Positions 1 to 64,000 of a DNA stretch of 64,000 bases are shown one piece after another. Both the position numbers and the translations under genes were made by a program. Position 1 is the stretch's first letter. Every line of letters starts with the position of its first letter. This DNA comes from Anaerolineae bacterium (GTDB lineage Bacteria > Chloroflexota > Anaerolineae > B4-G1 > SLSP01), in contig DAOUBT010000004.1 of assembly GCA_034432595.1 (NCBI GenBank), positions 18,892 to 82,891 of the forward strand, in the 5' to 3' direction. The notes beneath the pieces are model-generated. The model saw only the letters and a list, made by a program, of their open reading frames with translations, was not told the origin of the DNA and made no database searches.

Positions 1-1
1 G

Positions 2-3000
2 AACACCATCTTCGCCACCAACACGGCGGGGACATTGGGCGATGCGCTTTACAGCGCCATGGCGTACCAGCCGGACTACAATGCCTTCTTCCCGCAGGCG
101 GGAGCGGTCAACCCGGAGGTGGTGCCGGGGCCGCACACCCTGTACACCGACCCGAAATTCATCAATCCGACGGCGGGCGATTTGCATCTCGCCAACGATT
201 CGCCGCTGTTTGACCGTGGCGACCCGCAGACGGCGCTGGATCACGACTTTGACGGCGACCTGCGCCCGGCGGATCAGGGCTACGACATCGGCGCGGACGA
301 GCGGCGCGGCTGCTGGGCCAAGAACATGCGTACCGGCATCATTTACGCCAACCCGCAGCTTGCGGTGTACGCCAGCCAGACCAACGACGAGATTCGCATC
401 TCGGTGGGTGAGTGCCGGGGCGTGCACCCGCTCACCGTGGGCGGACAGGTGCTGAGCCAGACCCTGCACATCACGCGCAACCTGACCCTGAGCGGTGGGT
501 GGACGCGCGACTTCACGCAGCAATACGCCGGACCGTTTGGCTACCCGGATGCGAGTGAGCGCTCCACCACCCTCCTGCCGCAGGGCCTGGGCCGCGCGCT
601 GCTCATCACCAACACGACGATGATCACCATCGAACGCGTGCAGATGGTGGGTGGTAACGCGGCGGGCCTGGGAGGTGCCGCCCTGCCCAACGCGGGCGGA
701 AACCTGCTCTATGCCAGCGCTAATGGCCTCTTCACCCATGTGGACTTCTACCAGGGCGAGGCCGCTTACGGTGGCGCCCTTTACAAGGTGAGTGGTCGCC
801 TGAACCTGGCGGATAGCTGGAATGGCAACAACACGGCCCTGACCTATGGCGGTGCGCTGTATAATGCCAGCGGTCCGCTTACCGTCACGGTTGTCGGTAC
901 GGGCAATCAGGCCATTGCTGGAACCTGGTACAATGGCAACATGGCCGGGGCACGCGGCGGCGCGATCTACGTCGCGGGCGGCAGCGTCATCCTGGAGGAT
1001 GGCTCCGCCGAGTACAAGCGCAACACAGCGCCTTCGGGCGGCGCTATCTACGTCGCACCGGGCGGCACGTTGACGGTGACCGCGGGCAGCTTCTACACCA
1101 ACACGGCGGCGCAGCTCGGCGGCGCGCTCTACAATGCCGGTCAGGCCATCCTGCATGGCGGCGCGTTCTACGATAACTGGGCCGGGCAGGATGGTGGCGC
1201 GTTCTACAACGCGGGCACGGCCTCGCTCGACCTGGGCAACCGTTTCTACTGGAACCATGCCGAACGCAACGGCGGTGCGATTTACGCAGGCGGCACCTTC
1301 CTCGCCCTGCGAAACAACGTGATTTACATCAACACGGCGCAGCGGGGCGCGGGCATCTACCTCGCCGCGGGCGCGCCTAACATCTGGCACAACACCTTCC
1401 ACCAGAACACGGCCAGTGTGGAAGGGGGTGCGATTTATGTCGGTACGGGCGCGGGCAGCGCGCTGCAAATCAAGAACAACATCTTCAGCGAAAACAATGC
1501 GCCGCAAGGTAAGGCCATCTTCTCCAACCGCGGTCAGTTGGATTACAACGACTACTGGCCTACCGATGCCTCCAATCAGGTGGTCGGCGGTGTCGGCGTG
1601 GGCAGCAACAACCCCAATGCCGATCCGCTCTACGTCAAGCCGGGGGTGACGCAACAGTTCCACGGCGATTTCCACCTGCAGGACAAGTCCACCCTGATTG
1701 ATGCGGGCGTGGAGCTGGGCGTGATACGCGACATGGATGGCGATCCGCGTCCGAGCAACGCGCGGCCCGACATCGGCGCGGACGAGGTCATGAACTGTCT
1801 GGTCAAGAACCCGCGCCTGAACAAGCTTTACGGACGCCTCGTCATGGCGGTGAACGAAGCGCAGGACGGGGATACCCTGCGCATCGCCGAGGGGGTGTGC
1901 TACGAAAATCTCACCCTGAACAAGGCGCTGACCCTGGATGGCTCGTGGGATAAAGTCTTCAGCAGCAAGCTGGAGTATATCGCCACCTTCATTGACGGGC
2001 AAAACGTGGGGCGCGTGGCGCGCGTGACCAGCCCGAACGTCGTGCTGCGCGATTTGGGCCTGCGCAAGGGTTCGACGCAGGATAACGGCGGCGCGGTGCT
2101 CCTCGAAAGCGGCAGTTCACTCAGCCTGAACAACGTCACCATCCGCGAAAGTCAGGCGGCGGGCAATGGTGGCGGGCTGTACGTGAGCGGCGGCGCCACG
2201 CTCGACCTGGTGGATACGGGCTTCTCCGACAACATCGCACAGGGGAACGGTGGTGGCCTCTACCTGGCCGATAACAGCACCGCTGATCTCTACGCCTTAG
2301 CGGCCTACCGCAACACGGCCACCCTCGGCGGCGGCGTGTACATCGCGCCCAATGCACAGGTACAGGGATTCGATTCCGCCGTGTTCGGGCAGAACGTGGC
2401 GACCAGCAACGGCGGCGGTCTGTACAACGCCATGCCCAACCTGGAGCTTATCAACACCCGCTTCTACGAGAACAGCGCGCAGGCCGGCGCTGGCATCTAC
2501 AACACGGGAGCCAGCGCCCGCGTACTGCACGGCACCCTGCACTACAACGTAGCCACCCAACAGGGCGGCGCGCTCTACAACCTCGGCGCGGGCACGGTCG
2601 TGAGCGCGAGCATCGTCGCCTCTAACACGGCCAGCACCGGCGCCGGCATCTACGGCGCCACCAACGTGACCGTGGATTACGTGGTGCGCTTCGCCAACGA
2701 CTTCTATCAGGCCAATGGCGCGCACATCAAAAACGCCGATCCGCGCTTCCTGCCCAACAGCGGCCACCTCCTCTACACGTCGCCCGCCATTGACTACGTT
2801 CCCAGCGCGGCCTCCGAGGTGAACTGGGACTATCAGGGCATCCCGCGTCCGCAAATTTGCGCCAAGGATGCCGGCTACCGTGAGTATTACGTCGCCAAGC
2901 GCCTGCTCACCTGGGTGGATACGCCCAATCCGCCCCTCAACTTCGCCGATCCGGGCGTTCCCGTCACCACGACCTTCAGCCTGCGCAACGACAGCGAATA

Positions 3001-6000
3001 CTGGCTCGATCCCAGCGATTACCGCACCAGTCTGGGCCCGGGCACGGGGTACACCGAGACGATTCAAATCACCCTGGGAAGCCTGCAGCTCGGCTGGAGC
3101 CGCATCGTCAGGGTGGATAACGCGGCCTACGTGAACATCGCTCCCAACGGGCGCAGCGCCGGCTTCCAGGTCGGGCCGGGCAAGACAGCGATCATCTACG
3201 TCGTGACTACGCCGCCGCCGGGCACGTTCGCCAGAATGGAAGACCGCCTTACCCTCGGTGTGAATGCCACGCTGTGCGACCGCGACCCGATGGAGCTGAG
3301 CAGTCCGCAGGCCATCGTGCGCGTGCGCGAAGACGACAGCTTCCTCATTGGGCCGGATAATTTCGGCGCGGCGCTGCCGGGGCAAACCATCACCTACACC
3401 CACCGCATCACCAACACCGGCAACTTCACGCAGAGCTTCCGGCTCTTCCCCAAGGCGGGCTTCTACGGCGTCGGACGCATCATCTCGCCCACCGAAGACC
3501 TGTTGCCGCTCAACCTGGGGCCGGGCCAGAGCTACCCCATCACGTTTGCGGTGACGATTAACCCTGAAGCCGCGGGCGGTCTGGTGGACGTGACGAGCAT
3601 CATCGGCCTGAACCAGAATGCGATGCAACGCGCCGCCGCCAACAACACCACCATCAGCTACACCACCGGCGTGCGCTATGTCAGCCCGTCCGGGACCGAC
3701 TCGCTGGTGAATGAAACCATCGGCAGTCAGGACCCGAACGCGGTAGACCTGCCGGACAACAACTGCACGCAGCCGCAGGTCGCCCCGTGCTACAGCCTCG
3801 CCCACGCGCTGCAACAGGCCGCCGCGGGTGATGAAATCCGCTTAGCTACAGGCGTCTACACGCAGGTGATGACGGCCACCTATCAGGCTCAGGTCATCAC
3901 GCAAACCCTGTATGTCGCCAAATCCGTGACGCTGCGCGGCGGCTACGACGCGAGCAACTGGAACAGCACCGACCTGATCACGCCCACCACCCTGCTCAAC
4001 CCGCAAGGGCAGGGCCGCGCGCTGGTGATCCCGGAGGGCGTTACCGTCCACGTGGACCGCATCGCCTTCACAGGTGGACAGGCGGATGCGGGCGGTGCGC
4101 TTTACAACGCGGGCACACTCAAGCTTACCAACAGCCTCTTCTATGGCAACAGCGCCGCCACCGGCGCAGCGCTCTACACGCGCGGCACGCTTAACGCCTG
4201 GAATAACACTTTCTACAACAACTCTGCTGGCACAGGCTTTGGTGGTGGGATGTACATCCTCGCTGGCGAGGCGAACGTGCGCAACAGCATCTTCGCCGCT
4301 AACACGGCCGGGACGGGCAGCGCCGTGCATCGAGCTGGCGGAACGTTCAACTCCGACTACAACCTGTACTGGCAGAACGTCGTTTCCGGTGCGAGCACCG
4401 GCGCTAACGACAAAGTCAATGTAGACCCGCAGTTTGTGGCCACAGCGACCACGCCGCCCAACCTGCGCCTGCGCTCCACCTCGCCGGCGCGCGATGCGGG
4501 CGATCCGGCCACAGACTTCAGCACCTTCCCGCGCGATCTGGGCAACGCCTCGCGGCGCATGGGGCCGCGCGTGGACATCGGCGCTTACGAATACGTCATC
4601 AACATTGGCGCGCGCCTCACGCCGAACTACACGCGCGTCCTGCCCAAGGGCACGGTCATCACCTACACCCACACCCTCACCAACACCGGCGAGATGACCG
4701 ACACCTTCACCCTGAGCTTCAACTCCAGCCTCGGTTGGGGCCAGTTGCTCACGCCCGGGCCCTTCACACTGCCCAGCGGCGCGACAGCTCAGGTGCAGGT
4801 GCGCGTGACGGTGCCGACGGGGAACGTGGGCGGCTTGCAGGACGTGAGCGTCATCACCGCCACCTCACAGGCCGACCCGACGAAGTTCGCCTCCGCGACG
4901 GATAAGACCACGGCGGAATTCATCCCCGGCGTGACCTTCACCCCGAACCACAACACGCCGAACGCCGCGCCGGGCAGCGTCATCGTGTACGAGCACACGC
5001 TCACCAACACCGGCGACGGGCGTGACACCTTCACCCTGAGCTACGAGAGCACGCAGGGTTGGGCTTCCGCGCCGGTACCCGCCAGCGTCACGCTCAACGC
5101 GGGCATGAGCACGACGGTGCGCATCACGGTCACGGTGCCCGCCGGCGCGCTGCAAGGTATGCAGGATACCACGCGCATCACCGCCACATCCGCCTTCAGC
5201 CCGGCGGTACAGGCCGGTGTGGTGGATGTGACCAGCGTAGGCGGCGCGGCGGGTCTGGAGCTGACGCCGACTTCGTACCAGCGCGTGGTGGCATCCGGAA
5301 CGCCGGTTACCTACACCTTCACCGTGACCAACACCGGCAACGCAGCGGATACCATCTCCTTCTCGGCCATCAGTTCGCTGGGCTGGTCCTACGCCATCAA
5401 TCCGCCGAGCCTGTCGCTGAATGCGGGCGCATCCGGACAGGTACAGCTCGTGCTGACTGTGCCGGCCAACAGCGGCGGACAAACCGATGTGACGACCTTC
5501 ACAGCCAGCTCGACCAACACCCCCGGCCTCACCCGTCAGGCGACGGTGACATCCATGGTGCAACCGCAGGCCGGGGCTGAGCTGACCCCGCCCACTCAGA
5601 GCAAGACGGCGCAGGCGGGGAGCACGGTGACGTACACCTACACCGTGCGCAACACAGGCAACGCCAACGCCGCCATCACGCTCGATAAAGCGAACTCGCA
5701 GGGCTGGAACGTCACGCTGAATCCGACGGTGATTGCGAGCCTCGCGCCCGGAGCGAGTCAGACCGTGGTGCTGACAGTGAACGTCCCCGCCACAGCGGAA
5801 CAGGGCGCGACCACCGTCATCACGGCCACAGCGAGCGTGCCCAACGCGCCGAGCGCACGCGCCACCGCCACCGCGCTCACCACCATCCCCCTGCCCGGCG
5901 GCCCCTTGCTGGAGCCTGACCACCCCAACGGACAGGCGACGCCCGGCAGCGTGGTGACGTATGAGCACACGCTCACGAACACCGGCAGCGTGACGGATAC

Positions 6001-8704
6001 CTACACCCTGAGCTACCGCAGCAGTCAGGGCTGGGTGGTGACCTTCGATCCGGCAGGGCCGATTACCCTGGGCGCGGGGGCGAGCCGTACCGTGCTCGCC
6101 ACGCTGAACGTGCCCTCGAACGCGACGCCCGGCACGGTGGACACGACCGTCATCACCGCCACGGCGCAGAGCGACGCGCAACGCTTTGACACGGCGACGA
6201 ATGTGACCACGATTCTCAGCAGCGTTGCGCCGGTGCTCGATCCGGATTACGCGCGCAGCCTCAAGCGCGGAGAGAGCACCGTCTACACGCACACGCTCAC
6301 CAACCCCGGTACCGCTGCCCAAACTTACGCCATCACGATCAGCAGCACGCGCGCCTGGGCGACGTTGCTCACGCCCGCACAGGTGAGCGTGCCGGCGGGC
6401 GGCAGCACACCGGTTGCGGTGCGCGTCACCGTCCCAAGCACGGGCGTCACGCCGGGGATGCAGGACGTGACGACCGTCAGGGCTACGGTGCAGGGCGCGC
6501 CGACGCTTTACGCGCAGGCGGTGGATACGACCACCGTCGCACCGAGCGCCGGGGTGCGCTTCACACCCAACCGCAGTGCCAACGGGGATCCGGAGCAGGT
6601 CATCACGTACACCCACACCATCACCAACACGGGTGATGTGGCGGATACCTTCAGCTTCAGCTACGTCAACAGTACCGCCTGCGCCACCTGGACGGTGAAC
6701 GTACCCGCGCCGGTCACCTTAGCGCCGAACGCGGCACAGGAGGTACAGGTCACGGTGACGATTCCGCCTCTGGCGCCCGCCAACCTGGTGTGCGAAACCA
6801 CGGTCACTGCGGCCTCGCAGCTCGACCCGACCGTGCGCGCCAGCGTGAAGGACACGACCACGGTGAACACGTACCGTGACTTTGTGCTTTACCCGCTGAG
6901 TAAGGAGCGCAGCGCACGGCCCGGTCACATCATGACGCAGACGCTGGTGCTCACCAACACCGGCAATATCCCGGATACATACCTGCTCAACGTGGCGGAT
7001 ACTCCCAACGGCTGGGCCACCTTGACACCAGCCACATCCGTTAGCCTGCAGCCAGGTCAGGTAGCAACCCTCACGCTCACAGTGCAGGTGCCGGCGAGCG
7101 CCCAGAACGGCGCCACACATACCAGCTCGGTGATGGTGACCTCTCAGAGCGATACTACCATGACAGCGACGGCCATCATCACCACCTACATCGTCGAACC
7201 GCCGGGCGTGGCGCTTACTCCTGACCGCACGAACCGACGCGCAGCCGGAGAGACGGTGAATTATATCCACACCATCACGAACACCGGCGCGGCCCGCGAC
7301 GTGTTCAACATCAGCGCGGTCAGTGCCCACGGTTGGCCGGTACAGGCGCCGCAGAGTGTCGTGCTCGCTGCAGGGGAAAGGAAGTCGCTTATCATCGCGC
7401 TCACCATCCCCATGGATGTGATCAGCGACACGGTGGACGTGATCACGCTTACGGCCAGTTCGGATGCGGATGCCAGCGTCTCAGCAACGGTATACGACAC
7501 GACGACGGTGGCGATGCGCGCGGCGATGAGCTTCACGCCAGCTTTCCAACAGGGCGAAACCTGGCCTTCGCAGCCCATCCTCTACACCTTCGTGCTCACC
7601 AACACCGGCAACTATACCGATACCTTTGACCTGAGCAACAGTGTCGCACCCACGGGATGGACGGTCACGGTGGTGCCAAACGTTGCCACGCTGGGCATGA
7701 ATCAGGCGGTGCCGGTTAAGGTGACGGTCACACCGCCGGCAGGCTCAGGCGGCCTACACCATACGGTTACCGTCACTGCGACCTCACGCGCGAGTCTGCC
7801 GGGTGGTCCTGCGTTGATCAAGACTGCCCCTGTGGCCGTTCAGGCGGAGACGTGGGTGAAATTCACGCCGGGCGTGCAACTCAGTCCGGGCGTCCACTCC
7901 ATCGCCACACAGGGAGAGGTGGTCACCTACACCCATACGATCACCAACACCGGCACAGGTGTGGATACCTTCGACCTGAGCGTGGTCTCGTCCCATAACT
8001 GGCCTATCCTGTACCGTCCGCCAGAGCAAATCACCCTGGCCGCGGGTGAGGCGCACGCCTTCAGCGTGGTGCTGAAAGTGCCACAGACAGCTTACAGTGG
8101 GACGTTGGACATCCTTACCATTACCGCACGCTCGACGAGTTTCACCTCCACGGTGGCCACGGCGGAAGACCGTACCCTTGTCCAGGGCACGCCGAGCTTC
8201 CGGCTGTACCTGCCTGTCATCTACCGCGGTTATCCGCCTGACGGCGTGAACTTGATTGTGACGGGCATCCAGATTGGCCCGTTGGACACTCAAGGGACGG
8301 CGGTCATCACCGTGACCACGATGAACATCGGCAATCAACCGGTGGCCTACGGCAACAATTTCTACGTGGACCTGTACATTTTCTATGAGGACCCCTACAT
8401 GCCACCGCCACTGACGGCGGGGAACCGGTACTGGGGCGTGCAGGGCCACTGGTATCAGCCGGGAGCATCGGTCGTCCTGACCACAACCTACTCCTTCCCT
8501 GTGGGCGCCAACTGGACTTTCTACGCTCAGGTGGACACCGATAAACACGTGGTTGAATGGAACGAAAACGATAATGTTTACGGTCCATTGACGCGCTATC
8601 TGGCGCCGCCCGGCGCGGGTATCAACAACCTGAACATGATTCCGCAGATGCCGCGTCCGGTGCCGTTGACCCAGCCGCGTCCGGTGCCGCCGCTCCAGCC
8701 ATAG
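2..8704 (+). CDS. Giant surface/adhesin-like protein, 5'-partial (longer than 2889 aa): right-handed beta-helix Pmp-like repeats (FYxN...GGA[ILV]Y), about 22 DUF11-type repeats (TYTHTLTNTG...DTFTLS), a C-terminal CARDB-like domain and a Pro-rich tail
   Basis: The reading frame is open from position 2, with no stop upstream of the first Met at 35. Dozens of GGALYN/GGAIYV repeats fill the N-terminal 1400 aa. There are then about 22 tandem units of roughly 100 aa with the conserved pattern TYTHTLTNTG-x-DTF-LS...GW...VTVTVP...DVT-ITATS. The C-terminus reads PVPLTQPRPVPPLQP. Confidence 0.85.
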   Translation, partial: NTIFATNTAGTLGDALYSAMAYQPDYNAFFPQAGAVNPEVVPGPHTLYTDPKFINPTAGDLHLANDSPLFDRGDPQTALDHDFDGDLRPADQGYDIGADERRGCWAKNMRTGIIYANPQLAVYASQTNDEIRISVGECRGVHPLTVGGQVLSQTLHITRNLTLSGGWTRDFTQQYAGPFGYPDASERSTTLLPQGLGRALLITNTTMITIERVQMVGGNAAGLGGAALPNAGGNLLYASANGLFTHVDFYQGEAAYGGALYKVSGRLNLADSWNGNNTALTYGGALYNASGPLTVTVVGTGNQAIAGTWYNGNMAGARGGAIYVAGGSVILEDGSAEYKRNTAPSGGAIYVAPGGTLTVTAGSFYTNTAAQLGGALYNAGQAILHGGAFYDNWAGQDGGAFYNAGTASLDLGNRFYWNHAERNGGAIYAGGTFLALRNNVIYINTAQRGAGIYLAAGAPNIWHNTFHQNTASVEGGAIYVGTGAGSALQIKNNIFSENNAPQGKAIFSNRGQLDYNDYWPTDASNQVVGGVGVGSNNPNADPLYVKPGVTQQFHGDFHLQDKSTLIDAGVELGVIRDMDGDPRPSNARPDIGADEVMNCLVKNPRLNKLYGRLVMAVNEAQDGDTLRIAEGVCYENLTLNKALTLDGSWDKVFSSKLEYIATFIDGQNVGRVARVTSPNVVLRDLGLRKGSTQDNGGAVLLESGSSLSLNNVTIRESQAAGNGGGLYVSGGATLDLVDTGFSDNIAQGNGGGLYLADNSTADLYALAAYRNTATLGGGVYIAPNAQVQGFDSAVFGQNVATSNGGGLYNAMPNLELINTRFYENSAQAGAGIYNTGASARVLHGTLHYNVATQQGGALYNLGAGTVVSASIVASNTASTGAGIYGATNVTVDYVVRFANDFYQANGAHIKNADPRFLPNSGHLLYTSPAIDYVPSAASEVNWDYQGIPRPQICAKDAGYREYYVAKRLLTWVDTPNPPLNFADPGVPVTTTFSLRNDSEYWLDPSDYRTSLGPGTGYTETIQITLGSLQLGWSRIVRVDNAAYVNIAPNGRSAGFQVGPGKTAIIYVVTTPPPGTFARMEDRLTLGVNATLCDRDPMELSSPQAIVRVREDDSFLIGPDNFGAALPGQTITYTHRITNTGNFTQSFRLFPKAGFYGVGRIISPTEDLLPLNLGPGQSYPITFAVTINPEAAGGLVDVTSIIGLNQNAMQRAAANNTTISYTTGVRYVSPSGTDSLVNETIGSQDPNAVDLPDNNCTQPQVAPCYSLAHALQQAAAGDEIRLATGVYTQVMTATYQAQVITQTLYVAKSVTLRGGYDASNWNSTDLITPTTLLNPQGQGRALVIPEGVTVHVDRIAFTGGQADAGGALYNAGTLKLTNSLFYGNSAATGAALYTRGTLNAWNNTFYNNSAGTGFGGGMYILAGEANVRNSIFAANTAGTGSAVHRAGGTFNSDYNLYWQNVVSGASTGANDKVNVDPQFVATATTPPNLRLRSTSPARDAGDPATDFSTFPRDLGNASRRMGPRVDIGAYEYVINIGARLTPNYTRVLPKGTVITYTHTLTNTGEMTDTFTLSFNSSLGWGQLLTPGPFTLPSGATAQVQVRVTVPTGNVGGLQDVSVITATSQADPTKFASATDKTTAEFIPGVTFTPNHNTPNAAPGSVIVYEHTLTNTGDGRDTFTLSYESTQGWASAPVPASVTLNAGMSTTVRITVTVPAGALQGMQDTTRITATSAFSPAVQAGVVDVTSVGGAAGLELTPTSYQRVVASGTPVTYTFTVTNTGNAADTISFSAISSLGWSYAINPPSLSLNAGASGQVQLVLTVPANSGGQTDVTTFTASSTNTPGLTRQATVTSMVQPQAGAELTPPTQSKTAQAGSTVTYTYTVRNTGNANAAITLDKANSQGWNVTLNPTVIASLAPGASQTVVLTVNVPATAEQGATTVITATASVPNAPSARATATALTTIPLPGGPLLEPDHPNGQATPGSVVTYEHTLTNTGSVTDTYTLSYRSSQGWVVTFDPAGPITLGAGASRTVLATLNVPSNATPGTVDTTVITATAQSDAQRFDTATNVTTILSSVAPVLDPDYARSLKRGESTVYTHTLTNPGTAAQTYAITISSTRAWATLLTPAQVSVPAGGSTPVAVRVTVPSTGVTPGMQDVTTVRATVQGAPTLYAQAVDTTTVAPSAGVRFTPNRSANGDPEQVITYTHTITNTGDVADTFSFSYVNSTACATWTVNVPAPVTLAPNAAQEVQVTVTIPPLAPANLVCETTVTAASQLDPTVRASVKDTTTVNTYRDFVLYPLSKERSARPGHIMTQTLVLTNTGNIPDTYLLNVADTPNGWATLTPATSVSLQPGQVATLTLTVQVPASAQNGATHTSSVMVTSQSDTTMTATAIITTYIVEPPGVALTPDRTNRRAAGETVNYIHTITNTGAARDVFNISAVSAHGWPVQAPQSVVLAAGERKSLIIALTIPMDVISDTVDVITLTASSDADASVSATVYDTTTVAMRAAMSFTPAFQQGETWPSQPILYTFVLTNTGNYTDTFDLSNSVAPTGWTVTVVPNVATLGMNQAVPVKVTVTPPAGSGGLHHTVTVTATSRASLPGGPALIKTAPVAVQAETWVKFTPGVQLSPGVHSIATQGEVVTYTHTITNTGTGVDTFDLSVVSSHNWPILYRPPEQITLAAGEAHAFSVVLKVPQTAYSGTLDILTITARSTSFTSTVATAEDRTLVQGTPSFRLYLPVIYRGYPPDGVNLIVTGIQIGPLDTQGTAVITVTTMNIGNQPVAYGNNFYVDLYIFYEDPYMPPPLTAGNRYWGVQGHWYQPGASVVLTTTYSFPVGANWTFYAQVDTDKHVVEWNENDNVYGPLTRYLAPPGAGINNLNMIPQMPRPVPLTQPRPVPPLQP

Positions 8705-8727
8705 CGCGCGGCGAGGCAAGTCAGGCA

Positions 8728-8764
8728 GGCCAGTCTGTTGGGATAACACCCAACAGGCTGGCCG
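8728..8764 (+). terminator. 15-bp stem-loop directly after the giant CDS; no U-tract, so a transcript-stabilising or weak terminator hairpin
   Basis: ggccagtctgttggg-ataacac-cccaacaggctggcc, with one G-U pair in the stem. Confidence 0.3.
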
Positions 8765-9036
8765 CCCGATATCGAGTCGCCCCATGCGGGTTCAGACATC
8801 AGTAAGGGACCGCGCTCCCACCCGGAGCAGCGCCGGGCATCGCTCCGCCGGGTTTTCAACCGACGATCCTTAACCTTGCGGGCATCCACAAGCTGATCAG
8901 ACGTGGCGGGCGTTGATGAGCACTTGACTATTTAGCCATTTCGGATACTTTTAAGAGGGATGGGTCAACGTCAGCGCGACGTTAACCAGACCTGAAATTG
9001 TACCATGATGGTATCCAACCAATCAAAGGGGGATTT

Positions 9037-9498
9037 ATGCGCAAACTCTTAACCTGGATCGCCTTATCCCTTTTGCTGTTACTGGCGCTTCCGTCCATGT
9101 TGGAGGCCCATCCAGTCTACCAGATCACGCCAACCGGCACACCGCGAGATACGCCCACGCCCATCGGCACACCCACCACGCCGCCGCCGTCGCCGACCAC
9201 GCCGCCACCGACTACGCCGCCGCCGTCGCCGACCACGCCGTCGCCGACCACGCCGCCACCGACCACGCCAACGACGGCGTCGCCCAGTCCGACGAATACG
9301 TCCACCAACACGCCCACTCGCACGCCGACCAAAACGCCGGGTTCATTGCCCTGGACTGGCCTGAGCCTGAACGGTGGCCTTTCCTGGCTGACGGCGGGCC
9401 TTTCCGCCGTGCTGCTGGTGACGCTGCTGATTTCGGTGCGCGTGTTGCGTCATCGTTATTCCCGAAACCCGGAGGAAACCCAAACGGATAAGGATTAG
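9037..9498 (+). CDS. Small secreted PT-rich protein with a C-terminal LPXTG-type sorting signal (LPWTG, then a hydrophobic helix, then RVLRHRYSR)
   Basis: GGGGG ribosome-binding site 5 nt upstream of the ATG at 9037. N-terminal signal peptide MRKLLTWIALSLLLLLALPSMLEA. Pro/Thr-rich linker (PTTPPPSPTTPPP...). C-terminus carries LPWTG, a transmembrane helix and a positively charged tail. Confidence 0.7.
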   Translation: MRKLLTWIALSLLLLLALPSMLEAHPVYQITPTGTPRDTPTPIGTPTTPPPSPTTPPPTTPPPSPTTPSPTTPPPTTPTTASPSPTNTSTNTPTRTPTKTPGSLPWTGLSLNGGLSWLTAGLSAVLLVTLLISVRVLRHRYSRNPEETQTDKD

Positions 9499-9504
9499 TC
9501 ACTT

Positions 9505-10653
9505 ATGCCGACTCAGGACCTGCGCTCTCTCTACCTCCTCCGCCCCGACGTGATCTTTCTCAATCACGGGTCCTTTGGTGCCTGTCCGCGTCCGGTCTTT
9601 GAAGCTTACCAGGCCTGGCAACTGGAGCTGGAACGTCAGCCGGTTGAGTTTCTGGGGCGTCGGCATGATGAGCTGTTAGCCGAAGCGCGCCGCGCCTTAG
9701 GTGCCTACGTCAACGCCGACCCTGACGACCTGGTGTTTGTGCCGAATGCAACGACTGGCCTGAATATTATCGCGCGCTCCATTCCCATCGGCCCAAATGA
9801 TGAGGTGTTGGCCACCGATCAGGAATACGGCGCTATGGATCGTATGTGGCGTTTCACCTGCCTGCAAAGCGGTGGACGCTACGTCCGACAGGCGGTTCCG
9901 CTGCCCATTCAGGATGGAACGGATATTCTGGAGGCGGTATGGAACGGCGTGAACCGCAACACGCACATCCTGTTCATCAGTCACATCACGTCCAGCACGG
10001 CCATCATCAACCCGCTCAAATCCTTGCTGGCCTGCGCACGGGATTTGGGCATCATCACCATTGTGGATGGCGCTCATGCGCCGGGGCAGATCCCGCTCAA
10101 TTTGCGGGAATTGGGCGCGGATTTTTACGTGGGCAATTGTCACAAATGGATGATGGCCCCCAAGGGCGCGGCTTTCCTGTATGCCCGCAAGGAAATGCAA
10201 CCTTTGCTCGATCCGCTGGTGGTGAGCTGGGGTTGGGAGCCGGAAAAGCCCGGCCCATCGCGTTTCATAGACCTGCATCAGTATCAGGGCACGCGCGACA
10301 TCTCGGCTTACCTGAGCGTGCCGGAAGCCATCCGCTTCATGCAGGAGCACAACTGGCCGCAGGTCCAACAGGAGTGCCATCTTTTGCTGCGCTATGCACG
10401 GGAGCGTATCACCGCCCTGACGGGGTTGCCCCCGTTGACGCCCGACACACCGGATTACTACGCGCAAATGGCGGCTTTCCCGCTCCCACCCTGCAACGCT
10501 GAGACGCTGAAGCAACGCCTTTACGACGATTACCGGATTGAGGTACCCATCATCAAATGGAATGGACAGACGTTGCTGCGCGTTTCCGTGCAGGCCTACA
10601 ACACGCAGGCGGATATAGATGCGCTCATTGACGCGCTAACGGTCCTGTTGTAG
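9505..10653 (+). CDS. Aminotransferase class V family PLP enzyme (isopenicillin-N epimerase / cysteine desulfurase-like)
   Basis: 382 aa. N-terminal LNHGSFG motif; PLP-lysine context ...GNCHKWMMAPKGAAFLY; matches the class V fold overall. Confidence 0.75.
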   Translation: MPTQDLRSLYLLRPDVIFLNHGSFGACPRPVFEAYQAWQLELERQPVEFLGRRHDELLAEARRALGAYVNADPDDLVFVPNATTGLNIIARSIPIGPNDEVLATDQEYGAMDRMWRFTCLQSGGRYVRQAVPLPIQDGTDILEAVWNGVNRNTHILFISHITSSTAIINPLKSLLACARDLGIITIVDGAHAPGQIPLNLRELGADFYVGNCHKWMMAPKGAAFLYARKEMQPLLDPLVVSWGWEPEKPGPSRFIDLHQYQGTRDISAYLSVPEAIRFMQEHNWPQVQQECHLLLRYARERITALTGLPPLTPDTPDYYAQMAAFPLPPCNAETLKQRLYDDYRIEVPIIKWNGQTLLRVSVQAYNTQADIDALIDALTVLL

Positions 10654-10688
10654 ATTCGCTGGAACCTACCAAATTCAAGGGGTGAACC

Positions 10689-10892
10689 GTGTATATTGTA
10701 GCCGAACTCAAAGATGATCAGAACAGGCCCTTAGGCCTGCTGGCTGCCATGCCTAAAGAATTCCGAACCGGCTCAAAAGGCTTTTTTGCCAGCGGCAAAA
10801 TTGTCATCGAGGGAAAACGCTATCAGGTACAGGTGCAACTGGTCGAAATCGGCAGCAAAGCGACAACGGAAAGTACACCTTCGGAAACATGA
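10689..10892 (+). CDS. Small hypothetical protein (67 aa), GTG start
   Basis: AGGGGTGAAC upstream; its stop overlaps the next gene's start as ATGA, which suggests translational coupling. No recognisable domain. Confidence 0.4.
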   Translation: MYIVAELKDDQNRPLGLLAAMPKEFRTGSKGFFASGKIVIEGKRYQVQVQLVEIGSKATTESTPSET

Positions 10893-11257
10893 TGGAGCTG
10901 ACCGGTAGCATCATCTTTTTGCCAACCCGCGACCTGAACGCGACACATCAATTTTACGCCAACCTTTTGCAACTTCCCCTGATCCGGGACCAGGGAGATT
11001 GTCGCATTTACCGGCTCAGCGATGCCGCGTATGTGGGTTTTTGTCAACGCGCCACCTTACCTCAACCACCGGAAAGCGTCATCCTGACCCTTCTGGTGGA
11101 AGACGTGGATGAACTATACGCCATCTTGACCGCACAAGGAGCGGTCAGCGAGCGTACCCCACAGCTCAACGCGACCTACCGCATCTATCACGCCTTCCTC
11201 CGCGATCCCAACGGCTATCGTCTTGAAATTCAACGCTTCCTTGAGCCACTAAGTTAA
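10889..11257 (+). CDS. VOC/glyoxalase-bleomycin-resistance family protein
   Basis: 122 aa. MMELTGSIIFLPTRDLNATHQFYANLLQLPL is a typical VOC N-terminal beta-alpha-beta-beta-beta module. Confidence 0.6.
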   Translation: MMELTGSIIFLPTRDLNATHQFYANLLQLPLIRDQGDCRIYRLSDAAYVGFCQRATLPQPPESVILTLLVEDVDELYAILTAQGAVSERTPQLNATYRIYHAFLRDPNGYRLEIQRFLEPLS

Positions 11258-11268
11258 AGGAGGGCGCA

Positions 11269-12540
11269 GTGGAAGCTATCCAACAGCAGATGCAACACCT
11301 CCAGAAGCGACTGGCTGAACTGGAGCGCGAAAAGCAGCACCTGGAAAAGCTGGTACGCATCAGCCGGATGCTGAGCGCCACGCTGGACTTGAATCAACTG
11401 CTGCAAATTATCCTGGATACGGCATCAGAAACCTTAGGGGCAGAATCCACCTCTATCTTACTTGAAGATGCACGCACAGGTGAACTTTACTTCGCCGCCG
11501 CCACCGGTACCCCGGTCGAAGAACTGCGCAAAATTAAAGTACCCATGGAAGGGAGCATCGCCGGGACGATTTACCGCACAGGTGAACCGCAAATCGTCAA
11601 CGACTTCCAGAAGGACCCGCGCCACTTCAAAGGAGTGGATGAGAAAATTGAACACGTCACCCATTCCCTTATCGGGGTGCCGATGGTGGTGCGGCAGCGC
11701 TGTATTGGGGTGCTGGAGGTGGTGAACAAACAAGAGGGGCTTTTTACCGAAGAGGACGTGAGAATCCTCAGCGATCTGGCCGCACAGGCCGCTTTAGCCA
11801 TCGAGAATGCGCGTCTGGTCGCCCGCCTGCGCGAGGCCAATCTGCGCTTGGCCGAACTGGATAAGCTCAAGTCGGATTTTATCAGTATTGCCTCCCATGA
11901 GCTGCGCACCCCTCTAGGCCTCATCCTGGGATATGCCAGCTTTTTACAAGAGCAGGTCTCGGCAGATATGAGCGCACAGGTCGAAATGGTGCTGCGCGCT
12001 GCCACGCAATTGCAAAGCCTCATCGAAACCATGACCAACCTGCAATATCTGGAAAGCGGCGCTTTTCAGCTTAAACGTGAGGAACTGGTGTTGCAGGATA
12101 TCGCCGCCGAGGTGGTGCTGGAGTGGCGCCCCATGGCCGATAACAAACGGCAAACCCTGCGTGAGCGCTACCCCTACAAACCTGTCCGCGTCTTTGCCGA
12201 CCGCTCGATGCTCAACACCATTATCGCTAACCTTTTGCATAACGCGATCAAGTTTACCCCCACAGGCGGCACTATCGAGGTGGCGATTCAAGTGCAAACT
12301 TCGACCGTAGCTGTCAGCGTTACCGATACCGGTCCTGGCATCCCCAAAGAAGACCTGGAACGCATTTTCGAGCCGTTCTATCAGGCGGAAGATCACCTGA
12401 CGCGCCACCATGATGGCCTGGGACTGGGGTTATCGGTTGCCAGGGGGATGGTGGAAAGCCACGGCGGACGCATCTGGGCCGAAAGTGTGCCTGGACGCGG
12501 AAGCCGCTTTGTCTTCACGCTGCCGTTGAAGCCCGGATAA
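11269..12540 (+). CDS. GAF-domain sensor histidine kinase (coiled coil, GAF, HisKA, HATPase_c)
   Basis: GTG start with an AAGGAGGG ribosome-binding site. H-box IASHELRTPL. G-boxes GLGLGLSVARGMVESHGGRIWAES. Confidence 0.85.
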   Translation: MEAIQQQMQHLQKRLAELEREKQHLEKLVRISRMLSATLDLNQLLQIILDTASETLGAESTSILLEDARTGELYFAAATGTPVEELRKIKVPMEGSIAGTIYRTGEPQIVNDFQKDPRHFKGVDEKIEHVTHSLIGVPMVVRQRCIGVLEVVNKQEGLFTEEDVRILSDLAAQAALAIENARLVARLREANLRLAELDKLKSDFISIASHELRTPLGLILGYASFLQEQVSADMSAQVEMVLRAATQLQSLIETMTNLQYLESGAFQLKREELVLQDIAAEVVLEWRPMADNKRQTLRERYPYKPVRVFADRSMLNTIIANLLHNAIKFTPTGGTIEVAIQVQTSTVAVSVTDTGPGIPKEDLERIFEPFYQAEDHLTRHHDGLGLGLSVARGMVESHGGRIWAESVPGRGSRFVFTLPLKPG

Positions 12541-12759
12541 GTAGAACCGTGGGAGTTTCTAAGTATGGTCCGGCTTTTAGCATCGCTCCCCCACCCTGTC
12601 TCAAAAAGCCCTGGTATTTTCCAGTGTCTTCTGCAGTGTGCGGGTTTATTCGACTAAACTCTGACCAACAAGAAACCGTTTTAGCCCAACACGGTGACAC
12701 CCCGATACCCATACCCGAAGCGCCCTGCCTGCGCTCCGTTTGTCTGTAAGGAGGTGGTC

Positions 12760-15096
12760 ATGCGCAAAGTCAGGCTTATCCTGTTCGCCCTGATACTCCT
12801 GCTTTGGATGGAAGGGTTCTCCATCCCGGCACGCGCACAGGCTGATGATGACGCGGCGCTGCTGGAGCGCTATGCCCCGGTCTTCTATTTCCATCCAGAT
12901 GAGTACTTCCGCCCCCAACCCGTGGAGGTGATGCTGCCCGAAGCGCGCCTGCGCCGCAGCTCCCCCTTCTGGTTCGATGTGAACGTCCTGGCTTCGCTCA
13001 ACCTGCGCGATTTCTTAAACCTGCCACCGGAAAAGAGCTTCTTCCTCGACGTGTGGTATGGGAGCGAGGGGAGCGCCGCCACCGATTACACGGCCCACCG
13101 CAGTTATTACCGCGCGCTCCTCAGCCCGGAGGCGGGCGGACCTGAGCCTGCGGTGTACGGACGGGTCCACCGCGACGCGCAGGGCCACATCACCGTGCAG
13201 TATTGGGCGTTCTATTTCTACAACGACTGGTTCAACAAACACGAAGGCGACTGGGAAATGCTACAGGTCATGCTGGACCCCGACGGCACGCCGCGCTGGG
13301 TGGTGTACAGTCAGCATCACGGTGGAACGCGCCGCGCCTGGGAGGATACGCCGCGCTACGCACAGACTCATCCCATGGTGTACGTGGCGAAGGGATCGCA
13401 CGCTAATTATTTCGCCGGCGATGAGAGTTATCCCAACGGCATGACGATTGGCAAGACGCGCGTGGAGCTGCTCGACCGCACCGGTAGCGTGGAGCAACTG
13501 CGTCCGCGCGTCATCCGCCTGCCGGAGCGCGCGGAAGTGGTCGCCAATCCGGCAGCCTGGCCGGGCGCCGAATGGCTGCCTTACCGCGGGCGTTGGGGGG
13601 AAAACGCGCCTCAGGGCGATTTCAGCGGTCCCTATGGGCCAGCGGATAAGGGCACGCAATGGGACGATCCCTACGCCTGGGGCATGGCTCAACCGCTGGA
13701 TGTGGAGGTGTGGTACGCGCACCGCCTGCGCGTGTTCGCCTCTGTGCCAATCAGCGCCACGCTCAATACCGCGCCCGGCGCTTCCCTCGCCGGCGTCGAG
13801 ACGCTCAGCCACGGTCTCATCCTGCACAGCGACCCGCCGGAAGAGGGCGTTGTCATCACCTTACAGGCCGCGCCTGATACCGAGATGGATGTTAGCGCGA
13901 CCTGGCCCGAACGCAGCGCGGCGCGCGTCACGCACTGGAGGTTCGCCAACGTGCGCTTTGATGCCACCGGCACGGCCCTGCTCTTCCTGGGGCCCACATC
14001 CCCCAAAATTGTAGTAGGGCAGATGAGCTACCTGCCCACCACGAGCAGCAGTAACAGCGCCACGTGGGATACTCCCGACCTGGTGTGGATGGGAAGCCTG
14101 CTTACCGCGCAAGAGGTGGCGGTGGGCTTCGGTTGGATTCTCGTCGGCAGCATCCTGCCCGCCCTGGTGCTGCTGGGACTGGTGTATAACCTGGATTATT
14201 ACGAACGCGAACCGAAGCGGCTGGTGTTCTTTACGTTCGTGTGGGGCGCTGTGCCCGCGGTGCTGGTGCTCGTAGGGGCGGCTATCTTCTTCCGCCTGCC
14301 CACCTCGCCCCTGACACGCGAAGCGCATATCGCGTTACGCGCCGGGTTGCTCAGCGCAGCAGCGCAGGAGCTGATCAAGGGCGCAGCGGTGTTTTTCATT
14401 TTCTGGCGCTACCGGCGCGAGTTCGACGGGGTGTTCGACGGCATCGTTTACGGTGCGACGGTGGGGTTCGGCTTCGCCATGATGAGTCAGTTGCTCCGTC
14501 AGCTCAGCGATTTTGTGCTGTGGGGCTTTTCCAGCATGACGTTGGAGACGTGGGCGCAGGGGGTGCTCTTTGCCCTGCATCAGGCCATGTACAGCGCGTT
14601 TTTCGGCGCGTCGCTGGGTTGGGCACGGCTTTCTAATGACCGCAAGGCGCGGGTTTACGTGCCGGTTTTGGGGATGGTGGCCGCCATCGGCGCGCACGGG
14701 TTGCATTTGCGCTGGCTGAACAGCCTGCAAGGGCTGACGCCGGCTTTCGTCGTGCTTTCGCTGGCAGGGCTGTTGTTCACGGTGGGGGTAGGGATATGGG
14801 CTTTGTATCGTCAGCGCGTCTGGCTGGAGGCCATGCTCCCCCAATGGGAGAGCCTGGGGGTGAGCGCAAGTTTGTTGAAGCCGGGACGACGCTGGTGGTA
14901 TGAGACGCGCGCGCTCTTCCGCCATGGGCCGCGCGCCTGGCGCGCGCTGCGGCGCTTCCATAGCTTGCTGATGGAGTGGGCTTTCAAGGCGGAACAGGCA
15001 CGACTCCGCCCCGATGAGGCCGCGCTGGCGCAGGAGGCAGAACAGCTACAGGCGCGCCTGCTCGCTTTGTGGCCGCGCGTCAAGGGATACTTGTAG
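12760..15096 (+). CDS. Fusion protein: N-terminal secreted domain of unknown function (about 400 aa, HEGDWE motif) plus a C-terminal PrsW-like multi-pass membrane protease domain
   Basis: GGAGG 7 nt upstream of the ATG at 12760. Signal/TM sequence MRKVRLILFALILLLWM. C-terminal half has at least 7 transmembrane helices with PrsW-type motifs: QELIKG (EExxK-like), FALHQAMYSAF (FxxxH) and HGLHLRWLN (HxxxN). Confidence 0.65.
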   Translation: MRKVRLILFALILLLWMEGFSIPARAQADDDAALLERYAPVFYFHPDEYFRPQPVEVMLPEARLRRSSPFWFDVNVLASLNLRDFLNLPPEKSFFLDVWYGSEGSAATDYTAHRSYYRALLSPEAGGPEPAVYGRVHRDAQGHITVQYWAFYFYNDWFNKHEGDWEMLQVMLDPDGTPRWVVYSQHHGGTRRAWEDTPRYAQTHPMVYVAKGSHANYFAGDESYPNGMTIGKTRVELLDRTGSVEQLRPRVIRLPERAEVVANPAAWPGAEWLPYRGRWGENAPQGDFSGPYGPADKGTQWDDPYAWGMAQPLDVEVWYAHRLRVFASVPISATLNTAPGASLAGVETLSHGLILHSDPPEEGVVITLQAAPDTEMDVSATWPERSAARVTHWRFANVRFDATGTALLFLGPTSPKIVVGQMSYLPTTSSSNSATWDTPDLVWMGSLLTAQEVAVGFGWILVGSILPALVLLGLVYNLDYYEREPKRLVFFTFVWGAVPAVLVLVGAAIFFRLPTSPLTREAHIALRAGLLSAAAQELIKGAAVFFIFWRYRREFDGVFDGIVYGATVGFGFAMMSQLLRQLSDFVLWGFSSMTLETWAQGVLFALHQAMYSAFFGASLGWARLSNDRKARVYVPVLGMVAAIGAHGLHLRWLNSLQGLTPAFVVLSLAGLLFTVGVGIWALYRQRVWLEAMLPQWESLGVSASLLKPGRRWWYETRALFRHGPRAWRALRRFHSLLMEWAFKAEQARLRPDEAALAQEAEQLQARLLALWPRVKGYL

Positions 15097-15198
15097 ATGG
15101 GGAACTGAACTGCGGCGAGAGTCGTCATAGTACAAATTCAGGGCCTTTTGTAACGTCAGGCACAAGATCAGAGCAAAGGGCTGGAAGCGGGAGGAGAT

Positions 15199-15756
15199 AT
15201 GCGTCAGGTGTGGAAATGGCTGCTTTTGAGTGTGCTCTTGGGAGCGGGAATGGGTTTGCTGGTCAAAACGCCGGTCAAGGCCTGTTCCTGTATGCCGCCG
15301 GGCGATCCGAAAATAGAGTTGGAACAGGCCACGGCAGTTTTCAGCGGGCGCGTGTACAGCATGGAGGCTTCGGGCGGGGCGCTGTGGGTGCATTTTGAGG
15401 TCTCCGAAGTGTGGAAGGGGCCTTATCAATCCCTGATCACCGTGCGCACGGCAACCGATAGCGCCGCCTGCGGCTACACATTCGCAGAAGGCGTGGAGTA
15501 TCTTGTGTATGCCAACGGGGATACCAATGATTTACAGGTGAACTTGTGCAGCCGCACCCGTCCGCGCATGGACGCCGCCGAGGATATAGGAATCCTTGGA
15601 CCGGGGACACCTGTCAGTCAAATGGAAGGAAGCCCGGCGAAGAACACTTTTGATCCCAACCGGGTGTTGGCGCCGGTGGTGGGGATCCTCAGCGGGGCGA
15701 TTGTGGTGGGCATTTTGCTCGGCGGGTTATTGGATTTCCGGCCCGTGGTACGGTAA
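15199..15756 (+). CDS. TIMP/NTR-like (tissue-inhibitor-of-metalloproteinase-like OB-fold) secreted protein with a C-terminal membrane anchor
   Basis: GGAGG ribosome-binding site. Signal peptide ending VKA|CSCMPP, giving a Cys-x-Cys N-terminus as in TIMPs. TIMP N-domain landmarks: VFSGRV, VWKGP, AACGY, EYLVYANGD, LQVNLCS. C-terminal hydrophobic helix. Confidence 0.7.
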   Translation: MRQVWKWLLLSVLLGAGMGLLVKTPVKACSCMPPGDPKIELEQATAVFSGRVYSMEASGGALWVHFEVSEVWKGPYQSLITVRTATDSAACGYTFAEGVEYLVYANGDTNDLQVNLCSRTRPRMDAAEDIGILGPGTPVSQMEGSPAKNTFDPNRVLAPVVGILSGAIVVGILLGGLLDFRPVVR

Positions 15757-15849
15757 AGCGGTTCGGATTCCAGGTCAACGCGGACCGTATCCACACCAAA
15801 CGGCGCGGGGAAGGGTATCCCCGCGCCGTTGGTGCAGGATAGGGAAACG

Positions 15850-16083
15850 TCAGGCAGGCTTATGGTTGGCTTCGCTGGCTGCCACAGCAGCCAACAGGGC
15901 TTTGGCTAACCTGCGCGCCTGCTCCGGTGTGATAAAGATGTTACTCTCATCGCCGATGAAGAGTTTTTCGTCTTTAGGGCAGTCTTCAAGGATAGAGATG
16001 CAGATGTTATCTTCGTAGCCCCTGTCTTCTTCGCTGTAGTAGATCGTTACCCGCAAAGAACCATCCAACAACGTAATGGTCAT
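15850..16083 (-). CDS. Small hypothetical protein (77 aa) in a local lower-GC patch
   Basis: ATG with GGAGG 6 nt upstream (minus strand). Codon usage is AT-richer than the neighbours. No domain recognised. Confidence 0.35.
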   Translation of the reverse strand: MTITLLDGSLRVTIYYSEEDRGYEDNICISILEDCPKDEKLFIGDESNIFITPEQARRLAKALLAAVAASEANHKPA

Positions 16084-16231
16084 CGCTACCTCCTTTGGAT
16101 TCCATGTGTAGCGGCAGGAAAGCTCTGACCGCGGTGCTTTGATTGTAATCCGTTACCCAAAACGCGCAAGTCGGCAGTCTGAGGACAATTCTGAATAGAA
16201 TCGGCGTGGCTGACAAAGGGAAAGCGCGGCT

Positions 16232-16267
16232 GCAAAATTGGACTCCGCGGCTTTTCGCCTTATAATA
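16232..16267 (+). promoter_or_regulatory. Candidate sigma70-type promoter (TTGGAC, 16 nt spacer, TATAAT) for the AAA+ ATPase gene
   Basis: Perfect -10 TATAAT at 16261-16267, about 25 nt upstream of the ATG at 16293. A -35-like TTGGAC lies 16 nt upstream of the -10. Confidence 0.4.
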
Positions 16268-16292
16268 TTTTCATCCATCTCAGGGGGTGCGT

Positions 16293-17822
16293 ATGACGTT
16301 TGAAGAACAGTTAGACCTGTACTTGCGGGCGCGGGTCACGCTCATCGTGCTCAACACCATCGAGGAAGAGCGGGCTTTGCAGGCTATCAAGGCGGTGTGC
16401 GAGAAGCAGAAGCGGCCCTGCCTCACCTGGGATGTGGCGGATGGGTTTCAGCTCCTCAGTGGAAATGCCGCACCCCCCGCTTCCGTGCGCGATCCACTGG
16501 GCGCGCTGGAGCAGATTGAGAATGCCGCCGATCCGCCCCTGTTCGTGCTCAAGGACTTCCACGAGTTGTGGAACAATCCGCAGGTGAAACGCAAGTTGCG
16601 CTCGGCAGCGCAAAGGCTGCGCTACAGCAAGAAATCGCTGCTGGTGCTCACGCCAAACGGCAAAGTCCCGCCCGAATTGAGAGATGATGCGGTCATCACC
16701 GAGCTTCCCCCACCCTCCGCCGCCGAGCTGGATGCTGTGCTGGAGCAGCTTCTCAAAACGCCCGGCGTGCGCAACGACCTCACCCCGCTGGGACGCGAAA
16801 AGCTGGTGCAGGCCGCGCTGGGATTGACGCTGGCACAGGCGCAACGGGTCTTTGCGCGCTGCGTGGTGCGCAACGGAACCCTGGATGAGCGCGACATTGA
16901 TGAGGTGACGGAGGAGAAAAAGCAAATTATCCGCGAAAGCGAGGCGCTGGAATTTTACAGTGCCTCCGAGACGCCGGATGATGTGGGCGGCCTGGACGTA
17001 CTCAAACAGTGGTTACGTCTGCGCGAACGCGCCTTTACGCAGGAGGCACGCGCCTACGGGCTGCCCGCGCCCAAAGGTATCGCTCTCCTTGGCATTCCGG
17101 GCACCGGCAAGAGCCTCACGGCTAAAATGATTGGGGGGATGTGGCATCTGCCTCTGCTGCGCCTCGATGTCGGGGCGTTGTTCGGCAGTCTGGTGGGGGA
17201 ATCGGAGGAACGCGCGCGCCGCGCTTTGCGCCTGGCGGAGACGGTGGCCCCCTGTGTGGTTTGGATTGACGAGATGGAGAAAGCGCTTTCGCACGGCGGC
17301 CTGGATAGCGGCACGAGCACGCGCGTCTTTGGCACCATTCTCACCTGGATGCAGGAAAAGACCGCGCCGTGTTTTGTGGTGGCAACGGCGAACGACATCA
17401 GCAGCCTGCCACCCGAATTGTTGCGCAAAGGGCGCTTTGATGAGATTTTCTTCCTGGATTTGCCCACGCAAGAGGAACGCGAAGCTATCTTTGCTGTGCA
17501 TTTGCGCAAACGTAAACGCCTGCCACAGGATTTCGACCTCCACCTGCTGGCCCAACAGTCCGCGGGCTACGTGGGCGCCGAAATCGAACAGGCGATTATT
17601 GACGCGATGTACGTAGGGTTCGATGCCGGACGCGATATTACCACGCAAGACATTCTGGAAGCGCTCAAGCGACAGGTGCCGCTCTCCGTCTCACAGCGCG
17701 AACGCATCGAAGCCCTGCGCGCGTGGCTGATGGAGGGACGCGCGCGCTCGGCCTCCTTCCGCGAATCGCGCGAGGCGCAGCAGCGTTTTGTGCCCATTCA
17801 GCTTGAGGCTTCTGAGGTTTGA
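16293..17822 (+). CDS. Ycf46-like AAA+ ATPase (N-terminal domain plus C-terminal AAA module)
   Basis: Walker A GIPGTGKSLTAKMIGG. Walker B VVWIDEMEKAL. Sensor/Arg-finger region VVATANDISSLPPELLRKGRFDEIFFLDLP. Overall pattern matches cyanobacterial Ycf46-family ATPases. Confidence 0.85.
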   Translation: MTFEEQLDLYLRARVTLIVLNTIEEERALQAIKAVCEKQKRPCLTWDVADGFQLLSGNAAPPASVRDPLGALEQIENAADPPLFVLKDFHELWNNPQVKRKLRSAAQRLRYSKKSLLVLTPNGKVPPELRDDAVITELPPPSAAELDAVLEQLLKTPGVRNDLTPLGREKLVQAALGLTLAQAQRVFARCVVRNGTLDERDIDEVTEEKKQIIRESEALEFYSASETPDDVGGLDVLKQWLRLRERAFTQEARAYGLPAPKGIALLGIPGTGKSLTAKMIGGMWHLPLLRLDVGALFGSLVGESEERARRALRLAETVAPCVVWIDEMEKALSHGGLDSGTSTRVFGTILTWMQEKTAPCFVVATANDISSLPPELLRKGRFDEIFFLDLPTQEEREAIFAVHLRKRKRLPQDFDLHLLAQQSAGYVGAEIEQAIIDAMYVGFDAGRDITTQDILEALKRQVPLSVSQRERIEALRAWLMEGRARSASFRESREAQQRFVPIQLEASEV

Positions 17823-18041
17823 GCATGGGGGAACAAGCTCTGCTCTCCCTGCCTCGCCCCTCGCGGTCAGAGCGCCAAGAGAGGCACGGGCGTTCAAGCC
17901 ATGTTCCGATTGCATCCACCTGAGGCGCGCCGACGAGGTGCGGATGACGATGAGAGTGGCGTTGCACATGGGCGGGCGTTCCGATGGGCTATTCTTTAAC
18001 CCTGCGCGCTTTGCGGCTCAACCGGTGTAAGTGGAGCTACC

Positions 18042-20138
18042 ATGTCCTTGCTTGAAAGCATCCTTTTTGACACCCCCTCACGTTCGCTGCCATGGCGTCT
18101 GTTGCAGCGGCTCCTTGTGCGCTGGGTGGCGCTGAATCCAAAGCCGGTTGAGCTTGAGTTGCTGACGCGCGCCCTTCATCACCCTGATGCGGAGGTGCAA
18201 CGCATCGCCGAACGCGGCCTGCGTCAGCTCAAGCGAGATTACCTCAAAACGCTGGTCTGCCTGATTTGGGCGCGCACGCGCGATCCACGCCTGGAGACGC
18301 TGCTGAGCGAGTTGGGCTGGATAGCCGAAAGGCCACCGGAGGTGCGCGTCCTGACGTTGTTGCTGCAGGGAACGCCGGAGGAGGTGGGAGCGCGCATCGG
18401 CAGCACGATGGTCGAGCCTTTGCTGAAGGCCTGTGAGGATGCGGACCCGCGCCTGGCGGAACGGGCGCGCGCTGCGCTCCTGGCCCTGCGCCGTAAGGAT
18501 GCCCGCGCCGCTCTGTGGACCATCGTCCGCGAGAACGGCCATCCCCTGGCCCTGAAAGCGCTGGCGCAGAGCGGAGAACCGCCCCGAGACGAAAACGAGC
18601 GCGCGTTGTTCTGGTTCTTGCTGGGCCAATGGCAGGAGTATGAGGCGCTGGATTTCGACCGCCGGCGCTTGCGCGCAGTGTACGCCACCGCTTCGGCTGA
18701 GCTGCGCGCGCGCATCCGCGAGCAGTTGCGCGCCGCCGGACGCCCGGACTTCTTAACGGTGCTCACCGGCGGGGAGACGCGCCTGCAGGCCGAGGCGCTC
18801 TCGCCCGCCGAGACGCGCACCGTGCTGGAACTGCTGGTGGGGATGGGCGCATGGCGTGAGGTGTGGGACCTGGCGCTTAAGGTGCAGGTAGCCTGGGGAG
18901 CCTGGGCGGTGGAACGATTGGTCGCCGCCGGCTGGGAGCCTGAGGACGCCGAAGAGCAGGCCCTGTTGCGCACCTTGCACGGCCTGACGCAGGCCGGATT
19001 GCTGGCCGTGCCGGATGAAATCCGGCGGCGGCAGGGTTTGCTCGATTCGCACACGCTCGTCCGCGTGCCGGGACGGGTGAACGATGTGGTCTTCGCGCCA
19101 CGTTCACCCTGGATCGCTGTGGCGACCGGCACACGCCACGCGGTCATCTGGGATTACACGCAGGGCAAGCGCAAGATGTTGCTGGGGAATCATTTCGACC
19201 ACGCGATAGGGAGCGTGGCCTTCACGCCCGATGAGCGGGTGCTGCTGGGGGAACGCACCAATCAAAAAGAGCCGGTGGATTTGTTCCTGTACACCATGCC
19301 CCCGGATAACACCATGCGCCGCCTGGGATCCCATGAGATGATGATAGCGCTGGCCGTCCCCAATGACCGCTGGGCACTTTCGGCGGGACGCGAGGGTCTC
19401 CTGCGCCTGTGGGATTTGGAAGATGGTCGTCTGCTGCAACAGCATGAGACGCAAGGCGACTGGACTCGTCAATTGTGCGTGGTGGACGAAGCGCATGTGC
19501 TCTATCTGGGCCGGCTGATGCGCCTGATAAGCCTGCCGGATTTGAAAGAGCAGAAATGGCGCTTCACCGAGGGGCGCATCACCGCGGCAACGGTGTGCGG
19601 TAAGGATGTGCTGCTGGGACGATTCAGCGGCGAGGTGATCGCCCTCGATCTGAGCGATATGGGCCGTGCGCCGAAGCGCGTCATCAGCAGCTATGAGAAG
19701 GCGGTGGTGGGCCTGGCAACGCTCGCGCGCTATGGATTGGTGTTGAGCGTGGATGGCTCCGGCTTGTTGCGCGTCCTCGATACAGAGACGTATGAGGTGC
19801 GCCACGAACAGCGTATTGGGAAAGGCCGCGCCACCTCGTTACACCTTTCGCCGGATGAGGCTTTCATGGTCCTGGGATTGAGCGAAACGGCCTTCGCGCT
19901 GTTGGATTTGCGCTTCCTGGCCCTGCCGTGGCTCTTTGCCCAACCGTTAGCCCGGCTCGGTCCCGACGAGACGGCGCGCATCCGCTGGCTGGCCGGGCAG
20001 ACCCATCTGCTCCCCGATGTGCAGCGAGCCTTGCAATTTGCGGCGCATATCCTACACTATCGCTGGCGTTACGAAATCGAGCTGGAGCAGGCGCCGGAGC
20101 TGGTCGCAGGAGAGTTCGATATCGAGATTGAGGGGTAA
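18042..20138 (+). CDS. HEAT-repeat plus WD40/beta-propeller repeat protein
   Basis: N-terminal HEAT-like repeats (HHPDAEVQRIAERGL; ACEDADPRLAERARAAL). C-terminal WD-like blades (AVIWDY; LLRLWDLEDGRLL; LLRVLDTETYEV). Ribosome-binding site GGAG. Confidence 0.7.
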   Translation: MSLLESILFDTPSRSLPWRLLQRLLVRWVALNPKPVELELLTRALHHPDAEVQRIAERGLRQLKRDYLKTLVCLIWARTRDPRLETLLSELGWIAERPPEVRVLTLLLQGTPEEVGARIGSTMVEPLLKACEDADPRLAERARAALLALRRKDARAALWTIVRENGHPLALKALAQSGEPPRDENERALFWFLLGQWQEYEALDFDRRRLRAVYATASAELRARIREQLRAAGRPDFLTVLTGGETRLQAEALSPAETRTVLELLVGMGAWREVWDLALKVQVAWGAWAVERLVAAGWEPEDAEEQALLRTLHGLTQAGLLAVPDEIRRRQGLLDSHTLVRVPGRVNDVVFAPRSPWIAVATGTRHAVIWDYTQGKRKMLLGNHFDHAIGSVAFTPDERVLLGERTNQKEPVDLFLYTMPPDNTMRRLGSHEMMIALAVPNDRWALSAGREGLLRLWDLEDGRLLQQHETQGDWTRQLCVVDEAHVLYLGRLMRLISLPDLKEQKWRFTEGRITAATVCGKDVLLGRFSGEVIALDLSDMGRAPKRVISSYEKAVVGLATLARYGLVLSVDGSGLLRVLDTETYEVRHEQRIGKGRATSLHLSPDEAFMVLGLSETAFALLDLRFLALPWLFAQPLARLGPDETARIRWLAGQTHLLPDVQRALQFAAHILHYRWRYEIELEQAPELVAGEFDIEIEG

Positions 20139-20164
20139 CTCCAGAGGAAACCGGGAGGGTTATC

Positions 20165-20662
20165 ATGCCATTCTGGTCACGCCGGAAAAAAGAGGGGGCG
20201 CCCGCGGAGGCGCGTATGTTGCAGCTCGAAGCGGAGTTACAGGCCTTGCGCCTGACGTTGGAAGAGCGTGAGGCGGAACTGCGCAGGTTACGCGCTCAGT
20301 GGGAACAGGAACGCGCGCGCAGCACGGCACAAGTGGAAGCGCAGGTGCAGGCGCAGATGGCGGCGCTGATGGAAGCCGCGGCCCCGCCTGTGGCGCAGGT
20401 GCTATTGCAGGGGTCGCTCATCGAAGCGGGGCAAGAGGTGCGGGCGCGGGACGTGTGGCTGGTGGTGCAGCGTCTGGTGCGCGTCCTGGAGGCGCACGGC
20501 CTGGAGGTGAGCACGCCCATCGGCACAGAGGTGGCCTTCGATCCGGACCGGCATCAGCCCCTGAGCGGGAGTTGCCCTGCAGGGACGCGCGCGCGCGTGC
20601 GGCTGCCGGGCCTGAGTTACCGCGGACGGCTCATCCACAAGGCGGGCGTCGTTCAGGAGTGA
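20165..20662 (+). CDS. grpE: GrpE-like nucleotide exchange factor (short, 165 aa)
   Basis: GGAGGG ribosome-binding site. N-terminal coiled coil (LQLEAELQALRLTLEEREAELRRLRAQ). C-terminal beta-domain motifs FDPDRHQPLS and YRGRLIHKAGVVQE. Confidence 0.7.
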   Translation: MPFWSRRKKEGAPAEARMLQLEAELQALRLTLEEREAELRRLRAQWEQERARSTAQVEAQVQAQMAALMEAAAPPVAQVLLQGSLIEAGQEVRARDVWLVVQRLVRVLEAHGLEVSTPIGTEVAFDPDRHQPLSGSCPAGTRARVRLPGLSYRGRLIHKAGVVQE

Positions 20663-20716
20663 AGGGGCGTGGCAACACCCTTTAAGGTCAAAACGCTCAG
20701 GCAGGGATAAAAGGCC

Positions 20717-22303
20717 ATGGCAGGACGTTTGGGGATTGATTTTGGCACGTCGAATACGGTGGTCGCGCAGTGGGATGCCCTGGCGAAGGAGGGAAAGCCG
20801 CTGCTCATCCCGGAATACAGCCATTTCTACATGCAGGGCGGAGAATCCATCGCCGTCGTGCCCTCGCTCATCCACTATACAACGGACGGGCGGCGCTGGA
20901 TTGGCGAGCAGGTGCGACAGCAGCAATTGCTGCAAGCGCCGGGCACATTCCGCTGGATGAAGCGCTACATCACGCAGCGCAGCCCCTATCGCGTGCGCGT
21001 GGGCGAGCGCGACATCACCCCCTTCGAGGCAGCGCAGGATTTCCTGACAGCGGTGTTGCTCTTCGCTGGTCAGGAGGTGGCGTTGGAAGATGAGGAAGTG
21101 GCCTTCAGCGTGCCGGTGGAGGCCTTTGAGGACTACGAGGATTGGCTGACGGGCGTGGCACAGCAGGCCGGGATGCCGCGCTTCCGCCTGATTGACGAGC
21201 CATCAGCGGCGGCGCTGGGCTACGGCGCCCCCATCCGCCCCGGCGACGTGTACCTCATTTTCGATTTTGGCGGTGGGACGGTGCACGCGGCGATGGTGCT
21301 CATCGAAGAGGCGGAACATGCAGATAGCGGCCGCCGTTGCCGCGTGTTGGGCAAGGCCGGCGCGGATTTGGGCGGTGCGGTGGTGGATCAGTGGCTCTTC
21401 ATGGATATTCTGCGCCAACAGGGCCGCTCCGAAGGGGATGAGGTGGTGCGGCGCGTGAGCAATCTGCTGCTGGTGGAATGCGAGCGCGCCAAGATTCAGC
21501 TTTCCACACAGGAGCGGGCGTCCATCAGCGTGGTGGATCCGCAAAGTGGGGCGGCTTTAGGGGCGGATTACAGCCGCGCGCAATTCGAGAGCCTGCTGGA
21601 AGCGAACGGCGCCTTCACCACCATCGAGCGGACGGTGCGCCGCGCGCTGCACGAAGCCTACGAGCGCGGTTACGACGAGGATCGCATCAAGGCGGTGTTG
21701 ATGGTGGGCGGCAGCAGTCAAATTCCGGCCATCCAGAGCCTTTTGCAGCGCAGTTTCGGACGCGAGCGGGTCATGCTCAACCGCCCCTTAGATGCTATCG
21801 CCCGTGGCGCAGCCGCTTTCGTTGCCGGCACGGATTTCTACGACCACATTCAGCACAGCTACGCCATCCGCTACCTGAACCGCGAGAAAAACGAGCACGA
21901 TTATTGGACGATTGTCGAACGCGGCACACCCTATCCGGCAGCGCAGGTGGCGCGCCTGACGGTCAAGGCGTCGTATGATCAGCAGACGCATCTGGGTGTG
22001 GCGATTTTCGAAGTGAGCGAGACACGTCAAAGCGCCGCGGGCGCGTTCGAGCTGGTGTTCGATCCGAGCGGCGCGGCGCGGTTGGCCCCCGTCAGTGCCG
22101 AGGCCACGTATCGCCGCCAATATTTCTGGATGAACGAAAAGCAGCCCACCTTCCTGGTGGCCGATCCGCCCGCGCAACAAGGGGAAAAATGTTTTGAAAT
22201 CGTGTTCAGCATAGATGCCAACAAGCGTTTGCTGCTCACCGCGCGGGATTTGCGCACAGGTAAGCTGGCCTACAAGGATTATCCGGTGGTGAAACTGACA
22301 TAA
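20717..22303 (+). CDS. Hsp70-family protein with a complete actin-like ATPase domain but a truncated substrate-binding region (528 aa)
   Basis: IDFGTSNTVVA (phosphate-1), DEPSAAALGYG (connect-1), IFDFGGGTV (phosphate-2), VLMVGGSSQIPAIQ (adenosine motif). Only about 140 aa follow the nucleotide-binding domain. Confidence 0.85.
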   Translation: MAGRLGIDFGTSNTVVAQWDALAKEGKPLLIPEYSHFYMQGGESIAVVPSLIHYTTDGRRWIGEQVRQQQLLQAPGTFRWMKRYITQRSPYRVRVGERDITPFEAAQDFLTAVLLFAGQEVALEDEEVAFSVPVEAFEDYEDWLTGVAQQAGMPRFRLIDEPSAAALGYGAPIRPGDVYLIFDFGGGTVHAAMVLIEEAEHADSGRRCRVLGKAGADLGGAVVDQWLFMDILRQQGRSEGDEVVRRVSNLLLVECERAKIQLSTQERASISVVDPQSGAALGADYSRAQFESLLEANGAFTTIERTVRRALHEAYERGYDEDRIKAVLMVGGSSQIPAIQSLLQRSFGRERVMLNRPLDAIARGAAAFVAGTDFYDHIQHSYAIRYLNREKNEHDYWTIVERGTPYPAAQVARLTVKASYDQQTHLGVAIFEVSETRQSAAGAFELVFDPSGAARLAPVSAEATYRRQYFWMNEKQPTFLVADPPAQQGEKCFEIVFSIDANKRLLLTARDLRTGKLAYKDYPVVKLT

Positions 22304-22496
22304 CAAGAACCCACGGTCAGGGTTCGCCAGGGCCTGGACTTGCAAGGCCCATCGGGGAAGGCAAGGACTTGCGCGGCTGGATGCCAGCCTGCTACTCCAA
22401 GCAGGCAGCTTAAAGCTGTACCTGAGCGGCAACAGGCCCGGAGCCAGTCGGGGTTAAGACAGCGCCCCGGCCCCTTAATCAGCACAAGGAGGTAAC

Positions 22497-22880
22497 ATGT
22501 CCCATTTTACTCGCGTTAGAACGCGCCTGAAGGAAAAGGCCTACATCATAGCTGCGCTGCAACAGATGGGATACCAGGTCCACGATCAACGGGGAAGCGT
22601 GCGCGGCTTTGGAAACAAACAGGTCGAGGTCGAGTTTAGCGTTCGCCCCCGTCCGATGAGCTACGCCATCGGTTTCCGCAAGACGGGAGAAGGGTACGAC
22701 ATCATCGCGGACTGGTGGGGCGTGCGTGGGGTCAGGCAAGCCGAGTTCACGCGCAAACTGACGCAACTTTACGCCTATCAAGCCGCAAAGCAAAACCTCG
22801 AAGCGCAGGGCTTCACGTTAGCGGAAGAGCAGGTAGACGCGGAGGGGCGCATCCATCTTCTCCTGCGCCGCATGGTTTGA
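22497..22880 (+). CDS. DUF1257 (Ycf35-like) protein
   Basis: GGAGG ribosome-binding site. N-terminal MSHFTRVRTRL... and overall length and pattern typical of the Ycf35/DUF1257 family. Confidence 0.75.
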   Translation: MSHFTRVRTRLKEKAYIIAALQQMGYQVHDQRGSVRGFGNKQVEVEFSVRPRPMSYAIGFRKTGEGYDIIADWWGVRGVRQAEFTRKLTQLYAYQAAKQNLEAQGFTLAEEQVDAEGRIHLLLRRMV

Positions 22881-22891
22881 GGAGGGATGCC

Positions 22892-23095
22892 ATGAAGTAT
22901 CAAGAGATTGAGGTCATCATCACCCCCAAAGGGGAAGTGGAAATTCGTGTAGCCGGGGTCAAGGGCATGGGCTGTGTGGAGCTGACGCGCGCCCTCGAAG
23001 AAGCCCTCGGCGAAGTGCTCGCGCGCGAGTTGCAACCCGCGGCTTACGAGAGCGAGCAGGAGGAGCAGAATCAGGCATGGCTGAAGACGAGCTAA
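22892..23095 (+). CDS. DUF2997-family small protein (67 aa)
   Basis: GGAGGG ribosome-binding site. MKYQEIEVIITPKGEVEIRVAGVKGMGCVELTRALEEALG matches the DUF2997 signature (IE-x-xIxPDG-V...GxxGxxC...LExxLG). A 12-nt gap separates it from the preceding DUF1257 gene. Confidence 0.7.
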   Translation: MKYQEIEVIITPKGEVEIRVAGVKGMGCVELTRALEEALGEVLARELQPAAYESEQEEQNQAWLKTS

Positions 23096-23661
23096 CGCTC
23101 CATGCTTTCTGGCCGCGCAGCGCCGCCAACGGGCCGGGTCTGCGCGCCGTGATCTGGGTGCAGGGCTGCACACTGCATTGCCCCGGCTGCTACAATCCCC
23201 AGACGCACGATCCGCAGGGCGGGACGCGCATCACCGTGGCGGAGCTGTTGGCGCAGCTCCTGCGCCTGCCGGACATCGAGGGGGTGACCATCAGCGGCGG
23301 CGAGCCGTTGCAGCAGATGCACCCGCTCCGGCAGCTTTTGCAGGGCGTGCGCAGCGCCTCGTCGCTATCCGTCATCCTCTTTACCGGCTACACCTGGGAG
23401 GAAATTCAGACGCTGCCGGAGCACAGCGCGCTGCTGGCCTGTGTGGACGTGCTCATCAGTGGACGGTACGTGGCCGCGCAGCGCCTGGCGCGCGACTTGC
23501 GCGGCTCGGCCAACAAAGAGGTGCGCTTTCTCACGTCGCGCTACACCCCCGCGGATTTGAGCGCCGTCCCGGAAGCCGAGGTTATCATCACGCCCGATGG
23601 GGATGTGGTGTTAAGCGGCATTCATCCTTTGCGTTGGGCGGCCAGTCCGAGGGAAAGCTGA
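23077..23661 (+). CDS. Radical-SAM activase of the NrdG/PflA-like 4Fe-4S single-cluster family
   Basis: CTLHCPGC (Cx3Cx2C) followed by YN. SAM motif ISGGEPL. 194 aa. Overlaps the DUF2997 stop by 19 nt. Confidence 0.75.
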   Translation: MAEDELTLHAFWPRSAANGPGLRAVIWVQGCTLHCPGCYNPQTHDPQGGTRITVAELLAQLLRLPDIEGVTISGGEPLQQMHPLRQLLQGVRSASSLSVILFTGYTWEEIQTLPEHSALLACVDVLISGRYVAAQRLARDLRGSANKEVRFLTSRYTPADLSAVPEAEVIITPDGDVVLSGIHPLRWAASPRES

Positions 23662-23767
23662 GGGGGAAATGGGATGGGCAACAGCCATGCCGCCGTCCAG
23701 CCGATTGTAATGCTCTCGCCAGCCAGGCAGATTTGATGAGCTATTCGCTTCTTGCGCTCCACGCCCC

Positions 23768-24292
23768 TTACCAGTTGACCGGTACGCGGCGCAGACGGTA
23801 TCGCTTGTCATAGAACTCCACATAGTGGTAGGTTCGCCCGAACTCGTACAGGCGGCGCGTGACATGGACATCCTGCTCACAGTAACGGAACAGCTCCTCG
23901 ATGCGTCCGGCGCGCCACCAGCGCACCGCCTGCAAGCCATCCGCGCTTTTCTTTTCGCCCAGCGTCGCCGCGGCCAGAGCGTCCAGGCTCACGCGGAAGC
24001 CTAATTGCCGCGCAATCACCGCCAGCATATCCACCGTGCGCAAGGCGTACAGGTTCACTGGCGTGTAAGCCTTGAGAACAAGGTAGTCAAAATCCAGCAG
24101 ATTGAAACCCACCACCACATCCGCCTGCTGTAATTCGGCAATGAGCGCCTCCACATTGGCCTCGGTGAAGCGCCCCCAACGATCGGTCCGATCGTCATAC
24201 GTGACCGCGACGGAAAGCTTGAGCTGCTCCGGAAAGCGGCCCCCTACTTCGTCAAAGGTGTTTTGCGTTTCCAGGTCGAAAAAGACGGGCAT
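23768..24292 (-). CDS. DEDD-family 3'-5' exonuclease domain protein (174 aa)
   Basis: Exo I motif VFFDLETQN. Exo III-like YCEQDVHVT. The start overlaps the stop of the upstream cyclase gene. Confidence 0.65.
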   Translation of the reverse strand: MPVFFDLETQNTFDEVGGRFPEQLKLSVAVTYDDRTDRWGRFTEANVEALIAELQQADVVVGFNLLDFDYLVLKAYTPVNLYALRTVDMLAVIARQLGFRVSLDALAAATLGEKKSADGLQAVRWWRAGRIEELFRYCEQDVHVTRRLYEFGRTYHYVEFYDKRYRLRRVPVNW

Positions 24293-24296
24293 GGTT

Positions 24297-25826
24297 CTAC
24301 TCCACCAGACTTTCCACTTCGTAAACCGGTTCCGGATGCTGCTGCCCCTTAATCCAGACCGGTGGCAATTCACGAACACGCACTTTTTCCCGCACCAAAT
24401 CGTAAGTGCGCTGACAGATAAGCACTTTCCACGCCGCAGCCAACTCTTGCAGCGCGTGGGCCTTGTTAACCGTGACCCCGATCGCCGTAAAGTTAACCAG
24501 GTTAGACGTGCCGAGGTTGCCCACCACCGCTTCACCCGTGCTGATGCCGATCCCCATCGGCAGGCGGTACTGGATAGGCAACTCGGTATGCAAGGACGCA
24601 ATGCGCTGCAAAATAGTCATAGCAGCGCGCACCGCACGCAGCGCATAATCCGCTTGCGGCAGGGGCGCATTGAAGAAAGCCATCATCCCATCCCCCAAAA
24701 ACTTATCGAGCGTGCCTTCTTGCTCCAAAATCACCGATGCCGCGCATCCCAAATGCTGATTGAGCACCCCCATCAAGACTTCGGGCGTGGTCTGCGAGCT
24801 GAAAGCCGTGAAGCCGCGAATATCGGCGAAGAGCACGCTGATGCTCTGGCGCTGTCCGCCGGGTTGCACGTCCTGCGGGTGGCGCAGGATGCGCTCCACC
24901 ACCTGCGGGGCCACGTAATGTTCAAACAGGGCGCGCAACTCGCGCTTTTCCCGTTCCCGGCGCTCCTCCACTTCGTTGAGCAGCCGCACATTCTCGATAG
25001 CAATGGCCGCGTAGTCGCCCAACATCTTCAGAAGCAAACGATCGTGCGTGGAAAAGGGCTGACGGTTGGCTTTGTTGCTCAGGGTCAGGGCGCCGAGCAC
25101 CTGTCCGCGCGATTGCAGGGGAACGCTGACCATCAAGTCAGTATCGTGCAGCATCAGAGCACGGCTTTCCAGGGAGCGATACTCATTGTTGGCATAGAGG
25201 CGGTGAGTCGCCACGTGAGGCTCGCCCGTCTGCGGATCGAGGAGCACAAGCAACCCTTCCAACGCGCCGGTAATGTAAAGCGCGGCATCCACAATGCGCT
25301 CCATAAGCTTCTCGCGCTCGTACAACATCGTCACAGACTTGCTCACGTGATACAGAGTATCCAGTTCCTTCAAGCGCTGTGCCAGGTCTTGATTGGTGAC
25401 CTTGAGCTGTTGCATCAACTGATCGCGTTCACGCTCCAGACGTGCCTGATACAACACGCGCTCCATGGCGCTAAACAACTCATCCGCGGTGAAAGGCTTG
25501 GGCACGTAATCGCGCACCCCAAGCCGAAATACCTCCACCGCCACGGATTCAGAGCCATACGAGGTGATGAGGATAACAGGAGCAAAAAATTCATGCTCTT
25601 TGAGCTTGCGCAGGACTTCGATGCCGTTCAGGCGCGGCATTTCGTAATCCAGGAGAATCAAATCAGGTTGCAGTTCCAGAGCCTTCTCAACACCATCCTG
25701 ACCATCCACCGCCACACTGACGCGATACCCCTGCGGTTCGAGAAGCGAATCCTTGATGAACTCGCGAATGTTGGGATTGTCATCCACAACCAGCACATGG
25801 ACCGGCCCTGCAAGATTGTTAGCCAT
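24297..25826 (-). CDS. Response-regulator receiver, GAF, class III adenylate/guanylate cyclase
   Basis: REC domain: VLVVDDNPNI...LILLDYEMPRLNG. Cyclase homology domain: ISVLFADIRGFTAFS...MGIGISTGEAVVGNLG. Confidence 0.85.
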   Translation of the reverse strand: MANNLAGPVHVLVVDDNPNIREFIKDSLLEPQGYRVSVAVDGQDGVEKALELQPDLILLDYEMPRLNGIEVLRKLKEHEFFAPVILITSYGSESVAVEVFRLGVRDYVPKPFTADELFSAMERVLYQARLERERDQLMQQLKVTNQDLAQRLKELDTLYHVSKSVTMLYEREKLMERIVDAALYITGALEGLLVLLDPQTGEPHVATHRLYANNEYRSLESRALMLHDTDLMVSVPLQSRGQVLGALTLSNKANRQPFSTHDRLLLKMLGDYAAIAIENVRLLNEVEERREREKRELRALFEHYVAPQVVERILRHPQDVQPGGQRQSISVLFADIRGFTAFSSQTTPEVLMGVLNQHLGCAASVILEQEGTLDKFLGDGMMAFFNAPLPQADYALRAVRAAMTILQRIASLHTELPIQYRLPMGIGISTGEAVVGNLGTSNLVNFTAIGVTVNKAHALQELAAAWKVLICQRTYDLVREKVRVRELPPVWIKGQQHPEPVYEVESLVE

Positions 25827-25914
25827 AAGACCCCAATAACTCCCAGAATGATGGGATTATTATACCGATTTTAAGCGAAGAGACAAAACTATCAAAAGAG
25901 ACAAGGTCGAACGG

Positions 25915-26098
25915 GTATCCCAGGCTCTGCCTGGGGAGCTGGCCAGCCAAACACAAGTTGCGTCCCCCCAGGCTTTGCCTGGGGACTCGCCAGCCAGAGG
26001 CTGGCAGTACGCCGTGTACCCCCAGGCTCTGCCTGGGGACAGCCAAAGGCTGGCGGTACGCCGTGTACCCCCAGGCTCTGCCTGGGGACGGCGCCACA
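25915..26098. repeat. Array of hairpin-forming tandem repeats (units CCCAGGCTCTGCCTGGGG and GCCAGCCAGAGGCTGGC), inverted relative to the 30146-30748 array
   Basis: The repeats are visible directly in the sequence. Their reverse complement aligns with the units of the second array (CCCCAGGCAAAGCCTGGGGGTGACGGTGTACCGCCAGCCTCTGGCTGGCG). Confidence 0.8.
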
Positions 26099-26171
26099 AA
26101 AAAGATACCTACCCCCAACAACAAAAGGCGCGGCTCACGCCGCGCCTTTGCGCACGTTTCCCTACTTCGCG

Positions 26172-26624
26172 TCAGCCCTCAATCTCGTGGATAACGTCTT
26201 CAGGCGATGCGTCGGTGTAGATTACCTTCATCAACCCCGGCAGGTAGCGGTCCATGGTGCGCACGTTGATGTAGATGAGATTCCGCAACATGGTGAAAGT
26301 AGCTTCGCCACCTTCAACGTCCAGCGCCGTCTTGTAGCGCACCTCGCCATCCGAGTAGTCAAACTCGAAGTTGCCGATAATCATGCCGTAGTTGGCGCGC
26401 GTGATAAACTCGACCACGGCTCCGCGCTTCTCGACCGGTGCCTTAATTGGCGCAAGCGAGTAGAAGACAAATTGCTCCATATCCTCACGCGCCTGTGCAA
26501 AGCAGGTCCACTCCCCGTTTTTGCCCGCAAAACCGGTGCGAATGACCGGACGCCCCTCAATCTCCTGATAGGGCCAGTCATCCTGCTTGAAGAAGCTGAT
26601 AAACCCATCGTAAATCCGTCCCAT
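26172..26624 (-). CDS. Small cytoplasmic protein, possibly YbjN-like (putative sensory-transduction regulator / chaperone-like fold)
   Basis: 150 aa. AAAGGATGG ribosome-binding site. The YbjN-like call rests on weak pattern similarity only. Confidence 0.45.
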   Translation of the reverse strand: MGRIYDGFISFFKQDDWPYQEIEGRPVIRTGFAGKNGEWTCFAQAREDMEQFVFYSLAPIKAPVEKRGAVVEFITRANYGMIIGNFEFDYSDGEVRYKTALDVEGGEATFTMLRNLIYINVRTMDRYLPGLMKVIYTDASPEDVIHEIEG

Positions 26625-26659
26625 GGTGATTCCATCCTTTCTACGACTACAAAGTGAAA

Positions 26660-29600
26660 TTACGGCAGAGGAAGTGTGAACAAGAAACGACTGCCCTGCC
26701 CCAGTCGGCTCTCAACCCAAATCGTCCCGTGATGATGCTGCATAATCTCGCGGCAAATGGCGAGGCCCAAACCACTGCCACCGCGCTGCCCCCCACCCTG
26801 CTGAAAACGTTGAAACAAACGCGCCATTTCACCCTCACGGATACCGGGACCGCTATCCGTAACACTGACCAGCACCACGGGATAGGGCGCGGGCAGACCA
26901 GTCTCGGCGCCAGGTTGACGGACCCCATACGGCGCCACCTCTGTTCCCGGTGGGAGCACCTCCGCTGCGATGACGATATCCCCATGATCGGTGAACTTGA
27001 GCGCATTGCCCAACAGATTTGTAAGTACCTGTATCATGCGATCCGCATCCCCCACCAACACCGGTAAGTCGGGCGCGATTTGCGTTCGCACCGGCACGCG
27101 CTTTTCTAAAATTAACGAGCGCAGCGCCGCTAATGTGGACGTAATCACATCCTGCAGCGTGAAGGGATCGGATTTCCACTCCAGCCGCCCGGCTTCCATC
27201 TTGGCCAGATCGAGCACGTCATTCACCAGACGGGTGAGGCGCGCGCCCTCCTGCGCTATGATGGACAGGTTGTCCGTGATACGCGCCGCGGCTTTCTGGA
27301 CTTCTGCATCATCCGCGGGTAGTTTGGGCAAGATGTGGCGCGTGAACTGCCGCCCGATAAGCTGACTGAAGCCCAGGATGGAGGTCATGGGAGTGCGCAG
27401 CTCGTGCGACACGGTGGACACAAAATCGTCCTTCATGCGCGCCATCTCCACATCCGCCGTGATGTCGTGCATCACGGTCACGACGCTTCCGCTCCAGGCA
27501 TCCTGCCCGCCGAAAGCCACCGAAGTGCTGCGGTAGATGCGTGGCGAATGGGTGTATTCCACACTCGCGCTGGTATCCGGCGTTTGTTGTGCCAGCGTCA
27601 ACGCCTCCAGCAAAGGCGGATAGGGTAACACCTCCTGTAAAGGCAACCCAATCAGGCGCGCTGCTTCATGTCCTACCATAGCACAAAAAGCGGGATTGAC
27701 AAGTTCGATGCGCCCCGCCGCATCGGTTACCACCAGGCCATCCGTGATATGGCGCAGAATGGCATCCAGCCGCGCGTGTTGTGCGCTCACAGTCTGATAG
27801 GCACGCTCCAGCTCCTGCGTGCGCGCCTGCACCTGTGCCTCCAGGGAGCGACTGTAGCGCTCCAGCTCTTGCGCCTGCTCCCTCACCCGATCCAACAATT
27901 GCAAGCGGCGTACCACCGCGCCTAACTGATGCCCCACCGTCTCGGCCAGCGCGATTTCCTCATCGCTCCAGAAGCGCGGCTGCGCATCGCCTACCAGCAT
28001 CCCGCCAATGGTTTCCCCTTGATTTTTGATGGGGATGGTGAGGGAAGAGCGGAATCCCAAACGCATCAAGAATGGACCGGTCCGGGTACGCAGTCCGTCC
28101 AGCGGCGTTGTCGTCCAATCTTGTACCGCCATCGGCACGCGCAGATCCAGTTGGGAAGCATACTCACGCGCCTCGTCAAAAACGCGCACAAAATCGGGCA
28201 GGCCACGCACGGCATACTGAGCGCCAATCCAGATGCCCCCCAGGGTGGTTTGCAGCGTTCCCATCACCAGATCCAGCACCTGCTCCAACAACCCGGCCAG
28301 GTCGTTTGCTACCGTCGCCGCCGCGATGATGGCATTCTGGGTCTCCAGGTAAGCGGCGCGACGCTGCGTCTGCTGCAGCAGGCGTGCATTCTCGATGGCA
28401 ATCGCGGCCTGAGCTGCCAGCATCTCCAGCAACACAATGTCATCCGCGCTGTAGGCGTTGGGCTGATAGCACTGGGCCGAAAGCACGCCGAAAATGCGTT
28501 GTTCCAGGCGCATGGGGACGAAGAGCAGCGAACGCACCGGCGTCGCGCCTACCTGAATCGCCTGTGCGCCGATAGCGTCCAGGCTCTGCTCCCCTATCAG
28601 CAAGGCCTGACCGGTGGTAACGACGTGCCAGCTCAGGCCCTGCCCGCGTGGTGCCCGCACGCCGGTGTACACCTGACCACGGTCCACGGCATAAACAACC
28701 TCTATGGCCTCGCCATCCTCCGTCACCACGCCCAGCAAGAAAGCATCGCAGGGCATCAACTGCTGTGCGGCGCGATGGATGGCCGCATACAGCGAGGGCA
28801 AATCGCGCACGGCGCTGATAACTTCCTGTCCCACCGCGTGGAGCACCGCGCGCCGCTGTCCGGCTTCCAGCGCGGTCTGATACAGCCGCGCGTTCTCCAA
28901 CGCAACGGCCATCTGCGGTGCCAACAGATGGAGGCGTTCAGTATAAGCCTCCTCATACAGGCCCGGCGCCCAACGCACATCCAGCACGCCCACGACGCGC
29001 GCGCCCAGCAGCAGGGGTAACACACAGCGCACGGCGGCGCGGTCCTCCTCCGGCGTGTGCCAGGGACGGCCCTCGCGCAACGCAGCGCGCACCACTTCGT
29101 CGTGGCCCTCATCAACCTGAAGATAAAGAAAAACCTCTTGTGCCTGCACCAGCCCACGCACGGCCTGCGTGATGGTCTGCAACAGCGGTTCCAGTTCGAG
29201 TTCCGCCGCCACCAGGAGATTGAAGCGCTGGATGGTTTCCAGTTCCTCGCGGCGATGCAATTCCTCGCGGTAGAGACGGTTGTTCTCCAGGGTCAGCGCC
29301 ACCTGCTCGGCGAAGAGCGCCGCCACCTGCACGTGATCAGGCGTGAGGGTGCGCGGGGTAAGCTGCTCCAAACAGAGGACGCCCCATACTTCATCGCGCA
29401 CCAGCAGGGGAACACCCATCCACGCCACCGGTTGTTCGGCGGAAGCCAGAGGGCACATGGAAGGCACGCGTTCCAGAAGCACAGGGCGACGCGCTTCCAG
29501 GACCTGCGCCAGATGTTGCTGTGGCAATTCGGCATCGGCGCAGGGCGCGTTAGCTCCTTCCGCGTTGCGCCAGCTCAAGCAATGCCAGTTCCCGGCGCGA

Positions 29601-30145
29601 CGCTCGAACAGGGCCGCCCAGCTATAAGGGACAAGGCGCTGCAAGTGTTCCAGCAGACGCGGCCACAGCGCAGCTTCATCGCGAACCACAGCGATATCGG
29701 CGCTCACGGAACACAGAATATCCGCCAGACGCCGCTGCCATTGTTCAGCCTGCAGCTCCTGTAACTGTGCCATAAGCGGCGCGAGCAGCGCGCACAGAAC
29801 GCGCGCATCGTCGGCCACGTCCGCGGAGAGGGTGTGTGCAACGTCCGGGTCCAGCGCCAGCCAGGCCAGGATGCGCCCGTCGCTGGTTATGGGCAGGGTC
29901 AGCGGTGTACCGGCGGGGGTTAGATCGGGGTTGATGTGGTACACGACATGAGCAGGGCGTTCCGTATGCCAGGCGTGCAAGACCAGCGTTACTCTGGCGA
30001 CGGGGCGCCAGGTACACAGATGTTGGGCCACCGCTTCCCCCAGGGTCAAAAGCGAGGTGGACATCAGGGCCGCGCGGAAGGCCGCCCAAACGCGCGGGCT
30101 GGGCGGATCAGCGGTTAGAGCGGCGGTTTCTGAGATGATGTCCAT
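26660..30145 (-). CDS. Multi-GAF/PAS sensor histidine kinase (1161 aa)
   Basis: At least 4 GAF-like segments. PAS domain (HITDGLVVTDAAGRIELVNPAF). H-box VSHELRTPMTSILGF. HATPase GSGLGLAICREIMQHHHGTIWVESRLGQGSRFLFTLPLP. Confidence 0.85.
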   Translation of the reverse strand: MDIISETAALTADPPSPRVWAAFRAALMSTSLLTLGEAVAQHLCTWRPVARVTLVLHAWHTERPAHVVYHINPDLTPAGTPLTLPITSDGRILAWLALDPDVAHTLSADVADDARVLCALLAPLMAQLQELQAEQWQRRLADILCSVSADIAVVRDEAALWPRLLEHLQRLVPYSWAALFERRAGNWHCLSWRNAEGANAPCADAELPQQHLAQVLEARRPVLLERVPSMCPLASAEQPVAWMGVPLLVRDEVWGVLCLEQLTPRTLTPDHVQVAALFAEQVALTLENNRLYREELHRREELETIQRFNLLVAAELELEPLLQTITQAVRGLVQAQEVFLYLQVDEGHDEVVRAALREGRPWHTPEEDRAAVRCVLPLLLGARVVGVLDVRWAPGLYEEAYTERLHLLAPQMAVALENARLYQTALEAGQRRAVLHAVGQEVISAVRDLPSLYAAIHRAAQQLMPCDAFLLGVVTEDGEAIEVVYAVDRGQVYTGVRAPRGQGLSWHVVTTGQALLIGEQSLDAIGAQAIQVGATPVRSLLFVPMRLEQRIFGVLSAQCYQPNAYSADDIVLLEMLAAQAAIAIENARLLQQTQRRAAYLETQNAIIAAATVANDLAGLLEQVLDLVMGTLQTTLGGIWIGAQYAVRGLPDFVRVFDEAREYASQLDLRVPMAVQDWTTTPLDGLRTRTGPFLMRLGFRSSLTIPIKNQGETIGGMLVGDAQPRFWSDEEIALAETVGHQLGAVVRRLQLLDRVREQAQELERYSRSLEAQVQARTQELERAYQTVSAQHARLDAILRHITDGLVVTDAAGRIELVNPAFCAMVGHEAARLIGLPLQEVLPYPPLLEALTLAQQTPDTSASVEYTHSPRIYRSTSVAFGGQDAWSGSVVTVMHDITADVEMARMKDDFVSTVSHELRTPMTSILGFSQLIGRQFTRHILPKLPADDAEVQKAAARITDNLSIIAQEGARLTRLVNDVLDLAKMEAGRLEWKSDPFTLQDVITSTLAALRSLILEKRVPVRTQIAPDLPVLVGDADRMIQVLTNLLGNALKFTDHGDIVIAAEVLPPGTEVAPYGVRQPGAETGLPAPYPVVLVSVTDSGPGIREGEMARLFQRFQQGGGQRGGSGLGLAICREIMQHHHGTIWVESRLGQGSRFLFTLPLP

Positions 30146-30748
30146 AGGTTGGTTCCAGTGAACTTTCTACCGTAAAACTTTTGTAGCGCCAGCCTCCGGC
30201 TGGCGAGTTGCCCAGACGGAGCCTGGGGGTACCGGCGTACCGCCAGCCTCCGGCTGGCGAACGTCCCAGGCGAAGCCTGGGGATACAAGGGCAAATTCCC
30301 CGGGCGGAGCCTGGGGGTGACGGTGTACCGCCAGCCTCTGGCTGGCGAACGTCCCAGGTGGAGCCGGGGGGTACAAGGGCAAATTCCCCAGGCAAAGCCT
30401 GGGGGTGACGGTGTACCGCCAGCCTCTGGCTGGCGAATGTCCCCGGCAGAGCCTGGGGGTACAAGGGCAAATTCCCCAGGCAAAGCCTGGGGATACACAA
30501 GCAGAGCCTGGGGGTACAAGGGCAAATTCCCCAGGCAAAGCCTGGGGGTGACGGTGTACCGCCAGCCTCCGGTTGGCGAGTTGCCCAGGCGGAGCCTGGG
30601 GGTACAAGGGCAAATTCCCCAGGCAAAGCCTGGGGATACGCAGGCGAAGCCTGGGGGTACAAGGGCAAATTCCCCAGGCAAAGCCTGGGGATACGCAGAC
30701 GGAGCCTGGGGGTACGCAGGCAAAGCCTGGGGATACACAGGACAAGGT
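30146..30748. repeat. About 600 bp array of complex tandem repeats (units of roughly 47 and 90 bp) built from two perfect 8-bp-stem hairpins: CGCCAGCCTCCGGCTGGCG and CCCCAGGCAAAGCCTGGGG
   Basis: Fills the entire intergenic gap between two minus-strand genes. The ORFs in this interval (PQALPGEFALVPPG...) are repeat artefacts. Confidence 0.85.
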
Positions 30749-32593
30749 TCATTTCAGGCCCAGCACCTCGTACACGATATCCGGCTCGCTGTGGCCTTTC
30801 ACCAGAATCGGACCGCGCACAGCAACATCAACCCAGGGCTTGACGTTGTTGTAGGCCTGCTCATTGAGGAAGATTTGCCCGGGCCCGGCGTGGGATTGGA
30901 AGCGATAGGCCAGGTTTACGCTATCGCCAATCGCGGTGTAGTTGCGGATTTCGCTGGAGCCGATGTTGCCCACAACGCTGGCACCGGCTGTAATGCCGAT
31001 GCCAAAGCTTAGACGATAGGCCGGGTCGAGTTGTTCGTGCAGGCGACGAATGGATTCGCGGATGGCCAAAGCCGCGCGTACAGCACGCAGCGTGTGATCG
31101 TGCTGATCCAACGGCGCATTGAAGATGGCCATCACCGCATCTCCCATGAACTTATCCAACGTGCCTTCCTCATTCAACACCGCGTCCGCCGCTAAGGTGA
31201 GGTAACGGTTGAGGATTTCCACCAGGCGTTCCGGGTCCGTGCGTTCGCTGAAGGCCGTAAAGCCGCGAATATCGGCAAAAAGCACGGTAATTTCGCGCCG
31301 TACACCGCCCAAACGCACCTGATCCGGGTTGGAAAGGAGCTGTTCCACCACGCTCGGCACGACATACTGTTTGAAGGTCTTTTCAATCAGTTGGACACGC
31401 TTTTCCAGGCGGCGGGTTTCGGTGAGGTCGTCCAACACAATGGCGATACCTGTGCGCTGCGCGTGATTGTCTTTTAACTGACTCAGGTGGAGACGCAAGT
31501 ACACGGGTCCGCGTCCCGGCAATTCCGTGTTCAGTTCTTTCTGCACCACGCGGTCGCTCGATTTCACCTCATCCATCAGCGGCACCAGCAGCGGCCCCAG
31601 GCCGGGGAGCGCACTGCTGCAAGGCTGACCGAGTACCTCCGACTCGCTCACGTTGAGGATTTGCCCTGCCGCGCGGTTCAGGGTGGTAATCGCGTCGTCG
31701 TTATCCGTGGTCATCACGCCGCTGGCGATACTGGCAAAGATGTTATCCATGTAAGTCTTCATGGCGGCGATTTCGTCACGCTGTTGGCGCAAATCGGCGA
31801 AGAGCCGTGCGTTTTCGACAGCGATGGCGGCCTGTGCCGCTAAGGTGGTGAGCAGCTTCTCATCGCCCGCGGTGAAAATGTCACGTCCGCCACAGCGTCC
31901 CAACAGCACCACGCCGAGGATACGCGCGCGGGTTTTGAGCGGAGCGCAGAGCACAGAAGCGATTTGCGTCGGGTCAGGACGGTCGAATTGATCGGCGGTG
32001 ATGATGCGCGGCTTGCCATCCTCCAGAATCGCTTGAATCGAGCTGGCTATCAAACCTAAGGCTTCATCCACCAGCGCTTCGTCGCCGAAACTGGAGCGCA
32101 GGCTGGGATTACGCCGCTGCTCCAGCAACACCACCACGCCAAAATCCGCGCTGATGATGCGCGCCGCTTCATCCCGCACCAGGCCCGGAATCTGCTGCGG
32201 ATCCAGGGAGGTGTTGATGGTCTCGCCGATGTTGTAGAGCAGATTAATTTCGCGATAGCGCTCCAGCGTTTCCTGCGCCAACGAGCGGTTTTCGAGCGCC
32301 GCCACCAGCAAGTTCATCAGACTTTGCTGCGCAAACTGAAGCACCGCAGGATGGGCAAGTGCAGCTTCATCCCCGCGTACCAGGATGTGGCCATAAACGT
32401 ACTCACCATATTGAAGCGGATAACGCTGCACGGAAGCCTGCGGGGCAATAGCGGTGTTCGCTTCCGCCAGGATTCGTCCATCGCAGTCCTCCAGCGCCAC
32501 GTACGTATCGGGTAACGCGGCTGCAAGCGCCCCCAACCATTGTTGCGCGCTCCGCCGATTGATGAGTTTACGTAAAGTCAGAGTGGTTTCCAT
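30749..32593 (-). CDS. GAF/PAS sensor adenylate/guanylate cyclase (class III)
   Basis: GGAGG ribosome-binding site. Cyclase homology domain ITVLFADIRGFTAFSERTDPERL...FGIGITAGASVVGNIGS. A PAS-like segment precedes it. Confidence 0.85.
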   Translation of the reverse strand: METTLTLRKLINRRSAQQWLGALAAALPDTYVALEDCDGRILAEANTAIAPQASVQRYPLQYGEYVYGHILVRGDEAALAHPAVLQFAQQSLMNLLVAALENRSLAQETLERYREINLLYNIGETINTSLDPQQIPGLVRDEAARIISADFGVVVLLEQRRNPSLRSSFGDEALVDEALGLIASSIQAILEDGKPRIITADQFDRPDPTQIASVLCAPLKTRARILGVVLLGRCGGRDIFTAGDEKLLTTLAAQAAIAVENARLFADLRQQRDEIAAMKTYMDNIFASIASGVMTTDNDDAITTLNRAAGQILNVSESEVLGQPCSSALPGLGPLLVPLMDEVKSSDRVVQKELNTELPGRGPVYLRLHLSQLKDNHAQRTGIAIVLDDLTETRRLEKRVQLIEKTFKQYVVPSVVEQLLSNPDQVRLGGVRREITVLFADIRGFTAFSERTDPERLVEILNRYLTLAADAVLNEEGTLDKFMGDAVMAIFNAPLDQHDHTLRAVRAALAIRESIRRLHEQLDPAYRLSFGIGITAGASVVGNIGSSEIRNYTAIGDSVNLAYRFQSHAGPGQIFLNEQAYNNVKPWVDVAVRGPILVKGHSEPDIVYEVLGLK

Positions 32594-32707
32594 CGCTCAA
32601 CCTCCTGTTATGCGCTCGCTCCAAGCGCATCCCGTTTTTCAAAAAACAAGTAAAGATCGTTAAGGGCATAACCATCATCCAAAAGGCGTTCGCCGGATTT
32701 GCCACAG

Positions 32708-35230
32708 CTACCCGTTAACTCGCGCGGATTGGATCACCTGCTCCAGCGTAGCGGCTACAACATTGGAATCCACAGGTTTCTTAAGATAGGCCGCTGCGCC
32801 CAGAGCCATACTCGCCTCGCGTTCGTCGGCGATGGTCAGGACCACCACCGGTATGGAAGCTGTGGTCGCATCCGCCTTGAGCAGACGCAGAACTTCCAGG
32901 CCGGAAATGCCCGGCATCATCAAATCCAGAACAATAGCATCGGGATGATGCAGGCGCACCAGCGTCATGCCTTCCGCTGCATTCTTTGCGCTCAGCACAC
33001 GATAAGCGCGCTGCTCCAGCTCCTGCCGCAACCACTCCAGAATAGCAGGGTCGTCATCCACAGCCACAATGCAAGCTGGTGCGTCGGGGCGTCTCACGTC
33101 AGAGCTGGCGCCGTTACGCTGCTTCTCTTCGGATAAAAACGCAAGGCTCTGTTCCCCCGCCGGCAAGGCAAAGTAGAAAACGGCCCCGCTGGAAGGCTCA
33201 GAACGCACGGCAATATGGCCCTGATAGTGGCGCACAATATCGCGCGAAAGCGCCAATCCCAGGCCTGTACCTTTGGGTTTATCGTGGATGTAGTCCCCGC
33301 CTTGCCAGAAGCGCTCGAAAATATAAGGCTGATACTCCAGCGGAACACCAGGCCCCGTGTCGGCGACGCTGATCAAGAGACCGCCGCTTTCCGGCGTTAT
33401 CCAGTCATCCACTTTCTCGCCCGCCTGCAACGCCCGCGCGCTTACCTTCACCCAGCCCGCAGAAGTGAATTTGATGGCGTTGGAAAGCAGGTTATCCAAA
33501 ACTTGCTGAACACGCAGGGGATCGGCTTTAATCAAGGGGAGCGGGGATGCAAAATCCACCAGGATACGCAATCCTTTCTTTTCCGCCGCCTCACGGAATC
33601 CCGCCACACTTTCTTCGATGATCATCGCCGGCTCGCACATCACATCGTTCCATTCCAGCTTGCCGCTATCCATGGCCGCCAGGTCAAGTACATCGTTAAT
33701 CAGATGCGTCAGGCGCTCACTTTCCTGAATGAGGATATCGAGATTACGACTCAAACGCTCGAAAGCGCGCTTTGCTGGCTCTGGAATCAGCGTGAGCGCG
33801 GCCATGAGCTGCTCCAGAGTGCGGCGCGTGAGCTTAGCAAAGCCCAGGATGGACGTGAGCGGCGTGCGCAGCTCGTGCGAAACCGATGAGATAAAGTTCG
33901 TCTTCATGTGCGCGAGTTCCACATCGCGCGTGATGTCGTGCAACACCAGCACCGCACCCAGCCCCGTATGGGCGGGCAAGGCGCGCGCCAGCACGCGGTA
34001 GACGTGCCGGTCAGGTGCGACGAGTTGCAACTCGTGCGCTCGCTCCGGCACCTGTAGCGCCTGCTGTAACAGTTCGTGTAGACCCGTGTTGGGGAAAAGC
34101 GCTGCCAGATGGGTCGTAGAAGCGTCCGTTGCCAGCGGGAAAACCGTGCGGAAAACTTCGTTGGTGATGACCAGCCGGCCTTCGCGATCGGTCACGACCA
34201 ATCCCTCGGCAATGTTGTCCAGAATGGCAGCCAGCATTTGCTGTTTCTGTTCCAGCTCCGCCACGCGCGCCGCAATGTGCTCTTCCAGCGACTGATTCAA
34301 GTCGTACATGCTCTGCTGCGTGGCAACGACATGACGGGCCATCGTGTAGATGTCCTGCGCCATCACGACAAAGTCCACGTCCGTGCTGCCGGTGACAAAA
34401 TCGGCGCGGCTCTCTTCCATAAGGGAGCGCACCGCCTGCTGAATGTCAACATGGGCCATGCGAATCGTGCTGAGAATGAACAGGGCCAGGGCAAAGGTCA
34501 ACAGGAGTAAGCTGCCCCCCAACAGGATGACAAAGGCGCCATTCCGCGCCAGCTCTGGACGTTGCCCGAACAGAGCCGTGAGCACGATCGTCCCCGTCAG
34601 TACCGGCACGAGCAGACGGGCCATGCGCCTATCAAGACTGCCGGGAGGGTTCAGGGATAGAGGCTGACCGGAAAGGGCTAACCTATGACGCATCCGGCGC
34701 AGCGCGGGTGCCATAGCCAGTTCAGTAATCGTGCTGGCATAGGTCACGTACAGCAGCACGGCCAGCGCGCCGCCCAGGGCATACCAGCCCCAGGCCGCCC
34801 CCCGCAACGCTGCATCGAGCACGGCCAGAATGACCACCAGGCTACTCAGCACGGCGGCGATGCGCGTATAAAGGCCGGGCAAACCCTCAAGGTCTCGCGT
34901 CAGGGTGGGCAAATCTGCGGCGGGAATCTCATCCTGCCGCCAGGCTACGTTAATGCGCCGACAGGCCGGATGCGTTAATGGAGTTTCCAGCCAGCCCCCG
35001 CGCAGCAGATGGATGAGCGTGGCTATGCTCACCAATACGGCCAGCAGCACAAGCACATGCAGCAAGGACGCGCCGCTGAGTCCTGTCACCAATACGATGA
35101 AGAGAAATCCCAGCAGCGCAGCGACCTGCCCACCGAGCACGGCCAGCAAGGCAACCACCACGCTGTAGGCGAAGCGTCGTGTCAGACGAAGCACCAGACG
35201 CTCAGGTAAGCTCATGTCCGTTAGATTCAC
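32708..35230 (-). CDS. Hybrid sensor histidine kinase (multi-TM sensor, PAS, HisKA, HATPase_c, C-terminal receiver)
   Basis: H-box SVSHELRTPLTSILGF. G-box GTGLGLALSRDIVRHYQGHIAV. REC domain CIVAVDDDPAILEW...VLDLMMPGISGLEVL. Confidence 0.85.
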   Translation of the reverse strand: MNLTDMSLPERLVLRLTRRFAYSVVVALLAVLGGQVAALLGFLFIVLVTGLSGASLLHVLVLLAVLVSIATLIHLLRGGWLETPLTHPACRRINVAWRQDEIPAADLPTLTRDLEGLPGLYTRIAAVLSSLVVILAVLDAALRGAAWGWYALGGALAVLLYVTYASTITELAMAPALRRMRHRLALSGQPLSLNPPGSLDRRMARLLVPVLTGTIVLTALFGQRPELARNGAFVILLGGSLLLLTFALALFILSTIRMAHVDIQQAVRSLMEESRADFVTGSTDVDFVVMAQDIYTMARHVVATQQSMYDLNQSLEEHIAARVAELEQKQQMLAAILDNIAEGLVVTDREGRLVITNEVFRTVFPLATDASTTHLAALFPNTGLHELLQQALQVPERAHELQLVAPDRHVYRVLARALPAHTGLGAVLVLHDITRDVELAHMKTNFISSVSHELRTPLTSILGFAKLTRRTLEQLMAALTLIPEPAKRAFERLSRNLDILIQESERLTHLINDVLDLAAMDSGKLEWNDVMCEPAMIIEESVAGFREAAEKKGLRILVDFASPLPLIKADPLRVQQVLDNLLSNAIKFTSAGWVKVSARALQAGEKVDDWITPESGGLLISVADTGPGVPLEYQPYIFERFWQGGDYIHDKPKGTGLGLALSRDIVRHYQGHIAVRSEPSSGAVFYFALPAGEQSLAFLSEEKQRNGASSDVRRPDAPACIVAVDDDPAILEWLRQELEQRAYRVLSAKNAAEGMTLVRLHHPDAIVLDLMMPGISGLEVLRLLKADATTASIPVVVLTIADEREASMALGAAAYLKKPVDSNVVAATLEQVIQSARVNG

Positions 35231-38200
35231 GTTTTTCCCTCATTAAAACAATGACTTCACGCCCATGTACGGGGTGCTTGAGGCGCACCGCCTGCCAGGC
35301 ACTCTCGTCGGGACGTAGCTGGGTCATCAGCCAGCTTTGCAAGGTGACGGTCTGCCCGGTAAGCAGAGCGCTGTGCACGTCATAAGCATCCAGGACCTGA
35401 AAGCCATCGGCGTTCAGGTAGCTCATCATTCCCGCCAAAGGCGTCTCGGCGGGCAGCTCAGTGCTGCTACGATAGAGGCGCAGCAGGGTTTGGGCATGTT
35501 GCAACAGAAGGTCTTCCGCTACCGGCAGGCGCAAGCATAGATCCGCACCTCGCTGTCGGCCCAAGTCCAATTCATGCTGATGCGTAGCCAGCAGGAAGAC
35601 GGGAATGCGCAGGGTTTGCGGGTCGGATTTAAGGATGCGCAGCACGTCAAAGGCGGTGAGGTCGGTGAGGCGCGTGTTCAGTACGATCAGCGCCGGCGCC
35701 TGTTGCCGGGCCAGGGTAATGCCCTCGCTCCCGCTTTGCGCGTGCAGAACGGGATAGCCGAGAGACGGCAAATTGTCGTGCAGGGTCTGCAGGGCCGCAT
35801 CGCGCGGGCCAATCAGCAAGACTGGCGCAGAAACGCTGAGAGGACCAGTGCTACCCCGTGGGCGGCTTTCCGGCACGACGGCGCTCGTCCGCTCTTGCGG
35901 TGCGCCCTGCCAGGGCAAGGCGAAGAAAAAGGTGCTGCCACGACCAGGGGCCGAATCCACCCCAATAAACCCATGGTAGTGGCTGATGATTTCATGGCAA
36001 ATGGAAAGGCCCAGCCCTGTGCCCTGAGGTTTATCCGTGAGACCGTTGGAGGTGAGTTGCTGGAAGCGCTTAAACAGGCGCGCCTGCAATTCGGGGGCAA
36101 TGCCCGGTCCGCGGTCGCTGACGCTGACTAAGAGCGCGCCGCCCTCCGGTACAGGCCAGTCCTCTAACCGCTCGCCCGGCGCAAGCGTTTTTAAGGTGAT
36201 GGTGATACTCTCCCCCGGCGGAGAGAATTTAATGGCGTTGGAGATGAGGTTGAAGAGCACCTGTCGGACGCGCTCCGCGTCGGCGTAGAGGGGCGGAAGG
36301 GACTCCTGCACGCGCCGCCGAATGCTCAACTGCTGCTGTTCGAGCAGGGGACGCAGTTCCTCCAAAACTTGCTCCAGAAGTTGCGGCACGTGGAGCGGCT
36401 GATCGTTCCACGCCATGCGTCCGGCTTCGATGCGGGCGATGTCGAGCACGTCGTTGGCAAGCTGATTCAGACGCTGCGCCTCTTTCTGGATGATGTCGAG
36501 GTTGTTCAACACGCGCTTGAGGGCCTCCTGTACGCGCCCATTGTCCGCCGGCAGATGAGGGATGAGGTCGCGTTCCAGGTGTTTGCGCGTGACGCGGGCA
36601 AAGCCCAGGACCGAGGTAAGCGGCGTGCGCATTTCATGGGAGACAGTGCTGATGAACTCCGTCTTCATGCGGTCGAGTTCTTTTTCGTGCGTGATGTCGC
36701 GCAGCAGGGTGACGACGCCAAGTTCAGCCGCCTCCTCTGCCGCCGCTGCCGAGGCTTTAAAGCTGCGGTGATCTTCTAAGGTGATTTCGGTCATGAAGGT
36801 TGAAGCGGGGTCCCGCATGGCCTCTGTAATCAGACGGTTCAGCTCCTGTTCTGCCGCGCTCGCGCCCAGGGGACGCCCCAATATTTCGTGTGCCGGGCGG
36901 TTCAGAATCGCTTCCGCAGCAGGGTTGACCAGAACAACACTGCCATCCGGCGCCGTGACCAGGAGGCCATCCACCATGGTGCGCAGCGTCACGTCGAGTT
37001 TGCGCTTTTCCTGCGCCAGGGTATCGGCCAGACGGGCCAGTTGACGGGCCTGCTCCGTCACGTTGGCGAAGAGATGGGCATTTTCCAAAGCGACGGTAAT
37101 TTGTTGCCCCAGCGCCATAAACAGGTCCACGTCTTCCGGGGTGAAGGCGTTGACGTGTTGGGTTTCAAGGTTGAACACGCCGATGAGACCTTCGCGCCCC
37201 ATCAGGGGAATGGCCAGCTCCGCACGGATTTCCGGCATACCCGGCACGTAGCGGGGATCGAGGCTGACATCGTTGCACAGCACAGGTTTGCCACTCCGCG
37301 CCGCGGCCACCGTCAGGCCAGGCCCATCCAGAGAGAGGCGCAGATCATAGGTGCTTTCCGGATAGCCAACTTGATAGCCAATGTACAGGACTCGCGCGGC
37401 GGGGTCGAACAGGAAGATGCCCACGTGCGGATAGGTGAAAGCCTTAGCGACAGCTTCTACCACGGCCTGCATCAGCGCGCGCGGATCGAGAATGGAGGTG
37501 ATGGTATGGGAAACCTGTTGCAGAATGCTGAGACGCGCAGCCTGCGTCTGCACGCGCTCGTACAGGCGGGCATTTTGCAAGGCCACAGCAACCTGATTGG
37601 CCAGAGCCGTCAGCAACTGCGTCGCGCGCTCGTCAAAGGCATTGGCCCGGGTGCAGGCCAGATGAAAGACGCCGATAACTTTCTCGCCAGAGAACATGGG
37701 AATGGCCAGTTCCGAGCGCAGGTGAGAAACAGCCACCCCATCCGCCGGATGTTGTCGCCGCTGCGTGGTGCGCGTAGCAGCGGCCTCCGCCACCAGGCTA
37801 TGTTCCGGATTCAGAATCAGAGGGATGGGGTCTAACAGGGAAAGTGTCTCGTTTTGGGAGACATAGGAGAGATCGCCGGTGCGTTCGTCCACAAGATGCA
37901 GCGCCACCACGGGGTAGCCAAAAGTATCGCGCACGAAATGGACAATTTCATGCAACAAACGGCGCACGTCCAACAGGCCGCTGATGTGCTCAGAGGCCTT
38001 GAGCAGCACACCGAGGTCGCGAGCGTGAGCCTGCATCTGCTGATACAAACGGGCGTTGTGAACGGCGGTTGCCAGTTGCGCGGCGAAAAGTGAGGCTTTG
38101 CGCGCATCCTCCGGCGTGTAAAAGTCGGGCTCATGCTTATCCACCGTCAGCAGGCCGATGCCCTCACCCTGCACCGTGAGCGGCGCGCCAATCCAGGAGC

Positions 38201-40262
38201 GGATAGTTTTGACGCCTTCCACATCGGTGCGCTGGTGTCCCCAGGTGGGGTGTTTTTGCACATCGGGGATGACGAGGGTGCGCAGCATGCGCATGGTCTC
38301 GTGGCTGAGGTTGCTCTCTTCAGGGCCAAAGGTCGCGCCCAGCACCGTCTCTGGATGCTCGAAACCCCGACATGCCGCGATGGTGAGTTTGCCATCCGGC
38401 GTGAGGAGCAGGATGGAGGCCGAGTCAAAGGAGATGACCTGCTCCAGTTGCTCCAGGCCGCGATTGAGCACCTCCTCCAGGTCCAGGGTGCTGTTGACCA
38501 TGCGCGCCAGGTCCGCGAGCAGGGTGGCTGTGCGGCGTTCCTGCTCCGTCTGCCGGTAGAGCTGCGCGTTGTGGAGCGCCACGGCGGCCTGATGGGCGAC
38601 GGCGGTGAGCAGGCGCACATCCTCATCGCTGAAGGCATGGCGCTGCTCGCTCTCCACGTTGAACACGCCGATGATGCGCTCGCCAATGCGCAAGGGGATG
38701 GCCAGTTCAGCTTGCGTGGTCGGATCGGTGCGGATGAAATGGGGGGACTGCGTCACATCCTGTGCCAGATATACTTCGCCCGTAGCCGCGGCGTAACCCA
38801 CAATGCCCTTTCCCAAGGGGATGCGTTTTTCACGGACAGCGGGATCGAAATAGTTGGGGCTGGCTGCCACATACAGGGCCTGCTCGTTCTCATCCAATAG
38901 CAAAATTGAGGTATTGCGGAAGCCAAAGGTGGTCTCTACAGCGTTGATGATTTCCTGCAGCACCTGCATAATATCCAGCGTGGAGTTCAGACGCTGGGAA
39001 ATGCTCTGCAGAATGAGCAGCTCTTTGCGCTCGCGGATGATGTGCGCCTGCTGCCGTTTGAGCCGATCTTGCAGGCGGTTGAAGGCGCGTACCAGGTCCC
39101 CTACCTCATCATGAGAAATAATAGGCAGGGGATGCAGCTCAATTTCATCGCCGCGGCTCAGTTCGTGCAGGCGTTGTGTGAGATAGGCCATGTCGCGGGT
39201 GAAATCCACCGCTGCGGAGCGGTTGACCACAAACACAAACACAATCATCAAGCCAGCAAAAGCCCCCAAAATCAACAGGGCACGCCGCATTAACGGGCTG
39301 GCAAAGGGATTGATGCGGTACACAAACCCCACCTTCCAGGGCTCTTCCCCACTGCGATACACCGGTGAGGTCACGGCTGCCCAGGCTGGCGTTTCAATGT
39401 AAGTAGATTCCGTCATCACCCGGGACCAGTCCACCCCCACATCCTGGAAAGCGCGCGGCACCCTCGTTAAAAGTTGCCCCTCATCATCCAACAAAAAACC
39501 ATACCCCTCGATCCCCTGCAGCTCTTCCACAGTAGCCACCCAATCGGTGTTGTAGTGCAAATAGGGGAAGACATGCTGATTGAGGGTCTGTAAGAGCAAC
39601 TGGTATTTGTTGTAGAGCATGATGCGCGAGCTCTGGTAGATAATGGCGTAACCCAAGAGAGCCAGAAAGACCAGGCAGACGCTGATGAGCAGGAGCATGG
39701 TCAGCAATTGCCGGGCCACGAGGGTAAACCGTGGCCGGGTAAGCTCATCCTGGACGGCATGGGTCACCAGCAAAACCGGCATCACAAGCTGACGCAGGCC
39801 CAGGTAAATCAACAGGGACAGCGCACAGGCCACCACCAGAATCAATCCGGAAGAAGGGAGCTGCTCCTGTAGGGTATAGCGCGGATCCAGGGCTGCAGCG
39901 ATAAAATCTGATGCCAGCGTGACCACCAGTGTGATGAGAAGGGGGCGGTAGAAGAAACGGAGAGGAATCGAGAAAGCGGCCTGACGCGCCTGCAACAACG
40001 TGTTCAAAGGCGGCGTCTCGCCCGCTTGCAAGCGCCGCCCCAGCGCTTCGATAGGCTCAAAAGCCCGGTATAGGGCCCACCCCACCAGGAGTGGAACTAA
40101 CGGACCAAACAAGAGAGAATTCCTCAGCCCCAAACGAGCAGAGGTTTCCTCCTGCGCGGTCAGAATCGGGCTGATGAGGGCCAACAATACAACGCCCCCC
40201 GTCGCAATACCAGCGACGAGCAAGACAGCCTTACGGCGCAGCCCGATTAGCTCAGAAGCCAT
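35202..40262 (-). CDS. Giant sensor histidine kinase (1686 aa): TM sensor, HAMP, about 6 GAF domains, PAS, HisKA, HATPase_c, C-terminal degenerate receiver
   Basis: H-box VSHEMRTPLTSVLGF. G-box GTGLGLSICHEIISHYHGFIGV. Repeated GAF signatures. The C-terminal REC-like domain has LIVLNTRL where the phospho-Asp is expected. Confidence 0.85.
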   Translation of the reverse strand: MASELIGLRRKAVLLVAGIATGGVVLLALISPILTAQEETSARLGLRNSLLFGPLVPLLVGWALYRAFEPIEALGRRLQAGETPPLNTLLQARQAAFSIPLRFFYRPLLITLVVTLASDFIAAALDPRYTLQEQLPSSGLILVVACALSLLIYLGLRQLVMPVLLVTHAVQDELTRPRFTLVARQLLTMLLLISVCLVFLALLGYAIIYQSSRIMLYNKYQLLLQTLNQHVFPYLHYNTDWVATVEELQGIEGYGFLLDDEGQLLTRVPRAFQDVGVDWSRVMTESTYIETPAWAAVTSPVYRSGEEPWKVGFVYRINPFASPLMRRALLILGAFAGLMIVFVFVVNRSAAVDFTRDMAYLTQRLHELSRGDEIELHPLPIISHDEVGDLVRAFNRLQDRLKRQQAHIIRERKELLILQSISQRLNSTLDIMQVLQEIINAVETTFGFRNTSILLLDENEQALYVAASPNYFDPAVREKRIPLGKGIVGYAAATGEVYLAQDVTQSPHFIRTDPTTQAELAIPLRIGERIIGVFNVESEQRHAFSDEDVRLLTAVAHQAAVALHNAQLYRQTEQERRTATLLADLARMVNSTLDLEEVLNRGLEQLEQVISFDSASILLLTPDGKLTIAACRGFEHPETVLGATFGPEESNLSHETMRMLRTLVIPDVQKHPTWGHQRTDVEGVKTIRSWIGAPLTVQGEGIGLLTVDKHEPDFYTPEDARKASLFAAQLATAVHNARLYQQMQAHARDLGVLLKASEHISGLLDVRRLLHEIVHFVRDTFGYPVVALHLVDERTGDLSYVSQNETLSLLDPIPLILNPEHSLVAEAAATRTTQRRQHPADGVAVSHLRSELAIPMFSGEKVIGVFHLACTRANAFDERATQLLTALANQVAVALQNARLYERVQTQAARLSILQQVSHTITSILDPRALMQAVVEAVAKAFTYPHVGIFLFDPAARVLYIGYQVGYPESTYDLRLSLDGPGLTVAAARSGKPVLCNDVSLDPRYVPGMPEIRAELAIPLMGREGLIGVFNLETQHVNAFTPEDVDLFMALGQQITVALENAHLFANVTEQARQLARLADTLAQEKRKLDVTLRTMVDGLLVTAPDGSVVLVNPAAEAILNRPAHEILGRPLGASAAEQELNRLITEAMRDPASTFMTEITLEDHRSFKASAAAAEEAAELGVVTLLRDITHEKELDRMKTEFISTVSHEMRTPLTSVLGFARVTRKHLERDLIPHLPADNGRVQEALKRVLNNLDIIQKEAQRLNQLANDVLDIARIEAGRMAWNDQPLHVPQLLEQVLEELRPLLEQQQLSIRRRVQESLPPLYADAERVRQVLFNLISNAIKFSPPGESITITLKTLAPGERLEDWPVPEGGALLVSVSDRGPGIAPELQARLFKRFQQLTSNGLTDKPQGTGLGLSICHEIISHYHGFIGVDSAPGRGSTFFFALPWQGAPQERTSAVVPESRPRGSTGPLSVSAPVLLIGPRDAALQTLHDNLPSLGYPVLHAQSGSEGITLARQQAPALIVLNTRLTDLTAFDVLRILKSDPQTLRIPVFLLATHQHELDLGRQRGADLCLRLPVAEDLLLQHAQTLLRLYRSSTELPAETPLAGMMSYLNADGFQVLDAYDVHSALLTGQTVTLQSWLMTQLRPDESAWQAVRLKHPVHGREVIVLMREKRESNGHELT

Positions 40263-40286
40263 AAGTTATCCCTTACAGGCTACCGA

Positions 40287-40670
40287 TCAGCCCTCCAGGT
40301 GGAGAATGGACACCGCGCGTTCCATAATGAAATCCGGATCGAAAGGCTTGGTGATGTATTCATCAGCTCCGGCGCGATTGCCCTGTTCTTTATCCACAGC
40401 CTGCCCTTTGGCCGTGAGCAAAATCACGTACACCGATGGATGTTGCGCTTTAATCTGCGCGCACACTTCGTACCCGCTTTTCTTGGGCATCATCACATCG
40501 AGGAAAATCAGGTCCGGCACCTCGCTCAACGCCAATTCGAGGGCTTCCTCTCCATCTCCGGCGGTCAAAAGCTCTACATCTTGATCTTCGAGGTCTTCCA
40601 GAGTCTGGGTTAGAAGCGTGCGGATGAAGGCCTCATCGTCAACAATCATAATTTTACGGCTTTGCGTCAT
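40287..40670 (-). CDS. Single-domain CheY-like response regulator (127 aa)
   Basis: AGGAGGAACT ribosome-binding site. IMIVDDEAFIR...LIFLDVMMPKKSGYEV...ILLTAKG...YITKPF. Confidence 0.85.
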   Translation of the reverse strand: MTQSRKIMIVDDEAFIRTLLTQTLEDLEDQDVELLTAGDGEEALELALSEVPDLIFLDVMMPKKSGYEVCAQIKAQHPSVYVILLTAKGQAVDKEQGNRAGADEYITKPFDPDFIMERAVSILHLEG

Positions 40671-40984
40671 AGTTCCTCCTGATTCAACCTGCGGTGCCTG
40701 GATGTATGGGCTACAAAACCTCCGTGCCACAAGGAAACCAGGAAACTTTCCCCGGCCATCTTCGCGGTCAAACGGATTGTGCAGCCTCATCTTTATCTTA
40801 ATACAAAGCAACTTTATCATGCTCTGGAAAGTAGTCAAGTATTTTCCCCAGGCCTTTGCCCTGGCCGATGCGCCATGAGCAAACGGGGGGCATGTATGGC
40901 GTTGAGCAGACACGAGCAGCCCATGCTGGACTGGCATTCGCTATGTTGGAGCCGTGGCTAAGAGCCGTGAGCTATGAGGCAAAG

Positions 40985-41100
40985 AACATTCAGGCGGGGT
41001 GGACGTGAGTGAAGGCCATGCCTGCGCCCACCCCAATCCAGGCTGACGGTGATTTCAATCGCCATCCTGGTGCTGAAAGTAAGCCGTTACGCACAAAAAT
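40985..41100. repeat. Copy of a dispersed intergenic repeat family (core GAAGGCCATGCCTGCGCCCACCCC plus a GATTTCAA...CTGGTGCTGAAAGTAAGCC arm)
   Basis: Shares its core and flanking arms with the copies at 53921-54110, 56330-56450, 59690-59880 and 63765-63845. Confidence 0.6.
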
Positions 41101-41203
41101 TGGTATCTCAGGATTAACCTAACCGTAACTGCCTTGAAACACCCTGAAACCCCCACTTGTGGTATGCTTTGAGCAGTACTTATCCAAGAGATGGTAGGGA
41201 TCT

Positions 41204-42109
41204 ATGCATTGGACTCTGACGACACCGGCGGATTTTTCTCTGGCCAATATGCTGAAACGCTCCTGGCCTTTCTTACTCCGTCCCTTTGAAAAGACGGGGC
41301 ATCCAGAGCGTTTGCATCGCGTGGAGCGCCTGAGCACAGGCACCATCGTGGCACTGACGATAGCGCACGCACCGGGCGGTCTCACCTTAGCCGTCAGCGA
41401 ACGGCTCAGTGGCCCCGAAACCGAAGAACTCAGCCAGAAAATGTGGCGCGCCCTGCGTTTAGGGGAAGACCTGAGCGCCTTCCTGATCCTGCAGCGAGAA
41501 CTGACTCCGGAGATCAACATCAGCGATGCCCCGCGTTTTCTGCGCAGCAGCAGCTTGTTTGAGGACCTCGTCAAGGCCTTCATTATCATCCAATCCCCGC
41601 CGGGATGGTATGACTATCGCATCTCCTGGCTGGTGGATCGCATTGGTGATCCCTTGCCGCGCAATCCCACCCTCCACGCTTTCCCGACGCCCGCGCAGTT
41701 GCTCTGGGAGCAACTCTTACTCAAAGGAATGTTCGGGCCGGAGCTGGCGCGCAACCTGCTCCAACTGGCGGAATTGTTCCAGGCTGAGGGGGAGAGCCTG
41801 GAAAGCCTGCCGCAATCTCCGCTGCCGGAACACGCGCTGAACACCCTCTTCGATCATCTCCCTGACCTGGATCAGGCCACGCTGGATCTCATCATGTTGC
41901 TGACGGGGCATTACGAACACGTCCCGACAACGCTCAATGCCTACCGACGCCTTTTTGGCAAGTTTCAAACCGATGCCCTGCTCCAGAGCCCTCTGGAGAC
42001 CCTGCTCAGGCCCTGGCATCCCTGGGAAACCCTGGCTTACTGGCTGGGTTCCGGACTACCCAAACCTGTGAAAGGGGTGACCGCCCATGCCAACGCCACG
42101 TACCGATAA
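41204..42109 (+). CDS. Hypothetical protein (301 aa); its stop overlaps the downstream GAF histidine kinase start
   Basis: Long ORF with consistent codon usage. 23-nt overlap with the next gene. No confident domain. Confidence 0.5.
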   Translation: MHWTLTTPADFSLANMLKRSWPFLLRPFEKTGHPERLHRVERLSTGTIVALTIAHAPGGLTLAVSERLSGPETEELSQKMWRALRLGEDLSAFLILQRELTPEINISDAPRFLRSSSLFEDLVKAFIIIQSPPGWYDYRISWLVDRIGDPLPRNPTLHAFPTPAQLLWEQLLLKGMFGPELARNLLQLAELFQAEGESLESLPQSPLPEHALNTLFDHLPDLDQATLDLIMLLTGHYEHVPTTLNAYRRLFGKFQTDALLQSPLETLLRPWHPWETLAYWLGSGLPKPVKGVTAHANATYR

Positions 42110-43820
42110 ACCTTCCGCCTGGCGCGAAGAGATTGAATCTCTGCGCAAGGAGCTGCTCCAGGGAGCGCCCTCCGCTACCCTGATGACGCGCCTTGCCAAC
42201 CTGGAAAAGCGCTTACAGGAAGAAGCTCAGCGCAATGCCGAAGCGCAACAGCGCGCGCTGCACATGGTTTACACCCTCGCTCACGATGTGAATGCCAGCC
42301 TGGATTGGATGCAAACTATCGAACCAGCGCTGAAAATTCTGGTCACGATGACGCGGGCCGAACGTGGCTTACTGCTCTTGTTGGATGAAAACGGTCAACC
42401 CCATGTCCGCTCCATCCATTACGCCGCAACGCCATCCCTGCAAGGTACCGATACAAGTTTTAGCCGCAGCATTGTCCAGGAAGCCCTGCAGCGCGCCCAG
42501 CCCATCCTTACCAGCGACGCGCAGCTCGATCCGCGCTTTTCCGGTCAAGATAGCGTCGTGTTACGCGGCCTCCATGCCGTCCTCTGCGTTCCCCTCATTG
42601 CCCTGGGCCGCACCCTGGGGGCCATCTACCTGGAGAACCGCACGTCAGGCAACGCCTTCAGCGATGAGGATGTGGAGTTGCTGGGCATGGCCGCCGAATT
42701 GACGGCGCTCGCCATCACCAACGCGCAAAAGTATCAACTCTTGCAACAACGTTTAAACGCCCGCAACCGCGATGTCAAATTCCTGCAAGAGATGCTCATC
42801 GCGTTAGACGAAGACTACAATTACACCCGCATCATCCATCAAGGCTTGCTGTGGGCGATGCGCGCCGTGGGCGCTGCACGGGGTGCGCTGGGCACCCTGG
42901 AGACCGGTGGCCTGCGCTGGCAGGCGCAACAGGGCGGCGCAGCGCTCAACAACGAGCTGGCGCATCACGTCCTGCAGCAACGACGGGCGCAGATAAGCCA
43001 GCATCAAATGGTCGTTCCGCTGCTCCGCGCCCGGCATCCTCTGGGCGTGCTGGTGCTGGAAAGCGAAACCCTCCCTTTCAGCGACGAACAAAGCGCCGTC
43101 GCCCAACAAGTCGCCAATCTCATGGCGCTTTACCTGGAAAGCGCACGCCTCTACGAGGCGCTGCGCGGAGCGCGTGAGGCGCAATGGCGGCTGGTGGACC
43201 AGATGTTGGAGAGCTTCGCCGTTCCATTGCAGGCCTTAGAGCATGGTGAGGCGCAAGCCCCCTCCCTGCTACGCCGCGCATGGGAGAACCTGCGCCTGTT
43301 TGCCCTGCTGGAGCAAGGCCGCTATCCCCTGGCCCTGCTGCCGGTGAAGCTACGCCCGGCTCTTGAAGCAGCCCTGGAAGCCTGCCGCCCGGCATGGATG
43401 GACAAGGCGTTACAGGTCGAGCTTGACCTGGAGGACAACCTGCCGCCGGTGCTGGCCGATTCGGAAGCCCTGAACACGATTTTCCTCCACTTGCTCGATA
43501 ACGCCATCGCTTACACACCGGCGCAAGGGCGCATCATCCTGCGCATCACCACGGACCCCCATGAAACGGGAACGCTGGTGTGCAGCATCGAAGATAGCGG
43601 ATACGGCATCAACCTCACGGAACAAAGGGAGATTTTCACCCCCTTCTTCCGCTCGCAAGATCCGCGCGTGCAGGCTGTGCCGGGCAGTGGGCTGGGATTG
43701 GCGATAGTCAAGCGGCTGGTGGAAATCCACGGTGGGGTTATGGGCTTCCACAGCGAACCGGGCGTGGGAAGTCGCTTCTTCTTCACGCTCCCCCAAAGCG
43801 ATAACAACGGCCTGCTGTAA
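42087..43820 (+). CDS. Tandem-GAF sensor histidine kinase (cytoplasmic)
   Basis: Two GAF-like regions. HATPase GSGLGLAIVKRLVEIHGGVMGFHSEPGVGSRFFFTLP. Confidence 0.8.
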   Translation: MPTPRTDKPSAWREEIESLRKELLQGAPSATLMTRLANLEKRLQEEAQRNAEAQQRALHMVYTLAHDVNASLDWMQTIEPALKILVTMTRAERGLLLLLDENGQPHVRSIHYAATPSLQGTDTSFSRSIVQEALQRAQPILTSDAQLDPRFSGQDSVVLRGLHAVLCVPLIALGRTLGAIYLENRTSGNAFSDEDVELLGMAAELTALAITNAQKYQLLQQRLNARNRDVKFLQEMLIALDEDYNYTRIIHQGLLWAMRAVGAARGALGTLETGGLRWQAQQGGAALNNELAHHVLQQRRAQISQHQMVVPLLRARHPLGVLVLESETLPFSDEQSAVAQQVANLMALYLESARLYEALRGAREAQWRLVDQMLESFAVPLQALEHGEAQAPSLLRRAWENLRLFALLEQGRYPLALLPVKLRPALEAALEACRPAWMDKALQVELDLEDNLPPVLADSEALNTIFLHLLDNAIAYTPAQGRIILRITTDPHETGTLVCSIEDSGYGINLTEQREIFTPFFRSQDPRVQAVPGSGLGLAIVKRLVEIHGGVMGFHSEPGVGSRFFFTLPQSDNNGLL

Positions 43821-43884
43821 CCACAGAAAACGCGCTAAGGAGACCCTGTCCCCTTAGCGCGTTTCAATCCAGAGACAAGCACCG

Positions 43885-45312
43885 CTATGGTTTCAACCCG
43901 GCCAGCTCCAACGCCGCGTGGAGGACAGGCTGAACCAGCGCCGCGTCCGTCACCTCGCAGTACACCCGCAACAGGGGCTCTGTGCCGGAGAAGCGAATCA
44001 ACACCCACCCATACTCACCCAGATCGTATTTATAGCCATCCACCGTCACCACGTCGTACACCGGCAGGCCGGCGAGCCGTTCCGGACGCTGTTTTTCAAG
44101 GCGGGCGATCACCTGAGGGCGCAGCTCCGCCGGGAAGCGCGTGTCAATCCGGTCGTAGTGATACGTCTGCCCCAGCACATCGAACAGTTCCTGCATCAAA
44201 GCCGCAGGCGATTTTCGCGCGCGCAGCATGAAATCCACAAAATAGAGATTGCCCAGGATGCCATCCCGCTCCGGCACATTGCCCCGGAAGGCGTAGCCGC
44301 CGCTCTCCTCACCACCGATAAGCGCGTCCACTTCCAGGAATTTCGGAGCGATGTACTTAAAGCCCACGCCCGTTTCGTACACCGGCACACCATAACGCTC
44401 GGCCAGGCGGTTCAACATACAACTTGATGAGAGGGTCTTCACGATAGGGCCGCGCTCGCCGCGATATGCCAGCAAGTAATAGGTGAGCAAGGAGAAGACG
44501 CGCAACTGATCGAGAAAGACACCATGCTCGTCCCCGATGCCCATGCGATCCGCGTCGCCGTCATTGATGAGCAGCACATCCGCGCCCACCTCCGTTGTGC
44601 GGCGCAGCGCCACGTCAATGTTAGGGCGGATAGGCTCCGGGCGCTTCATCTCCGGGAAAATGGGATTACGTCCGGCGTGTACTTCGATAATCCGGTTCGA
44701 TCCGCCCCCTAACAGGCGTGGATACCAGCCAGAGGCATTCCCCCACATTGGCTCCACCAGGATGGTCAGCCCCGCCTGCCGCAAGCGTTCCAGGTCCACC
44801 AGCGTTTGCAGATGCGCCTCATAAGCGGGAGCCGGGTCCCAGCGCTGCACCAGCCCGCTGGCTTCGGCGCGTTCCAGCGGTAGACGGCGCACCTCAGCCT
44901 CGCTGGCGGGGATGAGGGCCTCGATCTGTTTCAGGCCCGCCGGAGCAACAGCGCCGCCATGCTCATCACGCACCTTAAAGCCGTTATCCGTGGGCGGATT
45001 GTGGCTCGCGGTGATATTGATGGCCCCGCCCGCGCCGCGTTCCACCACTGCGTAGCTGATGACCGGCGTTGGCGTGGCGCGATCCGTCAACCAGACGGGG
45101 ATGCCGTTGCCCGCCAGCACCTCCGCGGCGGCTGCCGCAAAATACTCCGACTGAAAACGCTGGTCATAGCCGACGACGCACCCGCGTTCAGCCAGGCCCT
45201 GCTGCTGCAGGTAGAGCGCATAGGCCTGCGCCGCCCGGCGCACGTTCGCAAAGGTGTAATCCTCCGCGATGCGCGCGCGCCAGCCATCCGTGCCAAAAAC
45301 GATATCTCCCAT
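43885..45312 (-). CDS. Alpha-D-phosphohexomutase (phosphomannomutase/phosphoglucomutase family)
   Basis: GAGGAGG ribosome-binding site. Active-site loop [16 protein letters not shown]-terminal GTDGWRA. Confidence 0.85.
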
Positions 45313-45445
45313 AAGGCCTCCTCTTCATCCCCGCGGGGAACATTCCTTGATTCCCTTCAGGCCGGCGGTGAAAGCCACGCCTGAAGGGCGCTTCATGTCG
45401 GACAGGCGTACCCCATGCGGGTATGCACGCCCTGCACACCAGCAG

Positions 45446-46621
45446 CTACTTGCGAATCTCCGCCAGGAAACTCGTGCCGATTTCCGGCATGGGCAAGCCA
45501 AAGATTTCGCTGATGGTAGCACCCACATCCGCATAAGTACGGCGCGTGCCGAGATTCACATCTCCCTTGACCGGCTCCCCAAACACGAGCAACGGCACAT
45601 ACTCACGCGAGTGATCCGTGCTTGGCGTGGTCGGATCCACCCCATGATCAGCGGCGATGATCACGATGTCGGTAGGCCGCATCGCGGAAAGGATTTCAGG
45701 GATGCGGTCATCAAAAGCGCGCAGCGCCCCGGCATAGCCTTCCGGGTCATTGCGATGGCCGTAAATCATGTCGTACTCAATCAAGTTGGCGAAAATCATG
45801 CCCTTAAAGCGCTCTGGCATGAATTCCAACAGCGCGTTGATGCTGTCGCGGTTGTTGGTGGTATGCTTATTCAGGGTGATGCCGGTATTGCCAAAGAGGT
45901 CGTCAATCTTGCCCACCGCCGCCACATCGTAGCCCGCCTCGGCCAGGCGCATCATCACCGTGGGACGGGGTGGAAGGAGGGGGAAATCGTGGCGGTGCTC
46001 GGTGCGCCAGAAATGACCTGGCTCGCCCCGGAAGGGCCGCGCAATGACGCGCCCCACCGCGTGTTCGCCGGTGAGCATCTCACGCGCAATGCGGCAAACG
46101 CGGTACAACGCTTCCAGCGGAACGACTTCCTCATGGGCGGCGATCTGGAACACGCTATCCGCAGACGTGTACACAATCAGTTTGCCGGTTTTCACGTGCT
46201 CCTCGCCCAGTTCTTTGATAATCTCCGTCCCGGAAGCGGGTTTGTTGCCGATGACGCCATACCCTGTACGGCGCGTGAATTCGTCCAGCAGTTCCTGTGG
46301 GAAGCCGTGGGGATAGGTCGGCATGGGGCGCTGCGACCAGATGCCCATCAGCTCCCAATGGCCGGTGACGGAGTCCTTGCCCGCGGAGATTTCGGCCATC
46401 TTCCCATACGCACCCTGCGCGGGATGCGCCGGCGGCACGCCAAGAATATCAATGATATTGCCAAAGCCCAGCTTTTGCAGGTAGGGCAAGTCGAGACCGC
46501 CGAGCACGCGCGCCGTATTGCCCACGGAATTGCTGCCCACATCACCGTAATCTGCCGCGTCCGGCAACTCGCCCACCCCCACACCATCCAACACAATCAC
46601 AATGACCCGTTCAATGTCCAT
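45446..46621 (-). CDS. deoB: Phosphopentomutase
   Basis: N-terminal [18 protein letters not shown]. About 391 aa. Fold matches the alkaline-phosphatase-like DeoB family. Confidence 0.8.
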
Positions 46622-46860
46622 ACGTCACTCCTTAACTCAAAAATGTTGCCATAGGTATCATGCAGTTTAAGCGGACCCATCCTTGCCTGTCCGGAGGTTG
46701 GCAACCGCCAGAAAACGTAAAGCCTGATGGGAGTTTCCTTGCATCGTCAAGGCTTAATGTTTTTTGGAATTGAAAACGCTGCAAGCCCACCCGAAACAAT
46801 TTCAATCGCTGCTGATAACAAGTTGGTACTTTGCAACCAACTATGCGAACCCTTCCCGGC

Positions 46861-48853
<1,993 letters not shown>

Positions 48854-49082
48854 ACACTCTCCCCCTTACTACGCTTTCATTATACGAGATTGTGACAAAG
48901 AGGCAAAGAGGCAAAGCCGGTATGCACGCGAAAGCGACACCTTTGGCTCTCGCCGGTCAACAAGCCGCGAGACATGAGCAGAAACAGACGGTCAGACGAG
49001 TGAATGACCTTTTACGGCACGGCATCCCCGAAGGTCAAACGAGCAGGCGAGGCCGTTCCAGCGCTAAAAAGGATGTGTAGCG

Positions 49083-50642
49083 TCAGCGCCAATCCAACGC
49101 GATGATGTTCAGGCCGTCGGTGAGAGGGGCAGCCATGCGACGGGACAAATCCCACAACACCAGATTGCCCTGATAGATCACCATCACGCCTTTGCCATCG
49201 GGACTCCAGCGCCAGACCGGCAGCTCCAGACCGGCCTCATCCAGGGGTGGATAGGGACATGTCGTCTCCGAACCATCCAGATCCGCCACGCAGAGGGTGT
49301 ACGCGCTGAGGTGGCTCTGTTGTGGAAAGCGTGCCTGTCCGAAAGCCAGGCGCGTCCCGTCCGGCGAAAGCTGTGGCGCAGCCCACATGCCGACATCAAG
49401 GGCCACCGTGGCCGTGTAGCCTTCATCCACATTGAGGGCTACCCCATTGAAAACCGGGCTTTCCTCCGGATCAGTGCCGGGCTGCGGCACGTGATTGACG
49501 GTGAAAAGCAGTTGCCCCGTTGGTGACCAGTCCAGGCCGGGATTCCAGGCCCAGGAGCTGTTGGTGCGGTAGGCCGGGAAGCGCAGCAACGTCACGCGCT
49601 GCCCGTTATTCACGGTGACGTAGCCCACCTCATCCGGACGGGAGTAGGCCAGCCGGTCCCCCTGAGGGGACCAGAGGTAGCGTGTCCCCCACCAGCCCCA
49701 CCCGCCGCCGGCCTCGGCTTTGTAGAGACGGCGAGTGGTGCGCAACTGTCCCTGCGTGCTGAGTTCACCCAACCATAAATCGTTTTGCCCACGCCAGCCG
49801 GGGGCCGCTTCAACCACTTCTGCCGTGGTCCAGGCAATGCGTTTGCCCTGCGCGTCCCAATCCGCCCACAGGACGTTGGAGATGTTCAGCGCCACCGGTG
49901 TGGCATCCACGTGGGTGGTGTCCACCAGCCACAGCTCATTCATGCGCTGCGCGTCATGGGTCACGGCACGGCTGTAAAGCAGGCGCGTGCCGTCCGGCGA
50001 AAGGCGAAACACACGCCCATCCAAATCGCCTGTGAAGGTGACCTGCCGCCGGTTGTTGCTCGTGCCCCGCACCATCCAGGCATCCTGTCGGCTGAGAAAA
50101 GCCAGGGTGCGCGTGATGGGAACGCTGCTCAGGACGGCCCGACTGCCCAGGACTTGAATCTCATCCACCGGCGCGAGGGTGACCGTTTCACGCAGCAGGA
50201 CGCGCTCGGTGAGCGCGCCGTTGGTGTAGGTGAGGCGGTAGACGCGCTCGCGCACGCCAGGCTGCCCCACCTGCAACAGGCGCGTCTCACCCTCCGGCAG
50301 GCTCGCATCCCGGATGACGCGCCGCTCAAAGGGGATGGTCTCGGTGAGCACCTCGGTCTGCTGCAGGATGCGCGTCACGCTCACGGTCATACCATCCTGC
50401 AGGCGGGTGGTTTCGGGCGGTTGGACGATGTCCAAATCGTTCAAGGTGATGGCCTGCTCACGCAGCAGGTCCTGCACGGTCAGCGCCTGCGTTTCGACGG
50501 TGCGCGCCGCGCCATCGGCCTGCAAGGTGACGCGCACGAGCGTCGGCGTTGCCGGCGTGACGCACGCCGTGAGGAGCACCATCAGCCACAGCCAAAAGGA
50601 GTTACGCCACCAGCGCACGGACATAGGCCTCTGCCTGTTCAC
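49083..50642 (-). CDS. Secreted lipoprotein: DUF348, G5, TolB-like (PD40) beta-propeller
   Basis: Lipobox LLTAC. DUF348-like segment VRVTLQADGAARTVETQALTVQDLL. G5-like segment. Repeated SPDG/PD40 motifs. Confidence 0.65.
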   Translation of the reverse strand: MNRQRPMSVRWWRNSFWLWLMVLLTACVTPATPTLVRVTLQADGAARTVETQALTVQDLLREQAITLNDLDIVQPPETTRLQDGMTVSVTRILQQTEVLTETIPFERRVIRDASLPEGETRLLQVGQPGVRERVYRLTYTNGALTERVLLRETVTLAPVDEIQVLGSRAVLSSVPITRTLAFLSRQDAWMVRGTSNNRRQVTFTGDLDGRVFRLSPDGTRLLYSRAVTHDAQRMNELWLVDTTHVDATPVALNISNVLWADWDAQGKRIAWTTAEVVEAAPGWRGQNDLWLGELSTQGQLRTTRRLYKAEAGGGWGWWGTRYLWSPQGDRLAYSRPDEVGYVTVNNGQRVTLLRFPAYRTNSSWAWNPGLDWSPTGQLLFTVNHVPQPGTDPEESPVFNGVALNVDEGYTATVALDVGMWAAPQLSPDGTRLAFGQARFPQQSHLSAYTLCVADLDGSETTCPYPPLDEAGLELPVWRWSPDGKGVMVIYQGNLVLWDLSRRMAAPLTDGLNIIALDWR

Positions 50643-52266
50643 GGTTCGTCACCTCGCCCGCGGCCTGCGCTTCACGCAGCGCCGCCAAAAGCTCGCCGAG
50701 ACGCGGCCCGGCGGGAATGCCCATGGCCATGAGATCGTGGCCGTTGAGCAGAGGCGTGGGCGCAACAAGCGCCTCTGCCCGTTCAAAGTACGCCTCACAC
50801 AAGGCGCGCGTCACATCGAGATGGGCCTGCCAGGAAGTCTTGTTGAGATGCGGCCCCCACACGCCCAGGGTATCGGCCAGTGAGAGCAGCACCACGCCCA
50901 TGCCCGCCTCGCCGGTCGTGCGGAAGAAGCGGTAGATGGTGCGCCGCGTCAGCGGCAGATGCCGCTCAAGCTCAATCAGGCGCATGTGATGACGCACCAG
51001 GTCGGCGATGAAGGTCTGTGCGTCCAGCGGGAAACGCAGCGCGCTCAAGCGCAGGCGCGTCAGCTCCGCGCCCTGTTCATCGTGGCCGTAGAAGTGCGTG
51101 CGCCCGGCTGCGTCCACGCTGCGCGTGAGGGCTTTGCCCACGTCGTGGAAGAGGAGGCCCCAGATCACGCCATCGGCGCGCGTCATGTCGCTGCTCAAAC
51201 GCTCCTGCAGGTAGGCGAGCAGCGCCGCCTGATAGGGGGCCAGGGTGCGTTCCAGCGCGCTCCAGGCGGCTTCCGGCACGTCGGCGGGCGGGGAAACGGG
51301 CCGGCCTTCGAGCCAGGCGAGCATCGCCTCCCAGGCCACGAGGACGGCGCGCGTGTGACGCCAGACGGTCGGCTGATAGTGCGGCGCGCTCTGTTGCACG
51401 CTATCCAGCGCCGCTATTTCCGGCAGGATGTAGGTCCAAAGGGTGGAGTCGCGCAGCAAATCCAACCCCGGCAGGACGGGACGGGCGCGTAAGGTACGGA
51501 GGAGCTCCTCCCGCACCCGTTCCGGCGCCGGATGGAGAATCTGCTCCGCGAGCGCGCGCATCTGCGCGGCGGTATCCTCATCCACCTTAAAATGCAGCTC
51601 TGCGACGATGCGCACGGCACGCAACATACGCAGGGGGTCGTCCACAAAACTCTGCGGGGAAACGCGCCGCACAACACCTGCTTGCAGGTCGTCGCGGCCC
51701 CCGTACAGGTCCGTGAAGGTTCCATCCATCGCCAGGGCCATGGCATTGATGGTGAAGTCGCGCAGGGCGAGATCGTCGGCGAGGGTCGCGCCGCGCAACG
51801 TGGCGAAGTCAATGGTGAGGACAGACGAGGCGAAGGCGTGCGTCACGACGCGGGCAATGCCGCGCTCCACGTCCAGCGGGACATAGCTGCCGCCGATGCG
51901 TTCGGCCAGGCTGCGCGCCACCGCACAGCCGTCATCGGCCACGACAAAGTCCCAGTCGTGAAGGGGACGGTTCAGGAGTAGATCGCGCACACAACCGCCC
52001 ACCAGCCACGCGCGTCCGGCGTGAAGGTGCGGCCAGATGTGTTCCATCAGCCAATCCGGCAGCGGCAGGTGCGGTGCGCCCGGCGTGATCCAATCCACGC
52101 GGATGCGCTCTTTGGGACGCAAGGCATGAGCCATGGCGCGCGCCGTCGCAGCGGTCTCCCCCACCCCGACGATGTCGCCACGGTCGTTACGGGCAAGCCA
52201 GCGCCCCGCATAGAGGTTCATGGTTGAATCCATCAATCCGTTTTCCTTTCCACCCTGCCGTGCCAT
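50602..52266 (-). CDS. cca: CCA-adding tRNA nucleotidyltransferase with HD domain (start uncertain; alternative ATG at 52233)
   Basis: Head-domain motif GGCVRDLLL...DWDF. HD motif LLFHDVGK. Confidence 0.8.
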   Translation of the reverse strand: MARQGGKENGLMDSTMNLYAGRWLARNDRGDIVGVGETAATARAMAHALRPKERIRVDWITPGAPHLPLPDWLMEHIWPHLHAGRAWLVGGCVRDLLLNRPLHDWDFVVADDGCAVARSLAERIGGSYVPLDVERGIARVVTHAFASSVLTIDFATLRGATLADDLALRDFTINAMALAMDGTFTDLYGGRDDLQAGVVRRVSPQSFVDDPLRMLRAVRIVAELHFKVDEDTAAQMRALAEQILHPAPERVREELLRTLRARPVLPGLDLLRDSTLWTYILPEIAALDSVQQSAPHYQPTVWRHTRAVLVAWEAMLAWLEGRPVSPPADVPEAAWSALERTLAPYQAALLAYLQERLSSDMTRADGVIWGLLFHDVGKALTRSVDAAGRTHFYGHDEQGAELTRLRLSALRFPLDAQTFIADLVRHHMRLIELERHLPLTRRTIYRFFRTTGEAGMGVVLLSLADTLGVWGPHLNKTSWQAHLDVTRALCEAYFERAEALVAPTPLLNGHDLMAMGIPAGPRLGELLAALREAQAAGEVTNREQAEAYVRALVA

Positions 52267-52280
52267 GCGCCCTATAACAA

Positions 52281-52309
52281 CTGTGCGGCGCGTCCCCCGC
52301 GCCGCACAG
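52281..52309 (-). terminator. Perfect 12-bp-stem hairpin between efp and cca, followed on the minus strand by UUGUUAU
   Basis: ctgtgcggcgcg-tcccc-cgcgccgcacag. Confidence 0.4.
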
Positions 52310-52330
52310 CATAGCGTGAACTAAAGGCGC

Positions 52331-52888
52331 TTAGACGCGGGTGCTGTATTCTCCAGTGCGCGTATCCACGCGGATAACGTTGCCCACTTCCACAAACAGC
52401 GGGACCTGCACGCGCAGGCCGGTCTCGCACGTGACCCATTTGTTGGCGCCGGTCGCGGTATCGCCCGCCACGGCCACCTCGGACTCGACGACTTTCAGTT
52501 CTACGGCCGCCGGCAGTTCGATATCCAGCGGTTCGTTTTCCAGTTTGACCACGTACACTTCCAGCCCCTCTTTGAGGTAACCACCGCGGTCACCGACGAG
52601 GTCCGCACTGACGGCGATTTGTTCGTAAGTCTCGGAATCCATAAAGTAGTAGGCTTCCCCATCCCCGTAGAGGAAGGTGGCCTGCCGCCGTTCGACCGGA
52701 GCTTCCTCGAAGCGTTCGCCGGAAAGGAAGTTGCGCGGGACAATGGCGCCGGTGCGCAGGTTGCGAATCTTGGTGCGGATGATGGCGTTACCACGCCCCG
52801 GCTTATAGTGCTGATATTCCAGAACCTGATAGATTTCTCCATCCAGGATGAAAGTTGTGCCTTTACGCAGATCCGTTGCGTCTAACAT
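52331..52888 (-). CDS. efp: Elongation factor P
   Basis: GAGGAGG ribosome-binding site. MLDATDLRKGTTFILDGEIYQVLEYQHYKPGRGNAIIRTKIRNL. Confidence 0.95.
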   Translation of the reverse strand: MLDATDLRKGTTFILDGEIYQVLEYQHYKPGRGNAIIRTKIRNLRTGAIVPRNFLSGERFEEAPVERRQATFLYGDGEAYYFMDSETYEQIAVSADLVGDRGGYLKEGLEVYVVKLENEPLDIELPAAVELKVVESEVAVAGDTATGANKWVTCETGLRVQVPLFVEVGNVIRVDTRTGEYSTRV

Positions 52889-53240
52889 TCATGCCTCCTC
52901 TTTTTAAATTCGCCGCATTCCACATTATATGCCGGGATGGGCTTTCGTCAAGGCAGAAACGTTGGTGTCCCGGCATCGGCCTGAGTTTCAAGAACGTGGT
53001 TCTCTTTTTGCACATTCTACGCTATACTGAAGGTAATCTTCAGTGTCTCGACGGGAAAGGTTAACCGCACAAGACAAACCGGCCTCTGCCGATTCAAACG
53101 ATAAGCTCAGGCTCGCCGATGGGATTTGCCGGCCACAAACCGGCGCATAGCGGATTGCCAACAAATGCCATCCGCTGCGTTAAAAGTAACTCTGACCAAC
53201 TACGCTCAGGCTCACCGGATTCGTCTTGAAAGGAGAAAGG

Positions 53241-53918
53241 ATGAATAGCAGCGAATTCATCATCTTGTTTATCACCACAGGCATCACCGTGGTGATGGTG
53301 GGAGTCATCGTGTACCTTTTCTATCAGCAGAAGAAGCGCCGCGAAGCCATCCGGGCTTTTGCCGATAGCTCCGGCTATACCTATAGCGAAGAAGAAGACG
53401 CGCTTGCCGAAGCCCTGTCGGCGCGCGGATTCACGCTTTTCCAACACGGACACGGTAAGCACGTCAGCAACGTGGTGCGCGCCAGACTTGAACGCAGCGA
53501 CGTGCTGCTGTTCGATTACCGTTACACTATCGGCGCGGGCAAGAATTCCCACACCTACCATCAAACCGTCCTGGTGTTTACCCATCCGGAAACGGCGCTG
53601 CCGCACTTCAGCCTCCGTCCCGAAAAGTTCTGGGACAAACTCGCCGATGCACTGGGCAGTAAGGATATCAACTTTCCCGAAGCGGAAGTTTTCTCCAAAC
53701 TGTACCGCCTCAACGGAGAGGATGAAGAGGCTGTACGCGCGCTTTTTGATGGGGAAAAACTGGACTACTTCACACAAAACCCCAATCTCTACATCGAGGC
53801 GGCGGGTGATACGTTCCTGTATTACCGGTTGAGCCGTCTGGTCAAAGTGGAAGAACTACCCGCCTTTATCGAGGCCGGGCTTGAGGTCTGGCGCATGTTT
53901 AAACAAGACGTGTGGTAA
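53241..53918 (+). CDS. Hypothetical membrane-anchored protein (single N-terminal TM helix)
   Basis: AAAGGAGAAAGG ribosome-binding site. TM helix FIILFITTGITVVMVGVIVYLF. No domain recognised. Confidence 0.5.
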   Translation: MNSSEFIILFITTGITVVMVGVIVYLFYQQKKRREAIRAFADSSGYTYSEEEDALAEALSARGFTLFQHGHGKHVSNVVRARLERSDVLLFDYRYTIGAGKNSHTYHQTVLVFTHPETALPHFSLRPEKFWDKLADALGSKDINFPEAEVFSKLYRLNGEDEEAVRALFDGEKLDYFTQNPNLYIEAAGDTFLYYRLSRLVKVEELPAFIEAGLEVWRMFKQDVW

Positions 53919-53920
53919 CG

Positions 53921-54110
53921 GCTCACCCTGTCTGGGTTACGATGCAATAGGCCCTTCAGGCGGGGGTGGGCTAAGGCAATACCTTCGCCCACCCCAGGCA
54001 TCCAAAAGGTGTTGAAAGCATCGGATACCCTATCCGGGCTGGCGGTTAGAATCGCGCCGGCACGATTTCAAGCGCTGTTCTGGTGCTGAAGGTAAGCACG
54101 ACGGTGGTAA
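53921..54110. repeat. Best-preserved copy of the dispersed intergenic repeat family (core CTAAGGCAATACCTTCGCCCACCCCAGGC)
   Basis: See the dispersed-repeat finding. Confidence 0.65.
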
Positions 54111-54113
54111 CTC

Positions 54114-54166
54114 AAAAGAAAAACAGCGCGCCGCGCCTCAAGCCTGCTTGAGGCGCGGTTTTTTTA
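54114..54166. terminator. Bidirectional intrinsic terminator (A-tract, 12-bp perfect stem, T7 tract)
   Basis: aaaagaaaaacagcgcg-CCGCGCCTCAAG-cctg-CTTGAGGCGCGG-ttttttt. Sits between convergent genes ending at 53918 (+) and 54217 (-). Confidence 0.8.
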
Positions 54167-54216
54167 TCTTTCCCCCTTGACGGATGTCCCGTAAGAAGCA
54201 AACACCTTCAGCTACG

Positions 54217-55323
54217 TCACGGCTGTTGCGCCCGTGCGTATACGCGATCGAACTCCGCCTTGTAAAGGGCAGCGACTTCCGGGCTGTGGATGATGACCAG
54301 ATTCTCGTCGTTGTTTTTAGCCGCGCCGCCGGTAAAGTTGAACGAGCCGGTGATAACAATCGCTTCATCAATGATGATGACCTTGTGATGCATCACATAA
54401 GGATTGCCGTCAGGCAGAATGTCAATACCGGCCTTTTGCAGGACCTCAAACTCGGAGCCGGAACCGGTGGCGTTACGCGCCTCCATCAGGCCGCGCACGG
54501 TTACGCCTTTACGGTGGCGTTTCACCATGGCTTGCGCGATGTCATCATCCGTAAAGGAGAAGGCCATAAAATACACGCTCTTTTGGGCGCCGCTCACCAG
54601 CTCCACGATGCGCGGGATAATGGCTTTATCCTCCGAGGCGAAGTAATTTTCTACTTTGATTCCACCTACCGTTACCTCTGGATATTTGACATTTTCGGGC
54701 GAGGTCGGACCGAATTTGCCATCCACGAACATTTCTTCAAATTCGGCGGTATAGTTAGCGGCCAATTGCGGGGAATCGAACACTACCGCATTGTTGTTGT
54801 TGCGGAACGTGCAGTTATTGGTATAGTTCCACGATCCCATCCACACTTGCTTACCGTCAATCACGGTAAATTTATTGTGCATGAACGGTTCACGCTCATC
54901 AAACACCACGGGCACACCAGCCTTTTGCAACTCGACCGGGCCATACTCCTCGGCGTAATCCGAATCCGTCACCACGCGCACGCGCACCCCCCGCTGATGG
55001 GCGCGGATAAGCGCCTTCGTCACGGATTCGAGATCGAGTTCAAACGCAGCCATATCCACCGACTTCTGCGCTCCGTCAATCGCCTCAACCAGGAAGCGGT
55101 CAATGGCCGGCGGGCGGTCTTCGGGATTATCGGGATAGCGCGGCTCGGTAAAGTAAACCCGCAACGCATTCCCTACCCCCGTCCCTGCGGGGGCCGTGAC
55201 GGGGGGCGCCTCCGTCGGCTCCTCCCCACCGCCCAGGAACTGCTGCGCCAGGAAACCCAGCACCAGCACCACCAGCACAATAATCACATCCCGTGTGGAA
55301 TACCGATAACGTTTTTGGCTCAT
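54217..55323 (-). CDS. Phospholipase D-family protein with two HKD motifs and an N-terminal TM anchor
   Basis: GAGGAG ribosome-binding site. HKD-1 HNKFTVIDGKQVWMGSWNYT. HKD-2 HHKVIIIDEAIVITGSFNFT. Confidence 0.8.
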   Translation of the reverse strand: MSQKRYRYSTRDVIIVLVVLVLGFLAQQFLGGGEEPTEAPPVTAPAGTGVGNALRVYFTEPRYPDNPEDRPPAIDRFLVEAIDGAQKSVDMAAFELDLESVTKALIRAHQRGVRVRVVTDSDYAEEYGPVELQKAGVPVVFDEREPFMHNKFTVIDGKQVWMGSWNYTNNCTFRNNNNAVVFDSPQLAANYTAEFEEMFVDGKFGPTSPENVKYPEVTVGGIKVENYFASEDKAIIPRIVELVSGAQKSVYFMAFSFTDDDIAQAMVKRHRKGVTVRGLMEARNATGSGSEFEVLQKAGIDILPDGNPYVMHHKVIIIDEAIVITGSFNFTGGAAKNNDENLVIIHSPEVAALYKAEFDRVYARAQQP

Positions 55324-55326
55324 AGG

Positions 55327-56202
55327 TCACTCCTCATATGATGGGGGAATCAACAAAGAGGGCAGTACCGCCTGCGGATCGGCAGCCTCGGCTGCGGTGC
55401 GCGCGATACGGCGCAGATGGCGACGCAGGGTCGCCCAACGTTTTTCCGCCCAGGCTTGCGGATCGGCCTGCGCGGGGAGAAGCGCGTCCCAACGCGCGAT
55501 TTCCGCCTCAGCCCAACGCAAGAGCTGCATAGCGGCCACATCCGTCAGGTCAGCCGTCAGGCCCTCGTCCTCGCTCAGACGCATCTGTAGCTCGCGCAAG
55601 ATTGGATGCATGGCTCTCACCTCCTGTGCCAGCGCCTGTAAAGCCGCCATCTGCGGCGGCGTGATGCGGATGAATGGGCGCACACGCCGGATTGTCGCCA
55701 GAGCCTCATCCAGCGTCATGCCCTGCTCCACCATGAGATAAGCCGCGGCCATCGTCGGTGCGCGCCCCACCCCACTCGCACAATGGATGTACACCCCGCG
55801 TCCCTGCTGCCGCTGCGCCGCGATAAAGGCGGCCCCACGGCGAAAATCCTCCGGCGTGGGGGGCGCGTCATCCGTTACGGGAAGATGCAAATAAGCGTCC
55901 AACGCCACACCCCGCGCCGCATCGTCGGCCTCGCGGCGCAGGTTGACGACGGCCGCAAGTCCCAGGGCGCGCATCCGTTTGAGACCGCGCTTGAAATGCT
56001 GCCCGCCGACGTACAGCCCCGGCTGCACTTCGGCGATACGCTGCGGCGAAAAGCCGTAGAGCTGCCGCCCGATCTTATCCCCAAGCCACAGGGCCGTCGT
56101 GCGCAGGCCCTGCGTGCGCAGGCGCGTCACGATGATGTACGCCAGTTTGATGGGCGGAACACGATTCAGGCGCGTTTGTATCGCAAAAGTCTGTTCGTCC
56201 AA
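55327..56202 (-). CDS. Dual-specificity / tyrosine protein phosphatase (CX5R) with a C-terminal extension of about 130 aa; TTG start
   Basis: GGGAGG ribosome-binding site 5 nt upstream of TTG. P-loop HCASGVGRAPTM. 4-nt gap to the PLD gene. Confidence 0.7.
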   Translation of the reverse strand: MDEQTFAIQTRLNRVPPIKLAYIIVTRLRTQGLRTTALWLGDKIGRQLYGFSPQRIAEVQPGLYVGGQHFKRGLKRMRALGLAAVVNLRREADDAARGVALDAYLHLPVTDDAPPTPEDFRRGAAFIAAQRQQGRGVYIHCASGVGRAPTMAAAYLMVEQGMTLDEALATIRRVRPFIRITPPQMAALQALAQEVRAMHPILRELQMRLSEDEGLTADLTDVAAMQLLRWAEAEIARWDALLPAQADPQAWAEKRWATLRRHLRRIARTAAEAADPQAVLPSLLIPPSYEE

Positions 56203-56329
56203 CCCTACCTCCCATGATAAGCCAACTTAAGGTGGAACGGCTTATCGGCAGCACCACAACAGAGATTGAAATCGCCGCCAAGGCCTTTTCCTCAGGTCGC
56301 GATCGTGCCATGCGTAGATACCTGCAGGG

Positions 56330-56450
56330 TACCAGCCCGGATAGGGTATCCGAAGATTTCAACCCTCATGGGGTAGGCAAAGGCAATACCTTCGCCCTCC
56401 CCACCCCGCCTGAATGTTCTATTGCACTGTAACCCAGGCAAACTGAGCCG
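56330..56450. repeat. Copy of the dispersed intergenic repeat family (core GGCAAAGGCAATACCTTCGCCCTCCCCACCCC), with arms in the opposite orientation to copy 53921-54110
   Basis: See the dispersed-repeat finding. Confidence 0.6.
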
Positions 56451-56559
56451 TTACCTTAAGTTGATAAAGTCACTCAACTCCAGAGAACGCAAAATCTGCA
56501 GGGCAGAAACTTGAGCGATCACCTCCTCCGCTCGTCTCACGCCCCCACCCTATCCCACG

Positions 56560-58203
56560 TCAATCTTCCCCGTACAGCAAAGCGGCCGCATCCTGCGCAG
56601 CGCGTTGCGCGCTCTCCAGCATTCCGTAAAGCGAAGCATAATCGCGGGTGCGAATCACCACGGGCATCGGCACAGCGTGTCCCAGAATCAACGCCTGCTG
56701 CTTTGTATCCAGGCTGGCCAGCACCTCACGCAAAGCCGCGGCCCCGGCCACGCCGGTGAAGACGGCGCGGATGTCGTTCTCCTCATCCAGCAGGGCGGTG
56801 ATGCGCGTCCCAATCTGACTCATCACCTCCGGATCAATGCCGCTGGGACGCTGATCCACGATGAGCAGGGTCACGTTGTACTTGCGCATCTCGCGCGCAA
56901 TGGTGCCGAAAATCGTGTAGCGGGCGATGGCCGGGTCAAGGAACTTGTGCGCCTCCTCGATGGTGATGACCAATGGCTTGGGTTCCTGCCCGCGGTCGCC
57001 CAGGGCCGCCTCCTTGCGCTCCACGTAATTCCGATGGATGCGGCGCGTGATGTAATTGGCCACCAGGATGTAGGCTTCCAGCGCGTTGCCGTAGCGTCCA
57101 AATTCCAGCACCACGTTTTTGCCGCTGTTCAGGTAGTCCAGAATGCGCGCCACCGGATCGGTGCGGTTTTGTTCTACCAGGAAGTCAAAACGCCGCAGCA
57201 GAGAGAGCTTACGCTGCATGGCGCCCAACGTACCTTCGTGAATCTTATCCTCACTCACCAGCGTCTGAAGGGTCTCATCCGCGTTATCCTCGTCGAGCAG
57301 ACGCAGCAACCACTCGCGCCCCAGCTTCCGCTGCAACATGTAGAGCGCGTTGGTCTGCACATCCGTGAAGCCCAGCAGGGGCGCGAGCATCTCCACATCT
57401 TCCGGCTCGATCTGATCGAAACCGATGCGCACCTCGAAATCCACCTTGCTGTTGCGCCGCCGCGACGATTGCGGATCAAGCGTGAACACGCTGACACGCC
57501 CATCATGGAAGAGCTGCCGCAGGCCCTTGACCTCCTGCCGCGTCGTCTCCTCCTGACTCTTCCAGCCGTACTCGTTATGCATGTCGAAAACCAGATTCAC
57601 CGCCACCTGCTGCTGAATGATGCCGGCGAGCACCATGCGCGTGAGGAAGGTCTTGCCCGTACCGCTCTTGCCGAAAATGCCGCTTGAGCGCTCGACCAGG
57701 CGGCGCAAATCCAGGCTAACGCGCGTATCGGGCATTTCCAGGGGCGTGCCGATAAAGAAATGGCCAGGTTCTCTTTCATCGCCGAAGATTTGGGCCACTT
57801 CTTCCGGGGTAGCATCGAAAACCTGCGTGAAGTGCGCGGGCACGGTGCGGGCGGGACGGGCCACGCCGCCTTCCAGGACCAGCAGCGGTGTCACATGCAA
57901 GCGCGCATAAGTGAGCGTCCCATTGTAAGCGCGCGCCGCAAAACTATCCGGAGTTGCGGGAGGCATGTGCAGCACATCGGGATTGCGCGCCTCCAGCGCA
58001 ATATCGGTAATCATCCCGAAGAAACGCAAGTCTGTCTGCCCGCGGATGACAACGTAGCGCCCCACCGCCAGCCCCTCGACCAGACGATCCGGGGAAAGGC
58101 GCACCTCCAGCCCCTTGCTGAGGCTTCCTGCTACCACCACGCCTAACGGAGTTGTCTCATAGTGTGTCCGTGGAAACCAGGCGTCCAGTTCCGATTCAGC
58201 CAT
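56560..58203 (-). CDS. HerA/FtsK-like DUF87 ATPase (start taken at the ATG at 58203 with its GAGGAG ribosome-binding site; the ORF extends to a TTG at 58245)
   Basis: Walker A GIFGKSGTGKTFLT. Walker B VITIEEAHKF. Downstream segment TLLIVDQRPSGID. Confidence 0.75.
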   Translation of the reverse strand: MAESELDAWFPRTHYETTPLGVVVAGSLSKGLEVRLSPDRLVEGLAVGRYVVIRGQTDLRFFGMITDIALEARNPDVLHMPPATPDSFAARAYNGTLTYARLHVTPLLVLEGGVARPARTVPAHFTQVFDATPEEVAQIFGDEREPGHFFIGTPLEMPDTRVSLDLRRLVERSSGIFGKSGTGKTFLTRMVLAGIIQQQVAVNLVFDMHNEYGWKSQEETTRQEVKGLRQLFHDGRVSVFTLDPQSSRRRNSKVDFEVRIGFDQIEPEDVEMLAPLLGFTDVQTNALYMLQRKLGREWLLRLLDEDNADETLQTLVSEDKIHEGTLGAMQRKLSLLRRFDFLVEQNRTDPVARILDYLNSGKNVVLEFGRYGNALEAYILVANYITRRIHRNYVERKEAALGDRGQEPKPLVITIEEAHKFLDPAIARYTIFGTIAREMRKYNVTLLIVDQRPSGIDPEVMSQIGTRITALLDEENDIRAVFTGVAGAAALREVLASLDTKQQALILGHAVPMPVVIRTRDYASLYGMLESAQRAAQDAAALLYGED

Positions 58204-58223
58204 AAGCTCCTCTTCATGATTCA

Positions 58224-58607
58224 CTACAACAAGCGTGCCAGCCAATCCAGCACAAAGGCGAGCAAAAGCAACGCGGCAATCCCCACTAATGCGACCAGCA
58301 AAAACGTCCAGCCCTGCCGCAGCGCGGAATGCGTCTCGAAGCGCAACTCGGAGCGGAAACGCGCGCTGCGCATATCGCGCAAAAAATAAGTCAGCTCGCG
58401 CAACTTGGGGCTATCCCGATAGCCTGCGTCCCAATCCTCCAGCGCTGCCACGGTCATAGGCAGCGCTTCCAGGGCTTCCACGATAAGATGCGCCACGTCG
58501 CGATTGGATGTCCAGGCCAGGACCACCTCCTCCCCACCGTGACGTTCGCAGACCAGCCATTGCTCGTCCTCGGTCTCCCGCACAAGGTAACGTCCCCGGT
58601 ACTTCAT
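58224..58607 (-). CDS. Small protein with a C-terminal TM helix (127 aa); its ATG overlaps the upstream histidine kinase stop as ATGA
   Basis: GGGGGTGGAG ribosome-binding site. C-terminal WTFLLVALVGIAALLLLAFVL. Confidence 0.55.
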   Translation of the reverse strand: MKYRGRYLVRETEDEQWLVCERHGGEEVVLAWTSNRDVAHLIVEALEALPMTVAALEDWDAGYRDSPKLRELTYFLRDMRSARFRSELRFETHSALRQGWTFLLVALVGIAALLLLAFVLDWLARLL

Positions 58608-59656
58608 GCTCCACCCCCACTCTGTTGGGGCGCAGCGGGCAGGGAAAAGACCACGGTCGTTCCCCGTCCCACTTCACTTTCTACATGGATGTCGCCCTTC
58701 TGCGCCAGGACCGCCGCCCGGCAAAACGTGAGGCCCAGCCCGCTGCCGGTAGCCTGACCGGAGCGCCGCGCCTCCACCTGATAGAAGCGGTCGAACACGC
58801 GCGCCACCAGATGCGGCGGAATGCCCACCCCCTGATCCCGCACCTCGAAGCGGACCTTATCCGCCAAAGCCTGAACGCGCACCGTTACCGCGGTCTCTGG
58901 ACGACTGTATTTGATGGCATTCCCTACCAGGTTCAGCAGGATGCGGTTCAACAGGAATGCATCCGCCAGCACATAAACAGGCGCGTTCACCGGCTCCATC
59001 ACCAGGGTGATGTGCGACTGCTCCGCCCATAAACCCATTTGTTCGGTGATGCTGTGCAGCACGTCCGCCACCGCCAAAACCTGTGGCTCCACCTTGAGTT
59101 GTCCACTTTCCAGTTTGGCCAGGTCCAGCATGGAATTGGAAAGATGGACAAGGCGTTGCGCCGAGGTCTGACTCATCTCCACCAGACGACGCAACGCGGG
59201 GTCTTGCTGCACAGCCGGCTGCTCATGGAGAATATCCAGGCCAATCAGAATGTTGCCCAAAGGGGTGCGAAAGTCGTGCGCCACGAACTGAATCAACTCC
59301 TCGCGCATGGCCTGAGTCGTGCGCAGGTAGGTCAGCCCGTAAGCGACCAGTAATTCAACCCCAAGGTACAGGAAAGCTTTGTAGTAAGCCAACGGGGTGG
59401 CTTCACCCACACCCAACGTAAAACCCAGTCCCACCACATTGGCCCATATAGCCACCAACACCCCGGCCCAGAAATCGCATTTCAGAGTCGCCAGGGCCAC
59501 GGGCAGGAGGTACAACACCGACACATCAAGGCGCGTGTTGCTCAGATAGCCAAGCCCACCGATGAGCATCACCAACATCAGGCTCAAAGCCACCACGCGA
59601 TACTGTACATGAAACCGCGAAAACCATGCTTGCATTGATTTCATGGCATCACTCAC
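58604..59656 (-). CDS. Membrane sensor histidine kinase (small, multi-TM sensor)
   Basis: H-box VAHDFRTPLGNILIG. G-box GSGLGLTFCRAAVLAQKGDIHVESEVGRGT. Confidence 0.85.
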   Translation of the reverse strand: MSDAMKSMQAWFSRFHVQYRVVALSLMLVMLIGGLGYLSNTRLDVSVLYLLPVALATLKCDFWAGVLVAIWANVVGLGFTLGVGEATPLAYYKAFLYLGVELLVAYGLTYLRTTQAMREELIQFVAHDFRTPLGNILIGLDILHEQPAVQQDPALRRLVEMSQTSAQRLVHLSNSMLDLAKLESGQLKVEPQVLAVADVLHSITEQMGLWAEQSHITLVMEPVNAPVYVLADAFLLNRILLNLVGNAIKYSRPETAVTVRVQALADKVRFEVRDQGVGIPPHLVARVFDRFYQVEARRSGQATGSGLGLTFCRAAVLAQKGDIHVESEVGRGTTVVFSLPAAPQQSGGGA

Positions 59657-59689
59657 CTGTGGTTCATTATACCCGAAGTCCTATAATGG

Positions 59690-59880
59690 GGTAGCCCTTG
59701 AGGCCGCCAACGTTAAGGTGCCGATTCAAAAGGCGTCAACATGCGGTAGGCGCTGGCAAGGTCGGATACCTGTGCAGGCCAAAAGGGTGGGAGAAAGCAA
59801 TGCCTTCTCCCACCCCACAATGCTTTCGCCCGCCCCAATGCCCTCGCCCACCCGCATTGACAGGCTTTTGCAGTCGCGTC
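59690..59880. repeat. Copy of the dispersed intergenic repeat family, with two tandem core variants (GAGAAAGCAATGCCTTCTCCCACCCC and CAATGCCCTCGCCCACCC)
   Basis: See the dispersed-repeat finding. Confidence 0.6.
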
Positions 59881-59919
59881 ATTTCGTGCTAAACTGTAAG
59901 TATCTGAATTAAACGGAGG

Positions 59920-60906
59920 ATGTGTTCCGTGCGGCGTCATCATGGCTCGGTCTTCTTCCCGCTCCTGCTCATCAGCGCAGGATGTGTGGGGCTGCTGATC
60001 AATGTGGGCTTGCTGCCTTTAGCCAACCTTACAGCCCTGGCTTATCTGTGGCCGCTGCTCCTGGTCTTTCTGGGCCTGGATATCATGATAGGTTACCGCT
60101 CGCGCTGGCTGAGCGCCCTCATCTGGCTTAGCGCAATGGGGTTGATGCTGGCCCTGCTCCTCTACGGTCCCAGCACGGGCATCTTGCCACAGGCCGAAGT
60201 CAAACGTGAGGTGCTGCGCGAACCTCTCGGCAATACCCGCACCGCTGACGTGTACCTCGACTTGCCCGGCAACCCCGTAACCGTGAGCGCACTTTCCACC
60301 GCCGACCTGCTCTTTGAAGCGTCCATCAGCTACATTGGCGACTACGTGTACGACGTATACACCTCCTCCGCGAACGAAACGTCCATTCATTTGGGCAGTC
60401 GTGGTCTGTGGTCCATTTTTTACGTCCCTTCAGCCACTCCGGAAGCTGACCGCTGGCAGATTAGCCTTTCTCCCCACGTTCCGCTCAAACTGGAGGTGGA
60501 CGGACACACCGGCGCCGCGGATCTCGACCTGCGCCGCCTGACGCTGCGCACCTTAGAGGTAAATGCGGGGAGCGGTGCGCTCACCCTGATCCTGCCAGAA
60601 GGAGGCCCCCAGCTTAAGGGGACGCTGAACGCCAGTCAGGGTCCCTTCACACTCATCATCCCGGCCAACGCCAGCGCCGAACTACGCCTCGAAGGTGGAT
60701 CAGGGCCTTTGCGTCTGGAATGCGAAGAGGGGGCTGCGCTGCGCCTGATCGTCGAAGAACGTGGCAGCGGGGCGCTTACCCTGCCCTCGTGGATGACACC
60801 AGTCCCGAACCTTACCGACACCTGGGAAACGGCTCAGTATGCCACGGCCAGCCGGCGCGTGACCATCACGCTCATCCAGGACTCGGGCCACCTTGAAGTG
60901 CGCTGA
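59920..60906 (+). CDS. LiaF/YvlB-like membrane protein (N-terminal TM domain plus C-terminal toastrack/DUF4097-like beta domain); the true start is probably the GTG at 59929
   Basis: N-terminal helices FFPLLLISAGCVGLLINVGLLPL...LWPLLLVFLGLDIM. C-terminal repeated beta-strand pattern (LKLEVDGHTGAADLDL...LEVNAGSGALTLILP...AELRLEGGSGPLRLE). Confidence 0.6.
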   Translation: MCSVRRHHGSVFFPLLLISAGCVGLLINVGLLPLANLTALAYLWPLLLVFLGLDIMIGYRSRWLSALIWLSAMGLMLALLLYGPSTGILPQAEVKREVLREPLGNTRTADVYLDLPGNPVTVSALSTADLLFEASISYIGDYVYDVYTSSANETSIHLGSRGLWSIFYVPSATPEADRWQISLSPHVPLKLEVDGHTGAADLDLRRLTLRTLEVNAGSGALTLILPEGGPQLKGTLNASQGPFTLIIPANASAELRLEGGSGPLRLECEEGAALRLIVEERGSGALTLPSWMTPVPNLTDTWETAQYATASRRVTITLIQDSGHLEVR

Positions 60907-61105
60907 AATGTCCCGCTCCGGACGGTAACGTTTCACGGGGCCAGAGCTTTCGACAGGTTCGCAAACGCGAAGGAGCAGCAGGGATGAGCGGCCCAGGCAC
61001 AGCTCGTCCCAGGCCGGGATATCCCATATCCCAGCAACACTTGCATATTTTCAAAAATCATCTACTATCAAGGCGGCGGAAAACTTAGTACGGGAAACTT
61101 AAAGC

Positions 61106-63628
61106 ATGAGCATCGCACCGGATCTGAGCCAGGATATTCCCGACCCGACGAAGGGCCGGGGGTCTGTCCTGCAATCCACCCGCCATGATCAGCTCAACAT
61201 CTTAACCATCGCTATTCTGGTTGGGCTGTTCCTCAGCGTGGCGTGGGCTTTTACCGCGCGCACCTCGCAAGAAATCGGCTCCCGCCTCAGCCTTATTTTC
61301 TTGCCTGGGATTCTTTTATTGGTCACCGTCCGGGCCACGCGACAAGCCTTAAACGAAGAAAAAGAAGAACGCGCGGCCTGGATTTTTGTTATCGGCACAG
61401 CTTTAGCCCTCATCCTCCTCATCGCCAAAGGGAAGACCACAGGTGACGTCGCCGTGTTCGGCTTGCCCTTGCTCGTGATCATCGCCGGCATTATGCTCCC
61501 GCGCTGGACACCGTGGGCGTTGCTGGGTACCTTCACCGTGGTGACGCTGCTCTTCTCATCCATAGAAGCGGGGCGTTTAAGCCTGCCGCTGTTGCGCTTT
61601 TGGGGGTTGTTGGTCGCCGCAGCGTCCGCGGGTGTGATTCACAGCATCGCGGGACAAGTCTTCATGTTCGCGGCCTGGTACGCTTCGAGCTACGAAAAAT
61701 ATCACCAGTGGGCACTGGAACTCCACGAAAGCCGGGAGACGCTCAAAAAATTGCTACAAATCCGCGACCGGCTGAATGCTGAGCTACAATCCGCAAACGA
61801 GCAACTTTCGCGCCGCGCCCTGCAGCTTGCTCTGAGCAATGAAGTCGGTCAGCAAATTACCTCAGTCCTGGAACAACAAGACCTCCTCACCCTGCTGGTG
61901 CGCCTCATCCGAGACCGTTTTGGCTACTATTTCGTCGGTGTGTGGTTTGTCAATCCCGAACAGGAAAACGTTGAACTGCGTGCCTACGCCGGGCCAGAAA
62001 GTATGCAGGCCTTGCAGGGCACCATCACAATCCCCCTGAGCCGGGATAGCCTGGTGACGGGGACCTGCAAGACTGCACGCGTCCGCGTTGAAGACGATGT
62101 GACCTTAACCAGTGACTACCTGCCCCTGGCGGAACTGCCCGCGACCCGATCCGAGTGCGTGTTCCCGTTGCAGATTGGCGATAAGCTCTTCGGCGCGTTG
62201 GATATCCAGAGCGAAAAAGTTGCCGCCTTCCGCAGCGACGACATCATGGTATTGCAGACCCTGGCCAACCAGATTGCCATCGCCATCCGCAATGCGCAGC
62301 TCTACCGCTCCGAAAAGCAGCGCCGCCAACTGGCCGAAACCCTGGTGGAAGTGGCCCGCATCCTGAGCAGCAGCCTGGATATGCGTGAGGTGCCGCAGCG
62401 CATCCTCAAGCAACTCGGCGCCGTTGTCCCCTACGAGCGCGGGTCTATCTGGCTGCAGCAAGACAACGTCCTGCAGATGGTGGCCAGTCAAGGCTATCCG
62501 GAAGGGTATCAGGCTCCAGCGATGCCCATCCGGGAAGGGGATGTCTATCACCGCATCGCCAGCACGCAAGAACCCATCATCGTGAGCGACGTGACGGCGG
62601 AACCGGGCTGGCAACAGGTGGAGGGGCTGCCCGTGGACCATTCCTGGATGGGGGTGCCCCTCATCGCGCGCGACAAGGTCATCGGCATGATTTCCCTCAC
62701 CCGCAGCGAGGTTGGGCAATTTACGCAAGATGACAAAACCGCGGTGCAGGCTTTTGCCGGTCAGGCGGCCATCGCGCTGGAAAATGCCCGCCTCTACGCG
62801 GAAATCCTGGACTTCAACGAGCATCTTGAGCAGATGGTGCAGGAGCGTACTGAAGCGCTCAATCAGGCCAACCTGCGCCTTGAACAACTTTACAAGAGCA
62901 AGACCAAATTCATCGAGGTGGCGGCCCACGAGCTGCGCACGCCGCTCACCGTCATTCAGGGCAACACGCAGGTTCTGCCGCACATTGCCCAGATTCAGGA
63001 ATCCCACCCCGCTTATCAATTCCTGCTCGGCATCCGCAACGGGACAGAACGCTTGCTGGAAATCGTCAACAGCATGTTGGATGTGGCCCGCATTGAAAAC
63101 GAGGCGCTCGAAGCTGCGCGCAAGCCCGTGAAACTGGTGCACATCATTAACAGCGCTGCCAAACCTTACCTCACGGCGCTCAAAGAACGCAACCTCACCC
63201 TTATTCAGGACCCTTCGCTGGAAGAGTTGCCCATCATCCATGGGGACTTCAACCTGCTGATCAAGGTCTTCTACCAGCTTATTGGCAATGCCATCAAGTA
63301 CACACCGGATGGTGGGAAAATCACCATCGAGGGGCGTACGGTCACCGATCACGGCACGGCCATGGTCGAGGTGGTGGTCTCCGATACGGGCATTGGCATT
63401 GACGCGGAATATCTGGAGCTGATTTTCGAGCCGGCCTATCAGATTGGCGAGGTGGAATTCCACTCTTCGGGGCGCACCAAGTTCAAAGGCGGCGGACCGG
63501 GCCTTGGCCTGGCTATCGCGCGCGGGATTGTGCTCGCCCATGGCGGGCGCATTTGGGCTGAAAGCCCCGGCCACGACGAAGTCAACTTCCCCGGCAGCAA
63601 ATTCTACGTCCGCTTGCCGATTGACTGA
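61106..63628 (+). CDS. Multi-TM, tandem-GAF sensor histidine kinase (840 aa)
   Basis: About 6 N-terminal TM helices. H-box AAHELRTPLTVIQGN. G-box GPGLGLAIARGIVLAHGGRIWAES. Confidence 0.85.
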   Translation: MSIAPDLSQDIPDPTKGRGSVLQSTRHDQLNILTIAILVGLFLSVAWAFTARTSQEIGSRLSLIFLPGILLLVTVRATRQALNEEKEERAAWIFVIGTALALILLIAKGKTTGDVAVFGLPLLVIIAGIMLPRWTPWALLGTFTVVTLLFSSIEAGRLSLPLLRFWGLLVAAASAGVIHSIAGQVFMFAAWYASSYEKYHQWALELHESRETLKKLLQIRDRLNAELQSANEQLSRRALQLALSNEVGQQITSVLEQQDLLTLLVRLIRDRFGYYFVGVWFVNPEQENVELRAYAGPESMQALQGTITIPLSRDSLVTGTCKTARVRVEDDVTLTSDYLPLAELPATRSECVFPLQIGDKLFGALDIQSEKVAAFRSDDIMVLQTLANQIAIAIRNAQLYRSEKQRRQLAETLVEVARILSSSLDMREVPQRILKQLGAVVPYERGSIWLQQDNVLQMVASQGYPEGYQAPAMPIREGDVYHRIASTQEPIIVSDVTAEPGWQQVEGLPVDHSWMGVPLIARDKVIGMISLTRSEVGQFTQDDKTAVQAFAGQAAIALENARLYAEILDFNEHLEQMVQERTEALNQANLRLEQLYKSKTKFIEVAAHELRTPLTVIQGNTQVLPHIAQIQESHPAYQFLLGIRNGTERLLEIVNSMLDVARIENEALEAARKPVKLVHIINSAAKPYLTALKERNLTLIQDPSLEELPIIHGDFNLLIKVFYQLIGNAIKYTPDGGKITIEGRTVTDHGTAMVEVVVSDTGIGIDAEYLELIFEPAYQIGEVEFHSSGRTKFKGGGPGLGLAIARGIVLAHGGRIWAESPGHDEVNFPGSKFYVRLPID

Positions 63629-63764
63629 ACAGGTCTGAACCCCATGTGAACAACAAGGGCGAACCAGCCGGCGCCGGTCCGCTCCTATTTCCCAACTTCT
63701 GAAATACCCGCTCCCTATGGCACAGAGCTGCCCCTTATGCTGTTTTATGCCGCTTCGTACCGGC

Positions 63765-63845
63765 TCACTCTATCTGGGTTACGGTGCGAGGCGGGGTAAG
63801 GGTGAGCGACGGCAATGCCTTCGCCCACCCAGGCCCCCCATTGAT
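63765..63845. repeat. Copy of the dispersed intergenic repeat family (CTGGGTTACGGTGC...GACGGCAATGCCTTCGCCCACCCAGGC)
   Basis: See the dispersed-repeat finding. Confidence 0.6.
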
Positions 63846-63895
63846 CTTGTGCCATGGTTCTTCATGGCCCGGTCAGGTTGAGCAGCTACGCCAGC

Positions 63896-64000
63896 TCAAC
63901 GAATAAAAGCTTCCCGCGCCGGCCCCACGCCGATAAAGATAATCGGCACGCCGACCAGCTCTTCGATACGCGCAAGGTAATGTTGCGCCGCTGCGGGCAA
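63896..64000 (-). CDS. purA: Adenylosuccinate synthetase, C-terminal end (3'-partial in this window)
   Basis: Minus-strand translation ...[34 protein letters not shown] matches the conserved PurA C-terminus (YL.RIEEL.GVP...GP.RE..I). Confidence 0.7.

Follow-up and report, generated by a model that had tools for sequence, protein, structure and literature searches.

The radical-SAM protein analyzed here is encoded at the end of a seven-gene operon, whose products are a AAA+ ATPase, a WD40/HEAT protein, a GrpE-like protein, an Hsp70-like protein, DUF1257, DUF2997, and the radical-SAM enzyme, which is referred to below as the activase. A preliminary description of the window, that is, the whole 64-kb stretch of DNA that was analyzed, had dealt with DUF1257, DUF2997, and the activase only. 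These three do not stand alone as a unit, because the four same-strand genes upstream of DUF1257 (16287-22303) belong to the same conserved AAA+/WD40/GrpE/Hsp70 cluster. The three genes themselves were correctly recognized and placed, as both Pfam matches and independent gene calls demonstrated, and the same genes were given by independent gene calls on three metagenome contigs. The features of the locus are as follows.

16239-16266, plus strand: promoter-like sequence TGGACT-16-TATAAT (10/12), a weak match from a consensus scan only, just upstream of the AAA+ gene and a possible start of the operon
16287-17822, plus strand: AAA+ ATPase of the classic CDC48/PAN/FtsH clade (Pfam AAA, E 3e-27, and AAA_lid_3)
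18042-20138, plus strand: WD40 beta-propeller protein (WD40-type Pfam matches)
20165-20662, plus strand: GrpE-like nucleotide-exchange factor (Pfam GrpE, E 1.2e-06, 28.8 bits, cut-off 25.8)
20717-22303, plus strand: Hsp70-like protein (Pfam HSP70, E 5.2e-34, profile positions 2-370 of 599 only)
22497-22880, plus strand: DUF1257 (Ycf35 family), 127 aa (Pfam, E 1.5e-22, 80.2 bits, cut-off 22.2)
22892-23095, plus strand: DUF2997, 67 aa (Pfam, E 1.8e-16, 60.2 bits, cut-off 24.1)
22955-22975, plus strand: codons of the DUF2997 loop G22-V-K-G25-M-G-C28, a candidate target or redox site
23077-23095, plus strand: overlap of 19 nt between the start of the activase gene and the end of the DUF2997 gene, read from the sequence
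23077-23661, plus strand: radical-SAM enzyme of the NrdG/PFL-AE type, 194 aa (Pfam, NCBIfam, and PDB matches)
23167-23190, plus strand: codons of C31-T-L-H-C35-P-G-C38, the motif of the [4Fe-4S]/SAM cluster, unchanged in all 25 family members aligned
23566-23628, plus strand: codons of residues 164-184, a family-specific C-terminal hairpin past the match to the NrdG model, whose last residue is 149

The AAA+ ATPase carries a family-specific N-domain of ~230 aa and a conserved C-terminal tail (WLxEGRAQSASF..EAE.QFVP). CDC48, FtsH, and PAN were its top NCBIfam models, all far under their cut-offs, p97/Cdc48 were its matches in the PDB, and phrog_8638 was matched over the full length (E 3.8e-155). 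Gene callers place its start at 16293 (509 aa). The N-terminal half of the WD40 protein consists of helical repeats, and its C-terminal tail, GEFDIEIEG, is conserved across loci, including one cyanobacterial locus. The GrpE-like protein was detected by sequence or profile search in 16-17 of 80 related loci and is therefore divergent. The Hsp70-like protein combines a nucleotide-binding domain with a short C-terminal domain that is rich in beta structure and ends in a conserved DYPVVKLT, has no lid, and scored 119 bits on the DnaK model versus 114 bits on the HscA model, far under both cut-offs. An Rfam scan gave nothing specific.

The DUF1257 gene is preceded by a strong Shine-Dalgarno sequence (AAGGAGG). 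In an alignment of 59 homologues, the DUF1257 protein has an invariant N-terminus, MSHF, and the motifs DIGF, ADWWG, QRYAYH, QGF, and LRR; the window protein is 45-50% identical to its cyanobacterial counterparts, and its predicted structure has the fold of an interaction module, not that of an enzyme. The consensus of DUF2997, drawn from 58 loci, comprises a beta-hairpin (residues 5-21), the loop G22-x-x-G25-x-x-C28, a helix (residues 28-46), and a conserved R-E-M/L-x-P-E-A tail. The AF2 model of DUF2997, based on 5 homologues, was of low confidence (pLDDT 59), and therefore it was used for secondary structure only and no fold search was made. DUF2997 forms 1061 representative clusters in a library of 1.84 billion proteins, and nearly all of the 150 clusters listed are standalone proteins of 60-75 aa. 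One fusion of DUF1257 with DUF2997 was seen (P0310), suggesting that the two may act together. As noted in the preliminary description, the window DUF2997 has a single cysteine in GMGCVEL, which is C28. G25 and C28 were conserved in every context examined, whether the activase was present or absent, and G25, C28, and the PE-aromatic tail were equally conserved in activase-free DUF2997 from phages, cyanophages, and alga-like sequences. Among the copies compared, no conserved residue of DUF2997 or DUF1257 was specific to activase-containing loci. Therefore, the conservation of G25-x-x-C28 is not explained by the activase. The RVxG[FYW] fingerprint of glycyl-radical sites is absent from DUF2997, whose consensus at this position is V-R-G-V-K-G; the sequence IRVAGV in the window copy was considered as such a site and rejected, because the resemblance is local to this copy.

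When the 194-aa protein was compared with Pfam, it matched Fer4_12 (E 7.3e-35) and Radical_SAM (E 1.6e-07), and no auxiliary-cluster domain was present. Its Cx3Cx2C motif is C31-x3-C35-x2-C38-Y-N, and its GGEP motif is S73-G-G-E-P77. Residues invariant in an alignment of 25 members include N18-G-P-G21, R23, C31, C35, C38, and S73-G-G-E-P77, and N40 is nearly invariant. The protein is ~60% identical across phyla. Fer4_12 is also found in QueE (7-carboxy-7-deazaguanine synthase), which belongs to a small-molecule branch, but QueE models scored only 22.6-24.2 bits against cut-offs of 260-300. The top NCBIfam model was NrdG TIGR02491 at 117.3 bits, which is below its cut-off of 126.1, and the other NrdG models scored 72.2 (NF008335, cut-off 199), 53.6 (TIGR02495, cut-off 131.15), and 43.5 bits (TIGR02826, cut-off 151.7). 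Judged by these scores, the name "NrdG-like" given to the protein earlier is appropriate, whereas "NrdG" is not. A sequence search of the PDB returned PFL-AE as the sole relative (E 7e-18, residues 7-152), and its D-G-P-G-I-R and C-H-N align with the N-terminal motif and the cluster motif of the window activase. What we take to be the signature of activases, from PROSITE PS01087 and the PFL-AE structure, is [DN]GPGxR together with an Asn two residues past the third Cys; the window protein has both, with one deviation, Trp27 in place of the signature Phe. Characterized members of the NrdG/PFL-AE lineage take the C-alpha hydrogen of a glycine from a protein. The window activase resembles NrdG in being a small, single-cluster radical-SAM enzyme with the xGPGxR, CX3CX2C-x-N, and GGE motifs. 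However, it differs from NrdG in its sub-cut-off score, in its AAA+/Hsp70 operon setting with no NrdD partner in the window or related loci, and in an extra, conserved C-terminal hairpin extension of 40 residues. Likewise, the activase has its substrate-side N-terminal motif and its SAM motifs in common with PFL-AE (PDB 3C8F/3CB8), which in contrast has 245 aa and a fuller barrel.

The overlap between the DUF2997 and activase genes pointed out in the preliminary description was borne out by the sequence: the activase ATG at 23077 lies inside the DUF2997 gene, whose TAA stop occupies 23093-23095. For other loci, the arrangement was inferred from the distance between the DUF2997 stop and the NGPG codon (32-96 nt, median ~53 nt), by which the activase start directly follows, or lies within, the end of the DUF2997 gene in 48 of 58 loci. 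The adjacency of the two genes is kept even where DUF1257 has moved to another place, as in Streptomyces (loci L013, L015, and L074) and also in locus L058, and likewise where it has moved behind the AAA gene. A second connection between the two proteins was found in the C-terminal hairpin of the activase, which has the motif vP-x-a-E-[VI]-x-[IL]-x-p-x-G-x-[VI]-x-h-[ST]-G181-[IV]-[DN]-P, where h is a hydrophobic residue; of 86 sequences, all 86 keep G181, 85 keep G175, and 84 keep E168. Alignment of this hairpin with the DUF2997 profile by hhalign gave a probability of 88.8% (P 2.5e-06), with G181 aligned to G22, and an hmmsearch of 81 activases with the DUF2997 profile gave 54 domain matches, mostly at the C-terminal hairpin. 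By profile comparison, then, the activase hairpin with its invariant Gly181 resembles the first hairpin of DUF2997.

Relatives of the activase were found in at least 597 species-level genomes, the closest being mostly from Chloroflexota, plus one Gemmataceae genome. The counts of neighboring genes refer to the best 80 of these relatives, with the DUF pair counted within 10 kb; for high-GC loci, stop-to-stop ORF clustering was too noisy and was replaced by GC3-guided calls before the Pfam scan. Both DUF1257 and DUF2997 lie within 10 kb of the activase in 58 of the 80 loci (DUF1257 in 58, DUF2997 in 57-58, AAA in 49, Hsp70 in 48, and WD40 in 47-49), and these counts were confirmed by independent gene calls with precomputed Pfam annotation. 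Most copies in Chloroflexota, Planctomycetota, and Actinomycetota are extended by the Hsp70-like, GrpE-like, and WD40/HEAT genes. The module with the activase also occurs on plasmids of Bacillota and Actinomycetota; for instance, a minimal cassette, AAA-DUF1257-DUF2997-activase, is carried by a Paenibacillus polymyxa plasmid and a variant by a Paenarthrobacter plasmid. The test of co-occurrence across genomes that had been suggested was thus positive in 58 of 80 loci and across phyla. However, the link between the DUF pair and the activase is not a strict one. AAA+/DUF1257/DUF2997 is activase-free in Rhizobium phage L338C, and the DUF pair occurs without the activase in cyanophage P-SSM2 and in the ssl1263-fed7-ycf35 cluster of Synechocystis (PMC4284462, PMC8875361). 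Conversely, the activase is found without the DUF pair on Polaromonas and Calothrix plasmids and in one derived clade, in which the pair is replaced by two TldD/PmbA proteins and a CN-hydrolase. A cyanobacterial locus without the activase (L085) was considered as a "minus" control but was left unused, because its AAA gene is split, its sister L084 consists of fragments, and it is probably decaying. Judged by gene content, AAA+/DUF1257/DUF2997 is the core of the module, and the AAA+ ATPase is the most constant partner of the DUF pair. It has been reported that ycf35 and the AAA gene ycf46 are kept or lost together in red-algal plastids (PMC5940233). A description of the AAA+/DUF1257/DUF2997/activase system was not found in the literature searched.

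To our knowledge, every activase of the NrdG/PFL-AE lineage described so far serves a large glycyl-radical enzyme. A six-frame motif scan and a Pfam scan found no such enzyme in the 64-kb window, as the preliminary description had stated for the neighborhood: the motif scan yielded two matches only, one (RVKGY) in the C-terminal tail of a protease of the PrsW type and the other (RVQGF) in an ORF of 147 codons, and of 27 window ORFs compared with Pfam, 4 had no match and the rest belonged to other families, none of them glycyl-radical enzymes. The RVKGY at 15076 was treated as a chance match, since the protein that carries it is a membrane protease of the PrsW type whose N-domain is Vps62-like. 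In the 80 related loci (up to 20 kb each), 994 ORFs of at least 300 aa gave 4 chance-level matches to the motif only, so that a cognate RVxG[FYW] enzyme was found near the activase neither in the window nor in the related loci. An anaerobic ribonucleotide reductase was likewise found in none of them, in agreement with the earlier view that the activase is not tied to this enzyme. Therefore, with co-occurrence across phyla, coupling to DUF2997, and no tie to a reductase, the proposed association of the activase with the DUF pair stands. One could still suppose that the protein is an ordinary NrdG that activates an anaerobic ribonucleotide reductase whose gene lies in another part of the genome and that it stands in this operon by chance, since the NrdG model scores highest and JGI labels many family members [quoted passage not shown]. 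We regard this as highly improbable in view of the score under the NrdG cut-off, the 40 additional conserved C-terminal residues, a synteny with the DUF, AAA, and Hsp70 genes that is kept over more than 8 phyla with no glycyl-radical enzyme in 80 loci, and the presence of the activase in Streptomyces, whose reductases are of class I and class II.

Due to the absence of a glycyl-radical enzyme nearby and the fixed membership of the activase in the operon, it probably modifies a protein of the AAA+/Hsp70 machine. The explanation that we tentatively favor, at somewhat less than an even chance, is that the 194-aa protein belongs, as an orphan, to the radical-SAM lineage of glycyl-radical activases and has become a fixed subunit of a protein-remodeling module, where it would abstract hydrogen from a module protein, with DUF2997 as the favored target. 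The core of the module would be formed by the CDC48/PAN-type AAA+ ATPase, DUF1257, and DUF2997, extended by the Hsp70-like and GrpE-like proteins and the WD40/HEAT scaffold. The activase would be made by coupled translation from the message of DUF2997 and could dock on the DUF1257/DUF2997 unit via its C-terminal beta-hairpin, which would mimic the first hairpin of DUF2997. The enzyme with its reduced [4Fe-4S] cluster would then split SAM, generating a 5'-deoxyadenosyl radical that takes a hydrogen atom from one of the proteins in the complex, most likely at the Gly-rich loop of DUF2997 (G22/G25) beside Cys28, and the product might be either a stable radical or a covalent change that arises from one. 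Loading, exposure, or recycling of the modified partner may fall to the AAA+ and Hsp70 ATPases. The homologues of TldD/PmbA peptidases in the derived clade also point to polypeptide substrates.

It is the gene coupling that points to DUF2997 or DUF1257 as the substrate, as the preliminary description had suggested, and several observations speak against DUF2997 in this role. Its conserved Gly and Cys are kept equally well without the activase, the activase-linked Paenibacillus copy has Asp in place of G22, and the RVxG[FYW] fingerprint is missing. The target of PFL-AE is the RVSGY loop in PFL or GrcA, and none of the cluster proteins here has such a loop. The small "spare-part" glycyl-radical protein GrcA/YfiD, which has RVSGY and replaces a damaged PFL C-terminus, would come closest as a precedent for a small, free-standing protein given a radical by an activase; however, DUF2997 is half its size, has V-R-G-V-K-G-x-x-C, and has no PFL-like partner. 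The lineages in which the module lacks the activase, or the activase lacks the DUF pair, also argue against the favored explanation. Furthermore, many hosts are aerobes (Streptomyces, Actinoplanes, Gemmataceae), which is awkward for a long-lived glycyl radical. A bolder version, which we consider a long shot, is a minimal protein-radical device, in which a C-alpha radical would be formed on a hairpin-Gly element (DUF2997 or the activase's own Gly181 tail) beside the universal Cys and the AAA+ ATPase and Hsp70/GrpE would load, reset, or destroy the carrier.

The locus might instead encode an NTPase-centered conflict system, directed against phages or acting in addiction, in which WD40 or TPR proteins sense, the AAA+ ATPase and Hsp70 switch, the DUF pair serves as adaptors of the AAA+ ATPase, and the radical-SAM enzyme is the effector, producing a toxic or signaling small molecule or draining SAM and not modifying DUF2997. 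We consider this explanation, including the role it gives the activase, possible but unlikely. The plasmid relatives lie beside integrases, IS elements, HNH and PIN proteins, and a relaxase with its coupling protein; the partners are modular, with TPR for WD40 and Hsp70 in or out; the AAA/DUF1257/DUF2997 triad is found in phages; and the AAA+ ATPase resembles the IetA/IteA anti-phage ATPases, although through the generic AAA fold only (70.8 bits, IetA models). On the other hand, the PADLOC-DB 2.0 models gave no match for DUF1257, DUF2997, the window activase, the WD40 protein, or the GrpE-like protein, and the plasmid activases match the pVip models weakly. Conservation is very high for a conflict system, both in the activase and in DUF1257, the activase is far nearer to protein-directed activases than to QueE or viperin, and a tight translational coupling specifically with DUF2997 would be unexpected for a free effector. 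Comparative genomics has led to the proposal of analogous systems with radical-SAM effectors (PMC7159879, section 21). Among them are the predicted FtsH-type ternary conflict systems, which combine classic AAA+ ATPases and beta-propellers with a radical-SAM enzyme thought to modify a co-encoded small peptide and are enriched in filamentous or multicellular bacteria (Kaur et al. 2020, PMC7159879). The combination of protein types is similar to that found here, but the defining components of those systems, a MoxR ATPase and a vWA protein, are both absent here, and the Hsp70/GrpE link was made only for a different, GTPase-centered class; a term search of that text found no mention of DUF1257 or DUF2997 (PMC7159879).

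It is also conceivable, though quite doubtful, that DUF2997, with its Cys at the N-terminus of a helix, and DUF1257 form an electron relay, a cluster carrier, or a repair factor for a [4Fe-4S] protein, which would be the activase here and Fed7 in cyanobacteria, with Hsp70/GrpE acting as HscA does for IscU. In Synechocystis, ssl1263 (DUF2997), ycf35 (DUF1257), and the [4Fe-4S] gene fed7 form one conserved, SigD-dependent gene group (PMC4284462; PMC8875361), and a DnaJ-like protein is bound by Fed7 (PMC4284462). Both small proteins lie beside a [4Fe-4S] protein in both systems, and each has a link to an Hsp70 system, but the cyanobacterial partner is a ferredoxin and not a radical-SAM enzyme. 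The universal C28 of DUF2997 and the near-equal scores of the Hsp70-like protein on the DnaK and HscA models would fit such a role. However, one Cys per 67 aa makes a poor cluster site, His3 of DUF1257, which is otherwise invariant, is missing in the Paenibacillus copy, no Fe-S partner gene lies near the phage triads, and no likeness to known scaffold or carrier folds was found. Alternatively, the activase could place the radical on its own Gly181 hairpin, within or between chains, with DUF2997 as a competitor, regulator, or radical acceptor. The invariance of G181 extends to the clades and plasmids without DUF2997, the hairpin extension is missing from the NrdG models, and the residue after G181 is hydrophobic or aromatic (RINGW in Polaromonas, VAGF in Paenarthrobacter), recalling RVxG[FYW]. 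Nevertheless, simple structural constraint would also keep a Gly invariant where a hairpin ends, and we know of no self-activating member of the NrdG/PFL-AE lineage, which together make self-modification improbable.

Whatever its substrate, this is a well-conserved orphan branch of activases connected with a pair of very small proteins, an unfoldase, and an Hsp70/GrpE pair of its own, extending from Chloroflexota to Actinomycetota and onto plasmids, and knowing what it acts on would establish a new role for radical-SAM chemistry on proteins. DUF1257 (Ycf35), DUF2997, and probably the Ycf46-type ATPases have for decades counted as conserved "hypothetical" proteins in cyanobacteria, plastids, and cyanophages, and the operon offers an experimental entry to them. 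If the minimal radical device were real, it would be the first glycyl-radical chemistry outside large barrel enzymes and would give the first biochemical handle on the AAA+/DUF1257/DUF2997 triad of cyanobacteria, algal plastids (ycf35 and probably ycf46), and phages. The operon has cultured hosts, namely Thermanaerothrix daxensis, Bellilinea caldifistulae, Streptomyces scabichelini, and Paenibacillus polymyxa (on a megaplasmid), and therefore the question is directly testable.

This work showed a radical-SAM enzyme of the activase lineage that has no glycyl-radical enzyme nearby, is fixed in a chaperone-like gene cluster and is co-translated with DUF2997. The preliminary description had recognized three tightly packed genes on the + strand, for DUF1257 (the Ycf35 family), DUF2997 and the radical-SAM protein, and the ORFs and Pfam matches bore this out. 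The genes and their coupling stand; however, they are not a self-contained set but the end of a seven-gene cluster, four genes of which lie upstream on the same strand.

Genes of the cluster in the window
16287-17822 (+), classic-clade AAA+ ATPase, with CDC48, PAN and FtsH as relatives
18042-20138 (+), WD40 propeller protein with a helical N-half
20165-20662 (+), GrpE-like protein
20717-22303 (+), Hsp70-like protein with a nucleotide-binding domain and a short beta domain, without lid
22497-22880 (+), DUF1257, 127 aa (Pfam E 1.5e-22)
22892-23095 (+), DUF2997, 67 aa (E 1.8e-16), with its TAA at 23093-23095
23077-23661 (+), radical-SAM protein (activase), 194 aa (Fer4_12, E 7.3e-35)

The gaps along the cluster are 220, 26, 54, 193 and 11 nt, followed by the reported overlap of the activase start with the DUF2997 stop, which amounts to 19 nt, the activase ATG lying 19 nt inside the DUF2997 gene as read from the window sequence. 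The motifs reported earlier are all present: C31-x3-C35-x2-C38-Y-N and GGEP at 74-77 in the activase, and the single Cys28 in GMGCVEL of DUF2997. The same genes were called on three independent metagenome contigs encoding an identical protein. A promoter-like site is located upstream of the AAA gene, and no Rfam family matched within window 15000-25000. Conserved linear tails close three of the cluster proteins, namely WD40 (window 20100-20138, GEFDIEIEG), Hsp70-like (22280-22303, DYPVVKLT) and AAA+ (17700-17822, WLxEGRAQSASF..EAE.QFVP), and may be docking motifs between cluster components; the acidic beta-strand pattern F-D-I-E-I-E of the WD40 tail is reminiscent of the E-I-E-V-I-I hairpins in both DUF2997 and the activase. 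A small stand-alone DEDD/RNase H-fold 3'-5' exonuclease gene (23768-24292, -, 174 aa) converges on the activase 3' end and is not conserved beside the cluster in the other loci.

The top curated model for the activase was NrdG TIGR02491, at 117.3 bits just short of the cut-off of 126.1, so that the protein does not pass as NrdG proper; the models of PFL-AE and other activases scored lower than NrdG, and QueE models gave 22-24 bits. PFL-AE was the sole solved structure found by the activase-family profile (E 7e-18, residues 7-152). Furthermore, when 25 members of the family, drawn from several phyla, were aligned, N18-G-P-G21, R23, all three cysteines of the cluster motif and S73-G-G-E-P77 were invariant and N40 nearly so; the mean identity of these members to the window activase is ~60%. 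Together, the model scores, the PFL-AE match and the invariant residues place the activase, as judged from its sequence, in the glycyl-radical-activase lineage, the characterised NrdG/PFL-AE-type members of which remove the C-alpha hydrogen of a glycine residue in a protein. The preliminary description had placed no anaerobic ribonucleotide reductase or PFL-like enzyme nearby, and neither a motif scan nor a Pfam scan of the window found a glycyl-radical enzyme. The glycine-radical fingerprint RVxG[FYW] had two matches only in the six frames of the window, neither of them a glycyl-radical enzyme: RVKGY is in the tail of a PrsW-type protease and RVQGF is within a 147-codon ORF. When 27 window ORFs were compared with Pfam, four were without a match and no glycyl-radical enzyme was among the remainder, which include sensor kinases, cyclases, a giant surface protein, HerA, a CCA-adding-type enzyme and phosphoglucomutase. 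In 80 related loci, where the ORFs of 300 aa or more number 994, the fingerprint matched four times, never at the position of a glycyl-radical domain.

At least 597 relatives of the activase were detected by a pattern scan that took one genome for each species and was confirmed with tblastn. The flanks of the best 80 of these, many of which are cut by contig ends, were examined by sequence and profile searches; the loci span Chloroflexota, Planctomycetota, Verrucomicrobiota, Actinomycetota (Streptomyces, Actinoplanes, Actinomadura), Myxococcota, Eremiobacterota, Hydrogenedentota, Vulcanimicrobiota, Melainabacteria and others. DUF1257 was found in 58 of the 80 loci, DUF2997 in 57-58, the AAA+ ATPase in 49, the Hsp70-like protein in 48, the WD40 protein in 47-49 and the GrpE-like protein in 16-17. 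Since DUF2997 is rare (1061 clusters in the whole representative library of 1.84 billion proteins), chance co-occurrence is negligible. The DUF2997 stop lies 32-96 nt (median ~53) ahead of the activase NGPG codon in 48 of 58 loci, and ~17 conserved residues precede the NGPG motif; therefore, the two genes must abut or overlap in these loci, as in the window. This adjacency is kept even where DUF1257 sits behind the AAA gene (Streptomyces loci L013, L015 and L074, and loci L058 and L059), and the same gene set occurs in other orders on two further gene-called contigs. The co-occurrence across genomes that the preliminary description had proposed as a check, together with the abutting genes, thus ties the activase to the DUF pair well outside the window. 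The refuting case named in that description, which included a lack of such co-occurrence, did not arise, and the original finding is real and broader than first stated.

The most constant partner of DUF1257 and DUF2997 is the AAA+ ATPase, not the activase. For instance, a Paenibacillus polymyxa megaplasmid carries a minimal AAA-DUF1257-DUF2997-activase cassette, a Bacillus thuringiensis plasmid a scrambled version, and a Paenarthrobacter plasmid AAA, a 141-aa protein, DUF2997, a 294-aa protein and the activase, while Rhizobium phage L338C has AAA, gp051, DUF1257 and DUF2997 without activase. In the Prochlorococcus cyanophage P-SSM2 (L093:3302-4451, PSSM2_178-181), the DUF2997 and DUF1257 frames overlap and two DUF6561 proteins follow; these genes are flanked on one side by purine-synthesis and carbamoyltransferase genes and on the other by that for DNA polymerase. 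In cyanophages, the DUF pair is an unrecognised auxiliary gene pair. PHROGs families exist for all three core proteins, with a full-length AAA+ match to phrog_8638 (E 3.8e-155). Full-length AAA+ relatives, ~35% identical, are also found in cluster-O-type mycobacteriophages, in Mycobacterium phage Corndog (gp96, L091:3420-5120) and 33 other records, apparently without adjoining DUF1257 or DUF2997. On a metagenome contig (L095:7092-9633), the cluster, with the activase first and DUF1257-DUF2997 last, directly follows a TrwB-like coupling protein and a Replic_Relax relaxase and is therefore on a conjugative element. Decaying clusters were seen in two closely related cyanobacterial genomes: at L085:4436-5969 the AAA gene is split, and at the Prochloron locus L084:7065-7981 all that is left ahead of intact DUF1257 and DUF2997 is a piece of AAA from its N-terminus and a 49-aa piece of Hsp70 from its C-terminus. 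A natural DUF1257-DUF2997 fusion exists (P0310), and DUF2997 copies with long N-terminal extensions keep the same motifs. In four of the family's proteins (P0302, P0339, P0378, P0389), these extensions are Ser/Ala/Arg-rich, 30-70 residues long and plastid-transit-peptide-like, which suggests nuclear-encoded algal proteins that would go with plastid-encoded ycf35. Red-algal plastids either keep both ycf35 and the AAA gene ycf46 or lose both (PMC5940233).

In a neighbour-joining tree of the activases rooted on PFL-AE, plasmid copies were at the base, and nearly all members outside one derived clade, that of the window included, had the DUF/AAA/Hsp70/WD40 context. Activase relatives on Polaromonas and Calothrix plasmids accompany AAA ATPases, a PIN protein, Hsp70 and a large TPR protein. 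The derived clade, 12 loci mostly from Kofleriaceae and other Myxococcota, no longer has the DUF/AAA context. In the three clade loci scanned with Pfam, the activase is preceded by TldD/PmbA homologues, two each at L057:6257-11498 and L070:6296-10546 and one at L046:6376-10555, where a single upstream ORF was scanned; the other nine loci were assigned by shared neighbouring ORFs. A CN-hydrolase (nitrilase-superfamily) gene is found just downstream of the L057 activase. The conserved cluster of this clade, which differs from that of the window, has the look of another uncharacterised system directed at peptides or proteins.

The preliminary description had also suggested DUF2997 or DUF1257 as substrate or partner. 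The N-terminal M-S-H-F of DUF1257 is invariant in the main family, His3 being missing in the Paenibacillus copy. DUF2997 is predicted, with low confidence, to form a hairpin, a G22-x-x-G25-x-x-C28 loop, a helix from the Cys and a tail in which R-E-M-T-P-E-A is conserved. Since conservation of G25, C28 and the P-E-aromatic tail is the same in all contexts, whether an activase is present or not, and G22 is replaced by Asp in the activase-linked Paenibacillus copy, no residue of either protein tracks the activase in the copies compared, which is the main weakness of the substrate idea. Past its NrdG-like core, which ends near residue 150, the activase has a conserved extension in all 86 family members examined, vP-x-a-E-[VI]-x-[IL]-x-p-x-G-x-[VI]-x-h-[ST]-G181-[IV]-[DN]-P (h, hydrophobic), with G181 in 86, G175 in 85 and E168 in 84 of them. 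This extension, present even in members without the DUF pair, is similar to the first hairpin of DUF2997 (in the window, EAEVIITPDGDVVLSGI vs EIEVIITPKGEVEIRVAGV). Comparison of the two profiles by hhalign gave a probability of 88.8% (P 2.5e-06, a single comparison) with G181 opposite G22, and hmmsearch of 81 activases gave 54 domain matches, most at the extension, though mostly insignificant individually. The element being short, the likeness could be due to convergence.

We tentatively favor a protein-directed activase at work within the AAA+/DUF/Hsp70 module, and hold DUF2997 as its precise target with less confidence. In this view, one of the proteins in the complex would lose a hydrogen atom to the activase, with the DUF2997 loop as the favorite site; the activase might dock via its own DUF2997-like hairpin, and the AAA+ and Hsp70 ATPases could present or recycle the partner. 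Many hosts are aerobes, which in our opinion makes a stored glycyl radical less likely than a transient radical that resolves to a covalent change. It is also conceivable, if unlikely, that the activase is an effector in a conflict system: FtsH-type ternary systems with a radical-SAM effector are the nearest published concept, but they are defined by MoxR and vWA proteins, both of which the window cluster lacks. A redox or Fe-S partnership of the DUF pair with a [4Fe-4S] protein is rather improbable. In Synechocystis, a single conserved gene group that depends on SigD comprises DUF2997 (ssl1263), ycf35 (DUF1257) and fed7, which encodes a [4Fe-4S] ferredoxin; Fed7 binds a DnaJ-like protein (PMC4284462, PMC8875361). 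Self-modification at Gly181 would agree with the invariance of this residue and is quite doubtful. An ordinary NrdG, the closest curated family, is scarcely credible for an enzyme with such neighbors. None of the papers in the literature searched that mention DUF1257 or DUF2997 connects them with radical-SAM enzymes, AAA+ ATPases or Hsp70, and we found no description there of the gene system housing the activase. Cultured hosts exist, which makes the cluster experimentally tractable.

The window has further features outside the cluster. In an 800-aa protein (12694-15096), an N-terminal region that weakly matches Vps62 is joined through a long middle to a C-terminal intramembrane protease domain of the PrsW type; seven Anaerolineae loci also have PrsW genes at 6-9 kb from the cluster, which may be plain synteny. 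GAF/PAS sensor histidine kinases (1161, 840, 1686, 577 and 840 aa) are unusually dense in 24297-43820 and 61106-63628, along with two GAF-adenylate/guanylate cyclases, one with a receiver domain, all within ~40 kb. A giant ORF of 2889 aa (35-8704) probably encodes a cell-surface protein; it has a beta-helix region, and its numerous repeats are of the Ig-like, CARDB and FixG_C types.

Follow-up and report, generated by a model that had tools for sequence, protein, structure and literature searches.

Intergenic repeats in the stretch of DNA analyzed here (64 kb; the window) are probably REP-type palindromes nested in a MITE-like unit. Two layers are proposed, as follows. In the first, one and the same palindrome is scattered over Chloroflexota and concentrated in or beside the gene of a REP-associated tyrosine transposase (RAYT). 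In the second, this palindrome is a single module of a non-coding element of 185–221 bp that has terminal inverted repeats (TIRs) and is flanked by 8-bp target-site duplications (TSDs). The MITE would have spread into intergenic DNA via cut-and-paste transposition, and its copies would then have decayed, leaving partial copies C, E, and D. New as a family, the repeat is of known kinds, and it is probably not a new RNA gene.

Repeat copies in the window and their hairpin core

With up to 2 mismatches allowed, the core pattern GGCAATRCCTTCGCCC matches 6 times in the window, where 0.29 matches are expected; none of 100 shuffles gave 6 or more. A match at 49833 lies inside coding sequence and was set aside as noise, i.e., a chance match. 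A covariance model, R1, was built from the core and run on the window without filters. It returned exactly five significant copies (E-values 1e-10 to 1e-12), all intergenic and all within 40–64 kb; zero copies were found in positions 1–40 kb. The five cores lie in 24 kb of the window. A repeat finder grouped a 34-nt block in five copies and reported long inverted matches between 53914–53970 and 56399–56455 (57 nt, 81%), between 54011–54042 and 56332–56363 (32 nt, 94%; the middle block of copies A and B), and between 41044–41088 and 56236–56280 (45 nt, 76%). The excess of cores over expectation and the long inverted matches indicate that the family and its arms are real, and the dispersed intergenic repeat family of the original prediction is borne out.

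A coincidental likeness among G+C-rich, low-complexity sequences was also to be considered. The genome is about 60% G+C, and half-site matches to the palindrome in genomes outside Chloroflexota are chance occurrences in coding sequence. Coincidence does not account for the core excess or the R1 E-values, for arms of 32–57 nt shared at 81–94% identity, or for an identical 31-mer in dozens of other genomes. We give it practically no chance, and as an explanation of the family it is already refuted.

The ORFs flanking the five copies encode EF-P, a PLD-like protein, a dual-specificity phosphatase, a HerA-type ATPase, histidine kinases, and a response regulator. The products are ordinary chromosomal proteins, and the adjoining genes are unrelated ones of housekeeping or signaling type. 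Nothing speaks in favor of the regulator-binding site that the original prediction also named; the positions are mixed, some copies following genes, others separating genes that run the same way or lying between divergent ones. GC skew gave no information on the replication strand. The original prediction drew the units too short; copy A extends from 53915 to 54099 and copy B from 56234 to 56454. The longer arms that it described exist, but not in all copies. The 5′ arm, CTGGGTTAC.., is common to copies A, B, and E, and the 3′ arm, GATTTCAA..GGTGCTGAARGTAAGC, to copies A, B, and C. Copy D (59783–59853, plus strand) has the core alone in common with the family, and its arms are unrecognizable. 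The two cores originally seen at 59690–59880 are in fact one full palindrome (59785–59815; R1 match 59783–59817, 49.8 bits) and two right half-sites in tandem (59821–59835 and 59839–59853) at 18–20 nt spacing. A supposed related fragment at 52990–53040 was rejected as a family member; about 10 nt are alike (CTGAAGGTAA), and neither BLAST nor R1 recovers it.

The core consensus is a near-perfect 15+15 palindrome of 31 nt, GGGTGGGCGAAGGCA-A-TGCCTTCGCCCACCC, in which 15-nt arms surround one central base and form a stem of 14–15 bp. In the original prediction the core was a short stem-loop (GGC.AAGG / CCTT.GCC) followed by a C-rich tract. The stem-loop exists but is merely the tip of the much longer stem. 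The C-rich tract, CGCCCACCCC, pairs with the upstream GGGGTGGGCG; rather than a tail, it is the 3′ arm, paired with upstream GGGGTGGG over the 14–15 bp of the stem. Among 56 distinct palindrome copies compiled from the window and from Chloroflexota MAG loci, positions 3–6 read GTGG in 46 and GTAG in 10. This tetranucleotide lies inside the stem, paired with CCAC or CTAC, and the pairing statistics there are biased, since the search pattern had already set the right arm. Such a palindrome folds into a hairpin of high stability, be it as single-stranded DNA or as RNA. Short, G+C-rich, and able to form a stem-loop, the core agrees with REPs in size and composition, and we classify it as a putative REP-type element.

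The palindrome of copy A, at 53962–53996 on the plus strand, reads GGGGTGGGCtAAGG-CAATA-CCTTcGCCCACCCC (R1 51.7 bits, E 5.6e-12). Copy B carries its arms on the minus strand and its palindrome, at 56369–56403, on the plus strand, where R1 scores it at 45.8 bits versus 17.0 on the minus strand. All five cores of the window share one orientation. The arms are thus inverted relative to the core in copy B, as originally noticed, and the loop on the element strand is CAATA in copy A and TATTG in copy B.

Ends, duplications, and absence from sister species

From end to end, copy A (plus strand) aligns with copy B (minus strand). The modules are ordered as follows: an end, GTAACGGCTCA..; the arm CTGGGTTAC..GCAATAG..TTCAGGCGGGG; the palindrome; a small hairpin, CGGATAcccTATCCG; a variable stretch; and GATTTCAA..TGGTGCTG..GTAAGCCGTTAC. 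The two ends of the unit are mutual inverted repeats of 12–15 bp, GTAACGGCT[C/T]A[G/C]TTT. Copy A, delimited by the repeat finder and by alignment, is full length at 185 bp. Its 5′ TIR is GTAACGGCTCAC and its 3′ TIR, GTAAGC[CGTT]AC, lacks 4 nt; between them lie the 5′ arm, the palindrome, the CGGATAcccTATCCG hairpin, and the GATTTCAA..GGTGCTGAAGGTAAGC arm. Copy B, also full length, has 221 bp, with an extra insert of ~45 nt in its 3′ half and TIRs GTAACGGCTCAG and GGAACGGCTTATC. No ORF is confined to either unit; both are non-coding.

Two further copies are partial. Copy C (40951–41090, plus strand) measures ~140 bp. Its 5′ end is degenerate, the middle hairpin module is missing, and the palindrome (40995–41035, plus strand) is degraded, with a weak R1 score of 19.7 bits, while the 3′ arm and TIR (..GTAAGCCGTTAC) are intact. 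Copy E (63757–63836, plus strand) consists of the 5′ half only, i.e., the GTACCGGCTCAC.. TIR, the CTGGGTTACGGTGC arm, and the palindrome (63798–63832, plus strand; R1 49.7 bits), and its 3′ half is missing.

Target-site duplications of 8 bp were found at all three elements examined, that is, copies A and B and a homologous element in the sister-species locus L084. At copy B, CTTAAGGT (56226–56233) is matched by CTTAAGTT (56455–56462) at 7 of 8 positions; at least 7 of 8 matches at fixed positions would occur by chance with a probability of ~4e-4. Copy A can be parsed in two ways. In the preferred parse, GACGTGTG at 53907–53914 corresponds to GACG-GTG at 54100–54106, a 7/8 match with one indel; this parse needs two small deletions at the right junction, and the full-length MITE copies number two. 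The alternative pairs 53912–53919 with 54104–54111, an exact 8/8 repeat of GTGGTAAC. With either parse, an 8-bp direct repeat brackets the unit.

Copy A begins in the last sense codon and stop codon (TGG TAA) of the ORF at 53226–53918, and the element's own GTAA recreates the TGG TAA end of that ORF. Removal of the element and of one duplicate yields ...GAC GTG TGG TAA CTCAAAAG.., which runs straight into a canonical intrinsic terminator at 54130–54159 (plus strand, 13-bp stem and T7) directly 3′ of copy A. The restored site is a natural pre-insertion state, with a stop codon closely before its terminator. Since this separate terminator lies directly downstream, copy A sits in a 3′ UTR and is not itself the terminator. 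The gene that precedes copy A (230 aa) has, apart from its own species, no relative above 41%, and it was of no use for a comparison of empty sites.

Sister species provide the comparison. The window belongs to an Anaerolineae lineage; for the adjoining PurA, the named proteins that come closest are those of Anaerolineae MAGs, at ~72% identity. In three sister lineages, PurA is 90–93% identical and the gene order is as in the window. The spacer between the HerA and phosphatase genes, 357 nt in the window, is 63 nt in L084, which lacks copy B. The spacer between the PurA and kinase genes is 92 nt in L088 and holds no element, so copy E is absent there; in L084 and L085, unrelated G+C-rich hairpins replace copy E. 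Sister intergenic DNA is too diverged for base-by-base alignment, and the exact empty sites cannot be reconstructed from it. R1 found no core copy in the sister loci L084, L085, and L088 (38 kb), and scanning the five sister loci for half-sites brought up chance matches only. As sisters with the same genes do without the copies, no individual copy is required.

L084 does carry two copies of a homologous MITE backbone. In common with the window unit, these have ends of the type GTAAC.., the hairpin module CTTCGGGTATCC, GGCGATTTCAATCGCTAT, and ..GTAGGCAGTTAC; one of them (20955–21150 of that locus) is flanked by a perfect 8/8 duplication, AAAAATTC/AAAAATTC. Their internal hairpins differ from those in the window and contain GTAG. 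It follows that the TIR/TSD backbone is a MITE family common to the sister species; the version of the source species has the Chloroflexota palindrome inside it as cargo. The MITE named among the alternatives of the original prediction is therefore supported by the roughly 200-bp unit with TIRs, the 8-bp duplications, and the absence at syntenic sister sites.

Another of those alternatives was a structured small RNA. The ~200-nt unit would then be a non-coding RNA or a cis-acting element of a 3′ or 5′ UTR, with the pairing of the TIRs as its closing stem and the palindrome as a functional hairpin. Both full copies fold better than shuffles (z-scores −2.66 and −3.69), and these favorable values come from the palindrome and the terminal repeats. 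Copy A, lying between a stop codon and a terminator, is very probably transcribed. Each of copies A, B, C, and E runs in the direction of a neighboring gene, but this argument is weak, with four copies of which two are in convergent spacers. From the alignment of A, B, and C, RNAalifold predicted, apart from weak helices, just the palindrome and the terminal pairing; outside the palindrome there is no compensated pair, and the covariation term, from three sequences only, is unfavorable (+1.79). Rfam gave 0 matches in the window at gathering scores and only noise at E up to 5, and a tRNA/tmRNA scan of it returned nothing. The flip of the palindrome in copy B relative to its arms would change an RNA loop, whereas it is easy for a DNA palindrome. 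Moreover, the truncations differ (C without the middle, E without the 3′ half), and the flanking 8-bp direct repeats are a signature of transposition, not a feature of an RNA gene. We consider an RNA function for the unit unlikely.

The palindrome in Chloroflexota and its association with RAYT genes

One genome per species was scanned for GGCAATRCCTTCGCCCNCCC, giving 74 loci. Matches outside Chloroflexota and in Dehalococcoidia were discarded as half-sites in coding sequence without the left arm. The complete palindrome is present in ~45 loci, all from Chloroflexota MAGs, which are labeled Anaerolineae, Chloroflexia/Roseiflexus, Thermoflexales/Thermoflexus, Ca. Roseilinea, Ca. Brachytrichaceae, or Chloroflexota. 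More copies are found nearby in several of them, and at least 10 MAGs have 2–12 exact copies of a 20-mer. The left arm is near-invariant though absent from the search pattern, and the 8 bases on each side are random. Thus, the dispersed unit outside the window is the palindrome itself. None of the palindrome loci of Chloroflexota MAGs has the arms seen in the window, and a metagenome scan with an 18-mer of the middle hairpin gave four chance matches only. A scan of IMG/VR viral contigs for the palindrome gave 0 matches and with it no sign of a phage origin. A literature search found no paper containing the palindrome sequence.

An R1 search over 480 kb yielded 145 matches, both strands counted, which were aligned. 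In this alignment, 95.8% of cells are paired and 8 of 14 pairs have double changes. Compensated cells number 56, versus 12.2 in shuffles; 0 of 500 shuffles reach 56, and the count is well above all slid controls. Diverged variants of the palindrome, such as GGGTAGCCGAGGGCAATGCCCTCGGCTACCC and GGGTGGGCAACAGGGATGCTGTTGCCCACCC, are still perfect hairpins. These observations indicate that complementarity is maintained, as would be expected of a hairpin acting in single-stranded DNA or RNA.

The protein neighbors of the palindrome were sought among adjacent ORFs. Naive ORF calling on the MAG loci placed 29 copies inside ORFs, many of them spurious or antisense, and is unreliable in such G+C-rich DNA; one early family from the clustering of neighbor genes was an antisense artifact. 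Clustering of the ORFs beside palindromes led to one recurrent protein. Two of its genes, L029:4421-5086 and L055:127-837, match Pfam Y1_Tnp and score 84.6 and 86.2 bits, respectively, against NCBIfam NF047646, ‘REP-associated tyrosine transposase’ (cut-off 80). Both proteins have an HUH motif, MPDHIHLL, and a tyrosine motif, YIHANPVRAGL. By tblastn, the same RAYT gene is present in 7 palindrome-selected loci from at least 5 MAGs. Close homologues number about 65, and some carry the name RAYT in their sources.

Two loci, L081 (from a complete Ca. Roseilinea genome) and L083, 34.5 kb in total, were chosen through the RAYT protein and not through the repeat. R1 has three matches in them, each within a RAYT gene of 0.6 kb; a half-site is located 25–29 nt upstream of each RAYT start codon. 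In other Chloroflexota, then, RAYT genes have the palindrome at the 5′ flank and the 3′ end, as one would expect of a REP and its RAYT. REP-associated tyrosine (HUH/Y1) transposases bind and cut such hairpins in single-stranded DNA. The REP-like alternative of the original prediction is supported by the dispersal of the 31-nt palindrome in Chloroflexota, by its compensatory changes, and by this link to RAYT.

No RAYT was found in the window, in its 7.8-kb extension, or in L079, and no DDE transposase in the window or the extension. The link to an enzyme in the source genome is thus indirect. The copies of the source genome would presumably have been moved by a RAYT, by a DDE transposase recognizing the GTAAC ends, or by both. 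For the MITE, the candidate mobilizer in that genome would be a DDE transposase whose end signature is IS66-like, and for the palindrome a RAYT.

Retention of the hairpins for a host function, i.e., as terminators, as mRNA-stabilizing 3′ hairpins, or as sites for a nucleoid or regulatory protein, has to be weighed against mobility. Host functions of such kind have been proposed for the REP/BIME elements of E. coli. The hairpin here is very stable, compensatory changes hold its complementarity, and several copies lie downstream of genes (A, E, and many MAG loci). That distant Chloroflexota have nearly the same sequence hints at a conserved protein that recognizes it, but the best-supported conserved binding partner is RAYT itself. 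As to termination, none of the five window palindromes is followed by a T-run, so they lack the U-tract of an intrinsic terminator, and copy A has a canonical terminator of its own after it. Copies C and D are in divergent promoter regions, elsewhere the palindrome stands in frame within coding sequences, and copies are absent in sister species with the same genes. Maintenance for a host function is rather doubtful; an effect on neighboring genes, e.g., through a stable 3′-UTR hairpin, would be a by-product of a mobile element.

The RAYT subfamily has a setting of its own. In every case it belongs to a CRISPR-Cas locus, where csx15 directly follows it and Cmr or CARF genes precede it. Of three loci examined, two also have cas1-cas2-cas4 downstream of it; L081 has a type I gene block in between. 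RAYT and Csx15 carry the palindrome in frame, giving (V/A)GEG(N/I/S)A(F/V)(A/G)(H/Y)P in variable copy number. In RAYT, these inserts occupy two fixed sites and are absent from more distant RAYTs. In the L055 array, the palindrome occupies the position of the last spacer, at the trailer end. The array's repeat, GTTGCAATCCCCTCGATCCGCTTGAGGATACTGAAAG, is unrelated to the palindrome, and an origin of the palindrome from a CRISPR repeat was rejected.

Two readings of this setting are offered. The RAYT subfamily may serve a CRISPR-related role rather than move repeats. In a stronger form, the palindrome would have a functional tie to CRISPR-Cas and be more than selfish DNA, and the genomic copies, those of the window included, would be footprints of the HUH enzyme. 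The grounds for such a tie are the conservation of RAYT in an adaptation-side operon (RAYT-Csx15-Cas1-Cas2-Cas4) of Chloroflexota type III/I loci, the in-frame palindromes of RAYT and Csx15, and the trailer-end spacer position of the palindrome in one array. If the tie holds, an HUH enzyme would process hairpin single-stranded DNA for spacer acquisition or in competition with it, and the palindrome would travel with horizontally mobile CRISPR-Cas cassettes, giving one sequence across classes. We think this stronger form improbable and prefer the REP-type palindrome carried by a MITE-like unit.

Relation to known repeat systems

REP and REPIN elements and their RAYT transposases are reportedly the subject of work by Nunvar in 2010 and by Bertels and Rainey in 2011. 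The present family is like REP/RAYT systems in that a 31-nt G+C-rich palindrome appears to be multi-copy and mostly extragenic, shows compensatory stem changes, has GT(A/G)G near its 5′ end, and, in other Chloroflexota, flanks a RAYT scoring above the NCBIfam cut-off. It differs in several respects. The GTAG of classical REPs is an unpaired tail, whereas here the palindrome is symmetric and near-perfect and GTGG/GTAG is base-paired. Classical REPs often form inverted doublets, as in REPINs, whereas here each window unit has one palindrome and the copies elsewhere are singlets or arrays of tandem half-sites. Nearly the same sequence is found across several Chloroflexota classes instead of one genus, the RAYT is inside CRISPR-Cas loci with the repeat in frame within it, and the REP of the window is a passenger inside a TIR/TSD element.

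To our knowledge, REP-like elements are barely described in the phylum Chloroflexota. The present family is a concrete one, with a consensus and a covariance model. GTAG REPs have been listed in Chloroflexus aggregans and Thermomicrobium roseum (Di Nocera et al. 2013, PMC3733652).

With DDE-derived MITEs, the window unit shares its non-coding character at 185–221 bp, its intergenic sites, its apparent presence or absence between sister species, and its decayed partial copies. For the IS66 family, a passage of PMC11946415 that cites Ross et al. 2021 gives inverted repeats starting GTAAGCG and 8-bp direct repeats. The GTAA-starting TIRs and 8-bp duplications of the window unit resemble IS66 as characterized in that passage; the window ends, GTAACGG/GTAACT, differ from GTAAGCG as given there, and the internal REP-type palindrome is a further difference. 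A kinship of the ends with IS66, which would rest on the GTAA ends and the 8-bp duplication, is a lead only, since no autonomous partner was found.

The unit also recalls the BIMEs of E. coli, in which a REP and other conserved short modules stand in fixed order, between genes and often after them. Unlike the window unit, these BIMEs have no TIRs or target-site duplications, and they alternate REP types. Rickettsia palindromic elements (RPEs), said to have been described by Ogata and co-workers in 2000, offer a parallel to the in-frame palindromes in the protein-coding genes (RAYT, Csx15) of other Chloroflexota. RPEs are 100–150 bp long and have no RAYT link, and, unlike them, all five window copies are intergenic.

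If the family arose by mobility and decay, these stretches would belong to the ordinary bacterial “junk” repeat kind, that is, a small non-coding mobile element. The family offers a case of a REP carried as cargo in a TIR/TSD MITE. The CRISPR-embedded, cognate-looking RAYT with its in-frame repeat is a more intriguing side lead than the repeat family. For annotation, the stretches are best masked as repeats, with no calls of small RNAs or regulatory sites. The copies also explain breaks in short-read assemblies; contig L080 ends inside copy A.

RAYT genes within CRISPR-Cas loci

In other Chloroflexota genomes, the RAYT-type gene (REP-associated tyrosine transposase) associated with the palindrome lies within a CRISPR-Cas locus every time, as seen in the loci L029 (4421-5086), L055 (127-837), L081 (10001-10618) and L083 (10001-10603). 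Upstream of the gene are Cmr or CARF genes, and directly downstream is csx15. In L055 and L083, cas1-cas2-cas4 follow immediately after csx15; in L081, a type I gene block is located between the two. No paper describing RAYT as a component of a CRISPR locus was found.

The RAYT gene itself carries the palindrome in frame; the copies vary in number but always occupy the same two sites (proteins P0046-P0102). The csx15 gene also contains the palindrome in frame. The translation of the palindrome is (V/A)GEG(N/I/S)A(F/V)(A/G)(H/Y)P. In-frame copies are found at L029:4716-4788 and 5013-5043, and at L055:431-527, 756-790 and 1135-1165. More distant RAYTs lack the inserts. The presence of the palindrome in frame inside both RAYT and csx15 of these other Chloroflexota is reminiscent of the in-frame palindromic elements of Rickettsia.

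The L055 locus also includes a CRISPR array (3385-4590) with repeats of 37 nt. The last spacer slot, at the trailer end (4524-4554), is occupied by the palindrome itself, adjoining a degenerate terminal repeat. Possible origins of this copy are an insertion and an old spacer derived from self DNA.

Other composites, half-site arrays and the sister species

Different outer inverted repeats, AGAGCCTATCCGAAAA ... TTTTCGGATAGGCTCT, enclose the palindrome in some Anaerolineae MAGs and in one MAG labelled Roseiflexus (L058:3205-3300, L067:3700-3800, L072:2740-2840, L031:7590-7680 and L052:4720-4790). This unit is a second, unrelated composite with the same core. Short tandem arrays of palindrome half-sites, with periods of 18-26 nt, adjoin one complete palindrome at L016:331-424, L033:1008-1077, L029:4716-4788 and window positions 59801-59853, which suggests slippage or repeated partial copying.

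The sister species (L084) has its own G+C-rich hairpin repeats, unlike those of the window, e.g., the GTAG-type GGGGCGACC..GGTCGCCCCTAC and GGGGCGCGGGC.., together with two copies of a MITE homologous to the window backbone; AAAAATTC is duplicated perfectly over 8 bp at one of these copies. These hairpin repeats and MITE copies are located at 20785-20815, 11320-11385, 20955-21150 and 15207-15440.

Orientation and distribution in the window

The plus strand scores best for all five window cores (53962-53996, 56369-56403, 59783-59817, 63798-63832 and 40995-41035), despite the minus-strand arms of copy B and possibly of copy D. This uniformity could be chance (odds of roughly 1 in 8 to 1 in 16). 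Alternatively, it could reflect a process that distinguishes the strands, for example hairpin flipping linked to replication. GC skew was uninformative about the replication strand.

Intergenic space is almost nil across the first 40 kb of the window, which includes very long ORFs at 35-8704 (plus strand, 2889 aa), 26660-30145 (minus, 1161 aa) and 35202-40262 (minus, 1686 aa); this scarcity may account for the absence of the repeat there.

In a separate sequencing run (SRR26992862), a contig of the same species (L080) terminates within copy A (L080:1657-1757), which fits a repeat that interrupts short-read assembly. This contig has a single C-to-T difference in the palindrome's 3′ arm; in RNA, the affected pair would become G.U.
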